A model generated the notes under the pieces. It worked only from the letters and a program-made list of their open reading frames with translations, did no database searches and was not told where the DNA came from. A DNA stretch of 64,000 nucleotides from Candidatus Tenderia sp. (GTDB lineage: Bacteria > Pseudomonadota > Gammaproteobacteria > Tenderiales > Tenderiaceae): assembly GCA_031416075.1 (NCBI GenBank), contig JANOSY010000073.1:3822-67821 (forward strand), given 5' to 3'. How positions within the stretch are numbered: position 1 is the first letter of the stretch; the number at the start of each line of letters is the position of its first letter. This document shows positions 1-64,000 of this stretch, one piece after another. The translations under genes were made by a program, and so were the position numbers.

Positions 1-1671
1 ACACCACCCACAGCTGCAATCACCAATACACAAGTAACCAATAACAGCACACAGATTTATTATAGTTACACCTATAGCGGAGCCCCCACCTACAAGCGGG
101 CTTATATTGATACTGACCGTAATGCAGGGACGGGACTTCGAGTTGCTACAATTGGTGCCAATTTTCTCATTGAAAATGGGAATCTATATAAACACGCTGG
201 AGGGGGCTGGAACTGGCAGTTTATTAAATCCGTCAGTTATTCAAATGCCAGTAATATTGCAAAATGGACTGTTTTACGTGCTGATATTGGTGAGTCCGCG
301 CAGCCAAATGATGCTGATCTACTATTTCAGACAGAGTCGCCATTGGATACGTCAGCCAAAATAACACATATATATAGTGGCAATACAACGGTCTCTTACG
401 CAGCAGATAACACCTTGTTTATAAATCCTGAACGTGGTTTTTATCACCATACTGGAGACTGTGATAAAGATCTGTTTGATCTGAACACCTTAAAAAACTA
501 CCGGACCAATGAGGCTATCTCACTGGTTATGTGTGTGTTTTATCTTGATGGCTTTCAAAACAGCCTAATCAGCCAGGTCGCATTGGATCGACTTCAATCC
601 CAGTTGAATACAGTCCGCTCTGCGGGCTTAAAGGTTATTTTGCGTTTTGCTTATACGTCCCAGACGAGTGGTAATGATGCACCGCTTAGCCGTGTCTTAG
701 ACCATCTCAACCAACTGACCACTATCTTTCAAGGCAATAGCGATGTCATCAATGTTGTACAAGCAGGACTGATTGGTGCGTGGGGTGAATGGTATTACAC
801 ACAGAACTTTGGCAACGAAGGGAACGTATCAGCGGCCGACTGGCTTAATCGTAAGTTAGTTGCTGACAAATTACTCTCGGTGTTGCCTACATCACGTATG
901 ATTCAATTGCGTACCCCAACGATTAAACGCACCATGTATGGGACAACGGCGATAACAGCCAGTCAAGCTTACAATGGTTCTACTAATGCCCGCATTGGCC
1001 ATCATAACGACTGCTTTTTGGCAAGTGCCACAGATTTTGGAACGTATCAAAATATTACTGTTGAGTACCCATATCTGGCTGCCGAGACACAATACTTGCC
1101 TATGGGGGGCGAAAGCTGTGCAGTTAATCCACTCCGCTCCGAATGTGCCACAGCGATGGATGAACTTGCCAGATTTCACTGGTCATATTTAAACACGGAT
1201 TATAATCTGGGAGTGCTGAACAGCTGGCAAACAGGAGGGTGTTTAACTGAAATAAAACGACGGATGGGTTACCGATTTGAGTTAAAGAGTGGCACGTTTC
1301 CTACAACAACAAAAGCTGGTGGCTCACTGCCTTTTATCTTATCACTACAAAACATAGGATTTTCTGCCCCATTCAATGCACGTAATGTGGAATTAATACT
1401 GCGTAATACATCAACTGGTGCTTTATATCGATTCCCACTCCCCTTTGATCCACGTTTATGGCTGGCAAGCACTACGGTAAATCTAAGCCATGCCATCACA
1501 CTTCCGGCAAATATTCCTGCTGGTGACTACTCGCTGCTGCTCAACTTGCCTGACCCTGCAACAACACTGAAAAATTTGCCTGCGTATTCAATCAGGCTTG
1601 CAAATAATGGGGTTTGGGAGGCGGCAAGTGGTTTTAATAAGCTGTTACATATAGTGACTATTACACCTTAG
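1..1671 (+). CDS. Secreted glycoside-hydrolase-like protein with DUF4874/DUF4832-type domain. It is 5'-partial: frame 1 is open from window position 1, so the gene starts upstream of the window.
   Basis: Frame 1 has no stop between positions 1 and 343 and reads TPPTAAITNTQ...LFQTESPLDTSAKITHIY, running continuously into the listed 343..1671 ORF. The GAWGEWYY motif and the overall composition are typical of DUF4832 beta-galactosidase-like proteins. The N-terminal part is Asn/Thr/Ser/Gly-rich with no obvious start codon context inside the window. Confidence 0.55.
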   Translation, partial: TPPTAAITNTQVTNNSTQIYYSYTYSGAPTYKRAYIDTDRNAGTGLRVATIGANFLIENGNLYKHAGGGWNWQFIKSVSYSNASNIAKWTVLRADIGESAQPNDADLLFQTESPLDTSAKITHIYSGNTTVSYAADNTLFINPERGFYHHTGDCDKDLFDLNTLKNYRTNEAISLVMCVFYLDGFQNSLISQVALDRLQSQLNTVRSAGLKVILRFAYTSQTSGNDAPLSRVLDHLNQLTTIFQGNSDVINVVQAGLIGAWGEWYYTQNFGNEGNVSAADWLNRKLVADKLLSVLPTSRMIQLRTPTIKRTMYGTTAITASQAYNGSTNARIGHHNDCFLASATDFGTYQNITVEYPYLAAETQYLPMGGESCAVNPLRSECATAMDELARFHWSYLNTDYNLGVLNSWQTGGCLTEIKRRMGYRFELKSGTFPTTTKAGGSLPFILSLQNIGFSAPFNARNVELILRNTSTGALYRFPLPFDPRLWLASTTVNLSHAITLPANIPAGDYSLLLNLPDPATTLKNLPAYSIRLANNGVWEAASGFNKLLHIVTITP

Positions 1672-1855
1672 CCCTGTAGTGTTAGTAAGGAGAACTGCGT
1701 CATCCCGATAAAACCACCCATACAAAAATGGTTATCTATTGTCATTTTGGTAGCTCTTTAAGGTAATAACTTGTGATTTTATAGTAAATATTACCTTTTT
1801 TTAGAACTCTCATTGGGTCAGAATAAAGATAGATAATTATTGGAGGGGAGTATTT

Positions 1856-2638
1856 ATGTCATCACATATCAAGAAACTGGCACCATCTATGAGTTATATG
1901 GATGGTGAGTTGCCTCTGTCAGTAAGGATTAATGCCTTGGGTGATATCAGTGAGATATTCAATCATCACGTTGGAAATTTCTTTCCATACGATTTTTCTG
2001 TTATTGGCAAGGCATATTTAAGTGGTAATAGCATCGAGGTTAGTGATGTTTTTTTGCAGCAGGGCGAACTTCACAATACACATACACGTTTAATCACGGA
2101 CTGTAATTCACTGCTATCTATCTGGAGAGTTATGCGGCAGGTCTGTCTGCTGGACCTAGGCCCATGTGGCTGTATTGGGAGTTTACGCAATAGTAATACT
2201 GACATTAACAAACGAAGCTTTATGGTTCATGGGCACGGCACAGATGAGTTCCACGTTATATTCATTATTCTCAGCACCCATCAACGATCTTGTAATAATA
2301 CTGACAAACAATTTCTTCACGATGTTATGCCTGCTTTAGCACAAACATTAGAACAACTATCTCAGGAGGGTGTAACTGCCGAAGAAAAACTGATCGCATA
2401 TGATCAATTGCAGACCTCACAATCTATACCAGAATTAATGTCACCACTATCAGCAAGAGAGATAGAGATAGTCAACTGTCTTGCTGAGGGAAAGACAAAT
2501 AAGGAGATTGCCCGAAACCTAGGCACAAGCCCGCACACAGTGAGGAATCAGGTATCTCGTTTATCCCAAAAAGTAGGAGCACGAAACCGTACCCAAATAG
2601 TCTCTTTAACAGCACTTCTCCAACAAAAAAAAATTTAG
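1856..2638 (+). CDS. LuxR-family transcriptional regulator. It has a C-terminal GerE/LuxR helix-turn-helix and an uncharacterised N-terminal domain.
   Basis: C-terminal EIEIVNCLAEGKTNKEIARNLGTSPHTVRNQVSRLSQKVG is a canonical LuxR-type HTH. There is an AT-rich upstream region with a GGAGG-like RBS before the ATG. Confidence 0.7.
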   Translation: MSSHIKKLAPSMSYMDGELPLSVRINALGDISEIFNHHVGNFFPYDFSVIGKAYLSGNSIEVSDVFLQQGELHNTHTRLITDCNSLLSIWRVMRQVCLLDLGPCGCIGSLRNSNTDINKRSFMVHGHGTDEFHVIFIILSTHQRSCNNTDKQFLHDVMPALAQTLEQLSQEGVTAEEKLIAYDQLQTSQSIPELMSPLSAREIEIVNCLAEGKTNKEIARNLGTSPHTVRNQVSRLSQKVGARNRTQIVSLTALLQQKKI

Positions 2639-2681
2639 GATCCATCGAATGAGCTACGACTATTTAAATAACACCCTCATT

Positions 2682-3845
2682 TTAGAATCGCCACACCGCT
2701 TCCAATTTGATCCGGTCTAGCTCATCAAATGCAGAGGGTTCCGCGTTATGGTTCACATAAAACCAATCTACTTCCGTGCGCAATTCAAGATTCTTATCCC
2801 ACTCATAACCTAATTTAAGGGATAACCACTCTTCATCACCACCGATTTGATGCCACCAGAAGAGACGCATATTTCCACGATTTTGTAAAAACTTATATTG
2901 TGCTAGCAATGAGACATAGCGCTGGGAATAATTTGTCGTATTATATGAACCAGGCGTAGTAGCCTCCCAATAGAGTTGTGGGCTAAAGAAAAGATGGCCG
3001 TACTCCCAATCAAATCCAACAAGCGCTTGCTCTTGGCGTTGTGGTATGTATGAAAAATCCGTATTAAATGTATCCGTTTCGCTATACACCCATTCAGCAC
3101 GAATAATTCCCGGCCCTGCGGGCCAATCCGCACTTGCCCCCCATAAATATCGTCGTGCACTACCCATATCAAAATCACCATCTGAAAGAGGTTGCCATAA
3201 CGGTTCATGATTCCAACCATTTAGCCAATACAAACCAAGATCCAGCTCCCCCATCTGACGGCTCAGGCGTGCCCCAGTAACCCCATGCATTGATCTACCC
3301 TTAGGGGTCTCTAATGAGTGGTTAAAGGCGGGTTGCAATAGTGGAAAGCTCGGATCAACAGCATTGAGGCGTCGGTCAGGTCCAGCAAATAGCTGCCATT
3401 CCCACACACTCACTTGCCCATCCCATTGCACCATCCATAACGGGATTCGGGCATCCGCTGCAACCATATAAAAAGCATCCGGGTATCGCAATGGATTAAC
3501 AGTGTCTAACAAGCGAAAAGCATCCGCTCTCCCCCAAGCGATCTGTTGGCGGCCAATCCGTAATGTACTTTGATCAATCTGCCAGGTTAAATAAGCCTCG
3601 CGTAGTTCTATTTCTGAGTTTTCCCCCCAGGGAGTATCTATTGTTTCTGCACGTACACCAATATAGGCCCGGCCTCTAAGTAGATTCTCCCTCCAGTTCA
3701 GACGCAAATCACCACGCCCTGCCATCTCGTTTTTTTTTGCATCAGGATAATAGTCAAGGCCCGTGCGCATCTCAATATTAGCCTCTGAAGAAAAAGCGTG
3801 TGTTGCATATACTGCAATAAATATAACCAAAAACTTTAAAAACAT
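2682..3845 (-). CDS. Outer-membrane beta-barrel protein (putative porin/export channel).
   Basis: N-terminal signal peptide MFLKFLVIFIAVYATHAFS. Alternating amphipathic beta-strand pattern rich in W/Y/G. C-terminal ...LEAVWRF with a terminal aromatic typical of BAM-assembled barrels. Directly abuts the LolA-like gene. Confidence 0.5.
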   Translation of the reverse strand: MFLKFLVIFIAVYATHAFSSEANIEMRTGLDYYPDAKKNEMAGRGDLRLNWRENLLRGRAYIGVRAETIDTPWGENSEIELREAYLTWQIDQSTLRIGRQQIAWGRADAFRLLDTVNPLRYPDAFYMVAADARIPLWMVQWDGQVSVWEWQLFAGPDRRLNAVDPSFPLLQPAFNHSLETPKGRSMHGVTGARLSRQMGELDLGLYWLNGWNHEPLWQPLSDGDFDMGSARRYLWGASADWPAGPGIIRAEWVYSETDTFNTDFSYIPQRQEQALVGFDWEYGHLFFSPQLYWEATTPGSYNTTNYSQRYVSLLAQYKFLQNRGNMRLFWWHQIGGDEEWLSLKLGYEWDKNLELRTEVDWFYVNHNAEPSAFDELDRIKLEAVWRF

Positions 3846-4613
3846 TTAATCGGCACGTAAATAACGAGAAGAGACGTAATAATCGTCAAGCGTAATGTCC
3901 AACGCACGCTCTTTTATGGTTAATTGCGTCACTCTTTTATTAACCATATTTTCCATCTTAATCACTTGTGGCCTCCAATAATTACCCTCTCTTTTTATGC
4001 TACTGGCTGTCAATCTCTTTATTAATTCACCAGAATGGTCAAAATATTCGATAGCAACCGGATATTGAGAGGGTATGTCAATGTAGTATATCTTTTTAGA
4101 ATATCCAGATGCTTCACGCTCATGATTATTGTCAGGCTCCGCCAAAATAACAATACACCGGCTATCACCACACGCAGTCTCTTTTACAATACTGAATTTG
4201 TATAAATTAATTTTATAATCTTCAAAATCCTCATGCGTAAACTCTGTCCCCATAAACCAATTTGTTTTTTCACTACCAGATACCCGCCTAAATTTACGCG
4301 TTGCTGGCAAGTACAACCAAATATCATTGGCCTCCTTATTTCTGTCTTCAATTAACAGCCCCGTACCTTGTAAAATAGGAGGTGATATAAACTTTATAAG
4401 AGAGACCTCTTTGTCTGTCTCATGTTTATAAAAAAATTCCATATCACGCGACTGAACAAGTTTTTTATCTTGGTCAAAAATATCCATCTTAAATAAAGAT
4501 TTCTCTGTCAAACTCTTAGTGGTTTCTTCAGAACGTTCCATTAAATTACGTCCATCTTCTGAAAATGCAGGCATTGATGACATTAAAATTAAACACACAA
4601 TAATTATCTTCAT
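3846..4613 (-). CDS. Outer membrane lipoprotein-sorting (LolA-like) family periplasmic protein.
   Basis: Signal peptide MKIIIVCLILMSSMPAFS, about 255 aa of beta-rich sequence. Lies between the FtsX-type permease and the outer-membrane barrel gene with a 4-nt overlap. The LolA-like family call rests on size and context and on general recall of pfam17131-type proteins. Confidence 0.5.
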   Translation of the reverse strand: MKIIIVCLILMSSMPAFSEDGRNLMERSEETTKSLTEKSLFKMDIFDQDKKLVQSRDMEFFYKHETDKEVSLIKFISPPILQGTGLLIEDRNKEANDIWLYLPATRKFRRVSGSEKTNWFMGTEFTHEDFEDYKINLYKFSIVKETACGDSRCIVILAEPDNNHEREASGYSKKIYYIDIPSQYPVAIEYFDHSGELIKRLTASSIKREGNYWRPQVIKMENMVNKRVTQLTIKERALDITLDDYYVSSRYLRAD

Positions 4614-6982
4614 CCAAAACTTCTCCTACGTAACGTCTCTGACATTGTCATATTTTTGATCTTTTTAATAACAGGGATGGTAGTTACTGGTAATAAAGCC
4701 AGCGCCGGGATCATTACAAATATAGGATCACGCCAATCAAATAGTGTTGGCACATTAAACCATGCCTGACCCAATATACTATTTAGTATCATAGCCAGAA
4801 TATATCCCATCGGAAGCGATAAAATAATACCAATAACACCCAGAATACTCACTTCGACCTTTATCATTTTTGACAGTGTCTTCTGCTCAAATCCCAGTAT
4901 TTCAAGCAAAACAAAATCAGACTCGCGTTCCATGAAGGTAAAAGAGCTACTGGTAAACAGAAACAGTAGTGCAACACCAATACTAAAAGCGGCAGCAAGG
5001 TAGACAATACCCGCAATCTCTTTTAAGTGAGCGATTACCTCCGCAACAAGCTCTGAACGTACAGTGACCTTCCCTACTCGACTATCTTGATAAAACGCTG
5101 AACTAAGATTGCTATTTTGATTAGCAGAGACCAATACTCCTGTGTTCTGATCATTAAGATCTAACCAGTGTCGTGCTGCATTGATGGTTGTAAATGTTTC
5201 ACCCGGTAATGCACCAGAGAACACCCCCACTAAAACAGCCTCCACATCACCTTGTTTTCCCTCTACGGTGAGTGATTCACCAATGGTTATACCCAGGCTT
5301 GCGGCTAACTTTCTCTCCATAACCACTGAATTGGTATCAGAAGAGTTCAATCCTCTACCCTCTAATATTATCAAGGATCGTAAGCTATCGTCCGGAGACA
5401 CCCCAATTAGCAATCCACTTTCACGTTTATTATTCACAGCAAACCTGGCAGGACCACGGACAAACAGATCTAAACTCTGAACACCTGAAATATTATTCAG
5501 ATCCTCCAACTCGTCATCCCACACAGGTGATAAAAAGTCGACGGCATACTCCCAGTTATCCTTAGAGAATCCATTAACAATCGCCCCCTGAAAAGAGCTT
5601 AATGCAACAAAATAGGCCAGCGCTGGTGCCAATGCCAGAGCCACCGAGACAACCGTCATTAAACTTGCGTAACGGCGACGGAGTATTGATTGTATCGAAT
5701 AACGCCACACTGGAGAGCTCAATTTTGATGCCGAGGCACCGTGATCAGGAGCGGGAGACGGTGGGGAGTCACGCACAGCGCTGAGCGGTGTGATTTTCAA
5801 GGCCTGGCGCAATGGATAAGAGACCCCTGCTATACAGGCAAAGATAAGACCGAAAAAGGCCCACACAATATGTGGTGAAAAGAGTACTAAATTGGGTGAA
5901 GGTAAACCAATCGCGTTGGCATACTCCATTCCAAAACCGTACAGCATAACAAAAGATATACCAATACCACTTAATGTCCCACCAATAGCAATCACAGATA
6001 CCGGTACAAATACCCGTAATGCCATAGATCCTTTGCCATACCCTAATGCAGAGAACACACCTAGCTGTTGACGTTGCCGTGCGACCCATTGGTATAAGAG
6101 AAAAAATAGAATAGTCACCGCACACACAGCAAAAATTGCAACAATAGCGGGGGTAAATATTCTAAATGCACCTAAGTCGACATTAAGAAACATATGGCCA
6201 AATTGGTGTGATAGAGGAATATCCTCATCAATAGAGAGTTTGCTTTTTGACCGATTCAAAACCTCTTTTGCAATATTTTCAGGAAGATCATTAGCAGAGA
6301 GATTGCCCGTAAACAAAACACTATTGACAAGATCAAAACCCAAACGTTGATGCATTAATGTACGTGGGGCAAAAATAACACCTAAAGAGCCTTTTGATGG
6401 TAAGAAAAAATTAGGATTTGCGCCATCAACGAGGTGTTCTACACTAATAGCGATACCCCGTACTGTTAGGTTAAAGGTAGCTTTACCAATATTAAGGTGT
6501 AATTCATCCCCAATTTTATAGTCATAGTGGCGCGCTAAATTTCGATCTATAACAATTTCAGAGGGTTTTTCATTATCCAAATCCTCACCCTCTGTGATCA
6601 ATAATTTATTAATCTTTGCATCAGCTGTAACGGATACCATTAGACTAGAGAGTGGCATACCATCTTTAAGCACAATATTTCCCGGTAATAATAGTCTCTG
6701 TTCAATACTCTCTATACCTGAAATATCGCTCCAATTCGGAATGTTTTTACTATCTTCTGGCGTAAATCTTATTTCATGGGCAGCAATATTTGCTTGTTGA
6801 TAAAGACCATCTCGAAAAGAGAAGAGACTATCGATGGCAGAATATAATCCGGCATACATTCCAAAACCGGCCCCCATAATTAACATTACCGCAACAGTTC
6901 GCCAACGCATTCCCCATAATTCACGTATCGATGAACGGACTGGCAATAATCCACTCATGCTGGCACACATGCGTGAACACAC
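4610..6982 (-). CDS. ABC transporter permease, FtsX/MacB-like, with two permease modules. The true start is probably a few codons inside, because the listed start overlaps the ATPase gene by 28 nt.
   Basis: 790 aa with two groups of TM helices separated by large soluble domains, typical of duplicated FtsX-family permeases. Directly downstream of, and overlapping, an ABC ATPase. Confidence 0.7.
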   Translation of the reverse strand: MCSRMCASMSGLLPVRSSIRELWGMRWRTVAVMLIMGAGFGMYAGLYSAIDSLFSFRDGLYQQANIAAHEIRFTPEDSKNIPNWSDISGIESIEQRLLLPGNIVLKDGMPLSSLMVSVTADAKINKLLITEGEDLDNEKPSEIVIDRNLARHYDYKIGDELHLNIGKATFNLTVRGIAISVEHLVDGANPNFFLPSKGSLGVIFAPRTLMHQRLGFDLVNSVLFTGNLSANDLPENIAKEVLNRSKSKLSIDEDIPLSHQFGHMFLNVDLGAFRIFTPAIVAIFAVCAVTILFFLLYQWVARQRQQLGVFSALGYGKGSMALRVFVPVSVIAIGGTLSGIGISFVMLYGFGMEYANAIGLPSPNLVLFSPHIVWAFFGLIFACIAGVSYPLRQALKITPLSAVRDSPPSPAPDHGASASKLSSPVWRYSIQSILRRRYASLMTVVSVALALAPALAYFVALSSFQGAIVNGFSKDNWEYAVDFLSPVWDDELEDLNNISGVQSLDLFVRGPARFAVNNKRESGLLIGVSPDDSLRSLIILEGRGLNSSDTNSVVMERKLAASLGITIGESLTVEGKQGDVEAVLVGVFSGALPGETFTTINAARHWLDLNDQNTGVLVSANQNSNLSSAFYQDSRVGKVTVRSELVAEVIAHLKEIAGIVYLAAAFSIGVALLFLFTSSSFTFMERESDFVLLEILGFEQKTLSKMIKVEVSILGVIGIILSLPMGYILAMILNSILGQAWFNVPTLFDWRDPIFVMIPALALLPVTTIPVIKKIKNMTMSETLRRRSFG

Positions 6983-7650
6983 CCATCAATCAATGTTAGA
7001 GAACGATCTGTATGTCGCGCAATTTCTGGGTTATGGGTAACAATAATCAATGCCGACCCCGCTTTACGGCACTGATCAAGCAGTACTTTAAGCACCTGCT
7101 CTCCAGTATTGGGGTCTAGATTTCCGGTGGGTTCATCAGCCAGAATTAACGGTGAATTCTTCACAATTGCTCGTGCTATGGCAACCCTCTGTTGTTGTCC
7201 ACCAGACAGTTGTGATGGAAATGAGCGCTCATAATTAGACAATCCTACAAGGTCCAGGCTATTTAAGACCTTATCACGGGCCCCTTTAGGTAATGGTCCA
7301 GAGGCATCCAAACCCGTCAGTACATTTTCAAATACAGTTAACGATGAAATTAAGTTATAAAACTGAAATACAAATCCAACATTGTGGCGTCGATGGTCGG
7401 CTAAGTCTTGTGACTTCATATCAAGAAGCGCCCCATTAATATGCAACGTGCCTGAATCAGCCGTCTCAATTCCACCTAAGATGCTCAACAATGTTGACTT
7501 TCCAGTTCCCGACACACCTAATAACGCAATAGATTCGCCACTAGACATCGATAGATTGACATCTGACAATACCGTAGTTTCAGTAACCCCCTGAAAGTAT
7601 GATTTTTTAATTCCGGATGCCTGTATAAATGAAGATGTAGTACCTGTCAT
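6955..7650 (-). CDS. ABC transporter ATP-binding protein (LolD/MacB-type ATPase).
   Basis: Walker [13 protein letters not shown] signature [14 protein letters not shown], Walker [12 protein letters not shown]. Confidence 0.85.
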
Positions 7651-8138
7651 GATAGGGACTCATACTGTTCTGTTATCGTAGAGATAATTTTCCATTCCAC
7701 ACTCACCTTAATATCAATAGCCGGCTTTAGGGATGAGCTAACAGTGCAGTAATTTTGAAAAATGTCCTCACAACGTTGTCTACGCGGATTATCGACAGTT
7801 AAAATAGGCTTAAGTATCACTTCTACACGATTTATTCTGGGATTTCCTTCAGCATTAGGTATAACAACGGCAGTGGCTTCTGTTTCGATATTGACTATTT
7901 TAAGATGCGCACGTCTACTTGTTTCCAGTAAACTTGCACTTAAACAATGAGCCACTGCTGTGGCCAATAGTGCAGGTGTTGCCGGTCCTGATGCATCTCC
8001 TACTGGATCTGGCTCATCAGAAACATAAGGTAATCCATGAGGTTTTTGATCTTCACTGGCCTGGGTAACAAAACGATAACGATCCAGATATTTCATTGAA
8101 ATATCAAACCTTCGCTCTTGTTGATCACGCATTTCCAT
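7647..8138 (-). CDS. OsmC/Ohr family peroxiredoxin-like protein.
   Basis: ATPALLATAVAHCLSASL... pattern characteristic of the OsmC fold. Its stop overlaps the ABC ATPase start (ATGA). Confidence 0.7.
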   Translation of the reverse strand: MEMRDQQERRFDISMKYLDRYRFVTQASEDQKPHGLPYVSDEPDPVGDASGPATPALLATAVAHCLSASLLETSRRAHLKIVNIETEATAVVIPNAEGNPRINRVEVILKPILTVDNPRRQRCEDIFQNYCTVSSSLKPAIDIKVSVEWKIISTITEQYESLS

Positions 8139-8172
8139 ATATATCTCCTAACAATTCAATATTACTATTCTA

Positions 8173-8859
8173 TTACTCTGCAACAACTTTCCGTATGAAA
8201 TTAAATCTATTCTCTAACTTATAACCAATAAAACTAATGATCACACCCACTACAGCAAAACCTGCAGCCATCACTAAATAAGAGATTAACATTTTATTTG
8301 GATTACGCTCGGCCGCTATCAATCCAGACTGCATTAAATCAATAACACCTACAACATAGATAACAGCTGTATCTTTAAAAAGAGAAACAGCAAAACTTGC
8401 GCTTGCAGGTGTCATTCGACGTAACCCCTGAGGTATCACAACACTAATAAAAACTTGACTCTTTGATAACCCCGTTGCTTGTGCTGCTTCAACTTCACCT
8501 GAAGGTACTGAGGAAAAACCAGCACGAACAATTTCAGCTTGATACGCTGATGAATAGAGTGTTAATGCTATAAATGCACTCAATAATGGCGGTATATTGA
8601 TGCCAATCATGATAGGTAGTAAAAAATGGCACCAGAAGAGCAAAAGTATCAATGGTGTTGATCTTAGTACTTCAATAAATGCTGTGGCACAAAAACCGCT
8701 TATTCTCCCGCCTGCCATTCTCAATAGTGCAAGCGGAACCGCAAACATGAATCCCATTACAAAACAAGATACTGCTAATCCAATATTGATTAGAAGTCCC
8801 CCAGGGGGTCCATCCGGCCATCCGCCGATCATCATGAAACTCAACCAATCAAGACTCAT
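8173..8859 (-). CDS. Polar amino acid ABC transporter permease (HisM/GlnP family).
   Basis: Multi-TM protein, EAA-like loop region ...AQATGLSKSQVFISVVIPQGLRRM. Paired with a second permease and ATPase. Confidence 0.8.
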   Translation of the reverse strand: MSLDWLSFMMIGGWPDGPPGGLLINIGLAVSCFVMGFMFAVPLALLRMAGGRISGFCATAFIEVLRSTPLILLLFWCHFLLPIMIGINIPPLLSAFIALTLYSSAYQAEIVRAGFSSVPSGEVEAAQATGLSKSQVFISVVIPQGLRRMTPASASFAVSLFKDTAVIYVVGVIDLMQSGLIAAERNPNKMLISYLVMAAGFAVVGVIISFIGYKLENRFNFIRKVVAE

Positions 8860-9611
8860 GTTACTGGTACCGATAGAGATGGTTTATTGAGTACATCTTT
8901 AGTACTGTATCGACATAAATTGAGTCTGTTTTCCATTTTATGTGATACAGAACCCAATATTAAAGAGATGACAATATAAAAAATAGTTGCTACAAGCGTT
9001 GCCTCTAACCCTCTAAAACTTAACGACTCTATCTGCTGTGTTGCCCATGTCAGCTCAGTGACACCAATAACTATACATAGTGATGAATTTTTAAAATTAT
9101 GAATGGTTCTATTGGCTAATGCGGGAAGAACAATTCGAATTGCAAGGGGCAATAAACAACATATCCACTGTTGTTTTGATGTTAGTCCACAGCTTTTTGC
9201 CGCCTCTCTTTCACCAGAAGAGATGGCAAGTACGCCATTTCTTAATATATCTGATACATACGTTCCATTATCGATACTTAATGCAACTATTCCGGCTAAG
9301 AGTGCATAACTTCCCCAGCCATGCAAAATACTGCCTAGTGAATCAGGCAGTATCTCTGGAAAAACAAAATAAAAAAACAGTATCCAAAAAACTGCCGGGA
9401 TATGTCGTGCGACGCCGACCCATGCACTGCAGGGCCAGACAAAATATTTCACCGGTGATAGGCGCCCTGAAGCAATAACAATGCCTATCAGTATTGATAA
9501 AATAGTGCTAAAAAAGGCGATAATAAACGTGTGTGCAACGCCATAAAGTAGATAATCCCGATACTCATGACGGGCAATAACAGACCAGTCAAATTCGTAT
9601 GTAAACTCCAT
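8856..9611 (-). CDS. Polar amino acid ABC transporter permease (HisQ/GlnP family).
   Basis: Multi-TM, ...EAAKSCGLTSKQQWICCLLPLAIRIVLPAL... EAA motif. 4-nt overlap with the downstream permease. Confidence 0.8.
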   Translation of the reverse strand: MEFTYEFDWSVIARHEYRDYLLYGVAHTFIIAFFSTILSILIGIVIASGRLSPVKYFVWPCSAWVGVARHIPAVFWILFFYFVFPEILPDSLGSILHGWGSYALLAGIVALSIDNGTYVSDILRNGVLAISSGEREAAKSCGLTSKQQWICCLLPLAIRIVLPALANRTIHNFKNSSLCIVIGVTELTWATQQIESLSFRGLEATLVATIFYIVISLILGSVSHKMENRLNLCRYSTKDVLNKPSLSVPVT

Positions 9612-9620
9612 ATTATCTAC

Positions 9621-10361
9621 TTATACCATCTCTAACATCGATGATTGACGTACACTGTTTGCCAATCTTCCCACCCGATCAGTCGATTGACAGGCCAGAG
9701 TATTACAATCAACTTCAGTTAATGTTCCATTGTTGAGCATGAAAAAACGATTCCCTGTTGCACACGCAAAATCAAGATCATGGGTTACCACTATCTGCGC
9801 TATATTGAGATCTGCAAGTGATTTAATATTTTCTGATACTTCATCACGTAGACGCCAATCCAGTGCTGATGTAGGCTCGTCAAATAACATCACATCCGGG
9901 GACATGGCTAAACACCTTACAATCGCAATTCTCTGTTTTTCTCCACCAGAAAGGCTGTCTGGATATATATCTTTTCTATGAGAAACCGAAAATTTATCCA
10001 TTAGGTCAATAGCAATATTGATGGCTAATTTTTTAGTCAGTTTTTTCACCCTAATTAGCGGTAATGTTATATTTTCCAGTGCGGTCAAGTGGGAAAACAG
10101 ATTGCAATGTTGAAAAACAATACCTACACGTGACCGCAACTCACAAAGATTGATTCCTTCATCATAAAGAGATACTCCATCAATCATAATATCCCCGGAG
10201 TCGATAACCTCCATTCTATTAATCGTCCTTAATAGTGTTGTTTTGCCACTGCCGCTTGGGCCGCATATCATTGCAACCTCTCCACGCTGCAATGATAGCG
10301 TCACACTATTTAGGATTGTTTTTCCTGAGATTATCTTCCCCACTGATTTCAACTCAATCAT
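9621..10361 (-). CDS. Polar amino acid ABC transporter ATP-binding protein.
   Basis: Walker A GPSGSGKTT, signature LSGGEKQRIAIVRCLA, Walker B MLFDEPTSALD. Confidence 0.85.
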   Translation of the reverse strand: MIELKSVGKIISGKTILNSVTLSLQRGEVAMICGPSGSGKTTLLRTINRMEVIDSGDIMIDGVSLYDEGINLCELRSRVGIVFQHCNLFSHLTALENITLPLIRVKKLTKKLAINIAIDLMDKFSVSHRKDIYPDSLSGGEKQRIAIVRCLAMSPDVMLFDEPTSALDWRLRDEVSENIKSLADLNIAQIVVTHDLDFACATGNRFFMLNNGTLTEVDCNTLACQSTDRVGRLANSVRQSSMLEMV

Positions 10362-10379
10362 TGAAAGCTCCTCGAGTTA

Positions 10380-11252
10380 TTAATCGGGTAATACATAGGC
10401 CATATCACCAAACGTATCTGAAGGTAAGCGCGGGCGAGCATTATGTGGCATCGGATAGAGCCCTTTTTCACCAAACCATTTCTGGTATATTCTTTCGTAA
10501 CTACCATCTTTAATCATGTCTTGTAATACAAAGCTCACCGCATCCCGCCATTTACTGTCATTCGGTGGAACACCTATGCCATAAAGACCTGGACTAAAGC
10601 CGGTGCCTACAACCTCAAACTCTGAGGCTGACTCTCCAGCCAATGCCGCTATAATAGGGCTGTCTTGACAAAACACATCTATCTTCCCTTGCTTTAATGC
10701 CAAAATCCCCTCGGCATTTTTTTGAAATGCGATTATCTTTGGTTCTAATTTGCTGTATTTCATGATCTCCTGAGGTGCCGCTGTATAAGCATTTGACCCC
10801 TGATTAACACCAATTTTTTTTCCTGCCAGATCGGATATTTTCTTAAATTCATTTTTTCTCGCATAAAATATCTTGGCCGTCCAAAGATAAGGTGGTTCAG
10901 CATAATCTATCTGCTCTTCACGGCCCCGTGTTTGTGATAGATTTGAAATTGTCATATCAATCTTTCGGTTAGATAGATAGGCTATCCGTGTCTTATTGTT
11001 GACGACAACAAGCTCTACTTTCACACCGAGTTGTTTTCCTATTTCGTTACCTAAATCGACATCGAAACCTGTCCAGTTTCCTTTTTCGTCAATAAAGTTC
11101 ATCGGAGGTGTATCATTACCCGTTCCTATGCGAATAGTGTTTGATTTTTTTACTTGATCAAAAATTGATTCTGCATTAACAATACTTGAGTTAATCACAC
11201 AAGAGAAAAGGCCTATAAATAAAGTGTTTTTAAATAGCTGGTTCAATTTCAT
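10380..11252 (-). CDS. Periplasmic polar amino-acid-binding protein (SBP_bac_3 family).
   Basis: Signal peptide MKLNQLFKNTLFIGLFSCVINSSIVNA. Typical two-lobed binding-protein motifs (GFDVDLGNEIGKQLG...). Its 5' end overlaps the stop of the upstream reductase gene. Confidence 0.8.
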   Translation of the reverse strand: MKLNQLFKNTLFIGLFSCVINSSIVNAESIFDQVKKSNTIRIGTGNDTPPMNFIDEKGNWTGFDVDLGNEIGKQLGVKVELVVVNNKTRIAYLSNRKIDMTISNLSQTRGREEQIDYAEPPYLWTAKIFYARKNEFKKISDLAGKKIGVNQGSNAYTAAPQEIMKYSKLEPKIIAFQKNAEGILALKQGKIDVFCQDSPIIAALAGESASEFEVVGTGFSPGLYGIGVPPNDSKWRDAVSFVLQDMIKDGSYERIYQKWFGEKGLYPMPHNARPRLPSDTFGDMAYVLPD

Positions 11253-12432
11253 AGTGATTTATCTCTTTAATATTATTTTTCGGAAACTCTTTGCTAAACT
11301 TTTCTTTATAAAGAGCCATTTCTTTAGAGTTTTCAATAAATAGATTTTGACATCGCTCTACGCTATCCCCTGTTCCGTTATAAAAAACAAGACCTTTTTC
11401 TGATAAAGGCCCCATCCACTCTCTGCAAAAATTCCATTGGTGCGTCCCTATTTTTAGATTTACCTGTGCAAACGTAAGGTATGCACGTTGACGGATATCA
11501 ATCGATTTAAGATCAACATCCTCAAATTTTGAATAGTAGTGGACACGATGTGGTCTGACTATTTTTATCCACATCTCCCATAAATTTCTCATACTTGGCG
11601 AACTATTATTGTCTGATACCAAGTTACATATTGATGCATCAGGCAACCAGCGATGCGCATATAAAAATGACTCTTGAAACATATCTTGGTGTATTAAATT
11701 TAGTGGTTGATTGGGTGCCACAGTATGCATATCTGAATGGTATCTATCAGTCATCAACCGGGCTAATCCCATCCACTGTTGGTACAATCCGTAACGCTTA
11801 CCCGAGTATCGACCACTCTCCCAATCGCCGATCAAAATAGAGGGTCTAAGAATCAGATAAGGCAATCCACTCTGGGCAACCAACCATTCAGCCTTTCTTT
11901 TTGATGATGTGTAAGAAGTTGGGTCTTTTTCGGGGTCATCATGTAATATCTCTTTAACGTCTCCACTAATATAACCAGAGCTATAGGCTGTAGAAATAAA
12001 TGTAAAGCGCCGTACCCTCAAACGTTTACCGATAGAGAGCATCCATTTTGTTAATTGGATGTTAACCACGTCCAAATCGGCTTCATTGAAATAATCCAGG
12101 CATCCGGCACAGTGCACTATTTCATCTATCTCATAGGGTGTTAATGCCTCCTCAAAATCATCGTCACCAATGTCACTACTACCATTCCAGGGGATAATTT
12201 TTACATTACCATAAACACTCTCTAAAGATTCTCCAAATGCTGATAGCTCATTGTTAAGACGAAACAAAAAATTGTCTATGGATGATGATGCGCGTAATGG
12301 GATAACTATATTCTCTACTCCTGATGACAATAGTTTGGCAGCAATCAGAGTGCCTAGATAACCGCTCCCACCTGTTAGCAGCACTGTATCTGGACGAAAC
12401 TCTTTTGACCTTAGGTCATTAATTGTTTTCAT
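11230..12432 (-). CDS. NAD(P)-dependent thioester-reductase-type SDR (NAD_binding_4, male-sterility-domain-like). It may form aldehyde or alcohol from an acyl/aminoacyl thioester.
   Basis: Rossmann motif VLLTGGSGYLGTLIAAKL near the N-terminus and catalytic YTSSKRKAE (YxxxK). The 400-aa size fits stand-alone thioester reductase domains. Confidence 0.6.
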   Translation of the reverse strand: MKTINDLRSKEFRPDTVLLTGGSGYLGTLIAAKLLSSGVENIVIPLRASSSIDNFLFRLNNELSAFGESLESVYGNVKIIPWNGSSDIGDDDFEEALTPYEIDEIVHCAGCLDYFNEADLDVVNIQLTKWMLSIGKRLRVRRFTFISTAYSSGYISGDVKEILHDDPEKDPTSYTSSKRKAEWLVAQSGLPYLILRPSILIGDWESGRYSGKRYGLYQQWMGLARLMTDRYHSDMHTVAPNQPLNLIHQDMFQESFLYAHRWLPDASICNLVSDNNSSPSMRNLWEMWIKIVRPHRVHYYSKFEDVDLKSIDIRQRAYLTFAQVNLKIGTHQWNFCREWMGPLSEKGLVFYNGTGDSVERCQNLFIENSKEMALYKEKFSKEFPKNNIKEINHYEIEPAI

Positions 12433-12434
12433 CG

Positions 12435-12875
12435 TTACGCCACCTCTTCAGAAGGTAACAATTTCTTTTCAATTTTCTCTGGCTCTGGAATTCCGCCATA
12501 AAATGCAATTTTTCTATTAATAATTAATATAGGAAATATATTAAAACCCTGTGTCGATACAAGGGACTGTATCTGTTCAACCAGTCGATGCTCACTTGGT
12601 TCAAGATCACCACTCTTTATCTTTGACAGCGCTTTTCTGGCATCTGTAATTGAAATTGTCATCACTGAGATATTGGATCCGGAATTCTTTAAGGCAATAT
12701 CAACATTGTTTTTTAGCTTTTCATCACTCTGTGATGCTAATGGGGAGCAACATTTTGCAGAGACAATACCGATCCCGCCTTCATACATTACGGATCTTAA
12801 GTGAATCAGTGCATCCCCACTGTTGCTGTTCCCGCAAAAAAGTTTACATAGCGAATCAAACATATAACCCTCCAT
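12435..12875 (-). CDS. Thioredoxin-fold protein (redox-active disulfide protein-like).
   Basis: Paired cysteines (KCCSP). C-terminal ...FPILIINRKIAFYGGIPE resembles the cis-Pro/beta-strand/GG region of small thioredoxin_3-type proteins. Tightly packed between the permease and reductase with 1-2 nt gaps. Confidence 0.45.
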   Translation of the reverse strand: MEGYMFDSLCKLFCGNSNSGDALIHLRSVMYEGGIGIVSAKCCSPLASQSDEKLKNNVDIALKNSGSNISVMTISITDARKALSKIKSGDLEPSEHRLVEQIQSLVSTQGFNIFPILIINRKIAFYGGIPEPEKIEKKLLPSEEVA

Positions 12876-12876
12876 T

Positions 12877-13800
12877 TCAAAAATTAGGAATTGTCCACTG
12901 CGCGAGAAAACCCAATATCACAGCAGCTGTTACTACAGCGACAATATGAGCAACTATTAGTGGCCAACGAAACAGTCTTAAGAGCAGTATCATTTCAGGC
13001 AAGCTTGTTCCTGCACCAGAGATTAACAAGGCAACCAATGGTCCAGGATCCATCCCTTTCTCTATCAGTGCATAGCCGATAGGCACAATTGCCATAGGCG
13101 ATATGTATAGAGGAACAGCAATCAAGGCAACCAGTGGGATCAAGAAGTAGGGAGGAAAAGTATGATCCAGGTCTGTTAGTATGTTCTCTGGCATATAGCC
13201 GTGTATTAACCCGCCAATAATAATGCCTATCACTAGATAAGGCATGATCTGCCGTAATTCCATACGCGCCGCTCCCCATGAAAAAGAGAGCGCGGTACGA
13301 AATTTTGGGCGAGATACCTCTCCCGTGGAATCCCCCATATAACCTTCTGGAACAGCTACCGTGCCTAAAGGGCGCAGAAAACGTATCATGCCTGTGCGCT
13401 CTACAAGGATGCCGGCTAAAATGGAGAGAAGTGCTGCTGACAAAACAAATATCACAGCACTGCCAAACCCTGGACCACTGACCAATAATATAATGACACC
13501 TTCATTAATCACGGGGGATGAGATCAGAAAAGTAAAACATGAAGCCAAACCAATTTTTGACCTCAACATCCCACTTAGCACAGGTACCGTGGAACATGAA
13601 CAGAAAGGGGTAACGGCCCCACCAATGGCGGCTAATGTTGCGCCGTTCCAAGATGATGCGTTGGCAAGTTTTACCTCTATTGAGCGCCCTAACGAAAATT
13701 GCTGCGCCAGAAATATCAACATTGATATACCCAAAAACAGTATGACCAACATTAAGCCATCCAAAAGAATGAAATTTATAACGTCAACAACTTTATCCAT
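12877..13800 (-). CDS. DUF318/ArsP-type permease with the TPFCSCS thiol motif.
   Basis: Motif AVTPFCSCSTVPVLSG matches the conserved TPFcSCSxxP signature recalled for ArsP organoarsenical efflux permeases and DUF318 two-repeat permeases. About 8 TM segments. Confidence 0.65.
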   Translation of the reverse strand: MDKVVDVINFILLDGLMLVILFLGISMLIFLAQQFSLGRSIEVKLANASSWNGATLAAIGGAVTPFCSCSTVPVLSGMLRSKIGLASCFTFLISSPVINEGVIILLVSGPGFGSAVIFVLSAALLSILAGILVERTGMIRFLRPLGTVAVPEGYMGDSTGEVSRPKFRTALSFSWGAARMELRQIMPYLVIGIIIGGLIHGYMPENILTDLDHTFPPYFLIPLVALIAVPLYISPMAIVPIGYALIEKGMDPGPLVALLISGAGTSLPEMILLLRLFRWPLIVAHIVAVVTAAVILGFLAQWTIPNF

Positions 13801-13850
13801 AACAGCGCTCTTGAACAGGTATTGTTTTTTGTATGTTAAAAATTAGATTA

Positions 13851-14702
13851 TTAACAACACGATTCAGTGGTGGCACTGTTTTTTGTTTGCGCCAAACGTA
13901 AATCGGCAGATGGCATTCCACCATAACTGGACATGCTTGCTATCAGTGGTGTTGTGACTTTTACATCAAACCCAACTTCATCTAACGTTTCAATATAGGC
14001 ATCAAGCGCTTCTATACGAATATCTTCGATGTCTGTACGTATGCTATCCAAACCAATATCACCACAATTCACGCCAAGCTCACCACAAAGAGAGTGGCAG
14101 CTGGTGCTAATCATGCTGAAAAGTTCTGGCATGACACGATGGTGTGCCCAGACAAGGCTGTCATGAACACCATCATAGTCACTGGAGAGCATCTCTTTAA
14201 GCCGTCTGATACCGATGCCAAGATGTTCAATTTCATCGCTCAATATGGACTTTGCAAGGTCGCGTGTATCCGGGTCTGTATCGCGCTGAAGAATTTTATA
14301 CAACACAATGGCCATTGTCTCTGTCATCAGGTCTTGAATAATTAGGCATGCGGCCAGATCCTTTTTTGCGACTGCTGCAGAGAACTGTTTGCGTATATGC
14401 AACCACTGAGGTTCGACAATTCGTTGTTCAACAGGAAAGTCGAGTCTGCGCCCAAGGCTGGAGAGCATTTTGATATGTTTGGTCTCTTCAAAGGCCTGTT
14501 TTGCAGTCTCAATTTTTGAGTTGGTATCTTTCCATAAGGGCACCATCTCGGAATAGTTCTCTACAGCCATAATCTCGCCAGCTACTGCATTTGAGACTAT
14601 GTAGGCCATCAAGTCATAATATCTTTGGTCTTTACCGTGCCGCTGATTGCGCATCTCTTTGACTTCATTTCTATCCAATTCGTTAATATTCACACTATTC
14701 AT
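13851..14702 (-). CDS. Ferritin-like di-iron carboxylate protein (putative oxygenase/oxidase). First gene of the long minus-strand cluster.
   Basis: Two E...ExxH-type segments (AGEIMAVENYSEM... and DEIEHLGIG) spaced as in di-iron four-helix-bundle enzymes. No signal peptide. Confidence 0.5.
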   Translation of the reverse strand: MNSVNINELDRNEVKEMRNQRHGKDQRYYDLMAYIVSNAVAGEIMAVENYSEMVPLWKDTNSKIETAKQAFEETKHIKMLSSLGRRLDFPVEQRIVEPQWLHIRKQFSAAVAKKDLAACLIIQDLMTETMAIVLYKILQRDTDPDTRDLAKSILSDEIEHLGIGIRRLKEMLSSDYDGVHDSLVWAHHRVMPELFSMISTSCHSLCGELGVNCGDIGLDSIRTDIEDIRIEALDAYIETLDEVGFDVKVTTPLIASMSSYGGMPSADLRLAQTKNSATTESCC

Positions 14703-15229
14703 TTCTCTATCTCCGTTATGGGATGCCTGGAAATGTTGGTTCCCCGATTTTTTTGAGACCCGATAATTTGGGCGTGATACATACTCTCATCTGTCAGAGA
14801 TCTGTTAAATAGTACAAATGTACCCATCTGAATATTTATAGTGCCGCGGACTGATGCTATCGACAAACAACATGATGTTTGTAAGAGAAGTATGATTTTT
14901 TTCAATATTAAACTTTAATCCTTCCAATACCTCCATTGACTTGATAATGATCGCCCTCCTTAACCAAAGAAAATACTTTACGGACATTAACTGCCATATG
15001 GCCGCTCTCTTCTGGTTTTTTTATCAAACGGGTATTAGTCTCAGCACCACCTATTGCAGCACCAATACCGTGTCACTTATGTTTTTTCTCATATGTAGTG
15101 GCTGAGGTATATTGGAACTAGCCGCAGTAATCGCGACGACGATAAGATTCCAGTGACCTAACATATTGTATTTATACCTATTAATAGTGAATCAAGGTTC
15201 TGTTAGTTGACAACATCCGCCACCTCACT

Positions 15230-15445
15230 TACAGTGCGCTCCTGCTTCAGGTGTCCTAAGGGCTATCGCCTAATGGATGAAACGGGAAGCCGGTGCGCTC
15301 TGGTAATAACCAGCGCTAACCCGGCACTGCCCCCGCAACGGTAAACGAGTTTAAGGTTCTGCTTACGCCACTGTGTTCTGCACGGGAAGGCGCAAACCTT
15401 GGGAAAAGACCCCCACTCGTGAGTCCGGAGACCGGCCTGCGGCAT
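15230..15445 (+). ncRNA. Cobalamin (adenosylcobalamin) riboswitch in the btuB leader.
   Basis: Conserved core gaaacGGGAAgccGGTGcg...ccGGCACTGCCCCCGCAACGGTAAacg. B12 box GCCACTG at 15367..15373. Downstream gagtCCGGAGACCGGCC element. Sits immediately upstream of a TonB-dependent receptor gene and cob biosynthesis genes. Confidence 0.85.
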
Positions 15446-15586
15446 AAGTTCGGCATTGCGGAGGGCGATGCACCGGCATGTGTGGCCTATTTTTCACCCC
15501 TCCACCCTTGCTATCACTCCTCCTCCATTTGCCATATGGCCTTTAATTATTCAGTTCGTGCCCCGATGTGCACGAAGGAGAGAGAT

Positions 15587-17416
15587 ATGCAGTTGCGTTC
15601 ATTGTCAGCAGCGGTAGCGCTGTTGAGTGCCCTTCCCCTTTACTCCGTTACAGCCATTGCTGCGGATGCGGACGCTGTGATTGTGACAGCAACACGTACA
15701 GCTCAGACCGTTGATGACTCACTTGCATCTGTTAGTGTCATTACTCGTGCTGATATCGAGCGACTTCAGGCCCAATCCTTACAAGATCTGCTACGTGGTA
15801 TAGCAGGTATCTCCGTTGCCAATAATGGCGGCGCAGGTAAATACACTGCACTATTTATGCGTGGTACCGAGTCTGACCACGTACTGGTTTTGATTGATGG
15901 TGTAAAAGTTGGTTCTGCCACCTCAGGCAGCACTGCATTTCAAGACATTCCACTGGCTCAAATAGAACGTATTGAGATTGTACGTGGACCGCGCTCCAGT
16001 CTGTACGGTTCAGAGGCCATTGGCGGTGTGATTCAGATCTTCACCCGTAAAGGAAAAGGCCAGATCACCCCTTCCATGAGTATTGGCGCTGGCAGTTACG
16101 GTACCTACAGCGCCCAGGCGGGTGTCACCGGGGGTAACGATAGTCGCTGGTTCAGTGCCAATCTTAACAGCCTCAATACCAAAGGTTTTAATGCCTGTAA
16201 TGGTTCCGCCATCAGTGGTTGTTATACAGTTGAGCCTGATAAGGATGATTACCACAATGTGGCGGCATCACTGCGTGGTGGATTCCGTTTTGGCAGCAGT
16301 GGTACCGCAGAACTAAATGCTTTACGTAGTGAAAGCGATACATCCTATGATGGATCATTCTCCAATGAGTCATCATCCGTGCAACAGGTATTGGGTGGCA
16401 ATGTCAGTTTTGCGGCAGCACCATCCTGGCAGGTAAGTTTGGCGGCAGGCCAGAGCCGTGATATGTCTGATGGATTTAAGGATGGCAATTTCAAAGGCGA
16501 TTTTAATACTCGCCGCAAAAGTGCTACCTGGCAGAACGACATCACTGTAAGTGACAACAACCTGTTAACAGTCGGTCTGGATCGTCAGCTTGATTTTATT
16601 GAAAGCACCACAAACTTTGCTGTCACCTCTCGTGGCAACAAGGCTGTTTTTGCTCAGTATCAATCTGCGGTCAGTGATACCTTTGATATGCAGCTATCGT
16701 TACGTCGTGATAGCAATGAGCAGTTTGGTAATCAGGGCACTGGCGGTGTGGCATTTGGCGCTGATATCGGCCATTCGATGCGCGCTACCTACGCCTATGG
16801 GACTGCTTTTAAGGCCCCCACCTTTAATGAGCTCTACTATCCTGGATACGGTACTGCCACACTGGTTCCGGAAGATTCGCGCAATATTGAGGTGGGTTTG
16901 GAAGGTAAAACAACACAGGGACACTGGGCTGTTAACCTCTACGAAAACCGCATCAGTAATCTGATTGCCTATGACGCCTCAATTTTTGCCCCTAACAATC
17001 TCGATCAAGCTAACATTCGTGGCATTGAGGCCATCTGTGGTGTTGATATGAACGGTTGGGCCATGAATGCAAACCTGACATTGCTCGATCCTGAGAATCG
17101 TGCCAGCGGTAGCAATTACGGCAAAGTACTACCACGCCGTGCTAAAAAATCGTATCGCCTTGATGCTGACCGTGCTTTAGGTGCGTACCAGGTAGGTGCC
17201 AGTTTACGTGCCGAAGGTAGCCGCTATGATGATCTGGCCAATAACCGTCGCCTGGGTGGCTACGCCACTGTTGATCTGCGCGCCGGTTACGACATCAGCG
17301 ATGATTGGCAGGTTCAGGCACGGGCTGAAAACCTGCTTGATAAAGGGTATGAGACCGCTGCCTTTTATAACCAGCCAGGCCGTAGCCTGTTTGTCACACT
17401 GCGTTACCAGCCGTAA
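15587..17416 (+). CDS. btuB: TonB-dependent outer-membrane vitamin B12 receptor.
   Basis: The ATG at 15587 is preceded by AAGGAGAGAG. Signal peptide MQLRSLSAAVALLSALPLYSVTAIA. TonB box DAVIVTATR. Plug and barrel motifs. Downstream of the B12 riboswitch. The listed ORF start at 15419 lies inside the riboswitch and is not the real start. Confidence 0.85.
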   Translation: MQLRSLSAAVALLSALPLYSVTAIAADADAVIVTATRTAQTVDDSLASVSVITRADIERLQAQSLQDLLRGIAGISVANNGGAGKYTALFMRGTESDHVLVLIDGVKVGSATSGSTAFQDIPLAQIERIEIVRGPRSSLYGSEAIGGVIQIFTRKGKGQITPSMSIGAGSYGTYSAQAGVTGGNDSRWFSANLNSLNTKGFNACNGSAISGCYTVEPDKDDYHNVAASLRGGFRFGSSGTAELNALRSESDTSYDGSFSNESSSVQQVLGGNVSFAAAPSWQVSLAAGQSRDMSDGFKDGNFKGDFNTRRKSATWQNDITVSDNNLLTVGLDRQLDFIESTTNFAVTSRGNKAVFAQYQSAVSDTFDMQLSLRRDSNEQFGNQGTGGVAFGADIGHSMRATYAYGTAFKAPTFNELYYPGYGTATLVPEDSRNIEVGLEGKTTQGHWAVNLYENRISNLIAYDASIFAPNNLDQANIRGIEAICGVDMNGWAMNANLTLLDPENRASGSNYGKVLPRRAKKSYRLDADRALGAYQVGASLRAEGSRYDDLANNRRLGGYATVDLRAGYDISDDWQVQARAENLLDKGYETAAFYNQPGRSLFVTLRYQP

Positions 17417-17500
17417 ATATTGGCACAGTACCCTCCTCTGTTTAGGGAGGGTGTTGTGATCACATTGAAACACACTTACTTTTAAAACAGGCGCGATACT

Positions 17501-18082
17501 ATGTTAACGCTCTCTACCCGACATCAAATTTTTATTGGTCTGTCGCTATTGTTGTTGATGATCACCACCCGTGGTCACCACTTTGCAACACTGGAGCATC
17601 TGCCAAGTGCTTCATGGGCGGTGTTTCTGCTGGCGGGACTCTATCTGCGCCCGGTGTGGGTTTTTCCTGCGCTGTTAGCGTTGGCCGGTTCGCTCGACTA
17701 TGCAGCGATCACCTGGGGTGGTGTCTCTAATTTTTGCGCCAGCCCGGCGTATCCGATGTTACTGCCCGCCTACGGTTCACTCTGGCTGGCGGGGCGCTGG
17801 TATGCCAAACAGTACCATGCTCACTGGAGTACACTTGTACCTGCATCGCTGGCCATTTTATTGGGTGCAACGGTGTGTGAGCTCTTCTCCAGTGGGGGTT
17901 TCTATTTTCTATCAGGCCATTTTGTCGATCCAACACTGACTGAGTTTGGGGCGCGGTTTATTCAATATTTTCCCGGTTCCTTACAATCACTGCTGTTCTA
18001 CATCACCATCGCTGCTGTGATACATCTGCTGTTGGTATCGATACAGAACATCACTACCAAACATAATAGAACCGGGGGTTAA
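17501..18082 (+). CDS. Small polytopic membrane protein of unknown function embedded in the B12 regulon.
   Basis: 193 aa with about 5-6 hydrophobic helices and no recognisable motif. Located between btuB and cobO in the same orientation. Confidence 0.45.
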   Translation: MLTLSTRHQIFIGLSLLLLMITTRGHHFATLEHLPSASWAVFLLAGLYLRPVWVFPALLALAGSLDYAAITWGGVSNFCASPAYPMLLPAYGSLWLAGRWYAKQYHAHWSTLVPASLAILLGATVCELFSSGGFYFLSGHFVDPTLTEFGARFIQYFPGSLQSLLFYITIAAVIHLLLVSIQNITTKHNRTGG

Positions 18083-18086
18083 TGCC

Positions 18087-18692
18087 ATGGATGACACTGA
18101 CAAATCCGTACGCCATCGTAACCGTATGCAGCGTAAAAAAGAGGTGGTGGATGCCTCCATCGCCCGTGCTGATCAAGACAAAGGGTTACTGCTGGTACTC
18201 ACGGGCAACGGCAAGGGTAAATCAAGTTCTGCTTTTGGCATGGTGGCGCGTGCCCTTGGGCACGGTATGCAGGTGGGTGTGGCGCAATTTATCAAAGGGC
18301 GCTCTGATACGGGTGAAGAGGCCTTTTTTCGTCAGCAACCCGGTGTGGTGTGGCATGTGCTGGGTGAGGGGTTTACCTGGGATACACAGAACTTGGAACG
18401 TGATATCGAAACGGCCAATCGTGGTTGGAGCATTGTGCGTGAGATATTGCAAGATCCCACCATCGGTCTGGTAGTACTGGATGAACTCACCTATCCGATC
18501 AAATATGGCTGGCTCGATATTGACATGGTATTGAGTGATCTCGCCGCCCGCCCACCTATGCAGCATGTGGTGATCACCGGTCGCGGTGCAGCCGAGGCGC
18601 TCTGTGATGTGGCCGATACGGTGACTGAGCTCGACGATGTAAAACATGCCTTTCGTGCCGGGGTGCGGGCACAAAACGGGATTGATCTATGA
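18087..18692 (+). CDS. cobO: Cob(I)yrinic acid a,c-diamide adenosyltransferase (CobO/BtuR).
   Basis: P-loop LLLVLTGNGKGKSSSAFG and a conserved CobA/BtuR core. About 200 aa. Confidence 0.9.
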   Translation: MDDTDKSVRHRNRMQRKKEVVDASIARADQDKGLLLVLTGNGKGKSSSAFGMVARALGHGMQVGVAQFIKGRSDTGEEAFFRQQPGVVWHVLGEGFTWDTQNLERDIETANRGWSIVREILQDPTIGLVVLDELTYPIKYGWLDIDMVLSDLAARPPMQHVVITGRGAAEALCDVADTVTELDDVKHAFRAGVRAQNGIDL

Positions 18693-19987
18693 GCCAAGGG
18701 GAAAGGCAGTGCCCTGCACTGTTTATCTCGGCTCCCGCCTCTGGTCAAGGCAAAACCACTGTCACTGCGGCACTGGCGCGCTACCATCGCAACAGAGGAT
18801 GTAAGGTCCGTATCTTTAAAACCGGTCCTGATTTTTTAGATCCGATGATTCTGGAGCAGGCCGCTGGCGCGGCGGTATACCCACTGGATCTCTGGATGGG
18901 CGGCGCTGACCACTGCCGGGCGCTGCTCTATCATGCAGCGGCTGATGCCGATCTGATTCTGATTGAAGGGGTCATGGGGCTGTTTGATGGCTCCTCCTCT
19001 AGTGCGGATCTGGCACGATTTTTTGGCATTCCCGTTATGGCGGTGATCGATGGTTCAGCCATGGCACAAACCTTTGGTGCCTTGGCACACGGCCTTGCTA
19101 CCTATTGTGATGATCTCCCCTTCGCCGGTCTCTTTGCCAACCGGGTTGGCAGTGAAGGCCACTATCAGATGTTGGCCGACAGTGTGCGACCACCGCTTAC
19201 CGCTGTTGGCTGGCTGGCGCATGATGATGAAATCAAACTACCGGAGCGCCACCTCGGTCTGGTGCAGGCAGATGAGGTGGCTGATCTTGAGTCACGTATC
19301 AATCGTGCGGCCGCTGCACTCAACCATGTTCCCGATCAATTGCCACCTGCTGTTACCTTTACCCCTGCCGCTACCCACTCAAACGTCACTCCATCACTAC
19401 AAGGAGTGCAGATTGCCGTGGCCAAGGATGCCGCATTTGCTTTTATCTACCACGCCAATCTTGATCTGTTACGTGCTCACGGTGCCGAGATAACATTTTT
19501 TTCACCCCTGAGTGATACCACACTGCCCGCTGCGGATGCGCTCTATCTGCCCGGCGGTTATCCAGAGTTACACTTAAATACGTTGGCAAGCAATCAACCG
19601 ATGAAAGTGGCAATCACCCAACACCAGATGGAGCAAAAGCCGATCGTTGCCGAGTGTGGCGGTATGCTCTATCTGCTTAACGCACTCACTGCTGTTGATG
19701 GTCAACGGGCGACAATGGTTGGATTATTGCCAGGAGAGGCCACTATGCAAAAGTCGCTCTCCAATATTGGTATGCAGAGTGTGCAACTGCCGGAGGGTGA
19801 GTTGCGTGGCCATACCTTCCACCACTCATCAACAACGTCTGAGATGGTGCCTTTGACCCACTCTTTGCCAGCCCGACATCACGGCAAGCCGGAGGCTGTT
19901 TATCGCAGATCACGGCTGACTGCCTCATATCTGCATCTCTATTTTCCATCCAACCCGGATGCAGCGGTAAAACTGTTTCAACCATGA
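18689..19987 (+). CDS. cbiA: Cobyrinic acid a,c-diamide synthase (CobB/CbiA).
   Basis: N-terminal ATPase ISAPASGQGKTTVTAALAR and a C-terminal glutamine amidotransferase region. 4-nt overlap with cobO. Confidence 0.9.
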   Translation: MSQGERQCPALFISAPASGQGKTTVTAALARYHRNRGCKVRIFKTGPDFLDPMILEQAAGAAVYPLDLWMGGADHCRALLYHAAADADLILIEGVMGLFDGSSSSADLARFFGIPVMAVIDGSAMAQTFGALAHGLATYCDDLPFAGLFANRVGSEGHYQMLADSVRPPLTAVGWLAHDDEIKLPERHLGLVQADEVADLESRINRAAAALNHVPDQLPPAVTFTPAATHSNVTPSLQGVQIAVAKDAAFAFIYHANLDLLRAHGAEITFFSPLSDTTLPAADALYLPGGYPELHLNTLASNQPMKVAITQHQMEQKPIVAECGGMLYLLNALTAVDGQRATMVGLLPGEATMQKSLSNIGMQSVQLPEGELRGHTFHHSSTTSEMVPLTHSLPARHHGKPEAVYRRSRLTASYLHLYFPSNPDAAVKLFQP

Positions 19988-20643
19988 GCCGCTACAGCGA
20001 TGCTGAAATTGCCGCACTCTACCGTGTGATCCGTAAACGACGCGACATGCGCCACTTTCTGCCAGACCCTATCGATCCAGAGATGCTGAACCGACTGTTA
20101 CATGCGGCACACTGTGCGCCCAGTGTTGGACTGATGCAGCCGTGGCGTTTTGTCCGTGTAACTGATCATGCGTTGCGCCAGCAAATACATCAGCTCGTGG
20201 AAGGCGAACGTATTCAAACTTCTACCGCGCTGAATGAGCGTAGCGATGCCTTTATGAAACTCAAGGTTGAAGGCATTTTAGAGTGTGGTGAATTGATTGT
20301 GGCGGCCTTGATGGAGCAGCGAGAGCAGCACATCTTTGGCCGTCGCACATTGCCAGAGATGGATATCGCCTCTGTGGCCTGTGCCATTCAAAACCTCTGG
20401 CTGGCCGCTCGTGCCGAAGATATCGGTATGGGCTGGGTCTCGCTCTTTGATCCTGTTACTTTGGCCACACTACTCAACATGCCAGCAGGGAGTAAACCGG
20501 TGGCCATCCTCTGCATCGGTCATGTAAAACAGTTCTACTCTGCCCCCATGTTAGAACTGGAAGGTTGGGCCAAGGGTCGACCATTGGAAGAGCTGCTTTT
20601 TCATAACAGCTGGGGCAATACTATGACGGAGAGTTCAACATGA
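19984..20643 (+). CDS. bluB: 5,6-dimethylbenzimidazole synthase (BluB, nitroreductase fold).
   Basis: RRDMRHFLPDPIDPEMLNRLLHAAHCAPSVGLMQPWRFVRV matches the BluB/nitroreductase signature. Located in the cob operon. Confidence 0.85.
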   Translation: MSRYSDAEIAALYRVIRKRRDMRHFLPDPIDPEMLNRLLHAAHCAPSVGLMQPWRFVRVTDHALRQQIHQLVEGERIQTSTALNERSDAFMKLKVEGILECGELIVAALMEQREQHIFGRRTLPEMDIASVACAIQNLWLAARAEDIGMGWVSLFDPVTLATLLNMPAGSKPVAILCIGHVKQFYSAPMLELEGWAKGRPLEELLFHNSWGNTMTESST

Positions 20644-21452
20644 CATTTAGCAGTGCCACAGGTCCGCAACGGATTATCTGCCTGACGGAAGAGACCACCG
20701 AAACACTCTATTTATTAGGCGAGCAGGATCGTATTGTTGGCATCTCCGGTTACACAGTGCGCCCCCCGGAGGCGCGCAAAAACAAACCCAAAGTCTCCGC
20801 CTTTACCAGCGCCAAGATAGACAAAATTTTAGCGCTTGAGCCAGATCTGGTATTGGGTTTTTCCGATATGCAGGCGGATATCGCCGCCCAGCTGGTCCGT
20901 GCTGGCGTGCAGGTACACATTTTTAATCAGCGCAGCATTGCCGAAATATTTGAGATGATTTATATGGTGGGGGCCATGGTGGCAGCTCCGGCTAAAACGG
21001 AGCAGCTGATCACTCGATTAAAAACTGAGTTACAACAGATTAAAGAGTCCGCCAATCTCTTGCCACGCCGTCCATTGGTCTATTTTGAAGAGTGGAACGA
21101 TCCACTGATCTCCGGTATTCGCTGGGTATCAGAGCTGATTCATATTGCCGGTGGTAAAGACTGTTTTGCTGATCTGGCTACCTCTGCGGGGGCCAAAGGA
21201 CGCATTATTGCCGATGGCAACGAAGTGGTTCGTCGTGCCCCCGACATCATCATCGGCTCCTGGTGTGGCAAACGGTTTCGGCCCGATGAGATCAGGGCCC
21301 GTGCCGGTTGGCAGGCAATCCCTGCCGTGCGTGATGGTCACATCTACGAAATCAAATCCCCCGACATTCTGCAACCTGGCCCCGCAGCGCTGACTGATGG
21401 TGTGCAGCAGATTCACGCCTATATTCTACAGTGGGCTGCCACTCAGCCGTGA
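20640..21452 (+). CDS. Periplasmic cobalamin-binding protein (BtuF-like, class III SBP).
   Basis: RIICLTEETTETLYLLGEQDRIVGISGYT N-terminal motif typical of BtuF/FecB-type binding proteins. No cognate BtuCD in the window. Confidence 0.7.
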   Translation: MTFSSATGPQRIICLTEETTETLYLLGEQDRIVGISGYTVRPPEARKNKPKVSAFTSAKIDKILALEPDLVLGFSDMQADIAAQLVRAGVQVHIFNQRSIAEIFEMIYMVGAMVAAPAKTEQLITRLKTELQQIKESANLLPRRPLVYFEEWNDPLISGIRWVSELIHIAGGKDCFADLATSAGAKGRIIADGNEVVRRAPDIIIGSWCGKRFRPDEIRARAGWQAIPAVRDGHIYEIKSPDILQPGPAALTDGVQQIHAYILQWAATQP

Positions 21453-22336
21453 TCACTGTGTTCATCGTCATAGCAGCACTACTGCTGGATGCGGCGTTAG
21501 GAGAGCCTCGCCGTTACCACCCACTGGTCGGTTTTGGCCGACTGGCACAGGCGGTTGAACAACGACTCTATGGTGACTCTTTGATACGCGGCGCAGTTGC
21601 AATAACAATATTGCTACTGCCGCTGGTAGTCATCACGATGATGATCTCTATACATTGGTTCGTTGAAGTCATACTGCTCTACCTGGCCCTCGGTTGGAAG
21701 AGCCTGGGTGAACACGCCAACCGTGTTGTTACGGCCTTAGATACCAATGATCTTCCCGCCGCCCGACAACGGGTTGGCGATATGGTGAGCCGCGATACCA
21801 CCACGCTGAATGAGAGTGATGTTGCCAAGGCAACCGTTGAGTCGGTACTGGAAAATGGTAACGATGCCGTCTTTGGTGCCCTCTTCTGGTTTGTGGTGGC
21901 CGGTGCACCTGGTGTGGTTCTGTTTCGCCTCAGCAATACACTTGATGCCATGTGGGGTTATCGTACTCAACGATATCTACGTTTTGGGTGGGCGGCGGCG
22001 CGGCTGGATGATCTTTTAAATTACATCCCGGCACGACTCACAGCACTCAGTTACGCACTGGTAGGCAACTACTCACGTGCCATGCGCTGTTGGCGACATC
22101 AAGGCAGTAGCTGGAAGAGCCCCAATGCCGGCCCGGTAATGGCGGCGGGGGCTGGCAGTATTGACGTACAACTGGGCGGTACAGCCACTTACCAGGGCAC
22201 TCAACAACAACGCCCGCCACTGGGTGAAGGTGATCCCCCCACAACTGAACACATTGGTGCGGCACTGCAACTGATTAAACGTGCCCTGCTCCTCTGGGTA
22301 ATTGTGTTGTTACTGGGCGGTTGGTTTGTCTCTTAA
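21431..22336 (+). CDS. cbiB: Adenosylcobinamide-phosphate synthase (CbiB/CobD).
   Basis: IAALLLDAALGEPRRYHPLVGFGRLA N-terminal motif and a membrane protein of about 300 aa. The start is an alternative GTG codon. Confidence 0.85.
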   Translation: MGCHSAVITVFIVIAALLLDAALGEPRRYHPLVGFGRLAQAVEQRLYGDSLIRGAVAITILLLPLVVITMMISIHWFVEVILLYLALGWKSLGEHANRVVTALDTNDLPAARQRVGDMVSRDTTTLNESDVAKATVESVLENGNDAVFGALFWFVVAGAPGVVLFRLSNTLDAMWGYRTQRYLRFGWAAARLDDLLNYIPARLTALSYALVGNYSRAMRCWRHQGSSWKSPNAGPVMAAGAGSIDVQLGGTATYQGTQQQRPPLGEGDPPTTEHIGAALQLIKRALLLWVIVLLLGGWFVS

Positions 22337-23351
22337 TCTTCAGACAACACCTCCTCATCACGGTGGCAAACTACGTGCTGCTGCTGAACAGTACGCGATT
22401 CCATTAGCAGAGTGGCTTGATCTCTCCACCGCTATCAACCCCAACGGTTGGCCCGTGCCCACTATCCCGGCAGAGTGCTGGGCGCGTCTGCCAGAAGCGT
22501 GCGATGGCCTGGAAGAGGTGGCACGTCTCTACTACGGTGCAACATCCTTACTCACGGTAGCCGGTTCACAAGCCGCCATACAGGCGCTGCCACAACTGCG
22601 CCCCCCTTCACGGGTAGGCCTGCTTGCCCCGGCCTATGCTGAACATGGTTACGTCTGGCAGCGTAGTGGTCATACTGTTGTCTCTTATTCTATAGATGAG
22701 ATAGAACGTGCCGTGGCTACATCTGATGTTCTGATACTCATCAACCCCAACAATCCAACCGGTGTGCGATTTAGCCAGGCGCAGCTGCTTGGCTGGCACA
22801 AAATAGTTGCCCGCCGGGGTGGCTGGTTAATTGTGGATGAGGCCTTTATGGATAGCACCCCTGACGAGAGTCTCTGTCACCATAGCCATCACACCGGTTT
22901 AATTGTTTTACGATCGTTGGGAAAGTTTTTTGGCCTGGCAGGGGCACGCATCGGCTTTGTCTGTGCAGCACCACCACTACTGATGCAACTCAGCCACCTG
23001 CTTGGGCCTTGGGCCACTAACGCCCCGGCCCGTTATGTTGCCACCCTGGCCTTACAAGACAAGGTGTGGCAACAGCAGGCACAACAACAGCTACAGCTGG
23101 CCAGCATACAGATGCAACAACTGTTGCGGGAACACCATCTACCCCCCGCAGGAGGCTGCCCCCTATTTCAATGGATACTCAACCCTGATGCAGAAAAAAT
23201 ACACCAACACCTAGCCAAACAGGCCATTCTCACACGGCTCTTTATCGAACCCATGAGTCTGCGTTTTGGACTACCAAAAAATACCGCTGATTGGCAACGA
23301 CTAGCAATAGCGTTAACCTCGATCCCCGGGTTAAAGCAGCAACAGCGATAA
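22302..23351 (+). CDS. cobD: L-threonine-O-3-phosphate decarboxylase (CobD/CobC, PLP aminotransferase class I/II fold). The start is uncertain: the listed TTG is likely too far upstream.
   Basis: [15 protein letters not shown]...[11 protein letters not shown] near the N-terminus is the conserved CobD opening. PLP-enzyme fold and length. Confidence 0.8.
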
Positions 23352-23365
23352 ACAGAAGAGATAAT

Positions 23366-24430
23366 ATGAACAGACCCACCGAGATCGAATGGCTTAATAT
23401 TCCCGTCGCCACACCTAACAGCACCACCCAACGGGCAGCCGAAGCACGCCAGGCAGTACTGACTAAACCGCCAGGGGCGTTGGGTCGCCTGGAGGAGATC
23501 GCCATTCGTCTTGCTGCACTGCAAGGGACCACCACACCCAGTGTTGAGCAGATACAGATTACCGTTTTTGCCGGAGATCATGGCATCGCTGCAGAGGGTG
23601 TCTCTGCCTTTCCCCAGGCAGTCACCGCTGAAATGGTTAAAAACTTTGCCCGTGGCGGCGCCGCCATCAGCGTTGCTGCCCGCAAACTCGGTGCAGCGCT
23701 GGAGGTAATTAACCTCGGCACCGCATTTGATACAGGACCACTGGAGGGGGTAAAAAATTATGCACTTGGCCCCGGCACAGCTAACTTCGCCGTTGAAGCC
23801 GCCATGAGCGAACATCAACTGGCCTGTGCACTGGCCGCTGGCCGCCACGCTGTCGAACGGGCCAAGCTCAACGGTGCGCAGCTTTTTATCGGTGGTGAGA
23901 TGGGCATCGCCAATACCAGCGCAGCCACCGCACTCGCCAGCCTGCTACTGAATATCGCCCCAACACAACTCACAGGACCAGGCACAGGGCTAGATGCTAC
24001 CGGCGTCACCCACAAAGCAGCAGTCATTGAAGCTGCATTAGCGCTGCATAAACCGTATATCCAGTCACCACTGGAGGGACTGCGTAGAGTGGGTGGATTT
24101 GAAATCGCCGCACTTGCCGGGGCCTACATCAGCTGTGGCCACATAGGCATCCCTGTATTGGTGGATGGTTTTATCAGCAGCAGCGCAGCACTTGTCGCAA
24201 GCCAGCTCTGCCCCGCTGTAAAGGAGTGGCTACTCTACTCCCACACCTCTGCGGAACCGGGACATCGATTAATTTTAGAATCACTCGACGCCCTCCCACT
24301 ACTCGATCTTGGCATGCGGTTAGGTGAAGGCAGTGGTGCAGCCATTGCAGTACCATTACTACGCATGGCCTGTGATCTACATAATGAGATGGCAACCTTT
24401 GCCGAAGCAGCAGTGTCAGAAAAGTCCTGA
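23366..24430 (+). CDS. cobT: Nicotinate-nucleotide--dimethylbenzimidazole phosphoribosyltransferase.
   Basis: [34 protein letters not shown] and [11 protein letters not shown] motifs. ATG at 23366, in frame with the listed 23291 ORF. Confidence 0.9.
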
Positions 24431-24448
24431 TACGTTAAACGAGCTAAA

Positions 24449-24486
24449 ACCGCCACAACCCTATAGATAATCGGTGCCGTGGCGGT
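24449..24486. terminator. Putative bidirectional terminator hairpin between the convergent cobT and outer-membrane-protein genes.
   Basis: ACCGCCAC (24449..24456) pairs with GTGGCGGT (24479..24486), an 8-bp GC-rich stem. The loop is long, so the structure is only moderately convincing. Confidence 0.3.
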
Positions 24487-24500
24487 GTAAACGGTAATAG

Positions 24501-25037
24501 TTAGAACTGAAAAATCCCGTTCAGCGAGAACATGTCGATGTTGGTATCAGAGACATCCTGGTAACGATCCCAGCCGCCACGCACAGAGAAATTACTCCCC
24601 ATGATCACCTTCATACCCAAACCGATCGTCAGGCTGGTACCGCTATCACCTGTTGTCAGATTGTCATCCAGATCCCAGTTATAAAAGCCAAAACTACCAT
24701 AACCGTTCAAACCCTTACTGAGAAACAGCTCACCAATTGCGTTCAGCTGAACACCATCAACAGAGTAGTTGTTAATGCTGTTCTGTTTAAATCGACCAAG
24801 ATTGACGTAGGCCAACTCCATACCAAACCCTTCCGCATTGGCACCAACAAAAAACTTTGAGCTGCCTGCATTATCGTAACCACTACGATCAGTACTGGCA
24901 CTACCCAGGCCACCCCCCAGATAAACGGTTGGCTCGGCTGCGGCAACAGAAGCACCAACAGTAAATAGGGTTAATAGTAACGTGGACTTTAATGTTAGTT
25001 GTTTCACACACATCTCCTTCAGCACAATTTTAGCCAC
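24501..25037 (-). CDS. Small outer-membrane beta-barrel protein (OmpA-like N-terminal barrel / OmpW/opacity-type porin family).
   Basis: Signal peptide ...LLLTLFTVGASVAAA. Short alternating strands and C-terminal ...LNGIFQF. Confidence 0.6.
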   Translation of the reverse strand: MAKIVLKEMCVKQLTLKSTLLLTLFTVGASVAAAEPTVYLGGGLGSASTDRSGYDNAGSSKFFVGANAEGFGMELAYVNLGRFKQNSINNYSVDGVQLNAIGELFLSKGLNGYGSFGFYNWDLDDNLTTGDSGTSLTIGLGMKVIMGSNFSVRGGWDRYQDVSDTNIDMFSLNGIFQF

Positions 25038-25153
25038 AAAAATCGTATCATACCAAAGTATCAGGTGTGTAACAGCGGTTATTAATATCGGTAGTCAGGG
25101 GGTATAGCAGAGAGAAAATTCACCATTTGAACCAATTTTATAATCGAAATCAG

Positions 25154-26128
25154 CTACGAGGACACCTCAATAACACAGTTCCTACCACATTTTTTAGCCT
25201 TGTATAGCGCTTGATCGACACGTTCCATCAACAGAGAACCCACCTCACCATCTTCAGGAAAAGTAGCAACCCCCATGCTAACACTAACGCGCCCGAGTGG
25301 CTGTGCATCGCCTCCCTTGAAATCCGTAGACTCGATCAGCTTTCGTAAATTTTCCGCCACAATAATAGCGCCCTGCTTTGGGGTTTCCGGTAATAAAAGT
25401 ACAAACTCCTCACCTCCATAACGGCAAGCAAGATCTGCATGACGTAAACGTTCTTGCATCAACTGACTAAGATGTATCAACAGGGCATCTCCATCAGGAT
25501 GGCCGTGTGTATCATTGTATATTTTGAAGTTATCAACATCGATAAAAATCAATGAAAATTCTCGCTTATGGCGGAATGAACGAGCAACCTCCACTTCCAG
25601 GCTATCTTTAAAGTGACGATAGTTGTAAAGCCCCGTCAACCCATCACGAACTACCTTTTCACACAGCTCTACATTAAACTCAGAGAGTGCTTCGTTGTTA
25701 TTTTTAAGTTCCTGTAACAGCACCCGATTACCAACAAGCTCACTGCGTTTTTCCAACCCCCTCTTAACAACAGACGAGATATCCTCAAGTTCATTAAACG
25801 GTTTTACCAGATAATCAAAAGCTCCCTGCCGCAATGCAGAGACCGCCGATTCAAGTGAGGCATGGCTGGTAATAATAACGACCTGAACATCATCACTTAA
25901 CTCCCGGAGTCTATTCAGTAACTCAAGGCCGCTCATACCTTCCATCCGGACATCTGTAATAACCAAGGGAAAGGGTTCATTTATAAATAGAGCCATTGCC
26001 TCTTCGGCACTCTCTGCCGTGGTCACATCATAGTTATCATCCGTCAGAACCTCCGCAATCAGATTGCGTAGACTCATCTCATCATCCACCACTAAAATAC
26101 GGGACCCACAACTCATGATTAACCTCAA
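25154..26128 (-). CDS. Response regulator with a REC domain fused to a GGDEF diguanylate cyclase (PleD/WspR-like).
   Basis: REC: RILVVDDEMSLRNLIAEVL...ITDVRMEGMSG. GGDEF: GLTGLYNYRHF...RYGGEEFVLLLPET with an intact GGEEF active site. Confidence 0.85.
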   Translation of the reverse strand: MRLIMSCGSRILVVDDEMSLRNLIAEVLTDDNYDVTTAESAEEAMALFINEPFPLVITDVRMEGMSGLELLNRLRELSDDVQVVIITSHASLESAVSALRQGAFDYLVKPFNELEDISSVVKRGLEKRSELVGNRVLLQELKNNNEALSEFNVELCEKVVRDGLTGLYNYRHFKDSLEVEVARSFRHKREFSLIFIDVDNFKIYNDTHGHPDGDALLIHLSQLMQERLRHADLACRYGGEEFVLLLPETPKQGAIIVAENLRKLIESTDFKGGDAQPLGRVSVSMGVATFPEDGEVGSLLMERVDQALYKAKKCGRNCVIEVSS

Positions 26129-26219
26129 CGCATCTATCGTTTTTATTATAAAACTCTAATAAAAACAAATCCCCTCACCTACAAGGTTTTCGGCAACATC
26201 GGCAAAGCCTTAAGCCACA

Positions 26220-28061
26220 TTAAGCAGTAACACTCTCACCCAGATAAACAGACTGCTCATCATACGCTGGAAGAGTCACTATAAAAGCGGCCCCTTTACC
26301 GGGTTCACTCTCAATCTCCACCGTACCTTGATGATCTCTAATGATGCCAAACGTGACAGAAAGTCCCAACCCAGTCCCTTTGCCTGCTGCCTTAGTGGTG
26401 AAAAAAGGCTCAAACACACGTGCTTTCACCTCATCGGTCATGCCAGGCCCACTATCAGCGACACGGACTTCCACCCTACCTGAAACCAACAGACAACTGC
26501 TTATTCTCACTTCACCCGGCACACCATCCATAGCCTGTTGAGCGTTAATCATAAAGTTAATTAATGCCTGCTTTATCTGGTTACCATCGGCATAAATTTC
26601 CGGCACCTGATTATCCAGCACCTTCACTATTTTTACCTGATTAACACTTAACTGGTGATCGACTATGGCAATAGTCTCCTCAATAATCAGGTTAACATCG
26701 GTTGGTTCTTTCTTAACATCCTCTTTGCGAGCAAATTTCATCAAATTTTCGATAATATCTTTACAGCGTTTTGTCTCTTTTTCTATAACAACAAGGTTGT
26801 TATATACTGGGCCATCTTTTTCGACCTTACGCTTTGAAAGCTGTGCATAGCCAAGGATTCCCGCCAGTGGATTTTTTATTTCGTGGGCAATACCTGCCCC
26901 CAGCTGGCCAAAAGCGGCCATTTTTTCAGATTGAACAAGGGCAGATTGTGCCGATTCCAAAGCCACTTCACGACTATGCAACTCCGTCGTCATAGTATTA
27001 AATGAACTAGCCAGAGCACCTAATTCATCCCGTGACTCCACATCAAGTCGTATATCAAATCCACCTTGCCCAACTGCCTTGGCCGCTTCGGATAGTCGTT
27101 CAATCGGTCTGGTAATACGTTGTGCCCATATAATCCCTAACAACGCAGCAAGAATTAGCAGCCCTAACGCAACCCAAAGAAGGTTTCCCAGCAGTTCTCG
27201 TGCCGTCAGATATGCAGCACTTTTAGGCACTTGAACGCCCGCTATCAGCGAACCATGTTTGACACGGGCACGGGCATATCCGGCAACAACCGGCTCCCCT
27301 TTTACCACATACTCCACTATGGTGGCAGTACTCTGCATATCTGTCAGAACCTTCAGTTTTTCACGAGCCTCTAGTGGTATCCAATCTACTATAGTGTGTG
27401 CCACAATCAGATTCAGATCTTTATGTGCCAAAATGGAACCCTTATTATCCATTAAAAAAGTCTCAAAAACTGAAGATCGATTCACTACATTTAATAGCCT
27501 TTCCATGCGAACCATGGCAGAGACAATATGGGAATTACCCGTTTCAGGTGATTTTATTAATATGGCAATAGTTAATGTGGGTAGCGATTCATTTAGAGTC
27601 GAGTTAACTATGTAGCCCTCTTCATCAATAACCTTATCACCAGGCAAGGGGTTAGATTGACGATAATTGGATAATTCTTCTCTACTTAATCCAGCCTTTG
27701 TTAAAGAATCACTATCATAAATGGTTACCTGCTCTTTACCATTCTCATAAAGCGAAACTGAAACAAATTCCCCAATATCCTCAAATAGCCGCTGCAAAAG
27801 AATATTTTTCTCATTCTGTGGCAAACCAGAATCGATCATTATTCTTGAAAACAGACTCAACTTCTCTTCATACCCAAGATGCAAAGAGTAAGACTCTTCA
27901 GCTACATGCTGAGCAATAATAGAGGTCATATCATAAATGTAGGTTGTTTTATCAGTATGAAATAGGGCAGCCATCGTATACGTTATGATGCTCACAACCA
28001 GTGTAATCACTAGTAGCAATATACTCATCAATTTAAATCTGATGGGAAAACGTAAGTTCAC
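26220..28061 (-). CDS. Sensor histidine kinase with an N-terminal TM segment, a periplasmic Cache-like sensor, a second TM/HAMP region, HisKA and HATPase_c domains.
   Basis: H-box AGIAHEIKNPLAGILGYAQL and G-boxes DSGPGM / GKGTGLGLS. Two hydrophobic segments flank about 280 aa. Its start overlaps the FecR-like gene stop by 1 nt. Confidence 0.85.
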   Translation of the reverse strand: MNLRFPIRFKLMSILLLVITLVVSIITYTMAALFHTDKTTYIYDMTSIIAQHVAEESYSLHLGYEEKLSLFSRIMIDSGLPQNEKNILLQRLFEDIGEFVSVSLYENGKEQVTIYDSDSLTKAGLSREELSNYRQSNPLPGDKVIDEEGYIVNSTLNESLPTLTIAILIKSPETGNSHIVSAMVRMERLLNVVNRSSVFETFLMDNKGSILAHKDLNLIVAHTIVDWIPLEAREKLKVLTDMQSTATIVEYVVKGEPVVAGYARARVKHGSLIAGVQVPKSAAYLTARELLGNLLWVALGLLILAALLGIIWAQRITRPIERLSEAAKAVGQGGFDIRLDVESRDELGALASSFNTMTTELHSREVALESAQSALVQSEKMAAFGQLGAGIAHEIKNPLAGILGYAQLSKRKVEKDGPVYNNLVVIEKETKRCKDIIENLMKFARKEDVKKEPTDVNLIIEETIAIVDHQLSVNQVKIVKVLDNQVPEIYADGNQIKQALINFMINAQQAMDGVPGEVRISSCLLVSGRVEVRVADSGPGMTDEVKARVFEPFFTTKAAGKGTGLGLSVTFGIIRDHQGTVEIESEPGKGAAFIVTLPAYDEQSVYLGESVTA

Positions 28062-29353
28062 TAAAATTTTCCGTAAACCATTTTCGAATTATATGTTACG
28101 TTTCCGGCCATATCAACAGCTTCAACAACCAATATATTTATCCCCTGTTGCAATGTTAAAGCTTTAGAAAAAGTTCCATCACCTGCTATCGATATAGGTT
28201 CCCCTGTCACAAAAATATTGACACCAGGCTCACTTACACCCGTCAATATAAAATCAGAATTATTGATTATCTTATTAGGGAAATTAACCTTTAATAGTGG
28301 AGGAACTTTGTCCTGAATAACGCTTATTTGTCCAGTTTTACTATATGGTCCGTGCACCCATGAATGGGATGCATTAACTCGCCAGAAATAATCCCCTATG
28401 TATAAATTTCCCAAACTAAAATTGTTTGACATGACAACATCATCAACTATCAAAATATTAAAATCTTTATCTTTCGATATTTGGATACGATAATTATCTG
28501 ATTGTTTTACATTCTTCCATTTAAAATAAATTTTTGTGGGTAAGTCACGATAATAAAAAATGGATTTATGAGATGGGCTATCTAGTTTAACCTCTGGAGG
28601 TAACTCTTCTGAGTTCCGCATAGGAACACCGTCTTTCGCTGTTATGGACTGATTTTCAGTCACCACAACCCGCTGTCCCATAGAGGTGAATTCTGCTGTT
28701 CCAGAGTAGACAGTTAACGTTGATGATTTATCAGGATTCACTTTTATTGTAAATTCGGCCACTTCTCCCTCACCAGAAACGGCAGCCACTGCATTTGAGG
28801 TGGCCACTTCAACCCGCAATCCCTGTTTATTTGATCCGCTAATAGTGCCACTCAGCTCACCATCAACAACTATGATCTGAGAACGCCTCTCATTACGGAA
28901 CATACCCTTTTCCAGATGCTGAACGATAATCAGTGAATTTTCGCCAATAGAGAGGCGGTTACTTTTATCAAAAACAATATTTGCTCCTGATCCACGGAAA
29001 GTTTGTATTGCATCCTGATCAAACAGAGGAGTGCCTGAATCAACACTTTCCCATGCCATCCCACCAGCGGGTTTCCGTTTAACTGTCTGTTTTGTTCTAT
29101 CCAATACAGCCGTCAACCCCTTAATATCAAGCAGTCCTGCCTCATAGTCCCCCACACTGACAACCATATTGCGCTTTCCAACTTCATCTTTTTTATGGTC
29201 TTTGTTGAGAATTCCAATCAAACCACTACCAGTAGGAAAAACATTATTAATCAACATCATAATAATGCCAAATGCAATAAGGACCAAAATCAAGGCAATT
29301 AATACCTCGACTATACGAACAGATACAGACATTGAGTTTGTTTTTTCTGTCAC
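28061..29353 (-). CDS. Membrane-anchored FecR-domain protein with a C-terminal Ig-like region, a putative periplasmic signal-transducing or surface-associated partner.
   Basis: N-terminal TM VRIVEVLIALILVLIAFGIIMMLI, a central beta-rich region resembling FecR, and a C-terminal Ig-like stretch. Overlaps the histidine kinase start. Confidence 0.45.
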   Translation of the reverse strand: MTEKTNSMSVSVRIVEVLIALILVLIAFGIIMMLINNVFPTGSGLIGILNKDHKKDEVGKRNMVVSVGDYEAGLLDIKGLTAVLDRTKQTVKRKPAGGMAWESVDSGTPLFDQDAIQTFRGSGANIVFDKSNRLSIGENSLIIVQHLEKGMFRNERRSQIIVVDGELSGTISGSNKQGLRVEVATSNAVAAVSGEGEVAEFTIKVNPDKSSTLTVYSGTAEFTSMGQRVVVTENQSITAKDGVPMRNSEELPPEVKLDSPSHKSIFYYRDLPTKIYFKWKNVKQSDNYRIQISKDKDFNILIVDDVVMSNNFSLGNLYIGDYFWRVNASHSWVHGPYSKTGQISVIQDKVPPLLKVNFPNKIINNSDFILTGVSEPGVNIFVTGEPISIAGDGTFSKALTLQQGINILVVEAVDMAGNVTYNSKMVYGKF

Positions 29354-29641
29354 GGGTCATAGTTACAGCCCAATCATATATTCAGGCTGATCCCCCCTGT
29401 AAAATAGATAAAACCAATAAGAGCTTATGGTATGTATCGGCATTGGAAGGCCAGCCATGAACACAGGATTACAATAATTCACAACTAACTAAGTATGGAT
29501 GGAGTATTGTTTATAAAATAGTACGGATATTATGAATAGAAAATATTTAATCTTTAATAGCCAAAAACTTCACTGAAAAAATTATATTCTTAAATGCAAA
29601 TTAAGTCACCACCGGAAAATCCGGGGGACTGCCTTATTTAT

Positions 29642-32600
29642 TTAATACTTACCCTGAAGTCTCAAGAACCAGCCATAAACAGAGTAATCATTATCAGATC
29701 GTTCATTGTCTGAAAAGTCAGTAAAGTTAAATCCAACGCCCAGACGCACGTGTCGGTTTGCACGCCACATCAATTCTGTCAGCCAGCCATCACGCTGATC
29801 TTTTGCTTCGCGTTGTGACAGACTACGATATTCCATTCCAAGATCCCAATCAGTAATGAACTGATAATTCAGACGATGAATAGAGAGCCAAGTATGACTA
29901 GTAAATGGAGATTGTTCATTGTCATTCTGACTTTTACGTTTGTAAGCAAGTTTATCTACCCATTCAATATTTGGCGTTAACTCGTAGGACCATTCAGAAG
30001 AAAGTATTTCTACCTGTGATTCCTGATCATCCTGAACATGCAGTGTTAATGGTCGTTTATCATAAATACCAGTATAACGGGCCAACATATTAAACCGGTC
30101 ACTTTCTACCGGTCGATACGCAAAACCGATACTATGTTCATTAAGTTCAGATTCTGTTACACCCAGATTTAGATCCTTGGTTTGGCTAATCAAATATTTA
30201 AAAATAAACGTATAATCTGGATTAATTTTTAGTTCCAATAGAGTATTACTAAGATATTGAATGCGTTCTTTATCACCACTCTCACGTCTGATCTCATTTT
30301 TTGTTGAGCCGCTTAATCCTGACACACCTTTGTAACTTAAGCGGGTTGATAGTGTATAACGTTCACTGTCATTCAAGGCACCATTGATAACACCCTTCTC
30401 AACTGCCAGCTTCAGACGAAATCCTTGCTGTATATCCCAAAAGCGGTCTATTCCTACCATTGAGACCTGTCGATCACCAGCAGTGGAATTCTCAATCTGA
30501 TACTCACTATATATCCGGCTATTTTTAGCTAACTGATTCTCTCCACCTATAACTGTACTCAATGAGGATTGACCCAGTGTATTTTGGCGCATACGCTCAT
30601 CCAGATATATTCGCCCACCATCAAACAACCATTGCACTCCCACTTTTGCCGCTGTGCCTTGAGTTCCATTTGCGAGACGGCCAATCAACTCAGTTGATTG
30701 GCCTATTTTATAATCGGCACCGATAGTTGTCTGATCATCTTCATCGCCGGATAGTGTCTGCTGCTGTTCAATCTGTGTATCTAAACTATCGTTCACCTTA
30801 TATCGAAGTTGACCGCTTATATAATCGCCACTTGATACACTATCACCCACTGAGTTGACTGCATCGCGGTTTTGATACTCAGTACTGACTCCCCAGTCTT
30901 TAGCGTCATAACGCCACTGCAGAGAGAGTTTTTTTGTCTCTACAATAGAATTGGGATTTATTGTCGTTATTGAACTCTCCTCCATACTGCTGCTTGCCAA
31001 TAGTTTGCTCTGATTACTCAAGGTATACAGCATCGTTATCCCGATCTTACGTGTTCCTTTTTCAAGGAAATTACCACTAGATAGAAAACCTTCACCCAGT
31101 TGTTTAGCATAGCCATTTATCAACATGCGACCTGGATCATTCAGAAGCTTACCTATATCCAACTCCATGGCTGCTTTCCAAGCTTGGCCTTCCAAGGTTC
31201 CCGCAGGTGTCAGGTCATCAAAGCTTAAACCACCGTCTTGACTGTAATACGTATGGCTGGCAATGCCTCTGCTTTGCGCCAGCTCCGTCACTATTCTCAA
31301 ACCACGTCCAATATCTATTTCAGCATCTATTCCTGTAAGTTGATATTCACCATTATTGATCTCATCATTAATCTGTGTGATGCCCACTGCAACATTTTTA
31401 CCCAATGCCTTACTAGCCCGTACGCCGTAGGATTTTTTGTCAAAGCTGCTTAGATTTGTCTCATAGTCAACCGTTAATATTGTTGGATTTCCTGACAACA
31501 AAGAGCTATCAAATAGAGAGTGGCTATCCACCACGCTGGCAATAGGGTCGCTGGTGATCAACCGTCCTTGATCATAATAGATCCGATAATCAATATTTCT
31601 TTGCAAAGTTTTACGGCTCAATATCAAACCGGTATCACGATCTCTTACCACAATAGATACCTGCTCACTTCCTTCAATGATATCGCCGTGACTAAGGTAA
31701 TAGAGTGACCCACCTGTTCCATTTAATTCATCATGAATGGGGACCTGTTTTACTTCTGCCGCAAATATAATTGCCTGAGCATTAGGCCGCTCATTTATGT
31801 TTTTGGCTATTGAGGTATAAATGCCACGTATGCCATAAAGTGTACGCTGATAACTTGCTAGCTCTGTTTTATCAAAACCAATCGCATAGTTACCCACAAA
31901 AACACTCATTTCATCACTTGTTAATGCAAGATAGAACTTTCCTTGACTATTAATTTCATCTACCAAAGTGCTTGAATCACCATAAACAGGATAATATTTA
32001 TCAGGATCAAGATTGGTGAAAAGCCTTGAACTCTCCTGCTTGTCAATATTATTCATAAATGAATCATTATCACCGGTATCAAAAGATGAAGTGATCAGGT
32101 ATTTACCTTTAATCACGCCCTTTAAATAGTAAGCCACCCTCCCCTCACTATAAAATGAATTACTCTTTTGCAATCCGGATGCCTCAAGATAGCCACTACC
32201 TTTTAACTGCCCAAATTTCCCATCTGCAAAGGCCATAAAAAACATGCGATCATCGCTAATTTCAATGTTCCGCTCAATCACCCCGCTATAACCTTCCGGA
32301 TCAGTTACCTCAACCCGGACGCTATTTTCACCTTTAGGTAAAACCAGGTTTGCTACAAAGTGACCGTTAGGATCAACAGTAATACGTTCACCATTAATGG
32401 TTATCTTGTTAAGCGGATTGGTCACGCCCGAGACAGGCAGTTCAGGGACGGTTCTTAATACCCCCATCTGTGGTAACTTGACGGTTAGGCTTGGTATTGG
32501 GTCCACCAACAACATTAACTTACCATCAACATTTCGATCACTTAATGTGGCTTGTAAATCGGCAATGCGGCTATAACCTTGCGCATTGGTGACTATAACA

Positions 32601-35539
32601 GAAACGCTGTTCTTTCCTGAATGTAACATCAATGAATGATTGAAAACTCCATCATCGGTTATTGATACGCCGATACCATCTATTTCTAAACTATTTCCAG
32701 GGTCGGTACGACCACGTAATTCGTACGGCATTAAGAACCCATGTTGACTTTCACTATTAGTTCCCACTATTCCAACGTCATTATAGATTTCTGGATATGG
32801 AAGTGTCTCTTTACCCTTCATTGTATAAAATACTAATGATGGAATATTTACAATCGCTTTGAATTCACTACCACTACTGCTGACCATCTCCATAGTTAAC
32901 TGAGAGGTCTCTTCATAAGAGTAACTACGCTGAAAGCGTCCAAGGCCATCTAACGGCAACAACTCTCCATTTATTTTTACCTGTGGCATCGTTCTATATT
33001 GGTCATAAAGCTTAACATCAGACTCCGTGCTAAAATCACCCTTTATCTCAACACGACGGTTAATCTCCCTACCCATATCAGTATTATTACTAACAATTGG
33101 GCTGCTCTCACCAAACCAACGGATAATCAGCTGTTCACGAGGTACGCCTTCTATATCAACCAGGAAATGGGCGGCCGCTTCTGCACGCCGTTGTGACAGA
33201 ATCATGTTAACGTTATCATCCCCTCTATTATCACTATGCCCTTCTACTAACACCTGTTCACCTGGGAACTGTTTTAATACTTTGGCCGCACCAGATAATA
33301 TTTTCTTTGCATCGTCTGAAAGCTCTGTTGATCCTGTCTTAAATGCACCGCCAGACATATTGACAGATAATACTTCTGTACGATTAACTCCAAACAGCTG
33401 GCGAGATGTTTTAATACTCACTCCATCTGAATAGTTAATTAGAAGTTGATACTGGAATATTTTTCCGCCTTTAACAGTTTTTCCAGAATCATCTCGGCCA
33501 TTCCATTCTAATATACTGGGAAGAGGACCTCGCCCAGACAATGTATATACATGTTTTCCATCGGAATCATTAATGACAAAACTCCACGATTCAACTCTAT
33601 CATTATCATCAATTTGCACATTAAAAATGGCCGGCGTCTCAAGTTCTCCGCCCTTTATTTTGATTGTATTATCCATATTCAAACTATTCAAATTAACATT
33701 TGAATTAGAAAGATGTTTAACCGTACCATTGATGACTGCAAGCATAACTTCAGCATAGCCTTGTATCTGGATTGGCTTTTGGCTGCTATCACCCTCCATG
33801 GTGACTCCTTTTACTAAATCTCGGCCAATGCTATTTTTCTCAAATATATAACGTACACCAAAGTTCGCTTTTGCTAACAAACCTGGTGTTACCGAGACAA
33901 TTAGGGCCTCTTCCGTAGTAACTACAGCATTATCCGCCAAATGGGGTAAATTTATTTTTAGTAGTCGATGTCCAGGTGCTACGGCGGAAAAGTGGTAACG
34001 ACCATATTCATCAGTAAGAACATAGCTGCCATTATCAAGCACCACCATAGCACCACCAATACCAATCTCTCCCTTTGATTGATGGCCATCGCCATCATGA
34101 TCTCCAAATACTTTTCCAATGATAGTTCCAAGATCAAATATTGGGTCAATCACCACTTCAACTTTTGATTCAACCCTATTTGATATCAGGCAGCGATTAC
34201 ACACATCAATCGCATACGCGTTATTAATGTAATCACCTGGCTTTGCACCAGAACCTATAATAAGTTGATAACTCAACATCTGATAGCCAGATTCCCCTGC
34301 ATCAGCTTGACCATTACCATTTTTATCAGACAGTGCATCAATGTTACCAATTAAGAAATTAAGCTGATGTATCCCTGATGGATCTTGAGTTTGAATACCA
34401 TTTATTCGGCTGCTGCCGGGTAAATATTTAAAGTTTGGTGGGATACGGTCTAACAAAGAGACCTGCTCAATAGTTTTATCAGTACTATTTTTTATCTCCA
34501 CATAATAAGTCACCAGGTCTCCAATCATCGCCTTTTCTTTGTTTGCACGTTTAGTCAAACGTAATATTTCACCTTGGCTAAAATATATTAATGGACGTGA
34601 TAACAGATCAAATCCATCGTTTATATTAGTAGCTGATACAGTAGAAATACCTGGCTTATTTGAGTATATTTTTCCTATAGCGCTGCCATTGGTCAGAGTT
34701 ATACCTATAGGCTGCTCAATATTGTCAAAAACACCTCTATTAGTTGATAAAGCTATCTTTTTATCAGTGACTGGAGAACCATTTGAATCTAAAAGGGTGA
34801 CAGTTACTTGGCTGTTACTAATGCCGTCTGCAATGACAATATCGGGTACTACGACAATTGTAGAGAGCAAAGGATCCGCACTGGTGACAACAGCAACCTG
34901 ACGGCTATTATTATCCGTCACATCACCATCAGCACTTCCATCAACGCTTTCCATTGAGCTAATATCTGGTGTATTAACATCATCTACGTAACTAAAAAAT
35001 AATCCAACACCTGCCTCAAGCGGTGTATCAGCCTGTATTTCAGCACTAATTCTAGACTTGTCTACCATTACTTTGATGCCAAGATCAATAGTCAGCTTAG
35101 TTCCATCTGATATTGCACAGAATGTATTGGCAGAAACTGCGGGGCATGTTTGTGACCATAGATCTCCAGCTATAGAGAGCCAATTCAACGAGATATTTTT
35201 ATATCCTGATGGTGAAACTATAGTAATTCTATTTATTCCAGTATCATTAACTCCTATTGAAGGCAATAAATCATAGATAAAAACTTTTGATTTTATATTA
35301 GCAGGAACACTATTTGGATATATTTCAGCGTGAACGATAGTCGCAGCATTATTGCCACCAAGAACATCAAATGAAACCGTTGCTTGACTCAGGTCTAGCG
35401 GGTAACCATTAAATGTTCCTGTTACACCACTTTGAACAACTGCTGCCTGTGAAACACAGATAACAAGATTTGCCCATAGGAAAAATAACAGAGTTCCCAT
35501 GAGTATCTTTGACTTACTAAGCATGTGCCTTTTTAACAC
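29642..35539 (-). CDS. Giant (1,965 aa) secreted cell-envelope protein. It has a signal peptide, a Big_1 Ig-like domain, a DUF11 (conserved repeat) domain, a CarboxypepD_reg/Cna-B-like domain, an internal OmpA-type peptidoglycan-binding domain and a C-terminal beta-rich region of about 1,100 aa (putative outer-membrane barrel).
   Basis: Signal peptide MLKRHMLSKSKILMGTLLFFLWANLVICVSQA. Big_1-like ADGISNSQVTVTLLDSNGSPVTDKKIALSTNRG. DUF11 signature LTKRANKEKAMIGDLVTYYVEIKNSTDKTIEQVSLLDRIPPNFKY. Cna-B-like GTIIGKVFGDHDGDGHQSKGEIGIGGAMVVLDNGSYVLTDEYGRYHF. OmpA motif ...VLVEGHSDNRGDDNVNMILSQRRAEAAAHFLV...EINRRVEI. C-terminal ...YSVYGWFLRLQGKY with a terminal aromatic. Markedly AT-rich. Confidence 0.7.
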   Translation of the reverse strand: MLKRHMLSKSKILMGTLLFFLWANLVICVSQAAVVQSGVTGTFNGYPLDLSQATVSFDVLGGNNAATIVHAEIYPNSVPANIKSKVFIYDLLPSIGVNDTGINRITIVSPSGYKNISLNWLSIAGDLWSQTCPAVSANTFCAISDGTKLTIDLGIKVMVDKSRISAEIQADTPLEAGVGLFFSYVDDVNTPDISSMESVDGSADGDVTDNNSRQVAVVTSADPLLSTIVVVPDIVIADGISNSQVTVTLLDSNGSPVTDKKIALSTNRGVFDNIEQPIGITLTNGSAIGKIYSNKPGISTVSATNINDGFDLLSRPLIYFSQGEILRLTKRANKEKAMIGDLVTYYVEIKNSTDKTIEQVSLLDRIPPNFKYLPGSSRINGIQTQDPSGIHQLNFLIGNIDALSDKNGNGQADAGESGYQMLSYQLIIGSGAKPGDYINNAYAIDVCNRCLISNRVESKVEVVIDPIFDLGTIIGKVFGDHDGDGHQSKGEIGIGGAMVVLDNGSYVLTDEYGRYHFSAVAPGHRLLKINLPHLADNAVVTTEEALIVSVTPGLLAKANFGVRYIFEKNSIGRDLVKGVTMEGDSSQKPIQIQGYAEVMLAVINGTVKHLSNSNVNLNSLNMDNTIKIKGGELETPAIFNVQIDDNDRVESWSFVINDSDGKHVYTLSGRGPLPSILEWNGRDDSGKTVKGGKIFQYQLLINYSDGVSIKTSRQLFGVNRTEVLSVNMSGGAFKTGSTELSDDAKKILSGAAKVLKQFPGEQVLVEGHSDNRGDDNVNMILSQRRAEAAAHFLVDIEGVPREQLIIRWFGESSPIVSNNTDMGREINRRVEIKGDFSTESDVKLYDQYRTMPQVKINGELLPLDGLGRFQRSYSYEETSQLTMEMVSSSGSEFKAIVNIPSLVFYTMKGKETLPYPEIYNDVGIVGTNSESQHGFLMPYELRGRTDPGNSLEIDGIGVSITDDGVFNHSLMLHSGKNSVSVIVTNAQGYSRIADLQATLSDRNVDGKLMLLVDPIPSLTVKLPQMGVLRTVPELPVSGVTNPLNKITINGERITVDPNGHFVANLVLPKGENSVRVEVTDPEGYSGVIERNIEISDDRMFFMAFADGKFGQLKGSGYLEASGLQKSNSFYSEGRVAYYLKGVIKGKYLITSSFDTGDNDSFMNNIDKQESSRLFTNLDPDKYYPVYGDSSTLVDEINSQGKFYLALTSDEMSVFVGNYAIGFDKTELASYQRTLYGIRGIYTSIAKNINERPNAQAIIFAAEVKQVPIHDELNGTGGSLYYLSHGDIIEGSEQVSIVVRDRDTGLILSRKTLQRNIDYRIYYDQGRLITSDPIASVVDSHSLFDSSLLSGNPTILTVDYETNLSSFDKKSYGVRASKALGKNVAVGITQINDEINNGEYQLTGIDAEIDIGRGLRIVTELAQSRGIASHTYYSQDGGLSFDDLTPAGTLEGQAWKAAMELDIGKLLNDPGRMLINGYAKQLGEGFLSSGNFLEKGTRKIGITMLYTLSNQSKLLASSSMEESSITTINPNSIVETKKLSLQWRYDAKDWGVSTEYQNRDAVNSVGDSVSSGDYISGQLRYKVNDSLDTQIEQQQTLSGDEDDQTTIGADYKIGQSTELIGRLANGTQGTAAKVGVQWLFDGGRIYLDERMRQNTLGQSSLSTVIGGENQLAKNSRIYSEYQIENSTAGDRQVSMVGIDRFWDIQQGFRLKLAVEKGVINGALNDSERYTLSTRLSYKGVSGLSGSTKNEIRRESGDKERIQYLSNTLLELKINPDYTFIFKYLISQTKDLNLGVTESELNEHSIGFAYRPVESDRFNMLARYTGIYDKRPLTLHVQDDQESQVEILSSEWSYELTPNIEWVDKLAYKRKSQNDNEQSPFTSHTWLSIHRLNYQFITDWDLGMEYRSLSQREAKDQRDGWLTELMWRANRHVRLGVGFNFTDFSDNERSDNDYSVYGWFLRLQGKY

Positions 35540-35703
35540 TTTTAATGCGGACTATCTGTTTATCTGAGACTACCTTTAAACAACAAAATTCTGCCGCCTA
35601 TAAACGAACAAAATCAGCACAGGGCTGGTATTACAGTCCGGCTTGTTGTTCTCATCATCACGAGGATAATCTCAATAAAAACATTATTGCCCGACTCCAC
35701 CCG

Positions 35704-36315
35704 TCAATTAATACGCGCACGAAACATGAACGAAACAACTTTACCAGCAGGAATATTAACCACTCCATTGGTCTGCCCTGTATGCGCCCCCATGGTAATT
35801 AAATCAGGTGAGACCGCAACATTAGCAGAGGCCACATCCGCATTAATGGCATCACTCAAAGAAATTCCGCTACCACTTGCATTGGTATCGTTAAATATTG
35901 TGGCTAAAGATGCAGCGCTATTGGTAGTGTTGTTATTCCATGTTAAAGAGCCTGCTTGATAGGTAAAGTCCGTATCATTGAGTTGATCCTCAAGCCTGAC
36001 ATCAGATGATTGCGTACTAGTTGAGTTATCTATATAAATAATAAATTTTACGATACTGCCCTTTACAACGGAGCTGCCACTAACAATTTCCGTGCCCGTG
36101 TTATCATCCAGAAATGCTTTTTTTACTACGGCTAACGTAGCACTGGTAATTGTTAGCGTTGCAGAGTCTGTAATGTAATCGGTGTCTGACAATGTAGGGT
36201 CAGCGCCTAAATTAGCCCGCCCGATATTAGTCGCAGACCACGCTAATGAAGATGCTGAAAGCAAGTACAAAGAGAATATAGAGCAGACTAACTGTGTTTT
36301 TAAATTTGGTCTCAT
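35704..36315 (-). CDS. Small secreted DUF11-like protein, paralog 1. Putative surface/fibre subunit.
   Basis: Signal peptide MRPNLKTQLVCSIFSLYLLSASSLAWSA. Ser/Thr/Asn-rich. DUF11-like core VVKKAFLDDNTGTEIVSGSSVVKGSIVKFIIYIDNSTSTQSSDVRLEDQLNDTDFT. C-terminal FMFRARIN. Paralogous to the 36432..37067 product. Confidence 0.5.
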   Translation of the reverse strand: MRPNLKTQLVCSIFSLYLLSASSLAWSATNIGRANLGADPTLSDTDYITDSATLTITSATLAVVKKAFLDDNTGTEIVSGSSVVKGSIVKFIIYIDNSTSTQSSDVRLEDQLNDTDFTYQAGSLTWNNNTTNSAASLATIFNDTNASGSGISLSDAINADVASANVAVSPDLITMGAHTGQTNGVVNIPAGKVVSFMFRARIN

Positions 36316-36431
36316 AGGAAACCCCTTATACTTCTTTCAGAGAAAAAATCCTTCGTTCTCTGGCACTGTTAATATGTGTAAAAATCCATGTAATACACAA
36401 CAAACAACGTATTTAAATAGCTGTATTAAAC

Positions 36432-37067
36432 TTAATTCATTGTGACTCTGAAACGAACAGCAACTCGACGCGGGTCAACTACAGGGTCAGCTTGTGTTGA
36501 CTTCACTATATTAAGCACAGCATTACCACCACCAAGCCCCACGGTCACCTGATTGGCTGTTGAGACATTCCAGTTAAGTTGATCGGCATCAACAGCCGCC
36601 GTCATAGCATTCCATGTCAAACCATTCCATGTTCCCCCACCTGTTCCAGCAGTTGTCCACGCAGTGTCGTTGCCTGCTGTCATCTCTATTCCTGGTGATG
36701 CAACTGTGTTAAGAATTTCGAAACTGGTGGGTACAACAGTAAAGGCACCCGTATCGATAGCATCTATAAAACGCACATCACTAATATCCACAGATGAGCT
36801 GTTATCCACATAGAGTACAAAATAGAACTGCATCCCTGAAGGAATGCTGGCACTGGCACCTAGATTGTTACCATTAAGATTGCGCGCCTCTTTGGTAATT
36901 CCAAGCGCTGCTGCATTAATTGTGATAACCCCTGAATTAGTTAAACTAACCCCGCCCCCTCCTGGATAAGTGGCCTGATTGGTTGCGGCAAAGGCCGATG
37001 TCCCAAGAAGCATGGGTAAACTTGCTATGCCACTTAACCATAGTTTTCTACTTCCAACCCCGCTCAT
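36432..37067 (-). CDS. Small secreted DUF11-like protein, paralog 2. Putative surface/fibre subunit.
   Basis: Signal peptide ...LPMLLGTSAFAA. Core ITKEARNLNGNNLGASASIPSGMQFYFVLYVDNSSSVDISDVRFIDAIDTGAFT follows the same pattern as paralog 1 and as the DUF11 segment of the giant protein. C-terminal RFRVTMN. Confidence 0.5.
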   Translation of the reverse strand: MSGVGSRKLWLSGIASLPMLLGTSAFAATNQATYPGGGGVSLTNSGVITINAAALGITKEARNLNGNNLGASASIPSGMQFYFVLYVDNSSSVDISDVRFIDAIDTGAFTVVPTSFEILNTVASPGIEMTAGNDTAWTTAGTGGGTWNGLTWNAMTAAVDADQLNWNVSTANQVTVGLGGGNAVLNIVKSTQADPVVDPRRVAVRFRVTMN

Positions 37068-37379
37068 AATTCATCTCCTGTTTTTTTAACTACATCCAAT
37101 ACAGATCCAAGCCTCATATCTCTATAAATGCTTAAAGTGTCACATGTTTTTAACGACACTAATTAGCGGTATCTTAAGTAAGATCCGCATAGAAATAGGG
37201 AGAAAAACCATTAACTTGAAAAGTTCATTAAGAAATTTAGAGGTGCTGCCGACAGATAGAGACAACCTGTACTTTAAGGCATTATCGTTAAACAGCTAGT
37301 TTCAGAAAAAAAGTGGGATAGAGAAAGAACTATTTGTATCAGAGATAGTGTGTGGGTCAGTGAGTGTAGATTATAAACC

Positions 37380-37406
37380 CTCCAGACCAATAGGATTGGT
37401 CTGGAG
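37380..37406 (-). terminator. Rho-independent terminator of the dsbA-like gene.
   Basis: Perfect 12-bp inverted repeat CTCCAGACCAAT-agg-ATTGGTCTGGAG immediately after the stop codon. On the transcribed strand it is followed by TTTATAAT. Confidence 0.6.
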
Positions 37407-37430
37407 CGGATGTTGTTTCACAGATTAGCC

Positions 37431-38087
37431 TTAATAGTTCGCTTTAATCTCAGCATCAACCAAATTGACTAACTGCTCATAACCAAAGCTGGGAAGTGGT
37501 TTGCCGTTAACAAAGAACGTTGGAGTCTTGGTAGCTCCCAACAATTGACCATCACTAATATCCTGTCTAATTGCATTGGCTACTGCTTGGCTGTTCATAT
37601 CTTGTTGTAACTTAAAGAAGTCGATTGTAGTTTGCGTCCGGTTCAGATGGTTCCAAAATACTTCTGGCTGGGCGACATGATTGATTGTCCAATTGCGCTG
37701 AGTAGAAAACATTAGCTCCAGCACTGGCCAGAACTGCCCTTGCAGTTTGGCTGCTTCAAGAATAGCGACCATTTGGTCGGATCCTTGATGTAATGGTGCA
37801 TAACGAACCACTAGATTAACCTTGCCACTATGTTTTTCAAGCAGCTTTTTAACTAGCGGATGAAATTTTGCACAGGTTTCACAGGCTGGATCCATAAATT
37901 CAACTATGGTTACTTTGGCATTAGAGCTTCCTTCTCTGACTGAGTGGTCTCGTATCAATGACTCCCTGTTTTTTGTGGCTTGCTGTTCAGCTTTTTCACC
38001 TTGTTCTGAATTATACACAACGGCTACCAATGTAAAAGCAATGCCTATCAAAAGAATGGCGATGATCGTAAAGTGACTCTGTTTCAT
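37431..38087 (-). CDS. Thiol:disulfide interchange protein, DsbA/BdbD family (thioredoxin fold, CxxC).
   Basis: N-terminal membrane anchor/signal MKQSHFTIIAILLIGIAFTLVAVV. Active site FMDPACETCAKFHP (C-E-T-C). Confidence 0.75.
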   Translation of the reverse strand: MKQSHFTIIAILLIGIAFTLVAVVYNSEQGEKAEQQATKNRESLIRDHSVREGSSNAKVTIVEFMDPACETCAKFHPLVKKLLEKHSGKVNLVVRYAPLHQGSDQMVAILEAAKLQGQFWPVLELMFSTQRNWTINHVAQPEVFWNHLNRTQTTIDFFKLQQDMNSQAVANAIRQDISDGQLLGATKTPTFFVNGKPLPSFGYEQLVNLVDAEIKANY

Positions 38088-38126
38088 TATTGAAGTCCTA
38101 GCGAGTATGTGGTGATATTTTTACAA

Positions 38127-38567
38127 CTATAGCCGATTACTAAACGTACGTGTCTTTAACAACAAGGCTATTATGATGATAAACGATAACAATGACAGCA
38201 ATGGGATGGGTAAAAAACCAAATAATTCCATTGAGGCGTCGGCACAGGAGACTCCTTGACTACATGGTTGCATGTTTTCAGGAATGAATCCGTAAAACAG
38301 TAAACAATGGTAGAGGGTAAAGAGCAGTCCAATGACGGCTAGAGGTAACGCATAACGCACCACTTTAAGATCTAAAGGGTGCAGTCCTAATAGTAGAATA
38401 ATTGCCAGAGGGAACATAAATATTCGCTGGAACCAGCAAAGAATACAGGGCACAAGATCCATCACTTCGCTAAAAAAAAGACTTGCCACGGTAGATACCA
38501 TGGCAATCAGCCAAGCACTCGATAAATATGGCCAACCAGCCTGTTTCATACCTGACTTATCTGTCAT
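38127..38567 (-). CDS. Disulfide bond formation protein B, short BdbC-like form.
   Basis: 146-aa four-TM protein with the paired cysteine motif LVPCILCWFQRIFMFPLA. Adjacent to the DsbA-like gene. Confidence 0.7.
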   Translation of the reverse strand: MTDKSGMKQAGWPYLSSAWLIAMVSTVASLFFSEVMDLVPCILCWFQRIFMFPLAIILLLGLHPLDLKVVRYALPLAVIGLLFTLYHCLLFYGFIPENMQPCSQGVSCADASMELFGFLPIPLLSLLSFIIIIALLLKTRTFSNRL

Positions 38568-38596
38568 TAATGCACCTCATATTGAAAATATTGGGG

Positions 38597-39070
38597 TTAT
38601 GCGCCGTCAGGGATTTCAGGTTCAACTATATATGACAGGAGTGTCAGTGACTCCTGCCAGCCGAGATAACAGAGTTCTAACGGAATAACTGATGGCACCC
38701 CCTCTTGAGTGATGGTCAGTTCGCTGCCACAAACCACTCCCCTTAATGACACCGTCACCAACATCTCACCGGGGAGGTGAGGGTCATCAAATTTATTCTC
38801 ATATCTAATCTGTTTGTAGGGTAAAAGTTCAATGTACTTGCCACTGAAGGAGTGGCTGTTTCCTGTACTGAAGTTTATAAACGACATATGGTAACCATGA
38901 TCAATGCGGGCATCCATGTGATGGACTTTACCAATGAATCCATAAGGTGGCAGCCATTTCACCATGGCATCCGGATCAATAAACGCCCGATAAATACGTT
39001 CCGGTTTGGCTCGAATCACACGATGAAGATGGATGGTATTTGTTGTATGGCTCATAACAGACTCCTTCAC
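38597..39070 (-). CDS. SRPBCC-superfamily protein (AHSA1/Aha1-like activator-of-Hsp90-ATPase domain).
   Basis: IHLHRVIRAKPERIYRAFIDPDAMVKWLPP matches the AHSA1/SRPBCC opening. About 157 aa. Confidence 0.65.
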   Translation of the reverse strand: MKESVMSHTTNTIHLHRVIRAKPERIYRAFIDPDAMVKWLPPYGFIGKVHHMDARIDHGYHMSFINFSTGNSHSFSGKYIELLPYKQIRYENKFDDPHLPGEMLVTVSLRGVVCGSELTITQEGVPSVIPLELCYLGWQESLTLLSYIVEPEIPDGA

Positions 39071-39103
39071 GAAGTGGGTTATATGGTGGTTGGTTTAATC
39101 AAA

Positions 39104-40027
39104 CTAATCTCTACCTTTTTTATCTTCATTGTTTAACTCACCCTGCTCGGTATTTTGGAGTACCTCTTTCTGTTGCCGCTCAATACGGGCAGCTTCCACC
39201 ATGCTGGGGGTCTCCAACGTAATGCGGCCAATAGCACCTGCCCGGTAATCGTGCAGCAGCACTTCAGATGCCTTATGTAGATCGATAATGCCACCTGTCC
39301 TCAGTCCACCACGTTTGCTGCCAATAAGCTCCAATAGCTCTACTTCGCTTTTGGGCAGCTCTTTTAGTTTATACCGTGCTATTAATGCATCAGGGTATGT
39401 CTGCAATAAAAACTGGGCGGCATACATCGCAACATCTTCATACTCCATGGCGGTATTACGAATAGCACCGGAAATCGCCAGTCGATAGCCGCTATTAATA
39501 TCTTCCATACGTGGCCAGAGAATGCCTGGAGTATCTGACAGATCCATGCCTTCACAAAGACGAATCCGCTGCTGCTTTTTAGTCACTGCTGGCTCATTGC
39601 CAACTTTGGCCAATACCCTGCCCGCCAACGCATTCATTAGGGTTGATTTGCCGACATTAGGAATACCGATGATCATGATACGTGTCGGTTTAAGTGCACT
39701 GTTACGTTCAGGTACAAGCTTGCGCACCAGATCCAGCAGCTGTCGTGTTTGACCTTTCTGTTCTGCGACTAGCGCGACGGCCTTAACGCCTGCTTCCTTC
39801 TCAAAATAGTTTAGCCAGAGCTGGGTCACCAGTGGATCTGCCAGATCATTTTTATTCAGGACCTTGATACAAGGGCGATGTTGTCGTAACTCTGTCACTA
39901 CCGGATTTTCACTGCTATAAGGGATACGCGCATCCATCACTTCGATAACAATATCGATCTGAGGCATGACCTTTTTAATCTCTTTGCACGCCTTGTGCAT
40001 GTGTCCGGGGTACCACTGTACTGCCAT
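39104..40027 (-). CDS. ylqF: Ribosome biogenesis GTPase YlqF/RbgA (circularly permuted GTPase).
   Basis: MAVQWYPGHMHKA N-terminus, permuted G-motifs (VLNKNDL ... GIPNVGKSTLMN ... DTPG). Confidence 0.85.
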   Translation of the reverse strand: MAVQWYPGHMHKACKEIKKVMPQIDIVIEVMDARIPYSSENPVVTELRQHRPCIKVLNKNDLADPLVTQLWLNYFEKEAGVKAVALVAEQKGQTRQLLDLVRKLVPERNSALKPTRIMIIGIPNVGKSTLMNALAGRVLAKVGNEPAVTKKQQRIRLCEGMDLSDTPGILWPRMEDINSGYRLAISGAIRNTAMEYEDVAMYAAQFLLQTYPDALIARYKLKELPKSEVELLELIGSKRGGLRTGGIIDLHKASEVLLHDYRAGAIGRITLETPSMVEAARIERQQKEVLQNTEQGELNNEDKKGRD

Positions 40028-40098
40028 AGCGCTTCTCGTTATTTATAATTGAAGAGGTGGTACGAAATTGACCTGCCAGCGCTGATGATTGAAGACCT

Positions 40099-40587
40099 TT
40101 AACGCCTCAAACCACCAAAAACCTCTGCAAGATTGATATCCCCTTCCTGGGAAAAAGGCAGTGCCATGGCAGACCCGGACAGATGGGCCTTACCGGAGAG
40201 TTTATAACTCACCACTTCTGCCTTTGTGGCTGTCACCCCTTTGAGCTGCTGCAGCAACCCGGCAAGGGTACTCACCGCTTCAACCTCAACCAGCGCCGTA
40301 CCAAAACGAGGCACGGTGACTGGGGCTGCGCTCACGGCTGTCACAAAAGGTTGATTATTAAGTTCCAGGCGCATCTGCAAACCATCAATAGGCAGATCAA
40401 AGTTATTCGGGTTTTGAACACGTACCTGCACACGGTAGCGCTGCTCCAACAGCGTACTCTCTATTAGCGTGATATTGGTTAGGCTAACCTCAGGTCGCTC
40501 AGCCTGTTTCATCATACTGGCGCAACCCGCCAGCAACAGCGCTGCTGCCACAACAAACAGACCTTTCAACAGATTTTCATGCCGCAT
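40099..40587 (-). CDS. LEA_2 / WHy-domain lipoprotein.
   Basis: Lipobox LLLAGCAS. Beta-sandwich-like sequence ...RYRVQVRVQNPNNFDLPIDGLQMRLELNNQPF. Confidence 0.5.
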   Translation of the reverse strand: MRHENLLKGLFVVAAALLLAGCASMMKQAERPEVSLTNITLIESTLLEQRYRVQVRVQNPNNFDLPIDGLQMRLELNNQPFVTAVSAAPVTVPRFGTALVEVEAVSTLAGLLQQLKGVTATKAEVVSYKLSGKAHLSGSAMALPFSQEGDINLAEVFGGLRR

Positions 40588-40692
40588 ATATCATCTCCAG
40601 ATAACCATTAGCCTGCTATTTTACATCACATCAGACAACACAGTACGATCATCCGCCCTTGCAGAGGCCTGTTGCCGGTATAATGCGGTCCT

Positions 40693-42819
<2,127 letters not shown>

Positions 42820-42827
42820 CCCATAAC

Positions 42828-42858
42828 AACCACCCTCCCCTTGCAATATAAAGGGGAA
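42828..42858. terminator. Putative bidirectional terminator between the convergent recQ and minE genes.
   Basis: CCCCTT ... AAGGGG inverted repeat with flanking T-rich sequence. Short stem, moderate support. Confidence 0.3.
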
Positions 42859-42871
42859 GGTGTTTAAGGCG

Positions 42872-43156
42872 TTAACGTCGTGCAGCGGCCTTCGCCTTTT
42901 TTTCATTCTCTGGCAGGGTGATATTCAACTCCAGAATATCAAACCCACCTTCGCGATCCAGATTAACCTTAATGTCACCCAGATCGATATTGGCATATTT
43001 GCTGACAACCGCCAGTAGCTCCTGTTTGAGGGCTGGCAGATAGTCTGGCGCATCATCATTGGTATGTTCATGGGCAAGGATGATCTGCAAACGCTCCTTG
43101 GCGACAGAAGCGCTTTTCTTGTTGCGATTGCGTGTTAGGTAATCGAGGATAGACAT
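42872..43156 (-). CDS. minE: Cell division topological specificity factor MinE.
   Basis: [30 protein letters not shown] is the conserved MinE N-terminus. Confidence 0.9.
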
Positions 43157-43159
43157 GGC

Positions 43160-43969
43160 TTAGGTCCCAAACAGTCGTTGCAGAAAACCCTTTTTCTCGG
43201 GTCCCATAAAGCGCATCGGACGCTCTTCGCCCAGGAAACGCGCCACCAGATCCTGATAAGCCTGACCACTGTTACTGTCATCATCACGCACGACCGGCAC
43301 GCCAGAGTTGGAGGCCTGCAACACTGCGGGGGATTCAGGGATGATACCGAGCAGTTTGATGCCCAGCAGCTCCTGGATATCATCGATGCTAAGCATCTCG
43401 CCACTCTCAACACGGCTGGGTGAGTAGCGTGTGACAACCAGATGTTCCTTGATTGGGTCCAGACCATCTTCAGCACGTTTTGACTTGGCGCTAAGGATAC
43501 CGAGAATGCGGTCAGAGTCACGCACTGACGAAACCTCGGGGTTGGTAACAATCAACGCCTCATCGGCAAAATAGAGCGCCATCAATGCACCACGTTCAAT
43601 ACCGGCAGGTGAGTCACAAACGATAAAATCAAAGCTCTCTTTCAGCTCGTCAATCACCTTACCCACACCCTCTTTGGAGAAGGCATCTTTATCGCGGGTT
43701 TGCGAGGCTGGCAGAATGTAAAGATTGTCGTAGGCCTTATCGCGAATCAGTGCCTGTTTCAGCGTTGCCTCACCATTGATGACGTTGACAAAATCATAGA
43801 CCACACGACGCTCGCACCCCATGATAAGGTCCAAGTTGCGCAGTCCAACATCAAAATCAATAACAACCGTTTTATGACCACGCATGGCCAGACCGGTAGA
43901 AAAACTTGCGCTGGTAGTAGTCTTGCCTACCCCACCCTTGCCTGACGTGACGACAATTACCTTGGACAA
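43160..43969 (-). CDS. minD: Septum site-determining ATPase MinD.
   Basis: MSKVIVVTSGKGGVGKTTTSA deviant Walker A and a C-terminal amphipathic helix ...KKGFLQRLFG. Confidence 0.95.
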   Translation of the reverse strand: MSKVIVVTSGKGGVGKTTTSASFSTGLAMRGHKTVVIDFDVGLRNLDLIMGCERRVVYDFVNVINGEATLKQALIRDKAYDNLYILPASQTRDKDAFSKEGVGKVIDELKESFDFIVCDSPAGIERGALMALYFADEALIVTNPEVSSVRDSDRILGILSAKSKRAEDGLDPIKEHLVVTRYSPSRVESGEMLSIDDIQELLGIKLLGIIPESPAVLQASNSGVPVVRDDDSNSGQAYQDLVARFLGEERPMRFMGPEKKGFLQRLFGT

Positions 43970-44077
43970 GGTTGCCTCCTTAATTCACTCAAAATGGACT
44001 CAATCACTGTTGCATCTATTCGATGCAACGACCGTTTTATTATTCGCTTCCTAACACCTGCTAACCACACACGCACC

Positions 44078-44872
44078 TTAAAGCAGTGGTGCGACTAACA
44101 GCTGCGTGCCCTCAAGGTACGCCTGCACAGGTTTGCCACGTAGCGTGGCTGGCTGTGACGCTTCATAAACCTGATAGTTACCCGCAATAGCCAGCAGCTC
44201 CGCCTCCATGGACTGGGTAAAGATACGGGCACTCTCATCCCCCAATACCCCCGCCATCGCACGACCACGCAAAGGGGCATATATATGGATGTTGCCGTCA
44301 GCAATCACCTCAGCCCCTGCGTTAACCTGAGCCATCACAATAAGATCACCGCCCTGGGCATAAATCTGCTGACCCGAGCGTACCGGTTGCCGTATCACAC
44401 GGGTAGGACGGGTCACCGCCTGTGCCAGAACCGGCGCTTCAACCTTGGGAGACTCTTCTGTCTGCTTTTTAGTCGCTGTCGTTGGCACAGCCCCACCCTT
44501 AAGCACAGCCAAACCGGCGGCTATTGCTGCCGCGTTTTGCATCTCTGTTCCGTGACGAATTCCAACGGGGACCAACTGATGGCAACGTAGCAACGTCGCC
44601 AGTGTCGATAACTCAAGCACACCATCATCATCCCGCAGGTGCTCAAGATCAATCACAACCGGGGCATTTTCAAAAAATGCGAGATGTTTGGCCAGCTGCT
44701 GGGAGAGCGTTTCACCAATCTCCTGCACATCAGCGCTATACAGCCGCAGTACAGGCAGTGTAAACATCGATCCTTTAATTTCGACTGCACGATGAGTGTC
44801 AGGTGTCACGGATGCCTCTATTTTCCTAGCATCGGATTGCAACGTTGCAAACCCTCCAAGTTGTTCAGCCAC
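44078..44872 (-). CDS. minC: Septum formation inhibitor MinC. The listed start is probably too far upstream; the true start is likely about 25 codons in.
   Basis: ...IKGSMFTLPVLRL... aligns with the extreme N-terminus of MinC in other bacteria. C-terminal beta-helix region ...GNIHIYAPLRGRAMAG. Confidence 0.8.
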   Translation of the reverse strand: MAEQLGGFATLQSDARKIEASVTPDTHRAVEIKGSMFTLPVLRLYSADVQEIGETLSQQLAKHLAFFENAPVVIDLEHLRDDDGVLELSTLATLLRCHQLVPVGIRHGTEMQNAAAIAAGLAVLKGGAVPTTATKKQTEESPKVEAPVLAQAVTRPTRVIRQPVRSGQQIYAQGGDLIVMAQVNAGAEVIADGNIHIYAPLRGRAMAGVLGDESARIFTQSMEAELLAIAGNYQVYEASQPATLRGKPVQAYLEGTQLLVAPLL

Positions 44873-45064
44873 TTTAGTTAAGCCTGACGAACGCCAGAAT
44901 TTGCGGCTACTTTAACATAGCCACGACTACGACTGGAACCATATTGTCCTAGCCACAACAATCGAACAGACACACTCACACACTTAAGCGAAGCTTTATA
45001 ACCGCACCGCAACTTCCGCAACTACTTTATAATGAGTTCAAGTGTGTGAAGATCGAGTAGCCTG

Positions 45065-45988
45065 ATGGCCATCCCTATCAACAAAGTCCAAACCGAAAAC
45101 CTGCTGAAGCTGGCAACCTATGCTTCTGTTGGCACGGCGCTATTACTAATTTCAGCCAAAACAGTCGCTTATTGGCACACCGATTCTGTCAGTATTCTGG
45201 CGTCACTCATTGACTCCCTCATGGATGCGGGCGCATCGCTGATCAACCTGCTGGCGGTGCACTACGCCCTGTCGCCACCAGACAAAGAACATCGCTACGG
45301 TCACGGCAAGGCTGAATCGGTGGCGGGTTTGGCGCAGGCCACCTTTATTGCTGGTTCTGGGGTCTATCTCATCGTGCACTCGGTTGAGCGGCTGCTTAAC
45401 CCGCAACCGATCATGGCGCTCGATATCGGTCTCTGGGTCATGGGATTCTCTATTATTGCCACCACCATATTGATGTTTTTTCAACATCACGTCATTCGTC
45501 AGACCCAATCCACAGCGATTCGGGCCGATGCCCTGCATTACAAAACCGACCTATTTACCAATGTGGCCATCATTGCCGCACTGCTGCTGTCGCAGATTGG
45601 CTGGCTGGGTATTGACCCACTCTTTGCCCTGGGAATTGCCGCTTACGTCCTCTATAGCTCATGGCAGATTGGTAACGAGGCCTTTCATGACCTAATCGAC
45701 CACGAACTGCCCGATGAGAAACGCAAACAGATCATCCAGATTGCCAAATCACAACAGGGTGTTCTGGGTGTGCACGATCTACGTACCCGACTCTCAGGTC
45801 GTACCGAATACATACAGATGCATCTGGAGCTGCCCGATGAGTTATCCCTGATACAGGCACATATCATCGCTGACGGTGTGGAAAAAGCGATTAAACGGGC
45901 CTTCCCAGCAGCAGACATTGTCATTCATCAGGATCCCATCAGCACGGTTAACCTGGACCTGGTGCCTGTTACAGGTAAAAACGGCTAG
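45065..45988 (+). CDS. fieF: Cation diffusion facilitator family metal efflux transporter (FieF/YiiP-like).
   Basis: Six-TM N-terminal domain with SLIDSLMDAGASL and HYKTDLFTNV metal-site motifs, plus a C-terminal cytoplasmic domain. Confidence 0.85.
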   Translation: MAIPINKVQTENLLKLATYASVGTALLLISAKTVAYWHTDSVSILASLIDSLMDAGASLINLLAVHYALSPPDKEHRYGHGKAESVAGLAQATFIAGSGVYLIVHSVERLLNPQPIMALDIGLWVMGFSIIATTILMFFQHHVIRQTQSTAIRADALHYKTDLFTNVAIIAALLLSQIGWLGIDPLFALGIAAYVLYSSWQIGNEAFHDLIDHELPDEKRKQIIQIAKSQQGVLGVHDLRTRLSGRTEYIQMHLELPDELSLIQAHIIADGVEKAIKRAFPAADIVIHQDPISTVNLDLVPVTGKNG

Positions 45989-45995
45989 ACAACCG

Positions 45996-46736
45996 TTATT
46001 CATAGCCGCCATCACTAATGATCTTGCGCCCTTCAGCGCTACCGATAAATTGCCACAACTGTGTCGCCACCGGATTTTTCTTGCCGGTTTCCAACACCAC
46101 CATCTGCTGTTCGATGGGGTTATGCAGGGTTGCCGGCACCAGCCAATAGCTCCCTTTACCCGTCCACTCCGCCTGTTTAATCTGCGCCAGTGCAATAAAT
46201 GCGCTATCAGCACTGCCACTGATTGCAAATTGAAATGCCTGGGCGATGTTCTGGCCACGTATCAGGGTTTTTTGTAATCCACGCCACTGATTAAGCTGTA
46301 TCAATGTCTGCTGTGCAGCCAGACCGTAAGGGGCCGTTTCGGGGTTGGCAATCGCCACCCGGCCAGCCAACCCTTTTTTCAACACCCCCCCTTCACTATA
46401 TATATAGCTAGGATTACTGCTCCAAAGCACCAGACGCCCCACCGCGTAGCGTATGCGGGTAGCGGCCAGCGCTTTGCCTTGTAATACCAGCTTTTCAGGA
46501 CGCTCCGCATCGGCGGAAAGAAACAGCTCATAGGGGGCTCCATTCATGATCTGTGCGTATAACGCACCGGTAGAGCCAAAGCTGGTGGCTACCTTGTGGC
46601 CTGTTTTCTCTGTAAAACGGTCGGCCAGCCGCTCAAAGGTGGCCCCAAAATTAGCCGCCACCGCAACACTCACCTCGCCCGCCCAACCGCTTCCATTACC
46701 CACAAAAAGCAATACCACTGCCAACCACCGCTTCAT
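45996..46736 (-). CDS. modA: Molybdate-binding periplasmic protein ModA. It is an orphan: no modBC adjacent.
   Basis: Start taken at MKRWLAVVLLFVGNGSGWA (signal peptide). The mature protein begins GEVSVAVAANFGATFERLADRF...ATSFGSTGALYAQIMNGAPYELFLSAD, typical of ModA. Confidence 0.8.
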   Translation of the reverse strand: MKRWLAVVLLFVGNGSGWAGEVSVAVAANFGATFERLADRFTEKTGHKVATSFGSTGALYAQIMNGAPYELFLSADAERPEKLVLQGKALAATRIRYAVGRLVLWSSNPSYIYSEGGVLKKGLAGRVAIANPETAPYGLAAQQTLIQLNQWRGLQKTLIRGQNIAQAFQFAISGSADSAFIALAQIKQAEWTGKGSYWLVPATLHNPIEQQMVVLETGKKNPVATQLWQFIGSAEGRKIISDGGYE

Positions 46737-46862
46737 CAACCACTCCCGATTTTTGCAATACCGGCAGACTGGCGATACACATCCCGTCCTAATCATTCCC
46801 GGCCATATCGATTACAATGCCACTAATATTGATCTGATTGCTATTTTTAAGGACACCCCCCT

Positions 46863-48248
46863 TTGAACGACACCCCCTTCTCCACCCTGAAGCTCAACCC
46901 GGCCCTGCTGGATAACGTCCTATCACTGGGATATGAGGCCATGACCCCCATACAGGCCCTCAGCCTACCACCCATTCTGGCTGGGAAAGATGTCATTGCC
47001 CAAGGCAAAACAGGCTCTGGCAAAACAGCTGCCTTCTCCCTGGGGCTGCTCCAAGGGCTTAATATCAGACGCTTTTGCATTCAGGCACTCATCCTCTGCC
47101 CAACACGGGAGCTGGCAGACCAGGTCGCCAACGAAATCCGCAAACTAGGCAGAACCCTCAACAATTTAAAGGTACTGACACTCTGCGGCGGCACGCCGTT
47201 TGGGCCACAGGTCGGCTCTCTGGAACACGGCACCCACGTAGTGGTGGGTACCCCAGGACGTATCGCCGACCACCTGCGTCGAGAAACACTGGACCTAAGC
47301 AACCTGCAAATATTGGTGCTGGATGAGGCGGACCGCATGCTTGATATGGGATTTCAGGCGGAGATCGAGGCGATTATCAAGCAGACTCCCACACAGCGTC
47401 AAACCCTGTTATTCAGCGCCACCTTTCCGGAACAGATTGATACCATCGCCCAGCGGATCATGAACGACCCCGTCACCGTGCAGGCCATCAGCACCCATGA
47501 CAACAGCACCATCCAGCAGCACTTCTATCAGGTAGAGGATAGCGACCGGCTGACAGCCCTGCGTCTGCTGTTATTAGAGTTTCGCCCCGCCTCGGCGGTT
47601 GTCTTTTGCAACACCAAAATCAACACCGCAGCGGTGGCCGACGAACTGCGTGGCCACGGTTTTAGCGTGTTGGCACTGCACGGTGATCTGGAGCAGCGAG
47701 ACCGCGACCAGACCCTGGCACGGTTTGCCAACAAAAGCGCCTCCATCCTGGTCGCCACCGATGTGGCCGCCCGCGGCCTCGACATCGACACCCTCGATGC
47801 CGTCATTAACTACGACATCGCCCGCGACGCCGAAACCCACGTCCACCGCATTGGTCGCACGGGCCGGGCAGGCAGCAATGGCATCGCCTGCACCCTTTAT
47901 AGTGAAAAAGAACGTGGCAAAATCGCCCGCATTGAACTCTACCTGGATCAGGCAATGGAGAGTCAGCCACTGCCACCACTCACCCTGCTCGACCACCCCC
48001 CCTACACACCGCCCATGACAACGCTGCAGATCGATGGTGGCAAAAAACAGAAAGTACGCCCCGGTGACATCCTCGGGGCGTTAACCGGTGAGGCCGGCAT
48101 CACCGGCCAACAGGTAGGCAAAATTCAGGTCTTTGAAAACTTTGCCCTGGTTGCCGTCAACCGCGATGCAACCAAAGCAGCGCTCCAGAAACTGACCGAC
48201 GGCAAACTCAAGGGGCGCTCATTCCGGGTAAGAGAGATACGGGGCTAA
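46863..48248 (+). CDS. dbpA: ATP-dependent RNA helicase DbpA (DEAD-box) with a C-terminal 23S rRNA-binding domain.
   Basis: Q-motif/Walker A AQGKTGSGKTAAF, DEAD (LDEADRML), SAT, HRIGRTGRAG. The C-terminal DbpA RNA-binding domain ends ...KGRSFRVREI. Confidence 0.9.
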   Translation: MNDTPFSTLKLNPALLDNVLSLGYEAMTPIQALSLPPILAGKDVIAQGKTGSGKTAAFSLGLLQGLNIRRFCIQALILCPTRELADQVANEIRKLGRTLNNLKVLTLCGGTPFGPQVGSLEHGTHVVVGTPGRIADHLRRETLDLSNLQILVLDEADRMLDMGFQAEIEAIIKQTPTQRQTLLFSATFPEQIDTIAQRIMNDPVTVQAISTHDNSTIQQHFYQVEDSDRLTALRLLLLEFRPASAVVFCNTKINTAAVADELRGHGFSVLALHGDLEQRDRDQTLARFANKSASILVATDVAARGLDIDTLDAVINYDIARDAETHVHRIGRTGRAGSNGIACTLYSEKERGKIARIELYLDQAMESQPLPPLTLLDHPPYTPPMTTLQIDGGKKQKVRPGDILGALTGEAGITGQQVGKIQVFENFALVAVNRDATKAALQKLTDGKLKGRSFRVREIRG

Positions 48249-48257
48249 TCCCCCACC

Positions 48258-49148
48258 TCACGGCTCTACCGGGTCAGCGGGGTGGATTTTGGGTTCCTGG
48301 TAGGCGGTGTTGATGGTATACCCCTGTGCCGCCAGGGCTTTTTCCTTGGCGTAACGTTCCCGTTTCATCCCTTTAATCTTCTCAACCCAAAGGGTTTGCC
48401 ACTGCTCACGCTGTTCACCGGCAAACTGCCGTTTGGCCTCTTCCACTTTACTATTGATAGAGAAGCTCAGCAGATAGGCACCGGGTTTATCGGGGTCCAT
48501 CCGTTTAATGTCGCGGCGGATGGCAAGCGTCATAAACAGGTCATCGGCATAGAGGTACCAGGTACCTTCAACGGACATCCACTCCTCCAGGGTGGGGACG
48601 TAATCAACGGGAAGTCCCAGCCCCATGCTCTCTTCGGCGACATAATGGTAGGCCTCTTCGCCACTCAGCCTAGGGTCGTCATAAAAGAGATTCTGTTTCC
48701 ACCCCGCCTTAAGCAGTTTCTGCAGGAACAGAATGAGATGTTTTCTGGCATCGTCGTGGGAGATGAGACCTGTAGGGGTAATACTGGCAGATATATGGAA
48801 TTTATATATTCCCTCTTGCGGATTGCTGAGATCTTCCGTGCCCATCACACCAAGCGCCCGGGGGACATCAAAGCTATGCTCCCCATGCTCGAGGTAGACG
48901 GTGCCAGGTTTTTTTGTCTCCCAATCGAGGCTATAGAAATTGAGGCCAGCGGGCTGGCGGTCGATGTTGTTGCTGTCCAGCCCGGTACGTTCGAGGAACT
49001 GGGGGCCGGTTTCACCAATCCTGATACGGATGCTGGTCGGTTTCATGGTGTGCATGGCGTTGTACATGGGTGTCTCTCCAGGAGAAGTATTGTTGCAGGC
49101 GACTGGCAGCAGCGGAAACAGTAATAGGCCAAGAATCCAGCAGCGCAT
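48258..49148 (-). CDS. Lipoprotein of unknown function; candidate immunity protein for the upstream putative effector.
   Basis: Start taken at MRCWILGLLLFPLLPVAC (lipobox LPVAC). Begins 1 nt after the stop of the 337-aa gene. No recognisable enzymatic motif. Confidence 0.45.
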   Translation of the reverse strand: MRCWILGLLLFPLLPVACNNTSPGETPMYNAMHTMKPTSIRIRIGETGPQFLERTGLDSNNIDRQPAGLNFYSLDWETKKPGTVYLEHGEHSFDVPRALGVMGTEDLSNPQEGIYKFHISASITPTGLISHDDARKHLILFLQKLLKAGWKQNLFYDDPRLSGEEAYHYVAEESMGLGLPVDYVPTLEEWMSVEGTWYLYADDLFMTLAIRRDIKRMDPDKPGAYLLSFSINSKVEEAKRQFAGEQREQWQTLWVEKIKGMKRERYAKEKALAAQGYTINTAYQEPKIHPADPVEP

Positions 49149-49149
49149 C

Positions 49150-50163
49150 TCAGTAGACCCAGCGGGCGTCGGGTGAGTCAACCCAGCGGGCGATGGTGGC
49201 TAGTTCGTCCACCATATGGTCTGTTCGTCCCAGCATTAAGTCATGGAACAGTGTAGCTGCCTTCTCAATCCACTTCATACGACTCTCAAAATCCTCCACC
49301 ACCATGTCGTCGGGGGCTACCGATTTGAGTTGTGGATTGCGGGTGGAGCAGGCGTGGGTAAAGACGATCTGGTAGGTGGGGGCGGCCCAGCGCCAGTAGG
49401 TACGTTCCCGTACCAGCCATTTTTTGAAGATGGGGTCTTCGTAGATCAGCGGTTGCAGCACCTCATCCTGCTCATGGTTGGCGATGGCCATCAGGTGTTT
49501 GAGTTGAATGTCTTCTCGTCTTTTTGAAGGGACCATCTTCTCGATCTGCACCACATAGCGGAACCCCTCTATCAAGTGTGATGTAGCCTGAAAATGGTCA
49601 ACTTTGTCCAGGGATTTGCTGGCCCAGGGCAGATCATTGACGGCCTGTTTGACTGGCGACTCCAGCTGATTGGCGTGGCGTTTGTCGATGCAGGCCATGC
49701 CGCTGAAGAAGTGGTGTGGATAGTGGTTGTAAAACCAGTGGGCGGGGGCGATGTCGCTGTAGAGCCAGAGGTTGCCCTGCCCCAGGCCGTTGGCAACCTC
49801 CTCGGCATCAAGCGGGGTGATATTGCCAACCAGATAAGCGGACTGTATCTGGAAGGTGTCGAGCAGGCAGGCGACGGTTTTGCTGGCAAAGGCGGCCAGC
49901 GCCATCCAGTAGTAGCGGCCCCGTTTGCTGGGGTCACCGCCCGCCTCTGTCTCCAGATAGAAACGGGCGTAGGTGGCGGCAATGCGACGGGCGCGGGCGG
50001 CATACAGGCCGATCAGCTTGTATTGGCCATTGCCCTTTTTATCCGATAGACGCAGATAGGAGAACTGCTGCGCCTGTGACCAGAGCAGGTCGCAGTTGGC
50101 GGTGATTGTATGTTGCTTGTTGGGGGCGTCGTTGCGGGCGTTGATCGGGTATTCAAGTGGCAT
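49150..50163 (-). CDS. Hypothetical 337-aa protein; candidate cargo effector delivered via the adjacent PAAR-like protein.
   Basis: Starts 5 nt after the stop of the DUF4150 gene. No signal peptide. No motif recognised (His-rich patch WFYNHYPHHFF). Followed by a lipoprotein gene, which is the classic effector/immunity arrangement. Confidence 0.4.
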   Translation of the reverse strand: MPLEYPINARNDAPNKQHTITANCDLLWSQAQQFSYLRLSDKKGNGQYKLIGLYAARARRIAATYARFYLETEAGGDPSKRGRYYWMALAAFASKTVACLLDTFQIQSAYLVGNITPLDAEEVANGLGQGNLWLYSDIAPAHWFYNHYPHHFFSGMACIDKRHANQLESPVKQAVNDLPWASKSLDKVDHFQATSHLIEGFRYVVQIEKMVPSKRREDIQLKHLMAIANHEQDEVLQPLIYEDPIFKKWLVRERTYWRWAAPTYQIVFTHACSTRNPQLKSVAPDDMVVEDFESRMKWIEKAATLFHDLMLGRTDHMVDELATIARWVDSPDARWVY

Positions 50164-50168
50164 TGCCG

Positions 50169-50831
50169 TTACCCCTCCTGGCCATCTGGGGTGGCACTGA
50201 AGTTTTCCCAGAGGATGTAGCAGTCGATGCTCTCATCCTTTTCGGTGGAGGCGATGGTGGTTTTGCCGTAGAGGGTGGTTTTTTGCGGATTCTCCTGCCC
50301 GTCCACGGGCGTGGCGGCGGCCACGGTCTGGTATTTGATCCCCTGCAGGGGTTGCCCCAGCTCATCCACCACCTGAAAGCGCAAGGTGTAGAGGGGTTCG
50401 ATCACATCATCGGGGATATCCACCGGCGCGGTGGCGGCACCGTAGGTCATGCCGATGGTATTGCGGTTGTTCATGGTGGTGGCGTCCATGTGCCGTACTA
50501 CCCCCTCCCCTTCGGCCTTGACGTCGAAGGAGTAGCTGACAAAGTGGGTTTTGTCGCCGGTGGTGCCGGAGGCCACCCCGGTGGCGCTGCCTGCCTGGTC
50601 GCCGCTGCACCGGGTGTGAATGGAGCTGGCGATGGCGGTGGGGTGGCCGTCGATGGTGACGGTGGTGGTGGCCCCGGCCAGATCACCCGCCTGGCTGCTG
50701 ACACCGTAGGGGATCGGCGGGATGCTATTGCCCATGGGGGTTTTGCAGACATCCGGCGCACTGGAGAGTGAGGTATCACCACTGCCGACGTGGCTGAAGT
50801 TGCGGTTGTTGGCAAATACGCTGCGGGTCAT
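50169..50831 (-). CDS. DUF4150 (PAAR-like) domain protein, a T6SS spike-tip adaptor/effector carrier.
   Basis: PDVCKTPMGNSIPPIPYGVSSQ ... HPTAIASSIHTRCSGDQAGSATGVASGTTGDKTHFVSYSFDVKAEGEGVVRHMDATTMNNRNT is the DUF4150 signature recalled from Tse7 (PA0099)-type proteins. Has an extra C-terminal tail of about 90 aa. Confidence 0.65.
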   Translation of the reverse strand: MTRSVFANNRNFSHVGSGDTSLSSAPDVCKTPMGNSIPPIPYGVSSQAGDLAGATTTVTIDGHPTAIASSIHTRCSGDQAGSATGVASGTTGDKTHFVSYSFDVKAEGEGVVRHMDATTMNNRNTIGMTYGAATAPVDIPDDVIEPLYTLRFQVVDELGQPLQGIKYQTVAAATPVDGQENPQKTTLYGKTTIASTEKDESIDCYILWENFSATPDGQEG

Positions 50832-50873
50832 GGAGGCTCCCTGCCTGTTGGTTATCTAGCTGTGGCGAACAGT

Positions 50874-51911
50874 TTATACCGCCGTCAGGCAGAGTGCACT
50901 CCGATAACCGCCATCGGAAGAGGCATATACCAGGGTGCTGTTATTGCCCCCTGCTTTTATATCCAGCGTCGCCAGACCGATAGCCACCGGGGCGGAGGCT
51001 GCGCCGATGTCGCCAAAATATTCCGCCGGGCGGTAGATTTTGCAATCAGCGGTGATGCGGTGTTGCAGCCGCTGGCGGGCGACGGTCAACTCCTTGGTGT
51101 AGTGCATCTCGCCATTTTCTGAGCTGTACAGGGCACTGATCATGCCCGCGGTGGCGCTGGTCGCGTGCTGAAAGGCGGTGGCCAGTGCCTCTGCGGTGTA
51201 GGGGGCGCTCCCCAGCAGGTGGCCTGGTTCATAGACGGTGGCGGGCAGGTGCAGCACCAGCTGGCTGTTGGCACGTACCGCCGCGGGGGCGTGGGGGGAG
51301 GTCAGGAGCAGAAACCCAGCCCCTTCCCCCGGTACAAAACCATCAAAATTGCCGTTACCGCTCAGCCGTCTGGTGTCACCCAGTATGCCGAGTGTGCGGA
51401 GGTCATAAAAGCTGTCGATGCCCCCCACCAGGGCATAGTGTGCGTCGGTGGCACTGAAAAACTTAAGGGCGGTGGCAATCGCTTCGATCGACCCGGCACG
51501 CCCCAGGCTGATGCAGCGGCTGTTGCCAATATCCAGCATGACACCGGTGGCCTTGGCCAGATGGTTAAGAAAACCCTGGTTGAGGGCGGTGTGTCCATAA
51601 TAAGGTTCGGGACCGGCGAGAAAGAGTGGCAGGGGGACGTTGGGCAGTTGTGGTGCCAGATCGGCCAGTGCAAACGCCGCCAGTCTGAGCAGGCGGATGT
51701 GGGGGGGCGACATGCCTGGCAGCCTATCGGGGAGGCGGATTTTCAAGGCCCCCTCCGGCACCGGTGAAAACTGGATGGGCGGCTCATCTCCACCGGCCAG
51801 GGGGCAGTACTGGTAACTGCTGATGCCTGCATCGATGGCTGTCTTGACCATCACTGGATCGGCCCCCAGGGGGGTCAACATGCTCACGCCACTCAGGTAT
51901 AGCTGCGTCAT
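50874..51911 (-). CDS. Beta-ketoacyl-synthase-like (thiolase-fold) protein, the PA0098-type T6SS-associated KAS-like protein.
   Basis: Condensing-enzyme-like fold with an N-terminal ...LYLSGVSMLTPLGA and a GGxDS region. Its position between the DUF2169/helical protein and the PAAR-like gene mirrors the P. aeruginosa vgrG1b locus. Confidence 0.6.
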   Translation of the reverse strand: MTQLYLSGVSMLTPLGADPVMVKTAIDAGISSYQYCPLAGGDEPPIQFSPVPEGALKIRLPDRLPGMSPPHIRLLRLAAFALADLAPQLPNVPLPLFLAGPEPYYGHTALNQGFLNHLAKATGVMLDIGNSRCISLGRAGSIEAIATALKFFSATDAHYALVGGIDSFYDLRTLGILGDTRRLSGNGNFDGFVPGEGAGFLLLTSPHAPAAVRANSQLVLHLPATVYEPGHLLGSAPYTAEALATAFQHATSATAGMISALYSSENGEMHYTKELTVARQRLQHRITADCKIYRPAEYFGDIGAASAPVAIGLATLDIKAGGNNSTLVYASSDGGYRSALCLTAV

Positions 51912-53191
51912 TGCCCTCTCCTTTGGTAGAGTGTCGCCTTGGCGTTTGGGTAGGCGGCGGCAGGTGCCAGCAGGGCCAGCTCAATGGCGGCGGCCATCCT
52001 GTGGCGCTGCCGTCCGCGCATCAGGATGTACTGAAGCCACTCCGGTTGCGGTGGCCGCCCCAGCAGATAACGCTCCCCTTTATTAAAGTGCTGGCCTATC
52101 TGTTGCCAATGCTGCTGGACTTTGTCTGCGTCTGGCTGGGGCAGGTTGGTATCTTCAGCAAAAATGGGGGATACATCCTCCATCACTGTCTCATCCAGGG
52201 TTTCATTTAGGGGTTCATCAGGCTCAACTGGCGACGGGGCAGTCAGAGACATCTGCAACAGATCAACACCGGTGATGGTGCTGAACGCCGCCCCTGCCGC
52301 CTTGGCGTACTGCGGCAGCTGCATACGCCCCAAGAGCCACTCCATCCCCAGGGGGTCGCCATGGGTGGCCACGGCGGTCATCGCCTGCCGTGTCTGCTCC
52401 GGGGCCAGTATCAAGCCGTTTAACCATGACCAGAGTGGGGTGTTACGTTTCTGCCGGAAGACCAGATCAATCGCGGCGGCCTGCCAGGGGCCGGGCTGCA
52501 TCACGTAAGGTTCAAGGCCCGCCAGTGCACCCTGCTCCCCCAGCAGCAGGGCTGACCAGCCGCCCCAAAAGGCGATGGCCGGTTCGCTACTGCGCTGGGC
52601 ATCCATCAGTCGCGGCAGCAGATCGTGACGTTTGATTTCGCCCGCCAGCCGTAACATCCGGCTATACAGGGGGATGTTTGCCACTGCCTGTTCGTTGTTA
52701 AACAACATATCTAAATAGTGAAGCGGGTCCAGACGCCGGACACTACAGGTGGCGATGGCAAGATAGTGGTACATCCCGTCCGAGTCCCCTATCCATAGCT
52801 TTAACCAGGGGTAGATACACGCCTCCGGCAGCCAGCCCAGGGCCGATACCAATCCTTTAAGTGTCTCGCTGTTCTCCGTGCCGATCGCCAGTGCCGTCTC
52901 TATGTTGCCTTGATCGTGGCTGCTGAATGCCAACATCGCCAGAACAAAACATTCACCGCCCTCTTTAAACTCCGCCGCTTGCAGGGCGTACCCCCACGCC
53001 GCTGTCGGCGCAGCCATCAACCCCTTGAGATGGGCGTTAATACGGTGCTCCAGTTTTTCAATGGTGGCGGCCGTAGGGTCTGTGCCATCGCAGGCCTGGG
53101 CGCGCAACATCCAGAGAAACGCGGCGTCGCTGGCGTGCTGTTCAATCACATAGCTAAACAGCGCTGTTTTATCGATAAGCAGATTCACCAT
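51908..53191 (-). CDS. Hypothetical 427-aa alpha-helical protein (TIGR02270-like / HEAT-like), T6SS-effector-module associated.
   Basis: Helical repeat-like composition with no catalytic motif. Translationally coupled to DUF2169 upstream and the KAS-like gene downstream. Confidence 0.45.
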   Translation of the reverse strand: MVNLLIDKTALFSYVIEQHASDAAFLWMLRAQACDGTDPTAATIEKLEHRINAHLKGLMAAPTAAWGYALQAAEFKEGGECFVLAMLAFSSHDQGNIETALAIGTENSETLKGLVSALGWLPEACIYPWLKLWIGDSDGMYHYLAIATCSVRRLDPLHYLDMLFNNEQAVANIPLYSRMLRLAGEIKRHDLLPRLMDAQRSSEPAIAFWGGWSALLLGEQGALAGLEPYVMQPGPWQAAAIDLVFRQKRNTPLWSWLNGLILAPEQTRQAMTAVATHGDPLGMEWLLGRMQLPQYAKAAGAAFSTITGVDLLQMSLTAPSPVEPDEPLNETLDETVMEDVSPIFAEDTNLPQPDADKVQQHWQQIGQHFNKGERYLLGRPPQPEWLQYILMRGRQRHRMAAAIELALLAPAAAYPNAKATLYQRRGQ

Positions 53192-53195
53192 GGTT

Positions 53196-54191
53196 TCAAC
53201 GCCGAAGATAGAGCGCGATGGTGCGGATCAGGGGGAAAAGATTGCTGCATGGGTAACAGGCCTTCCAGGTGAACGAGAGCTGCATAGTATTCAGGTCGAT
53301 GATGACGGTCTCCATCACAAAGTACAGCGCCTGCTGCGGCTGCCGGATGGCTTGAACATTACCCGCCAGGCCGACCCGTGGTAACAGAAACTGGATCACA
53401 CCAGAGGGGTGCATGTTATTGAGCACCACCTCTTCTCCACCGGTCAGGGGGCTTTTGCATATTAGCCCCTCTGGCGCAGCGTTTTGAAAACGCGGCTGGT
53501 AATCCAGCGGTAGATAGGGTGCCCGGCTGCGCTGCCACGACTCATCATAGGTACCGGCATAGTCAGCACGGGGTGACCAGTGTGGTGCAATGAAACCAGA
53601 CCCCGCAGGGGCGGGCTGGTCATTGAGCTGCTGGATCAGCGCAGCTGGATCTTCAATATTAGGCAGTGGCTGTCCCTCCATCGCCGCCGCTGAGCGCCCC
53701 CCACAATACCCTTTGCCAACCGGGTTTCTCGGCTCCAGGCTGATCAATATATCCTCCACCCGCACCTCGCCACCAAAGGCGTTTTCATAACAGATGGGCA
53801 TCTCGGTAAAGGCCTCTGGCGGGGTGATGCGCCCCTGTCGCCAGAACCGGTCGCCAAATACCCGCAGGCTCTTCTTGCAGGGGCCAATGGCGAGGGCGAC
53901 GTCCAGTTGTCGCACCGCCTTACCCACCGCTGCCCAGGCGCTGCCCAACACCGCAATGTCAGTCCCCCGCTTGCCGGGATGTACATCACTGGGGTATTTA
54001 AGGCTCGACTGCCCAGGTGCCCCCCAATAGATATCCTCACCCACTGGCGCGGGCTGCGGCTGGCTTAATATCCACTCTGGCCCGATATCAAAGGTCGCTT
54101 TAACGTTGACGTACAGGGTATCTATCCCCTGTTCATTAGGTAGCAATACATAGTGGGCCGCAAAAGGGGTACTGTTCTTTAACGCTAACAT
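53196..54191 (-). CDS. DUF2169-domain protein, a T6SS-associated adaptor family.
   Basis: N-terminus MLALKNSTPFAAHYVLLPNEQGIDTLYVNVKATFDI matches the DUF2169 opening (PF...D.L.V.VKATF), from recall. First gene of the six-gene minus-strand island. Confidence 0.55.
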   Translation of the reverse strand: MLALKNSTPFAAHYVLLPNEQGIDTLYVNVKATFDIGPEWILSQPQPAPVGEDIYWGAPGQSSLKYPSDVHPGKRGTDIAVLGSAWAAVGKAVRQLDVALAIGPCKKSLRVFGDRFWRQGRITPPEAFTEMPICYENAFGGEVRVEDILISLEPRNPVGKGYCGGRSAAAMEGQPLPNIEDPAALIQQLNDQPAPAGSGFIAPHWSPRADYAGTYDESWQRSRAPYLPLDYQPRFQNAAPEGLICKSPLTGGEEVVLNNMHPSGVIQFLLPRVGLAGNVQAIRQPQQALYFVMETVIIDLNTMQLSFTWKACYPCSNLFPLIRTIALYLRR

Positions 54192-54409
54192 TCCGTTGAG
54201 CCTTCTCTCCTGTGGCGGGTAGTATTACCTATCCAGCCGTTTGTTTGCCACATTTCAAAAAACCAAATGGCGCGGCGGCGTTACTATTCCCCAGCGGTCA
54301 ATCGTCTCTCACTAAAGAGTCTGGTACTCTTCACCCCATCTATTAACCTGTTAAATAAGTAACACCAACAGAGCCTGCCACACGCTCAGGCGATATCTGC
54401 GAGGTAAAT

Positions 54410-55750
54410 ATGGAAAAAATCGATACCCTGATTCAAGGACGCTGGGTGATTCCTGTAGAACCACAAGAGGTTGTACATGAGCACCACGCCATTGCAATTC
54501 GCGATGGCCGCGTCATCGACATCCTGCCCACCGCCGTGGCGACACAAAAATATCAGTCCACTACCACACACCACTTTGAAAACCACGCCCTGCTGCCGGG
54601 CATGATCAATACCCATACCCATGCGGCCATGTCACTCTTCCGTGGTCTAGCCGACGATCTACCGCTGATGGAGTGGCTCAACAACCACATCTGGCCCGCA
54701 GAGTCGACCTGGGTGAGCCGTGAGTTTGTGCGGGACGGCAGCCGTCTGGCCATCGCTGAGATGTTGCGCGGCGGTACCACCTGTTTCAACGATATGTACT
54801 TCTTTCCTGATGAGACCGCTCGGGTAGCGGCTGAGGCCCACATCCGCGCCACTGTCGGCATGATTCTGATCGACTTCCCAACGGTCTGGGCCAGCAACGC
54901 CGATGAATATATCCACAAAGGGTTGGCACTGCACGATGAGTATCGCCACCACCCACTGATCCGCACCGCCTTTGCACCACACGCCCCCTATACCGTCTCC
55001 AATGCGCCGCTAGAGCGGGTACGGGTTCTAGCGGAAGAGCTGGACATCCCCATCCATATCCATCTGCACGAAACGGCCGATGAGGTAAGTGGCAGCCTTA
55101 AACAGTACCAACTGCGCCCTATGGCACGATTAGAACAGCTTGGTCTGCTCTCACCACGACTGCTGGCAGTGCACATGACCCAGCTCACCGAGAGTGAAAT
55201 CAGCCGTCTCGCCCAGGCCGGCGGCCATGTGATCCACTGCCCGGAGTCCAATCTCAAACTGGCCAGTGGTTTCTGCCCGTTGGCCAAGTTGCTCAAGGCC
55301 GGTATCAACGTGGCCATCGGCACGGACGGTGCCGCCAGCAATAACGATCTGGATATGTTTAGCGAGATGCGTAGCGCCGCCTTGCTAGCCAAGGCAGTAG
55401 CCCAGGACGCCAGTGCCGTGCCTGCCGCAACCGCCTTAAGCATGGCCACCCTCAATGGTGCCAAAGCATTGGGCATTGATAATGAGGTGGGGTCGTTAGT
55501 GGTAGGTAAAGCCGCTGATGTTATCGCCGTCGACCTCGGCCAGCTGGAGAGCCTGCCCATCTACAACCCCATCTCACAACTGGTCTACGCTACCAGCCGT
55601 GACCGTGTCAGCGACGTCTGGATCGGCGGCAAGCAGGTGGTCAGGAGTGGTACACTGACGACCCTGGACGGCCCCGCCATCCAGCGCCGCGCCCGTGAAT
55701 GGGGGGCAAAAATTAACGCTGAAAATCATAAACTAAACCACAGTAGTTAA
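54410..55750 (+). CDS. mtaD: 5-methylthioadenosine/S-adenosylhomocysteine deaminase (amidohydrolase, TRZ/ATZ family).
   Basis: [30 protein letters not shown] metal-binding HxH motif and amidohydrolase fold. Conserved synteny upstream of ubiG. Confidence 0.8.
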
Positions 55751-55761
55751 AGGAATATATT

Positions 55762-56478
55762 ATGACTACCACCCAGCAACGGACCAACGTTGACCCCGCC
55801 GAAGTGAGTAAATTTGAAGCGCTGGCCTCCCGTTGGTGGGACCCGCAAAGCGAGTTCAAGCCGCTGCATGAGATCAACCCACTACGCCTCAACTATATAG
55901 ATGAACGCGCCCACCTCCCCGGCAAAACGGTGCTGGATGTTGGCTGTGGTGGCGGCATTCTGGCCGAGAGCATGGCGCGGCGTGGCGCGCAGGTCACCGG
56001 TATCGATGCGGGGCAGGCCCCCCTGACCGTGGCAAAACTGCACGCCCTTGAGTCCGGCATCCAGGTCCAGTACCGCAACATCACCGCCGAGGATATGGCC
56101 GCAGAAGCGCCCGCTAGCTACGACGTGGTCACCTGCATGGAGATGCTGGAGCATGTACCCGATCCCGCCTCGGTCATCGCCGCCTGCGCCCAGCTGGTAA
56201 AACCGGGCGGTCAGCTCTTTTTCTCCACCATCAACCGTACCCCTAAGGGGTATCTGTTTGCCATTCTTGGCGCTGAGTACCTGTTGCAGATGCTGCCCAA
56301 AGGCACCCATGATTATCACAAGTTCATCCGTCCCCATGAGATGGATAGCTGGATGCGCAGCGCCGGGCTGGAGATGCAGGATATCTGTGGCATGAGTTAC
56401 AACCCGCTCACCCGTCGCTACACCCTTGGCAAACAGATCCAGGTCAACTATCTGATACATGCTGTTAGCCCGCAGTGA
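55762..56478 (+). CDS. ubiG: Bifunctional 2-polyprenyl-6-hydroxyphenol / 3-demethylubiquinol 3-O-methyltransferase.
   Basis: SAM motif [13 protein letters not shown]. The full length aligns with UbiG, including the conserved [16 protein letters not shown] region. Confidence 0.9.
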
Positions 56479-56943
56479 TCAAGATGAATCATCGTCCGAA
56501 ATGGATAGCCCATGACCTACGTCAAGTCCAAACAGCGCGTCGCCGACCTTTGCCGAATGGATTTATCTGGGCAAGGGCAAGTTTCAGCGCCGCGACTTCC
56601 GCTTTGACGTGTTCACTGGTTCGTCGGCCTACAGTCAGGAATAATCGCTTTGCCCACCTCGGCAAACACGAAATATGCATGCCGACGAAGAGCTACCCGC
56701 CGATGACGATGAGCGAGCTGGCCGGTGGCAAAGGGGAATGGCCATGGCGAAAACCAACATGAAAGATGCAACAATAGCTCTTTAATCTCTATTAAATACG
56801 AGGGGTTGGGGTTAAATTATGGCGGATTCGCCACAGTTGGAAACAGGGGTTTCTGATGAGCAAAAACAGCCAGACTACTCATGGAACCATGAGCACCAAA
56901 TAATTTCGGCAACATGCCATAAAAAGATGGAACAGGAGTTGTT

Positions 56944-59049
56944 GTGTCACGACTAACCGATTTGATTGCACAAGCCAAAGCCAAAGACTCCAAACTTGGG
57001 GCAGACCTGGACAGGGAGTTCAAGGTTCTGTCTTCGCGTTTGCCTTTCGGCCTGAATTTCGAGCGGCATAGTCCAGAGGCGGTTGAATTGCCGCTGCGCC
57101 CCATTCGCAAGGGCGACAAGGTGCGGGTGCTGCCGGAGCGCGGTTCGACCAAGAGGGGTGACCAGCGACTGTGGCAGGTCAAGGCCATCTACAAGGCGAG
57201 GAAACTGGCCGATTTGGAACTGCTGGGTGCTGCGAAAGCAGAAACGAAATCTGTGGCGCTTGAGGATATGGTGGTTGTGGCCGAGTTCCGCGACACGATC
57301 TATCCGGGCTTGGTGAGTACAGGAAAAGTGGTTCGTGGCGACGACCAGCCGTTTCACTCGGTCATCAATGGCGAGAACTACCATGTGCTGAAGGCGCTGA
57401 CCTATACCCACCGGGGCAAAGTGGACGCCATCTACATCGACCCACCGTACAACACAGGCGCGAAAGATTGGAAATACAACAACGACTACGTCGAGGGGGA
57501 CGACCTTTATCGGCACAGCAAGTGGCTAGCGATGATGGAGCGGCGCTTGCTTGTGGCCAAGGAATTGCTGAATCCTTCGGATTCGGTGCTGATCGTCACC
57601 ATAGATGAAAAGGAATACATGAGGCTTGGGCTGTTGCTCGAACAGACATTTCCTGAGGCGCGGATTCAGATGGTGAGTTCTGTCATCAACCCCAAAGGTG
57701 TTCCTCGAGATGGATTTTCCCGTGTGGACGAATACATCTTCGTTGCACAATTTGGTTCGTCGGAGATTGTTGGTGACATCAAAGAAGGAAGTGGAGGCAC
57801 GGAAGTTCGTTGGCGCGGTCTGACAAGAACGGGTGCAAACGGCATCCGCAGTAAGTCACCCGGCGCGTTCTATCCAATTTTTTTCAACAAGGCCGGCATG
57901 ATTATCGATGTTGGCGATGCTCTGCCAATCGAGCACGACGCAAGCTCCGTGCCCCCCCGAAAGGGGGTAATTGCCGTGTGGCCTACACCTCGTCCCGATG
58001 GGGAGGATGGGCGATGGTCCGTCGTTCCCGAGCGATTGAGGGAATTAATCAAGATTGGGGCGGTCAGAGTCGGACGCGTAAAGCCCGACGAAGGGCAATT
58101 CCCAATCTTCTACCTCACATCCGAACAGCTTGCGGCAATCGAGTCGGGAAAACTGGAGGTACGAGGTAAATCTCAAAAGGGCGTACTGCAAGTCTTCTTC
58201 CGTGAGGATGGAGGACGGGTTTCCTCGCCTCGAACCGTGTGGGATAAGGTAAGTCATAGCGCGAGTGAACATGGTTCTGGCCTGCTGAAGGCATTGCTCC
58301 CTGGGCGCAAGTTCCCATATCCAAAATCGCTCTATGCGGTTGAGGACGTGCTTCGGCTTGCCGTTCGAGATAAGCCCGAAGCTGTCATCCTCGATTTCTT
58401 TTCCGGCTCTGGCACCACCGCCCATGCCGTCATGCGCCTAAACCGACAGGATAGCGGAAACCGTCAATGCATTTCCGTCACCAACAACGAAGTCGCCGCT
58501 GATGAGCAGAAAGCGTTGCGCGAACAAGGCTTGCGCCCCGGCGACGCCGAGTGGGAAAAGCACGGCATCTGCGACTACATCACCAAGCCGCGTGTGGCTG
58601 CCGCGATCACTGGCAAAACACAGGACGGCGAACCGATCAAGGGCGACTACAAGTTCACCGATGAATTCCCGATGGCCGAGGGCTTTGAGGAAAACGCCGA
58701 GTTTTTTACCCTGACCTATGAGGCCAAGGACGCGGTCAACCATAATCTCGCCTATGCCCGCATTGCTCCAATGCTGTGGTTGCGTGCAGGTGCGCGCGGC
58801 AAGCGCATCGACAAGCTGCCTGCCGATGGCTGGGCAGTGGCCGACACCTATGGTCTGCTGACCGAAGTGGACAGAGCCACGCCATTCATCAAGGCGGTGA
58901 AAAAGGGCAAAGCGTTGCGCGTCGCCTATATCGTCACCGACGACGACCGCCGCTTTCAGGCCATCGCCAAGCGATTGCCCGATGGCGTGGAGCCGGTGCG
59001 CCTGTACGAGTCCTACCTGACCAATTTCAGTTTTACTAACGGGGAATAA
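56944..59049 (+). CDS. mod: Type III restriction-modification system methyltransferase (Mod; N6-adenine, DPPY family) with an N-terminal extension of about 150 aa.
   Basis: Motif X/IV ENYHVLKALTYTHRGKVDAIYIDPPYNTG, and an AdoMet motif FFSGSGTTAHAV later in the sequence. Immediately followed by a helicase-type Res gene. Confidence 0.8.
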   Translation: MSRLTDLIAQAKAKDSKLGADLDREFKVLSSRLPFGLNFERHSPEAVELPLRPIRKGDKVRVLPERGSTKRGDQRLWQVKAIYKARKLADLELLGAAKAETKSVALEDMVVVAEFRDTIYPGLVSTGKVVRGDDQPFHSVINGENYHVLKALTYTHRGKVDAIYIDPPYNTGAKDWKYNNDYVEGDDLYRHSKWLAMMERRLLVAKELLNPSDSVLIVTIDEKEYMRLGLLLEQTFPEARIQMVSSVINPKGVPRDGFSRVDEYIFVAQFGSSEIVGDIKEGSGGTEVRWRGLTRTGANGIRSKSPGAFYPIFFNKAGMIIDVGDALPIEHDASSVPPRKGVIAVWPTPRPDGEDGRWSVVPERLRELIKIGAVRVGRVKPDEGQFPIFYLTSEQLAAIESGKLEVRGKSQKGVLQVFFREDGGRVSSPRTVWDKVSHSASEHGSGLLKALLPGRKFPYPKSLYAVEDVLRLAVRDKPEAVILDFFSGSGTTAHAVMRLNRQDSGNRQCISVTNNEVAADEQKALREQGLRPGDAEWEKHGICDYITKPRVAAAITGKTQDGEPIKGDYKFTDEFPMAEGFEENAEFFTLTYEAKDAVNHNLAYARIAPMLWLRAGARGKRIDKLPADGWAVADTYGLLTEVDRATPFIKAVKKGKALRVAYIVTDDDRRFQAIAKRLPDGVEPVRLYESYLTNFSFTNGE

Positions 59050-59052
59050 AGC

Positions 59053-61644
59053 ATGAAGTTCACCCTCAAAGACTACCAACGGGACGCTGTGCGCGATGCA
59101 TTGGCCAATATCAGAAAAGGGCATCGCCTTTGGCACGCTGAGTCCGACAAGACTGCGTTTTCCCTGACCGCTGTAACGGGTGCGGGTAAAACAGTGATGG
59201 CCGCCGCCGCATTCGAGGCGCTATTCCATGGTGATGACGAATTTGATTTCGATGCTGACCCCGGCGCAGTGGTGATCTGGTTCAGTGATGATCCTTCGTT
59301 GAACGAGCAGACCCGCTTCCGCCTGATGGAAGCCAGCGACCGCATCAACTACACCGATCTGGTGGTGGTGGAAAACACCTTCAACCGCCCCAGGTTTGAT
59401 GCCGGGAAAATCTATTTCCTTAACACGCAGAAGCTGAGCAAAAACAGCTTGCTGGTTCGCGGCCACGATCAGGAGGAGATGGAGGCCAAGGCCGGTAATC
59501 TGCTGCCGGAAACCCGTCCCGACCTGCGTGCTTACACTATCTGGGACACGATCCAGAACACCATCGAAGACCCTGAGTTGACGCTTTATCTGGTGCTGGA
59601 CGAGGCGCATCGAGGCATGGGCAAGCCGACCACTGCGGCGGAAAACTCAAAAAGCACCATCGTGCAGCGGCTCATCAATGGCTCCGGTAGCGTGCCCGGC
59701 ATCCCTGTGGTATGGGGTATATCGGCGACGGTCGAGCGTTTCAACAAGGCCATTGAGTTTGCAGGCAAGCACATCAAGCTGCCGAACGTGGTGGTGGACG
59801 CCGACAAGGTGCAGGAGTCCGGCCTCATCAAGGACACCATCCTGCTGGATATTCCGGACGAGACCGGTGATTTTGATACCGTACTGGTGCGACGCGCGAC
59901 CGACAAGCTGAAGGACTCGACCGTTGCCTGGAACGAGTATGCCAAGCAACAGCAGGAGGCGCGCGTTGTTGTTCCGCTGATGGTGTTGCAGGTACCCAAT
60001 ACACCCGACCCGAACGAGATCGGTCGCGCGCTGGATACCATCTTCCAGCGTTACCCCGAGTTGCCTGCGGCCAGCGTGGCACATGTGTTCGGCGACCACA
60101 CCACACAGCGGTTTGGCAACCGTGATGTGCCCTACATCGAGCCGCAGCGCGTCCAGGAATCCACCTGGGTGCGTGTGCTGATTGCCAAAGATGCCATCAG
60201 CACCGGCTGGGATTGCCCGCGCGCTGAGGTGATGGTCTCTTTCCGTGCCGCCAATGATCGCACCCATATCACCCAGTTGTTGGGACGCATGGTGCGCTCG
60301 CCGTTGGCGCGCCGCATACCCGGCAATGACCGGCTGAATGCAGTGGACTGCCTGCTGCCGAAGTTCAACAAAAAAACCGTAAGGGAAGTGGTAGATGCCT
60401 TGATGTCTGGTGACGACTCAGCGCCACCATCCGGGCGCATCCTTGTCGACTACGTGGAGCTGAAGCCGAACCCGGACGCATCCTCTGCCATATGGGTAGC
60501 ATTCGAGGCATTGCCATCGCAAACCCGTCCGCAGCAAGGCGCGAAACCAGCGAAGCGCTTGACCGCGTTGGCTCACGAGTTGGCGTCTGATGACATTCTC
60601 ACAGGCGCAGGCAGGCTGGCCCATGGCGAGATGCACAAAGCGCTGGATGCCTTTCAGGAAAGCCAGCAGGAGAAGATCGAGGCCAAGCGCAAGTCAGTAA
60701 TGACGGTAGAGGGCAAGACCGTGATCGCCGACCTGAAGGGCAAGGAAAAGAGCTTCGATGAATTCTGGGAAGACGCCGACATGGCGGTGATTGACGATGC
60801 CTACCGGCGTGCAGCACGCGTTTTCAGTCCGGACATTGCACGCACCTATGTCGATCATCTGGCACAGAAGGTTGCCAGCATGGACGACGACCCGGAGGAA
60901 TATCTGGAGGCCATCGTTGAGGCGCGTGTCACTGTCGCGGGCTTGGGCCTGGTTACGGAGGTGCAGGGCTACTTTGATGCGGAAGCCGACAAGCTGGCAA
61001 AAGCATGGATCGCGAAGTATGCGCCGCAGGTCAAGCTGCTGACCGACGACCGCAAAGAGTCCTACCGGCAGATCATCGAAATGAGCACCGAGCCGCAAAG
61101 CGTGGATTTGGCCAAACCCGAATCGCGCTATGAGGCAACCAAGGCGCGTGAAAAGGATAAGGAGATTGTTTTATCGACATGGAAAAACCATCTGCTTTGC
61201 GACAAGGATGGAAAGTACCCTGCCGAACTGAACGAGTGGGAGCGTACGGTTGTCGAGACCGAGACCAAACGTACCGGCTTCCGCTTCTGGTACCGCAATC
61301 CGCAGCAGCCGGGACAATCTTCGCTGGGCATCGCCTATATCGAGAATGAAGAATACAAAATCGTCCGCCCGGACTTTCTTTTCTTCGCCGAGCAGGACGG
61401 CAAGGTGGTGGTGGATCTGGTTGACCCGCACGGCTTGCATCTCGCTGACGCATTGACCAAGCTGCAAGGTTTGGCGTTATACGCCGAGAAGCATGCCAAG
61501 GCATATCGTCGTATCGAGTCCATTGCACAGGCAAAGGGGAAACTGCGCGCGCTTGATTTGACTAACGAGGATGTGCGCAAGGGTATTGCCGCAGCAACAA
61601 GCGCGGAGGGCCTCTTTTGTGGGATGTTGGCAAGAGACTACTGA
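59053..61644 (+). CDS. res: Type III restriction enzyme Res subunit (SF2 helicase-nuclease).
   Basis: Walker A AVTGAGKTVMAAA, DEAH box LVLDEAHRGM, and further helicase motifs (ISATVERF, QLLGRMVRSP). Starts 3 nt after the mod stop. Confidence 0.8.
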   Translation: MKFTLKDYQRDAVRDALANIRKGHRLWHAESDKTAFSLTAVTGAGKTVMAAAAFEALFHGDDEFDFDADPGAVVIWFSDDPSLNEQTRFRLMEASDRINYTDLVVVENTFNRPRFDAGKIYFLNTQKLSKNSLLVRGHDQEEMEAKAGNLLPETRPDLRAYTIWDTIQNTIEDPELTLYLVLDEAHRGMGKPTTAAENSKSTIVQRLINGSGSVPGIPVVWGISATVERFNKAIEFAGKHIKLPNVVVDADKVQESGLIKDTILLDIPDETGDFDTVLVRRATDKLKDSTVAWNEYAKQQQEARVVVPLMVLQVPNTPDPNEIGRALDTIFQRYPELPAASVAHVFGDHTTQRFGNRDVPYIEPQRVQESTWVRVLIAKDAISTGWDCPRAEVMVSFRAANDRTHITQLLGRMVRSPLARRIPGNDRLNAVDCLLPKFNKKTVREVVDALMSGDDSAPPSGRILVDYVELKPNPDASSAIWVAFEALPSQTRPQQGAKPAKRLTALAHELASDDILTGAGRLAHGEMHKALDAFQESQQEKIEAKRKSVMTVEGKTVIADLKGKEKSFDEFWEDADMAVIDDAYRRAARVFSPDIARTYVDHLAQKVASMDDDPEEYLEAIVEARVTVAGLGLVTEVQGYFDAEADKLAKAWIAKYAPQVKLLTDDRKESYRQIIEMSTEPQSVDLAKPESRYEATKAREKDKEIVLSTWKNHLLCDKDGKYPAELNEWERTVVETETKRTGFRFWYRNPQQPGQSSLGIAYIENEEYKIVRPDFLFFAEQDGKVVVDLVDPHGLHLADALTKLQGLALYAEKHAKAYRRIESIAQAKGKLRALDLTNEDVRKGIAAATSAEGLFCGMLARDY

Positions 61645-61738
61645 ATCTTCTGGCATCTCTTCGCAGTGGTCGTCGATCTTGATGCTGTGCAATCTCAAGT
61701 CGCCCGAGATCTATTTTCAGGCACTGAATTTACCACCT

Positions 61739-61763
61739 CCCCCCTTCCTTGAAGGGGGGGGGG
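61739..61763. repeat. Perfect GC hairpin (9-bp stem, 3-nt loop) that runs into a G10 homopolymer tract, at the right-hand junction of the RM islet.
   Basis: CCCCCCTTC-ctt-GAAGGGGGG followed by four additional G residues. There is no downstream T-tract. Confidence 0.6.
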
Positions 61764-61841
61764 AACAAAAGCGAAAATCAAAAACAGTAACGAATCGCGC
61801 CATAGCGCCGATACCCTGAAGAATATTTTGAGACAATTTTC

Positions 61842-62540
61842 ATGACAAGCAGCCACATCCGCACGGTTTTATTTGATCTGGACGGGACTTTGGCCGACAC
61901 CGCTCCTGATCTTGCTGATGCCCTGAACCAGGTGCTGGAGGAGCGCTGCCGCCGGACGCTCTCCTTTGATACCATTCGCCCCATCGTCTCTCACGGCAGC
62001 CATGCCTTGATCTATCTCGGTTTTGAGCTTGCCCCCGGTGATGAGGGTTTTGCCGAGATTCAACAGCGGCTGCTGGAGATCTACCGTAACAACATCGCCA
62101 ACAAAACCCGGCTCTTTCCCGGCATGGCCGAAGTGCTTGATGAGATTGAGCGCCGTGGCCTGAATTGGGGTGTTGTCACCAACAAACCGAGCTCCTTTAC
62201 CGATCCACTCATGGAGGCGTTGCAGCTGCATCAACGTGCTGTCTGCACCATCTCCGGCGATACCACCACCAACCGCAAACCACATCCGGAACCGATGCTG
62301 TTGGCGGCCTCACAGGCCGGCACCGATCCTGTCCACTGTCTATATATAGGTGATGCAGAGCGGGACATCATCGCTGGCCGTGCCGCGGGTATGTTCACGC
62401 TGGCGGCGCTATTTGGTTATGTTGGCGACCACGACACCCCTGGCCAGTGGGGCGCTCACGGCATGATAGAGCAGCCACACGAGATCCTGCACTGGCTGGG
62501 CAAAGAGATTCCACCCCTCAGCAAACAGGCTGTCTCATGA
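61842..62540 (+). CDS. HAD-family phosphatase (phosphoglycolate phosphatase / MurNAc-6-P phosphatase MupP-like).
   Basis: HAD motif I VLFDLDGTLADT, motif II VVTNKPS, motif III/IV ...KPHPEPM...YIGDAERDIIAGRAAG. Confidence 0.75.
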   Translation: MTSSHIRTVLFDLDGTLADTAPDLADALNQVLEERCRRTLSFDTIRPIVSHGSHALIYLGFELAPGDEGFAEIQQRLLEIYRNNIANKTRLFPGMAEVLDEIERRGLNWGVVTNKPSSFTDPLMEALQLHQRAVCTISGDTTTNRKPHPEPMLLAASQAGTDPVHCLYIGDAERDIIAGRAAGMFTLAALFGYVGDHDTPGQWGAHGMIEQPHEILHWLGKEIPPLSKQAVS

Positions 62541-63718
62541 GCGAAACCCTTGTTTACACCGCGTTGACCATCATTGGTATCATCGCCACCGCCCTGGGTT
62601 ATACCCTCTCTGCACTACGTAACCGCATCCAGCTCGATACCATGAAGGAGAAGTATGTCTCCCTTAACGAACGGCTGGACCAGCAGCGTACTGAAACCAG
62701 CGAAAAGTTCTCTTCCGTCGAGCGGGTTAAACATGGACTGGAACAGACCCTCTCCTCTTACACACCGCCCGATCTGTCACTCAGCAATAAAGAGAAGTTT
62801 ACCCAGGCGATGTTGCAGCCGCTGCAAGAGACCCTCAAAAGCGCCGACATTCAGGTTAAACGGATCAAACGTGAGGAGGAGAAGGCACAGCAGTTGATCG
62901 AAAAACAGCTGGCCCTGCTGCAGGCCCCTGAACAGCTGGGACGTGGCAATCCCAAGGCCGCCACTGCCTCACTAAGCGATAGCGAAGCGCGCCGTCAATG
63001 GGGCTTTACCACGTTAAAGATGCTGCTCGAAGTCACCTACATGACCGACCACTACCGAATTTGCAACAGCAAAGAGGGCGAACCTGATAAAGGGGATAAA
63101 ACACATCCGCCCTGCCTGATTCAGATGATGGGCAACCGCCAGATCGCCATCGACATCAATACCCCATTGGAGGCCTATGTCAACGTCTGCCACGCCCCCG
63201 ACTCATCGGTAAGGAGCTGGCACCAGGAGAGCCACGCCCGGAAATTGCGAGATAGGATCATGACCCTCTCCAGCCGCGCCTACCTGTCACGTTTCGAGCA
63301 GCCACCAGAACTGACCATCCAGCTGATTCTCAATGACCACTACCTCACCACCGCCATGGAGAGTGACAGCGACCTGATTCAGCTGGCCGCCAACCAGAAG
63401 ATCATCCTCGCCACACCCTCAGACCTGCTCACCCTGCTACAAGCCATCTCCTTCAGCTGGCAGCAACAGCTCTTTGCCAAAGATGCACACAAACTGCGGG
63501 AGACCGGCATCCAGCTCTATCGCCACTTTGGCACCTTTATCAAACTGATTGCCGAACTGGGGTCAGAACTCTCCGGCGTAGTCGACAGCTACAAGCGGGC
63601 CGTTAACTATTTTGAGTCCGACGCCAGCAACCCACCCGCCACAACTACCGAAACAGAAACAGAGACCGAAACAAAAACCACCACGGCTGCCCCTGCCACA
63701 GAGAAAAAAACCGCCTGA
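62537..63718 (+). CDS. rmuC: DNA recombination protein RmuC.
   Basis: The ATG at 62537 overlaps the HAD gene stop (ATGA). N-terminal TM MSETLVYTALTIIGIIATALGY, a long coiled-coil, and a conserved RmuC C-terminal domain (...IILATPSDLLTLLQAI...). Acidic Thr/Glu repeat tail. Confidence 0.8.
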   Translation: MSETLVYTALTIIGIIATALGYTLSALRNRIQLDTMKEKYVSLNERLDQQRTETSEKFSSVERVKHGLEQTLSSYTPPDLSLSNKEKFTQAMLQPLQETLKSADIQVKRIKREEEKAQQLIEKQLALLQAPEQLGRGNPKAATASLSDSEARRQWGFTTLKMLLEVTYMTDHYRICNSKEGEPDKGDKTHPPCLIQMMGNRQIAIDINTPLEAYVNVCHAPDSSVRSWHQESHARKLRDRIMTLSSRAYLSRFEQPPELTIQLILNDHYLTTAMESDSDLIQLAANQKIILATPSDLLTLLQAISFSWQQQLFAKDAHKLRETGIQLYRHFGTFIKLIAELGSELSGVVDSYKRAVNYFESDASNPPATTTETETETETKTTTAAPATEKKTA

Positions 63719-63811
63719 CCCCCCACTCTTCCCCTACAACATAGAGTTGATTCGCTTCAACCCTGTGGCTGCGTTATCCTATGTCTCTCACAAAGCAACT
63801 GAACAAGACCC

Positions 63812-64000
63812 ATGACCCCAGATCAATACTGTCAGGATAAAGCGGCCAAGAGCGGCTCCAGCTTCTATTACAGTTTTATGTTTCTACCCCCCGAGCAGCG
63901 CCAGGCAATTGTTGCCCTGTACGCCTTCTGCCGTGAAGTGGATGATGTGGTGGATGAGTGCAGTGACCCCACACTGGCCCAGACCAAACTGGCGTGGTGG
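63812..64000 (+). CDS. hpnD: Presqualene diphosphate synthase / squalene-phytoene synthase family (HpnD-like), 3'-partial at the window edge.
   Basis: MTPDQYCQDKAAKSGSSFYYSFMFLPPEQRQAIVALYAFCREVDDVVDE matches the N-terminus of HpnD/CrtB-type trans-isoprenyl diphosphate synthases. Confidence 0.65.
   Translation, partial: MTPDQYCQDKAAKSGSSFYYSFMFLPPEQRQAIVALYAFCREVDDVVDECSDPTLAQTKLAWW

Follow-up and report, generated by a model that had tools for sequence, protein, structure and literature searches.

A conserved thirteen-gene cluster built round an oxygenase of the aldehyde-deformylating type in Candidatus Tenderia, with a possible link to organo-arsenic lipids

Background

The window analysed here, a stretch of 64,000 nucleotides from Candidatus Tenderia sp., carries thirteen genes that, together with a convergent LuxR-type gene, are best explained as one horizontally acquired functional unit organised round an oxygenase of the aldehyde-deformylating type and an extended SDR. 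Our tentative interpretation is that this cluster produces an organo-arsenic lipid derived from a fatty acid and exports it.

Results

Layout and conservation of the cluster

An ORF check of the window returned 13 ORFs in 2682..14702, all on the minus strand and at the coordinates assigned in a previous sequence-only reading, whose description of a tightly packed block with spacings of −23 to +50 nt was confirmed. From the first to the last gene the junctions are +50, +1, +2, −23, +18, +9, −4, +34, −4, −28 (or −4), −4 and 0 nt, and ATGA is present at 7647-7650, 8856-8859, 4610-4613 and 14699-14702. The most likely start of the double-FtsX gene is ATG 6958 and not GTG 6982, because this start creates a fifth ATGA overlap (6955-6958) and a product of 782 residues, its homologues having 781-786. 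A search for terminator-like hairpins across the block found them within genes in every case, with none in the intergenic gaps. The proposed check of base composition showed that the block is a low-GC island, with a uniformly low GC3.

At least 13 further genomes or contigs, from Beta- and Gammaproteobacteria, show the same gene order (it is kept in L004/L014, L009, L010, L012, L013, L015, L019 and L065-L067), with protein identities of 40-88%; the shared order comprises the importer, OsmC, the oxygenase, the reductase, the exporter for hydrophobic compounds and the LolA-like protein. The modules also occur in other orders in Vibrionaceae, Rhodobacterales, Azospirillum and Ectothiorhodospiraceae (types D and E are rearranged). 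Judging from this synteny, the arrangement is not a chance juxtaposition confined to this genome, and the earlier view of the block as a single functional unit stands.

The oxygenase and the thioester reductase form the core

The first gene (13851..14702; this and all the following cluster genes lie on the minus strand) encodes a ferritin-fold protein of 283 residues, a homologue of the cyanobacterial aldehyde-deformylating oxygenase (ADO) with an intact di-iron site. It matches PF11266 with 71 bits and TIGR04059 with 73 bits (cut-off 222.65), a profile search of the PDB gave ADO matches only (best 2.5e-16), and with the AF2 model (pLDDT 82) the top 26 Foldseek matches were all ADO, with TM values up to 0.88. 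The six di-iron ligands (E43, E73, H76, E128, E157 and H160) do not vary, and C202, C206, C213 and D124 are also invariant; the last lies beside the ligand E128, at a position occupied by Ala in ADO. The unstructured C-terminal tail ends in TESCC, and a CC pair is found within the last 15 residues of 38/39 oxygenases from non-type-B loci.

The SDR (11230..12432; 400 aa, motifs TGGSGYLG and YTSSK) is of the thioester-reductase type, with 70.5 bits to PF07993 and 70 bits, below the cut-off, to TIGR01746; among solved structures it comes closest to the NRPS terminal reductase domains of MxaA and AusA. The locus counts given here for this pairing, for ars-type genes and for the exporter refer to 57 oxygenase loci. 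The SDR adjoins the oxygenase in 55 of them and, on this conserved neighbourhood, the two appear as the invariant, obligately paired core of the cluster. Family profile searches supported the domain calls of the sequence-only reading, which had recognised a di-iron protein and a reductase and had missed both the ADO identity and the obligate pairing with a thioester reductase.

In the Acidobacteriota locus L038, an oxygenase paralogue, the oxygenase, the SDR, an ACP (PP-binding), an acyl-AMP ligase and a fatty-acid desaturase are encoded back to back, and type B clusters add an acyl-CoA ligase. The lipid-activating neighbours in Acidobacteriota therefore suggest that the chemistry runs from a fatty thioester to an aldehyde, followed by ADO-type cleavage. 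The arrangement shares with the cyanobacterial AAR/ADO alkane pathway the fold of the oxygenase, six di-iron ligands with the same spacing, and the two-gene logic in which an aldehyde-making reductase adjoins the oxygenase. In contrast, the oxygenase of the window is just 21-26% identical to ADO and scores far under the equivalog cut-off, it has the extra invariant cysteines and the Cys-Cys tail, its partner is an NRPS-type thioester reductase and not AAR, and the system is coupled to transporters and ars-type proteins. Reviews describe ADO as exclusive to cyanobacteria (PMC9118987, PMC5699528), whereas the present family occurs in Proteobacteria, Acidobacteriota, Actinobacteria and other phyla. 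The ligase, ACP and SDR of L038 also correspond to the adenylation, carrier and reductase parts of carboxylic acid reductases and NRPS A-T-R modules, as separate proteins; the window differs from these modules in that its SDR is free-standing, with neither ligase nor carrier in cis.

Cysteine motifs and ArsM partners

The second gene (12877..13800) encodes a permease of the ArsP_1/DUF318 family (307 aa, PF03773 136 bits) with the motif TPFCSCS; it also matches the SO_0444 and SaoE efflux families, both below the cut-off. The CSC motif is conserved in 38/38 cluster-linked homologues. ArsP exports methylarsenite (PMC6205960); the inclusion of Cu/Zn exporters in the same permease family counts against a reading in terms of arsenic.

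The third gene (12435..12875) encodes a protein of 146 residues with an invariant vicinal pair, C42-C43, and no family match above threshold. The pair is kept in 28/28 homologues, and S39, D51, F114, P115, G127, G128 and P130 are likewise invariant. Thioredoxin_3 and ArsD each weakly match 11/14 members of the family (best E 1.7e-4 and 2.7e-4), and hhalign aligned the protein to ArsD with a probability of 13.7% over 38 columns. The fold is probably that of thioredoxin/ArsD; the former label "thioredoxin-like" is retained with sub-threshold similarity only, and the ArsD similarity, being under every threshold, also counts against arsenic. In ArsD, two vicinal Cys pairs at the end of the protein sense the metalloid (PMC4562236).

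At nine loci, in sister clusters, the oxygenase is either fused to a bona fide arsenite methyltransferase (ArsM) or has one as its neighbour. ArsM::oxygenase fusions, each with a CC end, were seen in three representative proteins (P0143, P0146 and P0148), and the As(III)-binding Cys triad is intact in the fusions. The top solved matches of P0143 are arsenite methyltransferases (~1e-28 vs 1e-15 for the next methyltransferase), with which it aligns at the motifs GCGNP, SNC and GC.GGA. The ArsM model NF008823 (cut-off 263 bits) is passed by P0143 (281.7), L042 (279.6) and L052 (266.2), and L016 and L017 score 247 and 250. L016 has the architecture of the window, but ArsM fills the slot held here by the ArsP-type permease and the small protein. 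The CC tail shows a complementary distribution: among type B clusters it is present in 0/18 oxygenases, yet 18/18 ArsM-like partners have a CC end, and elsewhere it is on 38/39 oxygenases. An ars-type gene stands beside the oxygenase in 47/57 loci.

By these motifs and associations, the permease, the small protein and the Cys-Cys tail appear to tie the system to arsenic biochemistry, a connection that the sequence-only reading did not make, although its DUF318 domain call was right. The cluster of the window contains no ArsM, ArsC, ArsR or Acr3, and the rest of the 64 kb gives a single methyltransferase-like match, which is weak and generic. Type C clusters, with lipid genes and no ars-type gene in cis, are further evidence against arsenic, and the vicinal cysteines could also serve redox functions or other soft metals. 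With known ars systems the clusters share the Pfam ArsP_1 permease with its Cys motif, ArsD-style vicinal pairs on the small protein and the tails, and a true ArsM in sister clusters; unlike them, the present system has no ArsR, ArsC, ArsA, ArsB or Acr3, its small protein falls outside ArsD by the thresholds used, and it forms part of a lipid-type pathway that includes an importer, so its logic looks biosynthetic and not that of a resistance operon.

A further parallel is the selenocysteine-assisted organometallic (SAO) locus, a computational prediction by Haft (bioRxiv 10.1101/2022.07.06.499078). It also combines an ABC importer, an ArsP-family CSC permease (SaoE), a thioredoxin-like protein with extra cysteines and a protein with a Cys-Cys-COOH end, and its permease occurs only where the importer does, as in the present clusters. 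Except for the permease family the proteins are not homologous; moreover, the SAO locus belongs to anaerobes and has many selenoproteins and a MerB-like lyase, whereas the present system is O2-dependent and has lipid enzymes.

The importer and OsmC

Four genes encode a polar-amino-acid-type ABC importer: a binding protein of 290 residues with a signal peptide (10380..11252; PF00497 127 bits), a GlnQ/TcyN-like ATPase (9621..10361; ABC_tran 113 bits, GlnQ model 225 bits, below its cut-off) and two permeases (8856..9611 and 8173..8859), both with BPD_transp_1 and HEQRo_perm_3TM matches. The closest solved relatives of the binding protein are Gln/Arg/Lys binders, and its Arg, Ser and Asp residues for holding the alpha-carboxylate and alpha-amino groups line up with theirs. 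The importer, the best conserved accessory module of type A (56-69% identity), looks like an ordinary alpha-amino-acid importer, a feature that the arsenic model leaves unexplained. The importer of type B is PstSCAB-like and one actinobacterial locus has a PhnD-like binding protein; across the versions with these phosphate- or phosphonate-type importers the oxygenase is still 52-66% identical. Such oxyanion importers would also be fit for arsenate or methylarsonate.

The next gene (7647..8138) encodes an OsmC/Ohr-family two-cysteine protein (163 aa, PF02566 32.7 bits), a probable organic-hydroperoxide reductase, given that both catalytic cysteines are in register with the Ohr structure 3eer. 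OsmC was found in 22 loci, in every case with an SBP_bac_3 importer.

The exporter and its envelope partners

The remaining genes encode an ABC exporter ATPase of the MacB/LolD/YbbA type (6955..7650; ABC_tran), for which the LolD, DevA, MacB and YbbA models score 174-195 bits, each below its cut-off; the 782-residue permease (4610..6958, start revised) with two FtsX and two MacB_PCD periplasmic core domains (type VII ABC); a periplasmic LolA_like/TP_0789-like carrier of 255 residues with a signal peptide and no lipobox (3846..4613; PF17131 152.6 bits, DUF1329 40.5 bits); and a DUF1302-related outer-membrane beta-barrel of 387 residues (2682..3845; PF06980 37 bits, partial match), with a signal peptide and the C-terminal Phe of its VWRF end. 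Each of the three barrel homologues whose context was fetched (42-58% identity) closes the same 13-gene array.

The exporter is present in 35/57 loci, every time with an importer. Between cluster versions MacB-type and MMPL/HAE3-type pumps are swapped and the LolA-like partner is retained, its domain forming one protein with the MMPL pump in type B and having a gene of its own in type D; a hydrophobic product is therefore plausible. The previous label "LolCDE-like" reduces to a distant resemblance: an FtsX/MacB_PCD permease, a LolD-like ATPase and cargo handed to a LolA-fold carrier are shared with LolCDE-LolA-LolB and MacAB-TolC, but LolC and LolE score 21.6 and 18.5 bits vs cut-offs of 473 and 439, the two FtsX units lie in one chain, the carrier belongs to PF17131 and not to canonical LolA, and both a MacA adaptor and TolC are missing. 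The monoterpene efflux system AmeABCD belongs among the DUF1302/DUF1329/RND modules (PMC6394551; bioRxiv 072470), which likewise handle apolar compounds with a pump in the inner membrane, a periplasmic protein of the LolA superfamily and a DUF1302 barrel, and types B and D use the HAE3/MMPL pump. The window departs from these modules in its MacB-type pump, its short barrel with a partial domain match, and the lack of a BNR/Ycf48-like protein.

The regulator and the upstream region

The convergent gene (1856..2638, plus strand) encodes a LuxR/GerE-family protein of 260 residues (GerE domain 58.6 bits), as had been proposed. Its residues 46-250 are 25-33% identical (E down to 4e-31) to the regulators that end the type B clusters, the Pseudomonas/Lysobacter version; this homology of about 200 residues extends beyond the HTH, and the GC3 of the gene (0.36) matches the island. 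It is probably the cognate regulator of the cluster. That the regulator is of the LuxR and not the ArsR type counts against arsenic.

A divergent btuB gene under riboswitch control shares the upstream region (14703..15231) with the cluster, on whose strand this region showed no sigma-70 consensus, and the alignment with the relative L008 (93.5% identical) breaks at 14975-15181. The suggestion that a 68-aa ORF in this region (14699..14905) is a leader or secreted peptide was not sustained: it has a TTG start and no family match, a relative with a flanking di-iron protein of 100% identity has it at just 80% identity, and none of the other clusters has it upstream.

Discussion

The operon-like structure, the co-occurrence of all modules and the conserved Cys motifs, along with the lipid-activating genes and ArsM partners of sister clusters, can be accommodated in a pathway for which we infer every substrate and product. 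Reduction of a fatty acyl thioester by the SDR would give a fatty aldehyde, which the oxygenase with O2 would attack as in ADO, C1 being released as formate. A thiophilic trivalent metalloid, most likely a (methyl)arsenic(III) species, would be handed to the active site by the flexible Cys-Cys tail at the C-terminus of the oxygenase, the thioredoxin/ArsD-like protein with its Cys-Cys pair and, provided that it works in the corresponding direction, the ArsP-type permease with its Cys-Ser-Cys motif, also in the ArsM-less version of the window. Given this delivery, the product would be a hydrophobic organo-arsenic lipid and not a plain alkane. OsmC would clear peroxide by-products, the MacB-type pump, the LolA-like carrier and the DUF1302-like barrel would carry the product outward across the envelope, and the importer may supply a polar alpha-amino-acid-like co-substrate or metalloid carrier.

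In the syntheses by ArsS (arsenosugar) and ArsL (arsinothricin), a carbon radical is captured by As(III), with ArsM as partner. The proposed chemistry is alike in concept, but these are radical-SAM enzymes and the present system has none; the radical would have to arise from ADO-type C1-C2 scission. An example of such a gene set is arsQML (PMC8552651).

A rather unlikely alternative is a plain pathway to a hydrocarbon or another fatty-aldehyde-derived lipid, in which the SDR and the ADO-like enzyme yield an alkane or alkene that the pump, the LolA-like protein and the barrel export. The Cys-Cys tail, the thioredoxin-like protein, the Cys-Ser-Cys permease and OsmC would then be a thiol module for electron supply and peroxide control, standing in for the ferredoxin system of cyanobacterial ADO, and the ArsM relatives would have a side activity or another substrate. 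The ADO fold and ligands agree with this, as do the ACP, ligase and desaturase beside the pair in L038, where no ars-type gene is present, and the catalytic cysteines of OsmC. Redox-active C-terminal Cys pairs occur in other enzymes, such as class I ribonucleotide reductase and insect thioredoxin reductase. ADO requires four external electrons per turnover, and its by-product H2O2 is inhibitory (PMC9118987). However, a hydrocarbon pathway leaves unexplained the ArsM fusions with their intact triad, the exchange of ArsM for the permease and the small protein in the same slot, the Pst-like and PhnD-like importers, and why a thiol relay should need a membrane permease.

It is less probable still that the island serves detoxification or turnover of organoarsenicals, the di-iron enzyme oxidising or cleaving trivalent methylated arsenicals held on the Cys-Cys tail, with an outcome like that of ArsH or ArsI; the products would leave through the ArsP-type permease and the envelope pump, and the SDR and importer would be accessory. 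ArsI holds its substrate by a vicinal Cys pair, and the CSC-bearing ArsP family member, the adjacent ArsM of sister clusters and the low GC typical of resistance cargo are in keeping with this idea. Against it stand the obligate pairing with the SDR, the acyl-activating genes, ACP and desaturase of sister clusters, for which it has no role, the lipid-like cargo implied by the LolA-like and barrel partners, a dedicated importer that would be odd in a resistance system, and the lack of ArsR.

We consider improbable the metalloid-free pathway first proposed for this DNA, in which an imported amino acid is the precursor, converted by the reductase and oxygenase, e.g. via an amino aldehyde, and exported under LuxR control as a lipidated or hydrophobic derivative or signal. 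The conserved alpha-amino-acid-binding residues, the high conservation of the type A importer, the invariant D124 and the linked regulator would suit it, but the cluster has no enzyme able to activate an amino acid to a thioester, other importer types substitute in versions whose oxygenase is still 52-66% identical, and sister clusters carry fatty-acid enzymes. From that proposal the single unit is supported and hydrophobic export is plausible, whereas the likeness to LolCDE is distant and the leader peptide is not supported, and the ADO identity and the arsenic link had escaped it. That unrelated operons merely lie head to tail here is hardly credible: each module's family also works alone elsewhere and the largest gaps (50 and 34 nt) could house internal promoters, but order and content persist across two proteobacterial classes, the modules re-associate in other orders, GC3 is uniformly low, and synteny already contradicts the idea.

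Returning to the organo-arsenic lipid, the cluster may be the route to arsenic-containing hydrocarbons.

Gene layout and composition of the cluster

The thirteen consecutive minus-strand open reading frames (ORFs) were placed by the ORF map exactly from 14702 down to 2682, and the ATGA overlaps that the sequence-only reading had claimed for several junctions were all seen in the sequence. From the first to the last gene the junctions measure +50, +1, +2, -23, +18, +9, -4, +34, -4, -28, -4 and 0 nt; the value of -28 comes from taking the longest ORF and is most likely spurious, since with the in-frame ATG at 6958 as start codon the product has 782 aa (781-786 aa in its homologues) and the junction becomes a fifth ATGA overlap. 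The domain assignments made earlier proved right in profile searches; the genes encode, in order, a di-iron oxygenase, a permease, a 146-aa small protein, a thioester-reductase-type reductase (SDR), a four-gene importer, an OsmC protein, a two-gene exporter, a LolA-like protein and a barrel. Promoter-like sites (35 observed, 40 expected from shuffles) were uninformative, and the terminator-like hairpins (16 versus 9.9 expected) were every one intragenic, with none in the intergenic gaps.

Within or at the 716-nt region upstream of the cluster lie a divergent btuB gene and a cobalamin riboswitch (RF00174, 15232-15454, plus strand, 103.6 bits), which precedes the TonB-dependent B12 receptor (TIGR01779, 667 bits) of a plus-strand gene run at 15419-24430. 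This run also includes a CobB/CobQ-type amidotransferase and a class I/II aminotransferase, and its GC (0.50-0.55) is between that of the cluster and that of the 40-64 kb region. The 68-aa ORF at 14699-14905, for which a role as a leader or secreted peptide had been proposed, is not conserved. A contig of MAG ND3_Bin_17, an uncultured gammaproteobacterium, is 93.5% identical in DNA to the window and is arranged in the same way; within the shared region, alignment with the 93.5%-identical locus L008 breaks only at positions 14975-15181, in the upstream control region of the cluster.

GC3 is 0.26-0.43 in the block, the LuxR gene (1856-2638) and the gene at 343-1671, as compared with 0.46-0.55 in the btuB/cob genes and 0.65-0.71 in the genes at 40-64 kb, and in other genomes the GC of the cluster equals that of its flanks. 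Given this low GC3 here and the flank-like GC elsewhere, the cluster is a laterally acquired island in this lineage. The gene at 343-1671 (plus strand), upstream of the LuxR gene, encodes a protein with DUF4874 and DUF4832 (239 and 168 bits), and its GC3 of 0.40 is as low as that of the cluster. A second low-GC block (GC 0.38-0.45), on the minus strand at about 25000-40000, is possibly a further acquired island; it encodes a GGDEF response regulator, a HAMP histidine kinase, a FecR/Glucodextran_B protein, a DsbA-like protein, a 1965-aa surface protein with Big_1, Invasin_D3, SdrD_B and OmpA domains, and two proteins of ~200 aa whose families are unassigned.

Conservation and architectures of the cluster

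The di-iron protein was used as the probe to fetch 57 genome loci, to which contigs were added via protein look-ups; stop-to-stop ORFs were labelled by BLASTP against the window proteins and the Pseudomonas variant under a 40% coverage rule. The flanks of the genome loci span 10 kb, and in most of these loci the barrel and the regulator fall outside view. Five architectures (types A-E) were found. Type A has the genes and order of the window, with protein identities of 40-88% to it, and is present in Chromatiaceae, Azohydromonas, Rhizobacter, Pelomonas, Aquabacterium, Azoarcus, Denitromonas and three metagenome contigs; its array ends with the barrel in every fetched context. In one of the two divergent arms of type B (about 18 genome loci in Pseudomonas, Lysobacteraceae and Roseateles), the oxygenase, permease, small protein and SDR are joined by a 354-aa protein and a LuxR-type regulator; the other arm combines a PstSCAB-like importer and an acyl-CoA ligase with a 414-aa protein and an MMPL pump that carries a fused LolA-like domain. 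Type C (Acidobacteriota, Sphingomonas, Myxococcales and others) has two oxygenase paralogues and the SDR. In type D (Enterovibrio, Grimontia and a Rhodobacterales MAG) the permease, importer, OsmC, oxygenase, SDR, MMPL pump and LolA-like genes follow one another in this order, and in type E (Ectothiorhodospiraceae) the importer and OsmC genes are divergent from those of an arsenite methyltransferase (ArsM), the oxygenase, the SDR and a MacB-type pump.

The SDR gene adjoins that of the oxygenase in 55 of the 57 genome loci, and an ABC importer is encoded nearby in 38. Exporter genes occur in 35 loci, in each case together with an importer, and OsmC in 22, in each case together with an SBP_bac_3 importer. 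A complete type B cluster, with proteins 53-78% identical to those of Pseudomonas, is also present in L029, a contig binned as Synechococcus sp. UW140, and reflects either a binning error or lateral transfer.

The oxygenase is a homologue of cyanobacterial ADO

The first protein of the array, previously described as a di-iron protein, is a homologue of the cyanobacterial aldehyde-deformylating oxygenase (ADO). Its AF2 model (pLDDT 82) shows a ferritin-like four-helix-bundle fold, the top 26 Foldseek matches to this model are all ADO (target-normalised TM 0.81-0.88), and among solved structures the profile search matches ADO only (best 2.5e-16). The two E...ExxH di-iron motifs (E43, E73, H76, E128, E157 and H160) do not vary among 18 sequences, and their spacing equals that of the SeADO ligands E32, E60, H63, E115, E144 and H147. 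The protein scores 71 bits with PF11266 (cut-off 28) and 73.4 bits with the ADO equivalog TIGR04059, short of its cut-off of 222.65. In contrast to ADO, with which it is 21-26% identical, the family has invariant C202, C206, C213 and D124 and carries a disordered tail of about 40 residues; the AAR partner of the ADO system is absent, and the neighbour is instead an SDR of the NAD_binding_4 thioester-reductase type. The three cysteines form a C-x3-C-x6-C motif in a lower-confidence region of the model, C119 has an aligned Cys counterpart in ADO, and D124, beside the ligand E128, stands where ADO has Ala; these features could form an extra metal, Fe-S or metalloid-binding site.

The family is compact: in a set of 1.84 billion clusters at 50% identity, only 30 representatives reach E<=1e-30. 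It is present in at least six phyla and is highly conserved. Reviews describe ADO as exclusive to cyanobacteria (PMC9118987, PMC5699528). Surveys give only the automatic name 'fatty aldehyde decarbonylase' to such proteins, and our literature search found no description of the cluster, of a non-cyanobacterial ADO-type pathway or of an association between ArsM and ADO-like proteins.

The SDR and the link to lipids

The SDR contains the extended-SDR Rossmann motif TGGSGYLG and the catalytic Y-x3-K motif as YTSSK; it scores 70.5 bits with PF07993 and 70 bits with TIGR01746 (cut-off 213), and the closest solved structures are the terminal reductase domains of the NRPSs MxaA and AusA. No carrier protein was found in the window. 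The locus L038, from an Acidobacteriota MAG, suggests most clearly what the substrate may be: at 9015-17447 it encodes, tightly packed, an oxygenase paralogue, an oxygenase with the Cys-Cys (CC) tail, an SDR orthologous to that of the window, an ACP immediately after it, an acyl-AMP ligase and a fatty-acid desaturase. Ligase and desaturase genes homologous to these are present in L041 and L044, and tblastn searches for ACP and ArsD homologues over all loci returned the L038 ACP plus weak tail matches and nothing else. As judged from these gene contents, adenylation, carrier and reductase functions would feed the ADO-type enzyme, in the order fatty acid, thioester, aldehyde and C1 cleavage.

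The idea that the Cys-Cys tail acts as an acyl carrier in place of phosphopantetheine was rejected, given that in L038 a true ACP is encoded beside the tail-bearing oxygenase. A 777-aa lipoxygenase is encoded convergent to the L038 array; lipoxygenases are uncommon in bacteria.

ArsM, the permease and the Cys-Cys tails

Several independent results point the same way, to a link between this cluster family and arsenic that is read from gene content and motifs. An ars-type gene lies beside that of the oxygenase in 47 of the 57 genome loci; type C is without one in cis. In the family representatives P0143, P0146 and P0148 a methyltransferase is fused to the N-terminus of the oxygenase; for P0143 the top solved matches are arsenite methyltransferases (~1e-28; the next methyltransferase, 1e-15), and the motifs GCGNP, SNC and GC.GGA are aligned. 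The ArsM model NF008823 (cut-off 263 bits) is passed by P0143 (281.7) and by the free-standing proteins of L042 (279.6) and L052 (266.2), whose genes adjoin that of the oxygenase and lie 2.7 kb upstream of it, respectively; the proteins of L016 and L017, whose genes adjoin that of the oxygenase, reach 247 and 250 bits. The ArsM of the sister loci keeps the three As(III)-binding Cys, with GCGNP, SNC and C.AGA present. L016 has the architecture of the window, but ArsM is encoded between the oxygenase and the SDR, where the window has the permease and the small protein, and across the 57 loci bona fide ArsM and the ArsP-type permease are mutually exclusive; ArsM itself is absent from the window.

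The permease passes PF03773 (ArsP_1; 136.4 bits against 32.3), and the motif PFCSC occurs in 38 of 38 homologues; it scores 78.9 bits with SO_0444 and 75.2 bits with SaoE, in each case under the cut-off. The PF03773 family also includes Cu/Zn exporters. ArsP itself is a methylarsenite exporter (PMC6205960). The small protein has an invariant vicinal CC pair and a weak similarity to Thioredoxin_3 and ArsD. Its identification as ArsD (PF06953) was rejected (E 0.19; best family member 2.7e-4, under the gathering score; hhalign probability 13.7%); the third Cys of the ArsD site Cys12-Cys13-Cys18 is not conserved, and no ArsA-like gene was found among the scanned window proteins or the homology-labelled genes of related loci. 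A word-indexed homologue search with this protein returned only itself, and its single-sequence structure model (pLDDT 41) was unusable.

A CC pair occurs within the last 15 residues of 38 of the 39 oxygenases outside type B; in type B it is found in none of the 18 oxygenases, and all 18 partner proteins end in CC, that is, the Cys-Cys tail is complementary between the oxygenase and its partner. This partner is the 354-aa protein encoded in Pseudomonas brassicacearum (L002, 13470-14534) and by 17 orthologues, in which the SAM-binding motif is degenerate (WWGGAYS); it has no Pfam match, and its sole family matches are ArsM models (best 2.8e-16). Its invariant C-terminal CC-x5-CC matches in spacing the C-terminal end of E. 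coli ArsD, where the pairs Cys112-113 and Cys119-120 are implicated in metalloid sensing (PMC4562236); the ArsD sequence used for this comparison was verified for residues 1-109 and, as to the Cys pairs, against that paper. The 354-aa protein may represent a methyltransferase fold that came to serve as a metalloid-binding partner. Conceptually, the cluster comes closest to the SAO locus predicted by Haft, where an importer and an ArsP-family CSC permease likewise accompany a thioredoxin-like protein and a protein with a Cys-Cys-COOH end.

Importer, OsmC protein, exporter and regulator

An SBP_bac_3 protein, two HEQRo permeases and an ATPase make up a polar amino-acid (PAAT) importer, and Arg, Ser and Asp of the binding protein align with those of solved amino-acid binders. 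A cystine/cysteine redox shuttle formed by the importer, the permease, the thioredoxin-like protein and OsmC was rejected, given that the binding protein is nearer to Gln/Arg/Lys than to cystine binders and that the type B importer is Pst-like. The importer of an actinobacterial locus has a PhnD-like binding protein; such oxyanion-type importers, Pst-like or PhnD-like, would also fit arsenate or methylarsonate. They had suggested phosphonate catabolism or methylphosphonate synthesis as well, which was dropped, since the lipid enzymes and ArsM explain more. The OsmC protein scores 32.7 bits with PF02566 (cut-off 27.5), and both catalytic Cys align with those of the Ohr structure 3eer. ADO requires external electrons, and its by-product H2O2 is inhibitory (PMC9118987), which gives the OsmC protein a plausible role.

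The description of the exporter as LolCDE-like reflects no more than a distant similarity, with 21.6 bits for LolC and 18.5 for LolE against equivalog cut-offs of 473 and 439. The profiles FtsX (68 bits) and MacB_PCD (52 bits), each matching in two stretches, identify a MacB-type (type VII) exporter, the ATPase of which is closest to LolD, DevA, MacB and YbbA and, unlike in MacB, is encoded by its own gene. The LolA-like protein scores 152.6 bits with PF17131 (cut-off 30) and has a signal peptide in its translation; the barrel, with a signal peptide and a terminal Phe, matches positions 141-364 of the 541 in DUF1302 (37 bits, cut-off 23.2). Relatives of the pump, LolA-like and barrel modules handle apolar compounds (PMC6394551; bioRxiv 072470). 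Conserved proteins of 414-449 aa with no family match are encoded at L054 3441-4790 (minus strand), with orthologues in all type D loci, and at L002 187-1431 (minus strand); they occupy the position expected for the outer-membrane partner, and are possibly unrecognised barrels equivalent to the DUF1302-like protein.

The neighbouring LuxR gene had been noted beside the cluster, and its product matches the type B regulators over residues 46-250, so that it is probably the cognate regulator. Only the C-terminal GerE HTH was found; the autoinducer-binding domain was not detected, and the N-terminal 190 residues have no family match except a partial one to EpsA. E-values in the local searches for the LuxR protein and the 68-aa ORF, in the tblastn searches for ACP and ArsD and in the search for ArsM in the window refer to small databases.

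Discussion

All modules of the cluster fall into known families, and its core is similar to the AAR/ADO pathway. We tentatively favour a role of the cluster in producing and exporting a hydrophobic organo-arsenic compound derived from a fatty acid. The SDR would form an aldehyde on which the oxygenase would carry out an ADO-type cleavage, a trivalent (methyl)arsenical would be brought to the active site by the tail, the small protein and the permease, OsmC would deal with peroxides, and the MacB-type pump, the LolA-like carrier and the barrel would move the product outward.

A narrower proposal, somewhat unlikely in our estimate, is that this family of oxygenases is the synthase still missing for arsenic-containing hydrocarbons (AsHCs) and that bacteria are a source of these lipids. 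The ADO reaction passes through an alkyl radical, and carbon radicals are trapped by As(III) in the radical-SAM synthesis of arsenosugars and arsinothricin. C1 would be cut from a fatty aldehyde, and the resulting Cn-1 alkyl radical, instead of being quenched to the alkane, would be trapped by (di)methyl-As(III) held on the Cys-Cys tail to give a dimethylarsinoyl-alkane, which would be expelled via the MacB- or MMPL-type pump, the LolA-like carrier and the barrel. The arsenical would come from ArsM in some versions, and from the ArsP-type permease and its Cys-Cys chaperone in those similar to the window. Such a capture would give chains that have lost one carbon of the parent fatty acid, the odd-chain pattern common in natural AsHCs: the alkyl chains of AsHC332, AsHC360 and AsHC388 are C15, C17 and C19, one carbon under the C16, C18 and C20 fatty acids. 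The masses used for this arithmetic are named in PMC11009773.

A plain hydrocarbon pathway accompanied by a thiol redox module is an unlikely alternative; it would accommodate type C, whose lack of an ars-type gene in cis counts against the organo-arsenic reading, as does the absence of ArsM from the window version, but it does not account for the ArsM fusions or for the swap of ArsM with the permease and small protein in L016. Detoxification of organoarsenicals, which we judge improbable, would draw on the same ArsM and ArsP-type permease, and offers no role for lipid genes such as those of L038. An amino-acid-derived product is more doubtful still: the importer is an ordinary-looking one for alpha-amino acids that keeps the Arg, Ser and Asp which hold the ligand, and this and the LuxR-type regulator count against the organo-arsenic reading; the Pst-like and PhnD-like importers of related loci speak against an amino-acid-derived product. 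That the block consists of unrelated operons is hardly credible, given that its modules are juxtaposed not in this genome alone but also in the other type A loci and, in different orders, in further architectures, in agreement with the proposal of a single unit.

AsHCs and arsenic fatty acids are toxic lipids present throughout marine food webs and in human food. Their origin is debated between 'biosynthetic infidelity' and a genetically controlled pathway (PMC11009773), and the pathways are stated to be unknown. The oxygenase family is fused or adjacent to ArsM and brings together a Cys-Cys relay in the style of arsenic proteins with a route for lipid export, and the clusters offer a concrete, testable candidate in cultured bacteria, namely Pseudomonas brassicacearum (type B), Enterovibrio norvegicus (type D) and Denitromonas iodatirespirans (type A); if the family were indeed the AsHC synthase, the system would be categorically new. 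Since this sister family of ADO is present in at least six phyla and is paired with another aldehyde-forming reductase, it represents a second branch of ADO chemistry, either older or laterally spreading. Even if the arsenic reading were wrong, the cluster would still be the first ADO-type pathway from outside the cyanobacteria to come with dedicated export machinery, of relevance to hydrocarbon bioproduction.

Follow-up and report, generated by a model that had tools for sequence, protein, structure and literature searches.

The cyanobacterial alkane pathway has a two-gene core in which a reductase that turns a thioester into an aldehyde (AAR) lies beside a ferritin-like di-iron enzyme, aldehyde-deformylating oxygenase (ADO). 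Among the proteins of ars operons, ArsP is an exporter of trivalent organoarsenicals, not of inorganic arsenite, and ArsD is an As(III) chaperone (PMC6205960). Such operons can also supply the methyltransferase ArsM and ArsR regulators that sense through cysteines. The selenocysteine-assisted organometallic (SAO) locus, proposed by Haft and Gwadz for a mercury-like metal (bioRxiv 10.1101/2022.07.06.499078), has an ArsP-family permease with a CSC motif beside a thioredoxin-like protein, a CC-COOH protein, an ABC importer and recurring double-Cys motifs; its ArsP_1 relative, SaoE, is proposed to handle mercury-like metals. Finally, the arsinothricin arsQML and Streptomyces arseno-organic PKS clusters are reported to be dedicated organoarsenical clusters with their own methyltransferase and permease (PMC8552651, PMC4943196), and ArsL is proposed to form C-As bonds by carbon-radical attack on As(III) (10.1101/2024.02.01.577332).

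The cluster described here, found in a 64-kb stretch of DNA (the window), resembles each of these in part. Its core is likewise a reductase beside a di-iron enzyme, but the reductase is an NAD_binding_4 short-chain dehydrogenase/reductase (SDR) and not AAR, and the cluster carries arsenic-handling, transport and regulatory genes and occurs mostly outside cyanobacteria. Likenesses to ars operons are an ArsP_1-family permease with TPFCSCS, a small thioredoxin-fold protein whose vicinal Cys pair is placed as in ArsD, ArsM in related clusters and a regulator with three invariant cysteines. However, the window contains no ArsA, ArsB/Acr3, ArsC or ArsR, the regulator is of LuxR/GerE type, the CC protein does not reach the Pfam threshold for ArsD and has no third Cys, and known ars operons lack the oxygenase/reductase pair on which this system is built. 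All the SAO features listed above recur here, but selenoproteins, a MerB-like lyase and a DsrE-like or double-cubane partner do not; an ADO-like oxygenase and an SDR make up the enzymes, and whereas SAO belongs to fermenting anaerobes, this cluster is found in aerobes or facultative Proteobacteria. Unlike the arsQML and Streptomyces clusters, ours has no radical-SAM ArsL/ArsS and no phosphoenolpyruvate-mutase-like enzyme, and candidate C-As or C-C chemistry would fall to the di-iron oxygenase. No description of this gene system was found in the literature searched, in agreement with the preliminary description, which had called the module uncharacterised. Every function assigned below is a prediction from sequence and gene context.

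A low-GC operon headed by an ADO-like di-iron protein

Four minus-strand ORFs, lying at 11230-14702 as noted earlier, are indeed tightly packed: the di-iron and permease genes are separated by a 50-nt gap, the permease gene and the gene for a 146-aa protein by 1 nt (13 nt with a later start), and the latter and the SDR gene by 2 nt, while the SDR gene overlaps the downstream ABC binding-protein gene by 23 nt. Nine more co-directional genes follow the SDR gene, with gaps or overlaps of no more than 34 nt, down to 2682; the 12-kb co-directional cluster that had been proposed is therefore real, and the four genes head a 13-gene operon on the minus strand (2682-14702). The low GC content reported for the module also holds, at 0.36-0.46 across positions 1-15000 against 0.49-0.63 in 15000-25000 and 40000-64000.

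The first gene (13851..14702, minus strand) encodes a Cys-rich protein of 283 aa that is a distinct relative of ADO. It matches PF11266 (Ald_deCOase; 1.6e-19, 71 bits), can be aligned with ADO from end to end (22-26% identity) and keeps all six ADO iron ligands (E43, E73-x2-H76, E128, E157-x2-H160), but its TIGR04059 score of 73 bits is far under the ADO equivalog cut-off of 222.65. Cyanobacterial ADO ranks first in both sequence and fold searches of the PDB; the top 26 fold matches are all ADO chains (TM-score 0.77-0.88 on target), PaaA/PaaC and R2lox are the next families (0.52-0.62), and neither AurF nor acyl-ACP desaturase chains appear among the matches listed. The preliminary description had identified a ferritin-like protein with E/H iron ligands and named AurF, ADO and acyl-ACP desaturase as structural comparators: the six ligands prove invariant on alignment and the di-iron assignment stands, but the generic label gives way to a specifically ADO-like one. 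Absent from ADO are an inserted Cys triad (C202, C206, C213; CxxxC-x6-C) and a C-terminal C282-C283 (CC-COOH) tail, the latter in a segment (262-283) that is disordered in the AF2 model (pLDDT 82). Ligands and cysteines are invariant across 57 loci, the CC-COOH tail being missing in one cluster variant (type B) alone; there, an ArsM-like protein ends in ...GCC.

Next comes the 307-aa permease (12877..13800, minus strand), which matches PF03773 (ArsP_1) at 1.5e-39 and scores under the NCBIfam equivalog cut-offs for SO_0444 and SaoE. The thiol motif previously pointed out in it is well conserved: TPFCSCS occupies residues 64-70, and C67 and C69 are invariant in 40 homologues. It was said to be paired with a double-Cys thioredoxin-fold protein, and this too is borne out by the ArsD/Thioredoxin_3-like protein of 146 aa encoded at 12435..12875 (minus strand), whose true start is likely at 12863 (Met5), where a database homologue begins. 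Its predicted thioredoxin fold, however, is significant only through the family profile and not from the protein alone, for which Pfam gives no match at threshold (Thioredoxin_3 E=0.02, ArsD E=0.19) and single-sequence AF2 a pLDDT of 40. The profile matches ArsD (3ktb, E=1.1e-4) and MTH895 (E=3.1e-4), and Thioredoxin_3 is matched by 35 of 49 family members and ArsD by 34. The family is small (48 cluster representatives among 1.84 billion proteins), and its vicinal pair C42-C43 is invariant.

The fourth gene (11230..12432, minus strand) encodes a stand-alone thioester-reductase-type SDR of 400 aa (PF07993 NAD_binding_4, 1.6e-19, 70.5 bits; TIGR01746, 70 bits, under its cut-off), whose best PDB matches are the R domains of MxaA and AusA. 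It has the GxxGxxG and Y174/K178 motifs and conserved cysteines at C108-x2-C111 and C361.

Downstream on the same strand lies a polar-amino-acid-type ABC importer (8173..11252; SBP_bac_3 4.6e-37), made up of a binding protein (SBP_bac_3; 10380-11252), an ATPase (9621-10361) and two permeases (8856-9611 and 8173-8859); the best NCBIfam matches of the binding protein are Lys/Arg/Orn and cystine binding proteins, both under cut-off. An OsmC/Ohr-like gene (7647..8138, minus strand; PF02566 1.1e-7), which always follows this importer type in the clusters, encodes both canonical cysteines, C65 and C131, each invariant. Importer and OsmC may serve thiol supply or peroxide protection. The remaining minus-strand genes encode a MacB-type ABC exporter (4610..7650; Pfam FtsX and MacB_PCD), composed of an ATPase (6955-7650) and a duplicated FtsX/MacB_PCD permease (4610-6982), a periplasmic LolA-like carrier (3846-4613; PF17131 1.2e-44) and a DUF1302-like outer-membrane protein (2682-3845; PF06980 2.7e-9), which together form a predicted envelope-spanning exporter. 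On the opposite strand, a LuxR/GerE-type regulator (1856..2638, plus strand; GerE 4.6e-16) has three invariant cysteines in its N-terminal domain (C83 and C104-x-C106); its homologues flank type A and type B clusters, and it belongs to the system. A cysteine theme is repeated in five proteins: the permease CSC, the chaperone-like CC, the triad and CC-COOH of the enzyme, the SDR CxxC and the C...CxC of the regulator.

Arsenic and lipid genes in related clusters

We compared 58 loci, which represent seven or more phyla or classes, among them Proteobacteria, Acidobacteriota, Actinomycetota, Myxococcota and 'Entotheonella', and the gene cluster is rare and horizontally spread among bacteria. Its invariant core is the di-iron protein and the SDR: both genes are present in 54 of the 58 loci, where they are adjacent or parted solely by the ArsP/thioredoxin-like pair or by ArsM. 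The sole clearly cyanobacterial locus (L052) has no SDR. At least 26 loci of Beta- and Gammaproteobacteria have the four genes of the preliminary description's module in this order, a grouping beyond chance; the module is not indivisible, however, as the pair formed by the permease and the thioredoxin-fold protein is an accessory and optional.

Where that pair is missing, arsenic genes can take its place. Four related clusters lack it and have a bona fide arsenite methyltransferase (ArsM) instead; in L016 and L017 ArsM occupies the exact place of the two genes, and in L066 it is inserted in an otherwise window-like operon without them. ArsM exceeds the NCBIfam cut-off in or beside the cluster in L042, L052, L065 and L066 (266-315 bits against 263); that of L016 falls just under it (248 bits), and the L017 gene is assigned to ArsM by its clustering with these genes. 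All type B clusters encode a divergent ArsM-like protein, to which arsinothricin ArsM is closest (E=3e-15 to 4e-23). Several loci have ArsR, ArsC and a channel of the aquaporin family (MIP) nearby, ArsR adjoins ArsP in type D, and at least one arsenic-family marker occurs in 44 of the 58 loci. The metalloid-containing substrate suggested earlier is accordingly supported as the best reading. ArsM, ArsR, ArsC and Acr3 are absent throughout the 64-kb window, whose own link to arsenic is suggested by the permease family, the Cys motifs and the relatives. In type C and E clusters the Cys triad and tail persist although recognisable ars genes are mostly missing, with only PiT, rhodanese, CobW or Phn-type transport instead; the cysteines may therefore have a role unconnected with arsenic, for example as an electron relay or in an Fe-S/Zn site.

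The relatives also carry lipid genes, namely acyl-CoA/AMP ligases, FAAL with ACP, membrane desaturases, a KS-AT-ACP PKS, a PlsC-type acyltransferase and MMPL/LolA-like (lipid-type) exporters; neither an acyl-activating enzyme nor a carrier protein is encoded in the window operon. Type A clusters conserve the MacB-type exporter. In type B the LolA-like domain and an MMPL pump form one fusion protein, and in type D the two lie side by side. Types A and D retain the amino-acid-type importer, and other variants have an importer of Pst, PiT or Phn type in its stead.

Candidate functions

We tentatively favour, at somewhat below an even chance, an arsenic-linked pathway of acyl-reductase/ADO-like type for the synthesis and export of a hydrophobic organoarsenical. 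The regulator would sense a trivalent arsenical, and the permease and CC chaperone would supply the enzyme with a methylated form of As(III); relatives lacking this pair would use their own ArsM. The SDR would turn an acyl thioester (acyl-CoA or acyl-ACP) into an aldehyde, on which the di-iron enzyme, with the arsenical bound to its cysteines, would perform ADO-type C1-C2 scission; the product, of arsenic-hydrocarbon or arsenolipid type, would be handed to the MacB/LolA-like/outer-membrane system for export. Several points count against this. Characterised ArsP works in export, but here it would have to import its substrate or pass it on inside the cell; members of the wider ArsP_1 family also transport Cu/Zn, and SaoE is proposed to handle mercury-like metals. 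The model assigns no role to the amino-acid-type importer or to OsmC. The absence of ArsM, ArsR, ArsC and Acr3 from the window, of acyl activation from its operon and of clear ars genes from most type C and E clusters weighs on the same side. The cluster brings together a cysteine-rich ADO relative, an acyl reductase and proteins for arsenic handling and lipid export, and for this reason is a candidate for the genetics of arsenic-containing lipids.

The same enzymes could instead salvage or detoxify imported carboxylated organoarsenicals (for example dimethylarsinoyl-acetate or -propionate, arsenic fatty acids or products of arsenolipid breakdown). After uptake the acid would be converted to a thioester, reduced to the aldehyde by the SDR and shortened by one carbon, with release of formate, by the di-iron enzyme; a less toxic or volatile product would then be exported. 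The constant presence of importers of varying type (amino-acid-type, Pst-like, PiT, PhnDE) fits this, as do the role of the ArsP family in detoxification export (PMC6205960) and the acyl-CoA ligase of type B, which most resembles 3-(methylthio)propionyl-CoA ligase (2e-83, under cut-off), an enzyme acting on a small heteroatom-substituted acid. We nevertheless think it unlikely: the FAAL-ACP, desaturases, PKS and PlsC acyltransferase of type C and L052 point to long-chain lipid building rather than small-acid breakdown, ArsM within the clusters is an anabolic methylation step, the sets of MMPL, MacB, LolA-like and outer-membrane barrel proteins suit export of a hydrophobic product, and the window operon lacks the activating ligase.

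Quite unlikely, in our judgement, is an ordinary non-cyanobacterial hydrocarbon or fatty-aldehyde pathway whose product contains no arsenic. ADO requires four external electrons per turnover, and the triad, CC tail and thioredoxin-like protein might form a thiol electron relay, as the Cys pair at the C terminus of ribonucleotide reductase does, or else a metal site supplying the di-iron centre, with the permease moving a metal such as Fe, Cu or Zn. Cu/Zn exporters among ArsP_1 relatives, CobW-type metallochaperones near type C clusters and the Cys features of types C and E without clear ars genes are consistent with it. Vicinal Cys-Cys pairs, however, are good soft-metal(loid) ligands and poor redox couples, and this alternative leaves unexplained the insertion of bona fide ArsM genes into the operon of at least four loci and their exchange with the permease/CC pair, the ArsM-like protein of all type B clusters, ArsR beside ArsP in type D and the three-Cys site of the regulator.

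Antimony or another thiophilic metalloid is less likely than arsenic, and we regard as improbable that the same architecture is built around any other thiophilic element (Sb, Hg, Cu, Se or Te). ArsM-family enzymes methylate Sb, Se and Te as well, and weak NCBIfam matches to SaoE and to an OsmC-related selenoprotein family add to the analogy with the proposed SAO system (10.1101/2022.07.06.499078); yet the neighbours are specifically ars-type (ArsM above its curated cut-off, thioredoxin-type ArsC, ArsR, the aquaporin-family channel) or phosphate/arsenate-type importers, and no mer, cop or selenoprotein features and no MerB-like lyase were seen.

Most improbable is the earlier reading, oxidative tailoring and reduction of a thiol-reactive molecule made from an amino acid that the adjacent ABC importer brings in. 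The gene for the SBP_bac_3 importer does overlap that of the SDR by 23 nt and follows it, types A and D conserve this importer, and arsinothricin is an arsenic-containing amino acid (PMC8552651), but the type of importer is not constant alongside the core, no adenylation or carrier domain for an amino acid is present, the relatives tie the core to fatty-acyl substrates through acyl ligases, ACP, desaturases, PKS, PlsC and lipid-type exporters, and fatty aldehydes are the substrate of the nearest structural relative.

The four-gene core and its di-iron protein

The four genes at the head of the operon all lie on the minus strand and encode a di-iron protein (13851-14702; 283-aa ORF), a permease (12877-13800; 307-aa ORF), a small protein (12435-12875; 146-aa ORF, with the database homologue beginning at Met5) and an SDR (11230-12432; 400-aa ORF). 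They are placed and packed as the preliminary description had claimed, with gaps of 50, 1 and 2 nt, and its remark that the module is lower in GC than the cob region also holds (0.36-0.46 over positions 1-15000; the cob region and the sequence past 40 kb have 0.49-0.63). The SDR gene overlaps its downstream neighbour by 23 nt, and from there nine further co-directional genes, spaced by at most 34 nt, reach position 2682; these encode an SBP_bac_3 ABC importer, an OsmC-like protein, a MacB/FtsX ABC exporter, a LolA-like protein and a DUF1302-like outer-membrane protein. A LuxR/GerE regulator gene (1856-2638) is convergent to the operon, and past it, at the far end of the low-GC island, a 442-aa DUF4874/DUF4832 protein is encoded on the plus strand (343-1671). 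The window shares 93.6% DNA identity with Gammaproteobacteria MAG contig ND3_Bin_17 and 99.6% with a short ENA metagenome scaffold. A tRNA search of the window found none, and hence no tRNA-linked island boundary, and promoter and terminator scans of 1700-15500 gave counts at or near shuffle expectation. At one related locus with the window's own cluster type (L070), a phage-type integrase (8730-9848) directly adjoins the regulator, which agrees with the appearance of the window's island, low in GC and seemingly acquired by horizontal transfer.

The di-iron protein is a helical bundle of the ferritin-like type, its di-iron ligands being two Glu and two ExxH motifs. Against PF11266 it exceeds the Pfam gathering threshold (71.1 bits against 28), and it fails the cut-off of the TIGR04059 equivalog for cyanobacterial aldehyde-deformylating oxygenase (ADO; 73.4 bits against 222.65). 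Alignment with structures of cyanobacterial ADO covers the full protein (E about 1e-13), and the residues aligned to the ADO ligands, E43, E73/H76, E128 and E157/H160, are invariant in 57 loci. For an AF2 model built on 17 homologues (pLDDT 82), the best 26 Foldseek matches in the PDB are all ADO (TM 0.77-0.88 on the target, 18-26% identity), followed by PaaA/PaaC and R2lox (TM 0.52-0.62). Identity as an AurF-like N-oxygenase or an acyl-ACP desaturase was set aside, as neither is among the fold matches listed and ADO is clearly best.

Two cysteine-bearing features of the protein have no counterpart in ADO. One is an insertion carrying C202, C206 and C213 (pLDDT 57-75 there), on which an Fe-S cluster seems less likely; the other is a disordered C-terminal tail with Cys-Cys at its end, missing only in the di-iron proteins of the cluster variant we call type B. 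Judged by its sequence, the protein is a separate subfamily and not an ADO orthologue. A new branch of the ADO family, rich in cysteines, is thereby delimited, and the database name 'long-chain fatty aldehyde decarbonylase' is a mislabel of that branch. A search of the plasmid collection gave no homologue of the di-iron protein.

Permease, small double-cysteine protein and SDR

The permease matches PF03773 (ArsP_1) at 136 bits (1.5e-39) and scores under the equivalog cut-offs for SO_0444 and SaoE (75 against 325 bits for SaoE). Within its motif, T64-P-F-C67-S-C69-S, both cysteines are invariant in homologues, as the preliminary description had expected. No other ars genes accompany the permease within the 64-kb window, so there is no ars operon there; in the relatives of type D, ArsP adjoins ArsR. 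ArsP moves trivalent organoarsenicals and not arsenite, and ArsD is an As(III) chaperone (PMC6205960).

Taken alone, the small protein has no significant family match (12.5 bits against ArsD PF06953, gathering score 27). A word-indexed homology search with it found only itself, and an exhaustive search was required, which returned a tiny family of 48 representatives among 1.84 billion proteins. A PDB search with a first, small alignment gave chance matches only; the profile from the larger alignment reached ArsD (3ktb, 1.1e-4, over the C-terminal 40 residues only) and the Thioredoxin_3 protein MTH895 (3.1e-4), and Thioredoxin_3 is matched by 35 of 49 family members and ArsD by 34 of 49. C42-C43 (hence CC protein) is invariant and sited after the first strand like the ArsD pair, with no conserved third Cys in the small protein (the ArsD site is Cys12-Cys13-Cys18) and no adjacent ArsA. 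A single-sequence AF2 model (pLDDT 40) was unusable. Near their N-terminus, type A proteins carry a further Cys pair that type B proteins lack; in the window it lies at residues 10-14 and reads CxxxC (LCKLFCG), and several Betaproteobacteria have CC. This pair might serve as another metal(loid) site or anchor the protein in a membrane.

The SDR scores 70.5 bits against PF07993 (gathering score 20.1) and 70 bits against TIGR01746, under the cut-off of 213. It is of the thioester-reductase type. Its best PDB matches are the MxaA and AusA R domains, and its conserved residues comprise GxxGxxG (G21/G24/G27), Y174 and K178 (Y-x3-K), C108-x2-C111 and C361.

Related loci and their arsenic and lipid neighbours

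A pattern scan of one genome per species gave 57 loci, to which look-ups added more; ORFs were called and clustered, and shadow ORFs removed. The di-iron gene and the SDR gene form an invariant unit (54/58 loci), and no AAR-type acyl-ACP reductase, the partner of ADO in the alkane pathway, was seen in the 58, the partner here being the NAD_binding_4 SDR. Type A, found in the window, Betaproteobacteria and Chromatiaceae, has the window's same 12-13 genes. Type B (Pseudomonas, Lysobacteraceae and others) combines the four-gene core with a 354-aa protein and a GerE regulator and has, on its divergent side, a Pst-like importer, an acyl-CoA ligase, an MMPL-LolA-like fusion and a probable outer-membrane protein. 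Type C (Acidobacteriota, Sphingomonas, 'Entotheonella' and Myxococcota) comprises tandem di-iron paralogues, SDR, ACP, FAAL and membrane desaturases, often with PiT, CobW, UbiB or rhodanese. In type D (Enterovibrio and Grimontia), ArsP beside ArsR is joined by an amino-acid-type importer, OsmC, di-iron protein, SDR, MMPL and a LolA-like protein, and type E (Acidimicrobiales) pairs di-iron protein and SDR with a PhnD/PhnE-type transporter. Culturable strains with the cluster belong to Pseudomonas, Denitromonas, Marilutibacter (Lysobacteraceae), Sphingomonas and Enterovibrio. The cluster is a real, conserved, uncharacterised system, and in the literature searched we found no paper describing it or tying ADO-like proteins to arsenic.

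The tandem ADO-like paralogues of type C occur at L038 (9015-10828; about 53% identical to each other), L040 (9097-10876), L065 (6437-8273) and L024. Both copies keep the iron ligands and the Cys triad, and the Cys-Cys end is usually found in the second only, a pattern suggestive of a heterodimer.

At least one arsenic-family marker is present in 44 of the 58 loci. The NCBIfam model for arsenite methyltransferase (ArsM), whose cut-off is 263, was applied to proteins from five related loci. Those in or next to the cluster at L042 (279.6 bits), L052 (265.9), L066 (301) and L065 (314.8) exceeded it, and the ArsM-type protein of L016 fell just under (247.6); an L017 protein, which clusters with these five, is a further ArsM candidate. 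At L016 and L017 the methyltransferase sits between the di-iron gene and the SDR gene, in the exact place of the window's permease and CC protein, and at L066 ArsM is inserted after OsmC in an otherwise window-like cluster from which permease and CC protein are absent. From these layouts it follows that, across the 58 loci, presence of a bona fide ArsM goes with absence of the permease/CC pair. The type B 354-aa protein is a divergent ArsM relative (3e-15 and 4e-23 to the arsinothricin ArsM) that lacks the GxGxG SAM motif in the alignment and ends in ...GCC. Several loci are neighboured by ArsR, thioredoxin-type ArsC and an aquaporin-family (MIP) channel, and the GerE regulator flanks type A clusters too, with C83 and C104-x-C106 invariant. 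Curated arsenic genes lie inside the conserved cluster in relatives and not in the window itself, where tblastn with the relatives' ArsR, ArsC, aquaporin, ArsM, ACP, ligase, desaturase, PiT and rhodanese found only a generic methyltransferase at about 55.9 kb. In type D loci of Enterovibrio and Grimontia (L054, 6509-6853, and others), ArsR bears a Cys pair at its C-terminus (...EHCCGG), and a third Cys is not obvious; two-Cys ArsR proteins are methylarsenite-selective.

Relatives of the cluster also include lipid genes. The type B acyl-CoA ligase is of the medium-/long-chain kind (best match 3-(methylthio)propionyl-CoA ligase, under cut-off), and type C has ACP and FAAL together with desaturase-like membrane enzymes. 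In the cyanobacterium Adonisia turfae CCMR0081 (L052, 6548-20228), ArsM, two fatty-acid desaturases, a Cys-rich ADO-like gene and FAAL-ACP are followed in the run by a KS-AT-ACP PKS, a PlsC acyltransferase, a HAD protein and an FAD-linked oxidase; this locus is a strong candidate for an arsenolipid cluster in a culturable cyanobacterium. The Gram-negative types A, B and D all encode an inner-membrane pump (MacB or MMPL) and a LolA-like carrier, as well as candidate outer-membrane proteins, with a family match only in type A (DUF1302), a set that fits the export of a hydrophobic molecule.

Proposed chemistry, alternatives and other features of the window

We tentatively favour an arsenic-linked biosynthetic role for the cluster, which on sequence and gene order we regard as somewhat short of an even call. 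What the analysis establishes is the family memberships, the conserved ligands and cysteines, the conserved gene order and the exchange of ArsM for the permease/CC pair. The three-Cys regulator would sense a trivalent arsenical, which Cys pairs would relay, first from permease to CC protein and then on to the tail and triad of the enzyme, or which would alternatively be made in situ by ArsM; it would meet an SDR-made aldehyde at the ADO-type di-iron site, and the hydrophobic organoarsenical would then be exported. Weak points are that the window is without ars enzymes, that the Cys features persist in types C and E, where ars genes are few, that the ArsP family is known as an exporter, and that the amino-acid-type importer and OsmC are left without a role.

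A bolder proposal, which we regard as improbable, is that the Cys-rich ADO-like enzyme is itself the missing catalyst of long-chain C-As bond formation. When a C16 or C18 fatty aldehyde is cleaved between C1 and C2 in the manner of ADO, the resulting alkyl radical would escape quenching by hydrogen and be captured by methylated As(III) bound to the Cys triad, to which the CC tail would have brought it. Dimethylarsinoyl-pentadecane- or -heptadecane-type arsenic hydrocarbons would be the direct product. The commonest arsenic hydrocarbons have C15 and C17 chains, the same lengths as ADO alkanes. Such capture would parallel the carbon-radical attack on As(III) that has been proposed for ArsL (10.1101/2024.02.01.577332).

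Alternatively, though this is unlikely, arsenic-substituted acids might be imported and shortened by one carbon; the clusters do carry importers. Among known systems, the cluster works most like the AAR/ADO alkane pathway, yet it is not a member of that family, since the equivalog cut-off is failed, the reductase is a different one and Cys modules have been added. A plain hydrocarbon pathway, in which the cysteines would serve as an electron relay or in metal binding, is a reading that, set beside the arsenic markers of relatives, we find distinctly doubtful. The cluster also has parts in common with ars systems and is not itself an ars operon, and it is alike in logic to the selenocysteine-assisted organometallic (SAO) locus, with different enzymes. 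At that locus, double-Cys motifs repeated over the permease, the thioredoxin-like protein and a CC-COOH protein were taken to argue for an organometallic substrate (10.1101/2022.07.06.499078); Pfam and NCBIfam scans found neither the MerB-like SaoL nor the selenocysteine proteins SaoP, SaoB and SaoT in our cluster, and only the weak SaoE-family match of the permease. That another thiophilic element takes the place of arsenic has, next to the ArsM genes of relatives, a low probability. The amino-acid-derived substrate suggested in the preliminary description is, beside the lipid genes of relatives, very improbable.

Seafood widely contains arsenic hydrocarbons and arsenic fatty acids, which are toxic, and we know of no gene responsible for their synthesis. 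A 2024 study was still asking if they form by accident or under genetic control (PMC11009773). The cluster is a concrete, testable candidate, in which a conserved reductase and ADO-like oxygenase are tied to As methylation, As-type transport, a Cys-based sensor and lipid export. Were the enzyme indeed the C-As catalyst, the cluster would provide the first genetic basis for arsenic hydrocarbons and an O2-dependent counterpart of radical-SAM C-As formation; even with a substrate other than an arsenical, a di-iron oxygenase rich in thiols and served by a chaperone-like partner and a sensor of its own would be new enzymology.

Elsewhere in the window, a cobalamin riboswitch (RF00174, 103.6 bits; 15232-15454, plus strand) lies upstream of a TonB-dependent receptor (ORF 15419-17416) and cob genes, among which is a CobQ/CbiA-type gene at 18689-19987; because the riboswitch overlaps the listed GTG start, the receptor probably starts further downstream. 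A second low-GC island (25154-39000, minus strand; GC 0.37-0.44) encodes, also on the minus strand, a response regulator-GGDEF protein (25154-26128), a HAMP histidine kinase (26220-28061), a FecR/Glucodextran_B protein (28061-29353) and an OmpA/Big_1/invasin-like surface protein of 1965 aa (29642-35539).

Follow-up and report, generated by a model that had tools for sequence, protein, structure and literature searches.

In Escherichia coli, corrinoids admitted through the outer-membrane receptor BtuB are taken from the periplasm into the cytoplasm by BtuCD-BtuF, a type II ABC importer. BtuM was predicted in 2003 to be an alternative inner-membrane B12 transporter, from the co-localization of its gene with btuB (Rodionov et al., 2003, cited in PMC6072759). 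The family has since been characterized structurally and functionally through BtuM of Thiobacillus denitrificans (BtuM_Td; Rempel et al., 2018, Nat Commun 9:3038; PMC6072759). The two systems do the same job, but BtuCD-BtuF is unrelated to BtuM in sequence, architecture, and energetics. BtuM_Td spans the membrane with six helices and folds like an ECF S-component (PDB 6FFV), and solitary BioY provides a precedent for an S-component that acts without its module (Rempel et al., 2018). BtuM homologues are reported almost only from organisms that lack an ECF module; BtuM_Td itself is functional in E. coli, a host that has none. In an E. coli strain devoid of metE, btuF, and btuC it rescues B12-dependent growth, and it sustains growth on hydroxocobalamin as well, for which decyanation is not required (Rempel et al., 2018). 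BtuM_Td binds cobalamin base-off, with the invariant and essential Cys80 as axial cobalt ligand and H28, D67, Y85, and R153 as conserved pocket residues, and it decyanates cyanocobalamin (Rempel et al., 2018). Its gene co-localizes with btuB and btuR; btuM genes usually adjoin btuR, whose product has been proposed to act as a metabolic trap for the imported corrinoid (Rempel et al., 2018). Even for BtuM_Td, the transport mechanism and its energetics are hypothetical.

In a 64-kb stretch of DNA from an uncultured gammaproteobacterium (the window, meaning the whole stretch analysed), we found a clear homologue of BtuM, as judged by sequence, predicted fold, pocket residues, and genomic context. 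Its ORF begins with ATG, ends with a TAA stop codon at 18080-18082, and comprises 193 codons. The ORF belongs to a compact operon headed by a cobalamin riboswitch (Table 1), in the order riboswitch, btuB, btuM, cobO, cobB, bluB, BtuF-like gene, cbiB, cobD, and cobT. A sequence-only reading of this DNA had placed a 193-aa ORF between btuB and cobO inside a B12-riboswitch regulon. Its coordinates and length were exact, and the riboswitch at the head of the operon, which scores well beyond the RF00174 gathering score of 31.5, bears out the regulon. It is also the sole Rfam element found in the window.

The genes 3′ of the riboswitch are separated by short gaps or overlap at their stop and start codons. 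The btuM ORF lies 84 nt beyond the end of btuB, and 4 nt separate it from cobO. Just 5′ of the riboswitch is a promoter-like site (15207..15235), a consensus match only; consensus scans for promoters and terminators returned matches at the level of shuffled controls and are uninformative on operon structure. The mechanical btuB ORF starts at 15419, within the riboswitch, and the likely start, chosen by reading the translation, is the methionine of MQLRSLSAAV, which opens a signal peptide. The name of the cobD/cobC gene is based on genes at the same position in loci L083 and L084, which carry Pfam Aminotran_1_2. The btuB-btuM gap contains a 7-bp G+C-rich inverted repeat (17431..17451, plus strand; CCCTCC-TCTGTTTA-GGGAGGG) just 3′ of the btuB stop codon and with no T-run after it. 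Such a repeat could affect RNA stability or act as a partial attenuator, and thereby fix the ratio of btuB to btuM expression.

Table 1. Features of the window and, where a locus is named, of other genomes
Feature	Position	Strand	Evidence
Cobalamin riboswitch aptamer, operon head	15232..15454	+	Rfam RF00174, 103.6 bits, E = 7.9e-25, full-length model match
btuB, TonB-dependent outer-membrane corrinoid receptor	15587..17416	+	Pfam Plug 5.3e-32, TonB_dep_Rec_b-barrel 5.7e-37
btuM homologue, predicted six-helix inner-membrane corrinoid transporter/decyanase	17501..18082	+	PDB 8c7p/8ovv match
cobO/btuR, ATP:corrinoid adenosyltransferase	18087..18692	+	Pfam CobA_CobO_BtuR 7.9e-61; NCBIfam NF004637 272 bits
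cobB/cbiA-type cobyrinic acid a,c-diamide synthase	18689..19987	+	Pfam GATase_3 + CbiA
bluB, 5,6-dimethylbenzimidazole synthase	19984..20643	+	NCBIfam TIGR02476 BluB, 254 bits, cutoff 150
Leaderless BtuF-like protein, Peripla_BP_2 fold, predicted cytoplasmic	20640..21452	+	Pfam PF01497 2e-49
cbiB/cobD, adenosylcobinamide-phosphate synthase	21431..22336	+	Pfam CobD_Cbib 5.5e-94
Aminotransferase-type gene, probably cobD/cobC threonine-phosphate decarboxylase (name inferred)	22302..23351	+	ORF position
cobT, nicotinate-nucleotide:DMB phosphoribosyltransferase, last operon gene	23291..24430	+	Pfam DBI_PRT 4.5e-126
Ferritin-like, Pfam 'long-chain fatty aldehyde decarbonylase'	13851..14702	-	71 bits, cutoff 28
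ArsP_1 permease	12877..13800	-	Family match
146-aa protein, no family	12435..12875	-	ORF
NAD_binding_4 'male sterility'/fatty-acyl-reductase-like protein	11230..12432	-	Family match
Leaderless BtuF-like copy, L081	8001-8813		
Leaderless BtuF-like copy, L083	8001-8798		
Leaderless BtuF-like copy, L084	8001-8810		
Leaderless BtuF-like copy, L119	7944-8792		
Leaderless BtuF-like copy, L162	about 7990-8801		

The closest relatives of known structure identify the protein. In a phmmer search against the PDB, residues 2-181 of 193 aligned with residues 3-182 of the chain in 8C7P (chain A) and 8OVV (E = 1e-47, 165.8 bits). Foldseek likewise placed both entries first, with 8C7P as top match (E = 5e-12, query and target TM scores of 0.82 and 0.88, 46% identity) and an overall identity to the BtuM_Td structures of 46-47%. 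We identify 8C7P as BtuM from the entry description given in the fold search, where the two entries are labelled 'Tagless BtuM in complex with' cyanocobalamin or hydroxycobalamin. PDB entry 6FFV was absent from the matches of the PDB sequence search, and a full-text literature search on the code 8C7P found no paper; 8C7P and 8OVV suffice for the identification. Further BtuM structures were released in 2024.

The window protein thus resembles BtuM_Td in size (~190 aa), in identity over nearly the full length, and in fold. It also shares the cysteine ligand and the pocket: HMMER aligns H27, D66, C79, Y84, and R152 position for position with H28, D67, C80, Y85, and R153 of BtuM_Td, and all five residues are invariant in 26 homologues that are 55-87% identical to the window protein. 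Cys79 is therefore the predicted cobalt ligand, as the counterpart of Cys80. A gene position beside btuB and btuR/cobO, with no ECF module or BtuCD nearby, completes the resemblance. The differences are a C-terminal tail, the host, which is another and uncultured gammaproteobacterium, and a leaderless BtuF-like gene that the window operon also carries (a feature read for the window operon alone).

An AlphaFold2 model, built on a 26-sequence alignment (mean pLDDT 82.6, pTM 0.82), has six long helices and one short helix, in keeping with the five to six helices proposed earlier. A Kyte-Doolittle window detects only three to five hydrophobic segments, fewer than the six helices of the model; the helix count was taken from the model because BtuM helices are just moderately hydrophobic. 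Scans with Pfam, NCBIfam, and PHROGs yielded no usable family model for the protein, and a match to PHROG 36116 (E = 0.052) was dismissed as chance. The absence of a matching model in these collections explains why the sequence-only reading saw no recognisable motif, a statement that holds for Pfam and NCBIfam but fails for the PDB, where BtuM matches. Its description of the protein as uncharacterised has likewise been overtaken, the BtuM family having been published in 2018 (Rempel et al., 2018), whereas its suggestion of an S-component-like inner-membrane component that takes up corrinoids in place of BtuCD coincides with the published description of BtuM.

We are highly confident that the 193-aa protein is a six-helix inner-membrane protein of the BtuM family that has the ECF S-component fold and works alone, without EcfT/EcfA or BtuCD. 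Transport, ligation by the cysteine, and decyanation are known from published work on BtuM_Td and may be attributed to the window protein by analogy, as follows. BtuB would carry corrinoids across the outer membrane into the periplasm, where BtuM would bind them base-off in a periplasm-facing pocket with the Cys79 thiolate as axial cobalt ligand, a ligation that would strip cyanide from cyano-corrinoids. BtuM would move the corrinoids across the inner membrane without ATP, probably through S-component toppling and facilitated diffusion. CobO/BtuR would adenosylate the imported corrinoid and so trap it, and the products of the remaining operon genes would remodel or complete the cofactor. We infer that the genes are co-transcribed in this organism, in which case the riboswitch 5′ of btuB would silence every gene of this salvage and remodelling operon once B12 is abundant. 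At 46-47% identity, the substrate range (cobalamin, cobinamide, and other cobamides) could differ from that of BtuM_Td.

Decyanation by BtuM_Td was shown directly, and its transport activity was deduced from growth complementation rather than from assays of purified components (Rempel et al., 2018). The protein might thus chiefly process corrinoids on the periplasmic face, as a decyanase or base-off converter, with translocation left to another protein. This reading is very unlikely, given that BtuM_Td alone rescues E. coli without btuF and btuC and does so on hydroxocobalamin as well, where there is no cyanide to remove (Rempel et al., 2018), and that neither the operon nor the window contains another candidate inner-membrane corrinoid transporter.

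The latter point comes from a screen of all substantial ORFs in the window for transmembrane content and ABC motifs, with candidates scanned against Pfam. Neither a FecCD (BtuC-type) permease nor a cognate ATPase was found in the 64-kb window, in agreement with the earlier observation that BtuC and BtuD are missing from it, and no EcfT/CbiQ or ECF-type ATPase was present there. Of the two ABC systems in the window, one is a MacB/FtsX exporter-type pair (4610..7650) and the other a polar-amino-acid-type importer with SBP_bac_3, two BPD_transp_1 proteins, and an ATPase (8173..11252). The other polytopic proteins are the ArsP_1 permease, DsbB, a cation-diffusion facilitator, and CbiB. A BtuCD or ECF module could be encoded beyond the 64 kb. 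As BtuB and BtuM together constitute a complete published route for B12, no BtuCD is needed, and the apparent uptake gap in the window is closed.

This limited view of the genome bears on a second alternative, namely that the protein is a conventional cobalamin ECF S-component like CbrT, in need of an EcfT/EcfAA' module encoded elsewhere in the genome. ECF S-components (FolT, CbrT, and solitary BioY) are also small six-helix vitamin-binding membrane proteins, and FolT chains are the next-best structural matches after BtuM (probability 0.87 and 0.69, TM 0.43-0.48). These similarities are weak, with S-component matches in general at E values of 0.5-2, TM scores of 0.4-0.5, and 10-16% identity, against the strong match to BtuM. 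The window protein has no detectable sequence similarity to S-components, matches no S-component family in Pfam or NCBIfam at E ≤ 1, and is accompanied by no ECF T or A component within the window; cysteine-cobalt ligation and decyanation are not among S-component features. Together with the near-absence of ECF modules from organisms that have BtuM and the activity of BtuM_Td in E. coli (Rempel et al., 2018), these observations make an S-component of the conventional kind highly improbable. Cobalt-ion transport for B12 synthesis, an option also raised by the sequence-only reading and compatible with a small polytopic protein in a B12-riboswitch operon, can be given almost no credence, because the homologous structures hold cobalamin rather than free cobalt, every corrinoid-pocket residue is conserved, and the genomic linkage is with btuB and late salvage genes (cobO, cbiB, and cobT) rather than with cobaltochelatase genes.

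The BtuM family is sizeable. At least 1179 protein clusters are related to the 193-aa protein at E ≤ 1e-3, and relatives are encoded in at least 426 species genomes. Most hosts are gamma- or betaproteobacteria, such as Nitrosomonas, Methylobacillus, Methylophaga, Sedimenticola, and Cycloclasticus. Beyond the Proteobacteria, homologues are found in Nitrospira/Nitrospirales and in Nitrospina, whose copy is 36% identical. The closest locus belongs to the uncultured gammaproteobacterial MAG ND3_Bin_17, with 93% identity and an identical gene order throughout.

Genomic context was counted for the best 80 genome loci of the at least 426, using tblastn with the operon proteins of the window. Among these 80, the upstream region is visible in 72 loci, and in 64 of those the homologue comes immediately after a btuB gene on its own strand. 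In 61 of 78 loci the next gene downstream is cobO, and 74 of the 80 contain one or more cob genes. In an Rfam scan of 12 sampled diverse btuM loci, every one had an upstream cobalamin riboswitch in the same orientation, usually before btuB and in two cases directly before btuM. The sequence-only reading had named homologues unlinked to B12 riboswitches or cob genes as evidence that would count against it; the linkage to cob genes (74/80) and to riboswitches (12/12) is the opposite of that. Two BtuM loci each have a back-to-back pair of divergent cobalamin riboswitches, L064 (2948-3136, minus strand; 3482-3714, plus strand) and L018 (5608-5745, minus strand; 5813-5967, plus strand). In both loci, each riboswitch controls one arm of a divergent B12 uptake/salvage locus.

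The lack of a Pfam or NCBIfam model also explains why BtuM appears in databases as 'hypothetical protein', the name of nearly all BtuM clusters, or wrongly as 'cobalamin ABC transporter', the name of a few. The latter misnaming is exemplified by ALP52895.1 of Candidatus Tenderia electrophaga and by the molecule name of PDB 8C7P. With BtuM found in environmentally important groups that include Nitrosomonas, Nitrospira, Nitrospina, methylotrophs, and sulfur oxidisers, a BtuM family model would sharpen predictions of B12 auxotrophy and salvage.

The operon contains a second component of interest, a BtuF-like (Peripla_BP_2) gene, whose presence the sequence-only reading had reported correctly and whose product it had taken to be periplasmic. 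The ATG of this gene (20640) overlaps the bluB stop codon and no upstream extension of the ORF is possible. The N-terminus of the product, MTFSSATGPQRIICLTEE, is hydrophilic and without a signal peptide. A hydrophobic N-terminal segment was likewise found in none of its 120 closest homologues, so that a periplasmic location does not hold for this protein or these relatives. The product is only a distant relative of true BtuF, matching PDB 1n2z at E = 2.7e-12, and scores 61 bits with the NCBIfam BtuF model, for which the cutoff is 234. A canonical periplasmic BtuF was rejected on these grounds, namely the missing signal peptide and the score below the cutoff. We conclude from the sequences that the BtuF-like protein is a distinct and presumably cytoplasmic paralogue. 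The puzzle of a BtuF without BtuCD, posed by the earlier reading, vanishes, since the protein is a leaderless paralogue and not a stranded periplasmic BtuF.

The 120 closest homologues are 69-96% identical to the BtuF-like protein, are mostly 265-271 aa long, and carry the NCBI name 'cobalamin-binding protein'. Their hosts are Gammaproteobacteria, Nitrospirales, Nitrospina, Nitrotoga, and Alphaproteobacteria, and more distant metagenome loci of the subfamily show about 64-73% identity. The subfamily falls among the class III binding proteins and is very conserved; an N-terminal motif, RIVCLTEETTETLY, with an invariant cysteine (Cys14) is common to it. As in the window, the gene is found in btuB-btuM-cob operons of Nitrospina, Thiodiazotropha, and Nitrotoga. 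It is present in only 10 of the 80 best BtuM loci. Downstream of the leaderless orthologue, the metagenome loci L119 and L162 carry a second Peripla_BP_2 gene, this one with a classic signal peptide, and after it FecCD and an ABC ATPase, which together form a complete BtuFCD. Nine sampled BtuF-like loci showed no cob genes, and none of the nine had a riboswitch. In L112, the one of the nine for which housekeeping neighbours were identified, the BtuF-like gene stands alone among pmbA, purC, and coq7, near a 6S RNA. A strict BtuM-specific partnership was rejected in view of the 10 of 80 BtuM loci and the occurrence of the gene both beside BtuFCD and alone; a role as the transporter's own binding protein was also rejected, as the leaderless protein is an extra paralogue beside a signal-peptide BtuF in L119 and L162. 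The BtuF-like gene is thus often, not always, linked to corrinoid uptake loci and is independent of the type of inner-membrane importer.

One tentative possibility, which we think somewhat doubtful, is that the BtuF-like protein is a cytoplasmic corrinoid carrier that receives its substrate from the importer, BtuM here and BtuCD elsewhere. Such a carrier could act as a sink for facilitated diffusion or hand the substrate to CobO or CbiB. If so, it would be a bacterial counterpart of the intracellular B12 chaperones. A literature search for a leaderless or cytoplasmic BtuF, or for a function of the BtuF-like subfamily, found nothing in the library covered, which is no proof of novelty.

Two further regions of the window, both on the minus strand, are of separate interest. 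Divergent from the riboswitch is a four-gene cluster (11230..14702) whose members are listed in Table 1. Its combination of a reductase and a decarbonylase-like protein, surprising for a gammaproteobacterium, is reminiscent of alkane synthesis in cyanobacteria. The other region (28061..35539) encodes a 1965-aa protein with Big_1/invasin, SdrD_B, DUF11, and Glucodextran_B domains and an internal OmpA domain, after which come a FecR/Glucodextran_B protein, a HAMP histidine kinase, and a response-regulator diguanylate cyclase. The arrangement suggests a large surface adhesin served by a c-di-GMP signalling module of its own.
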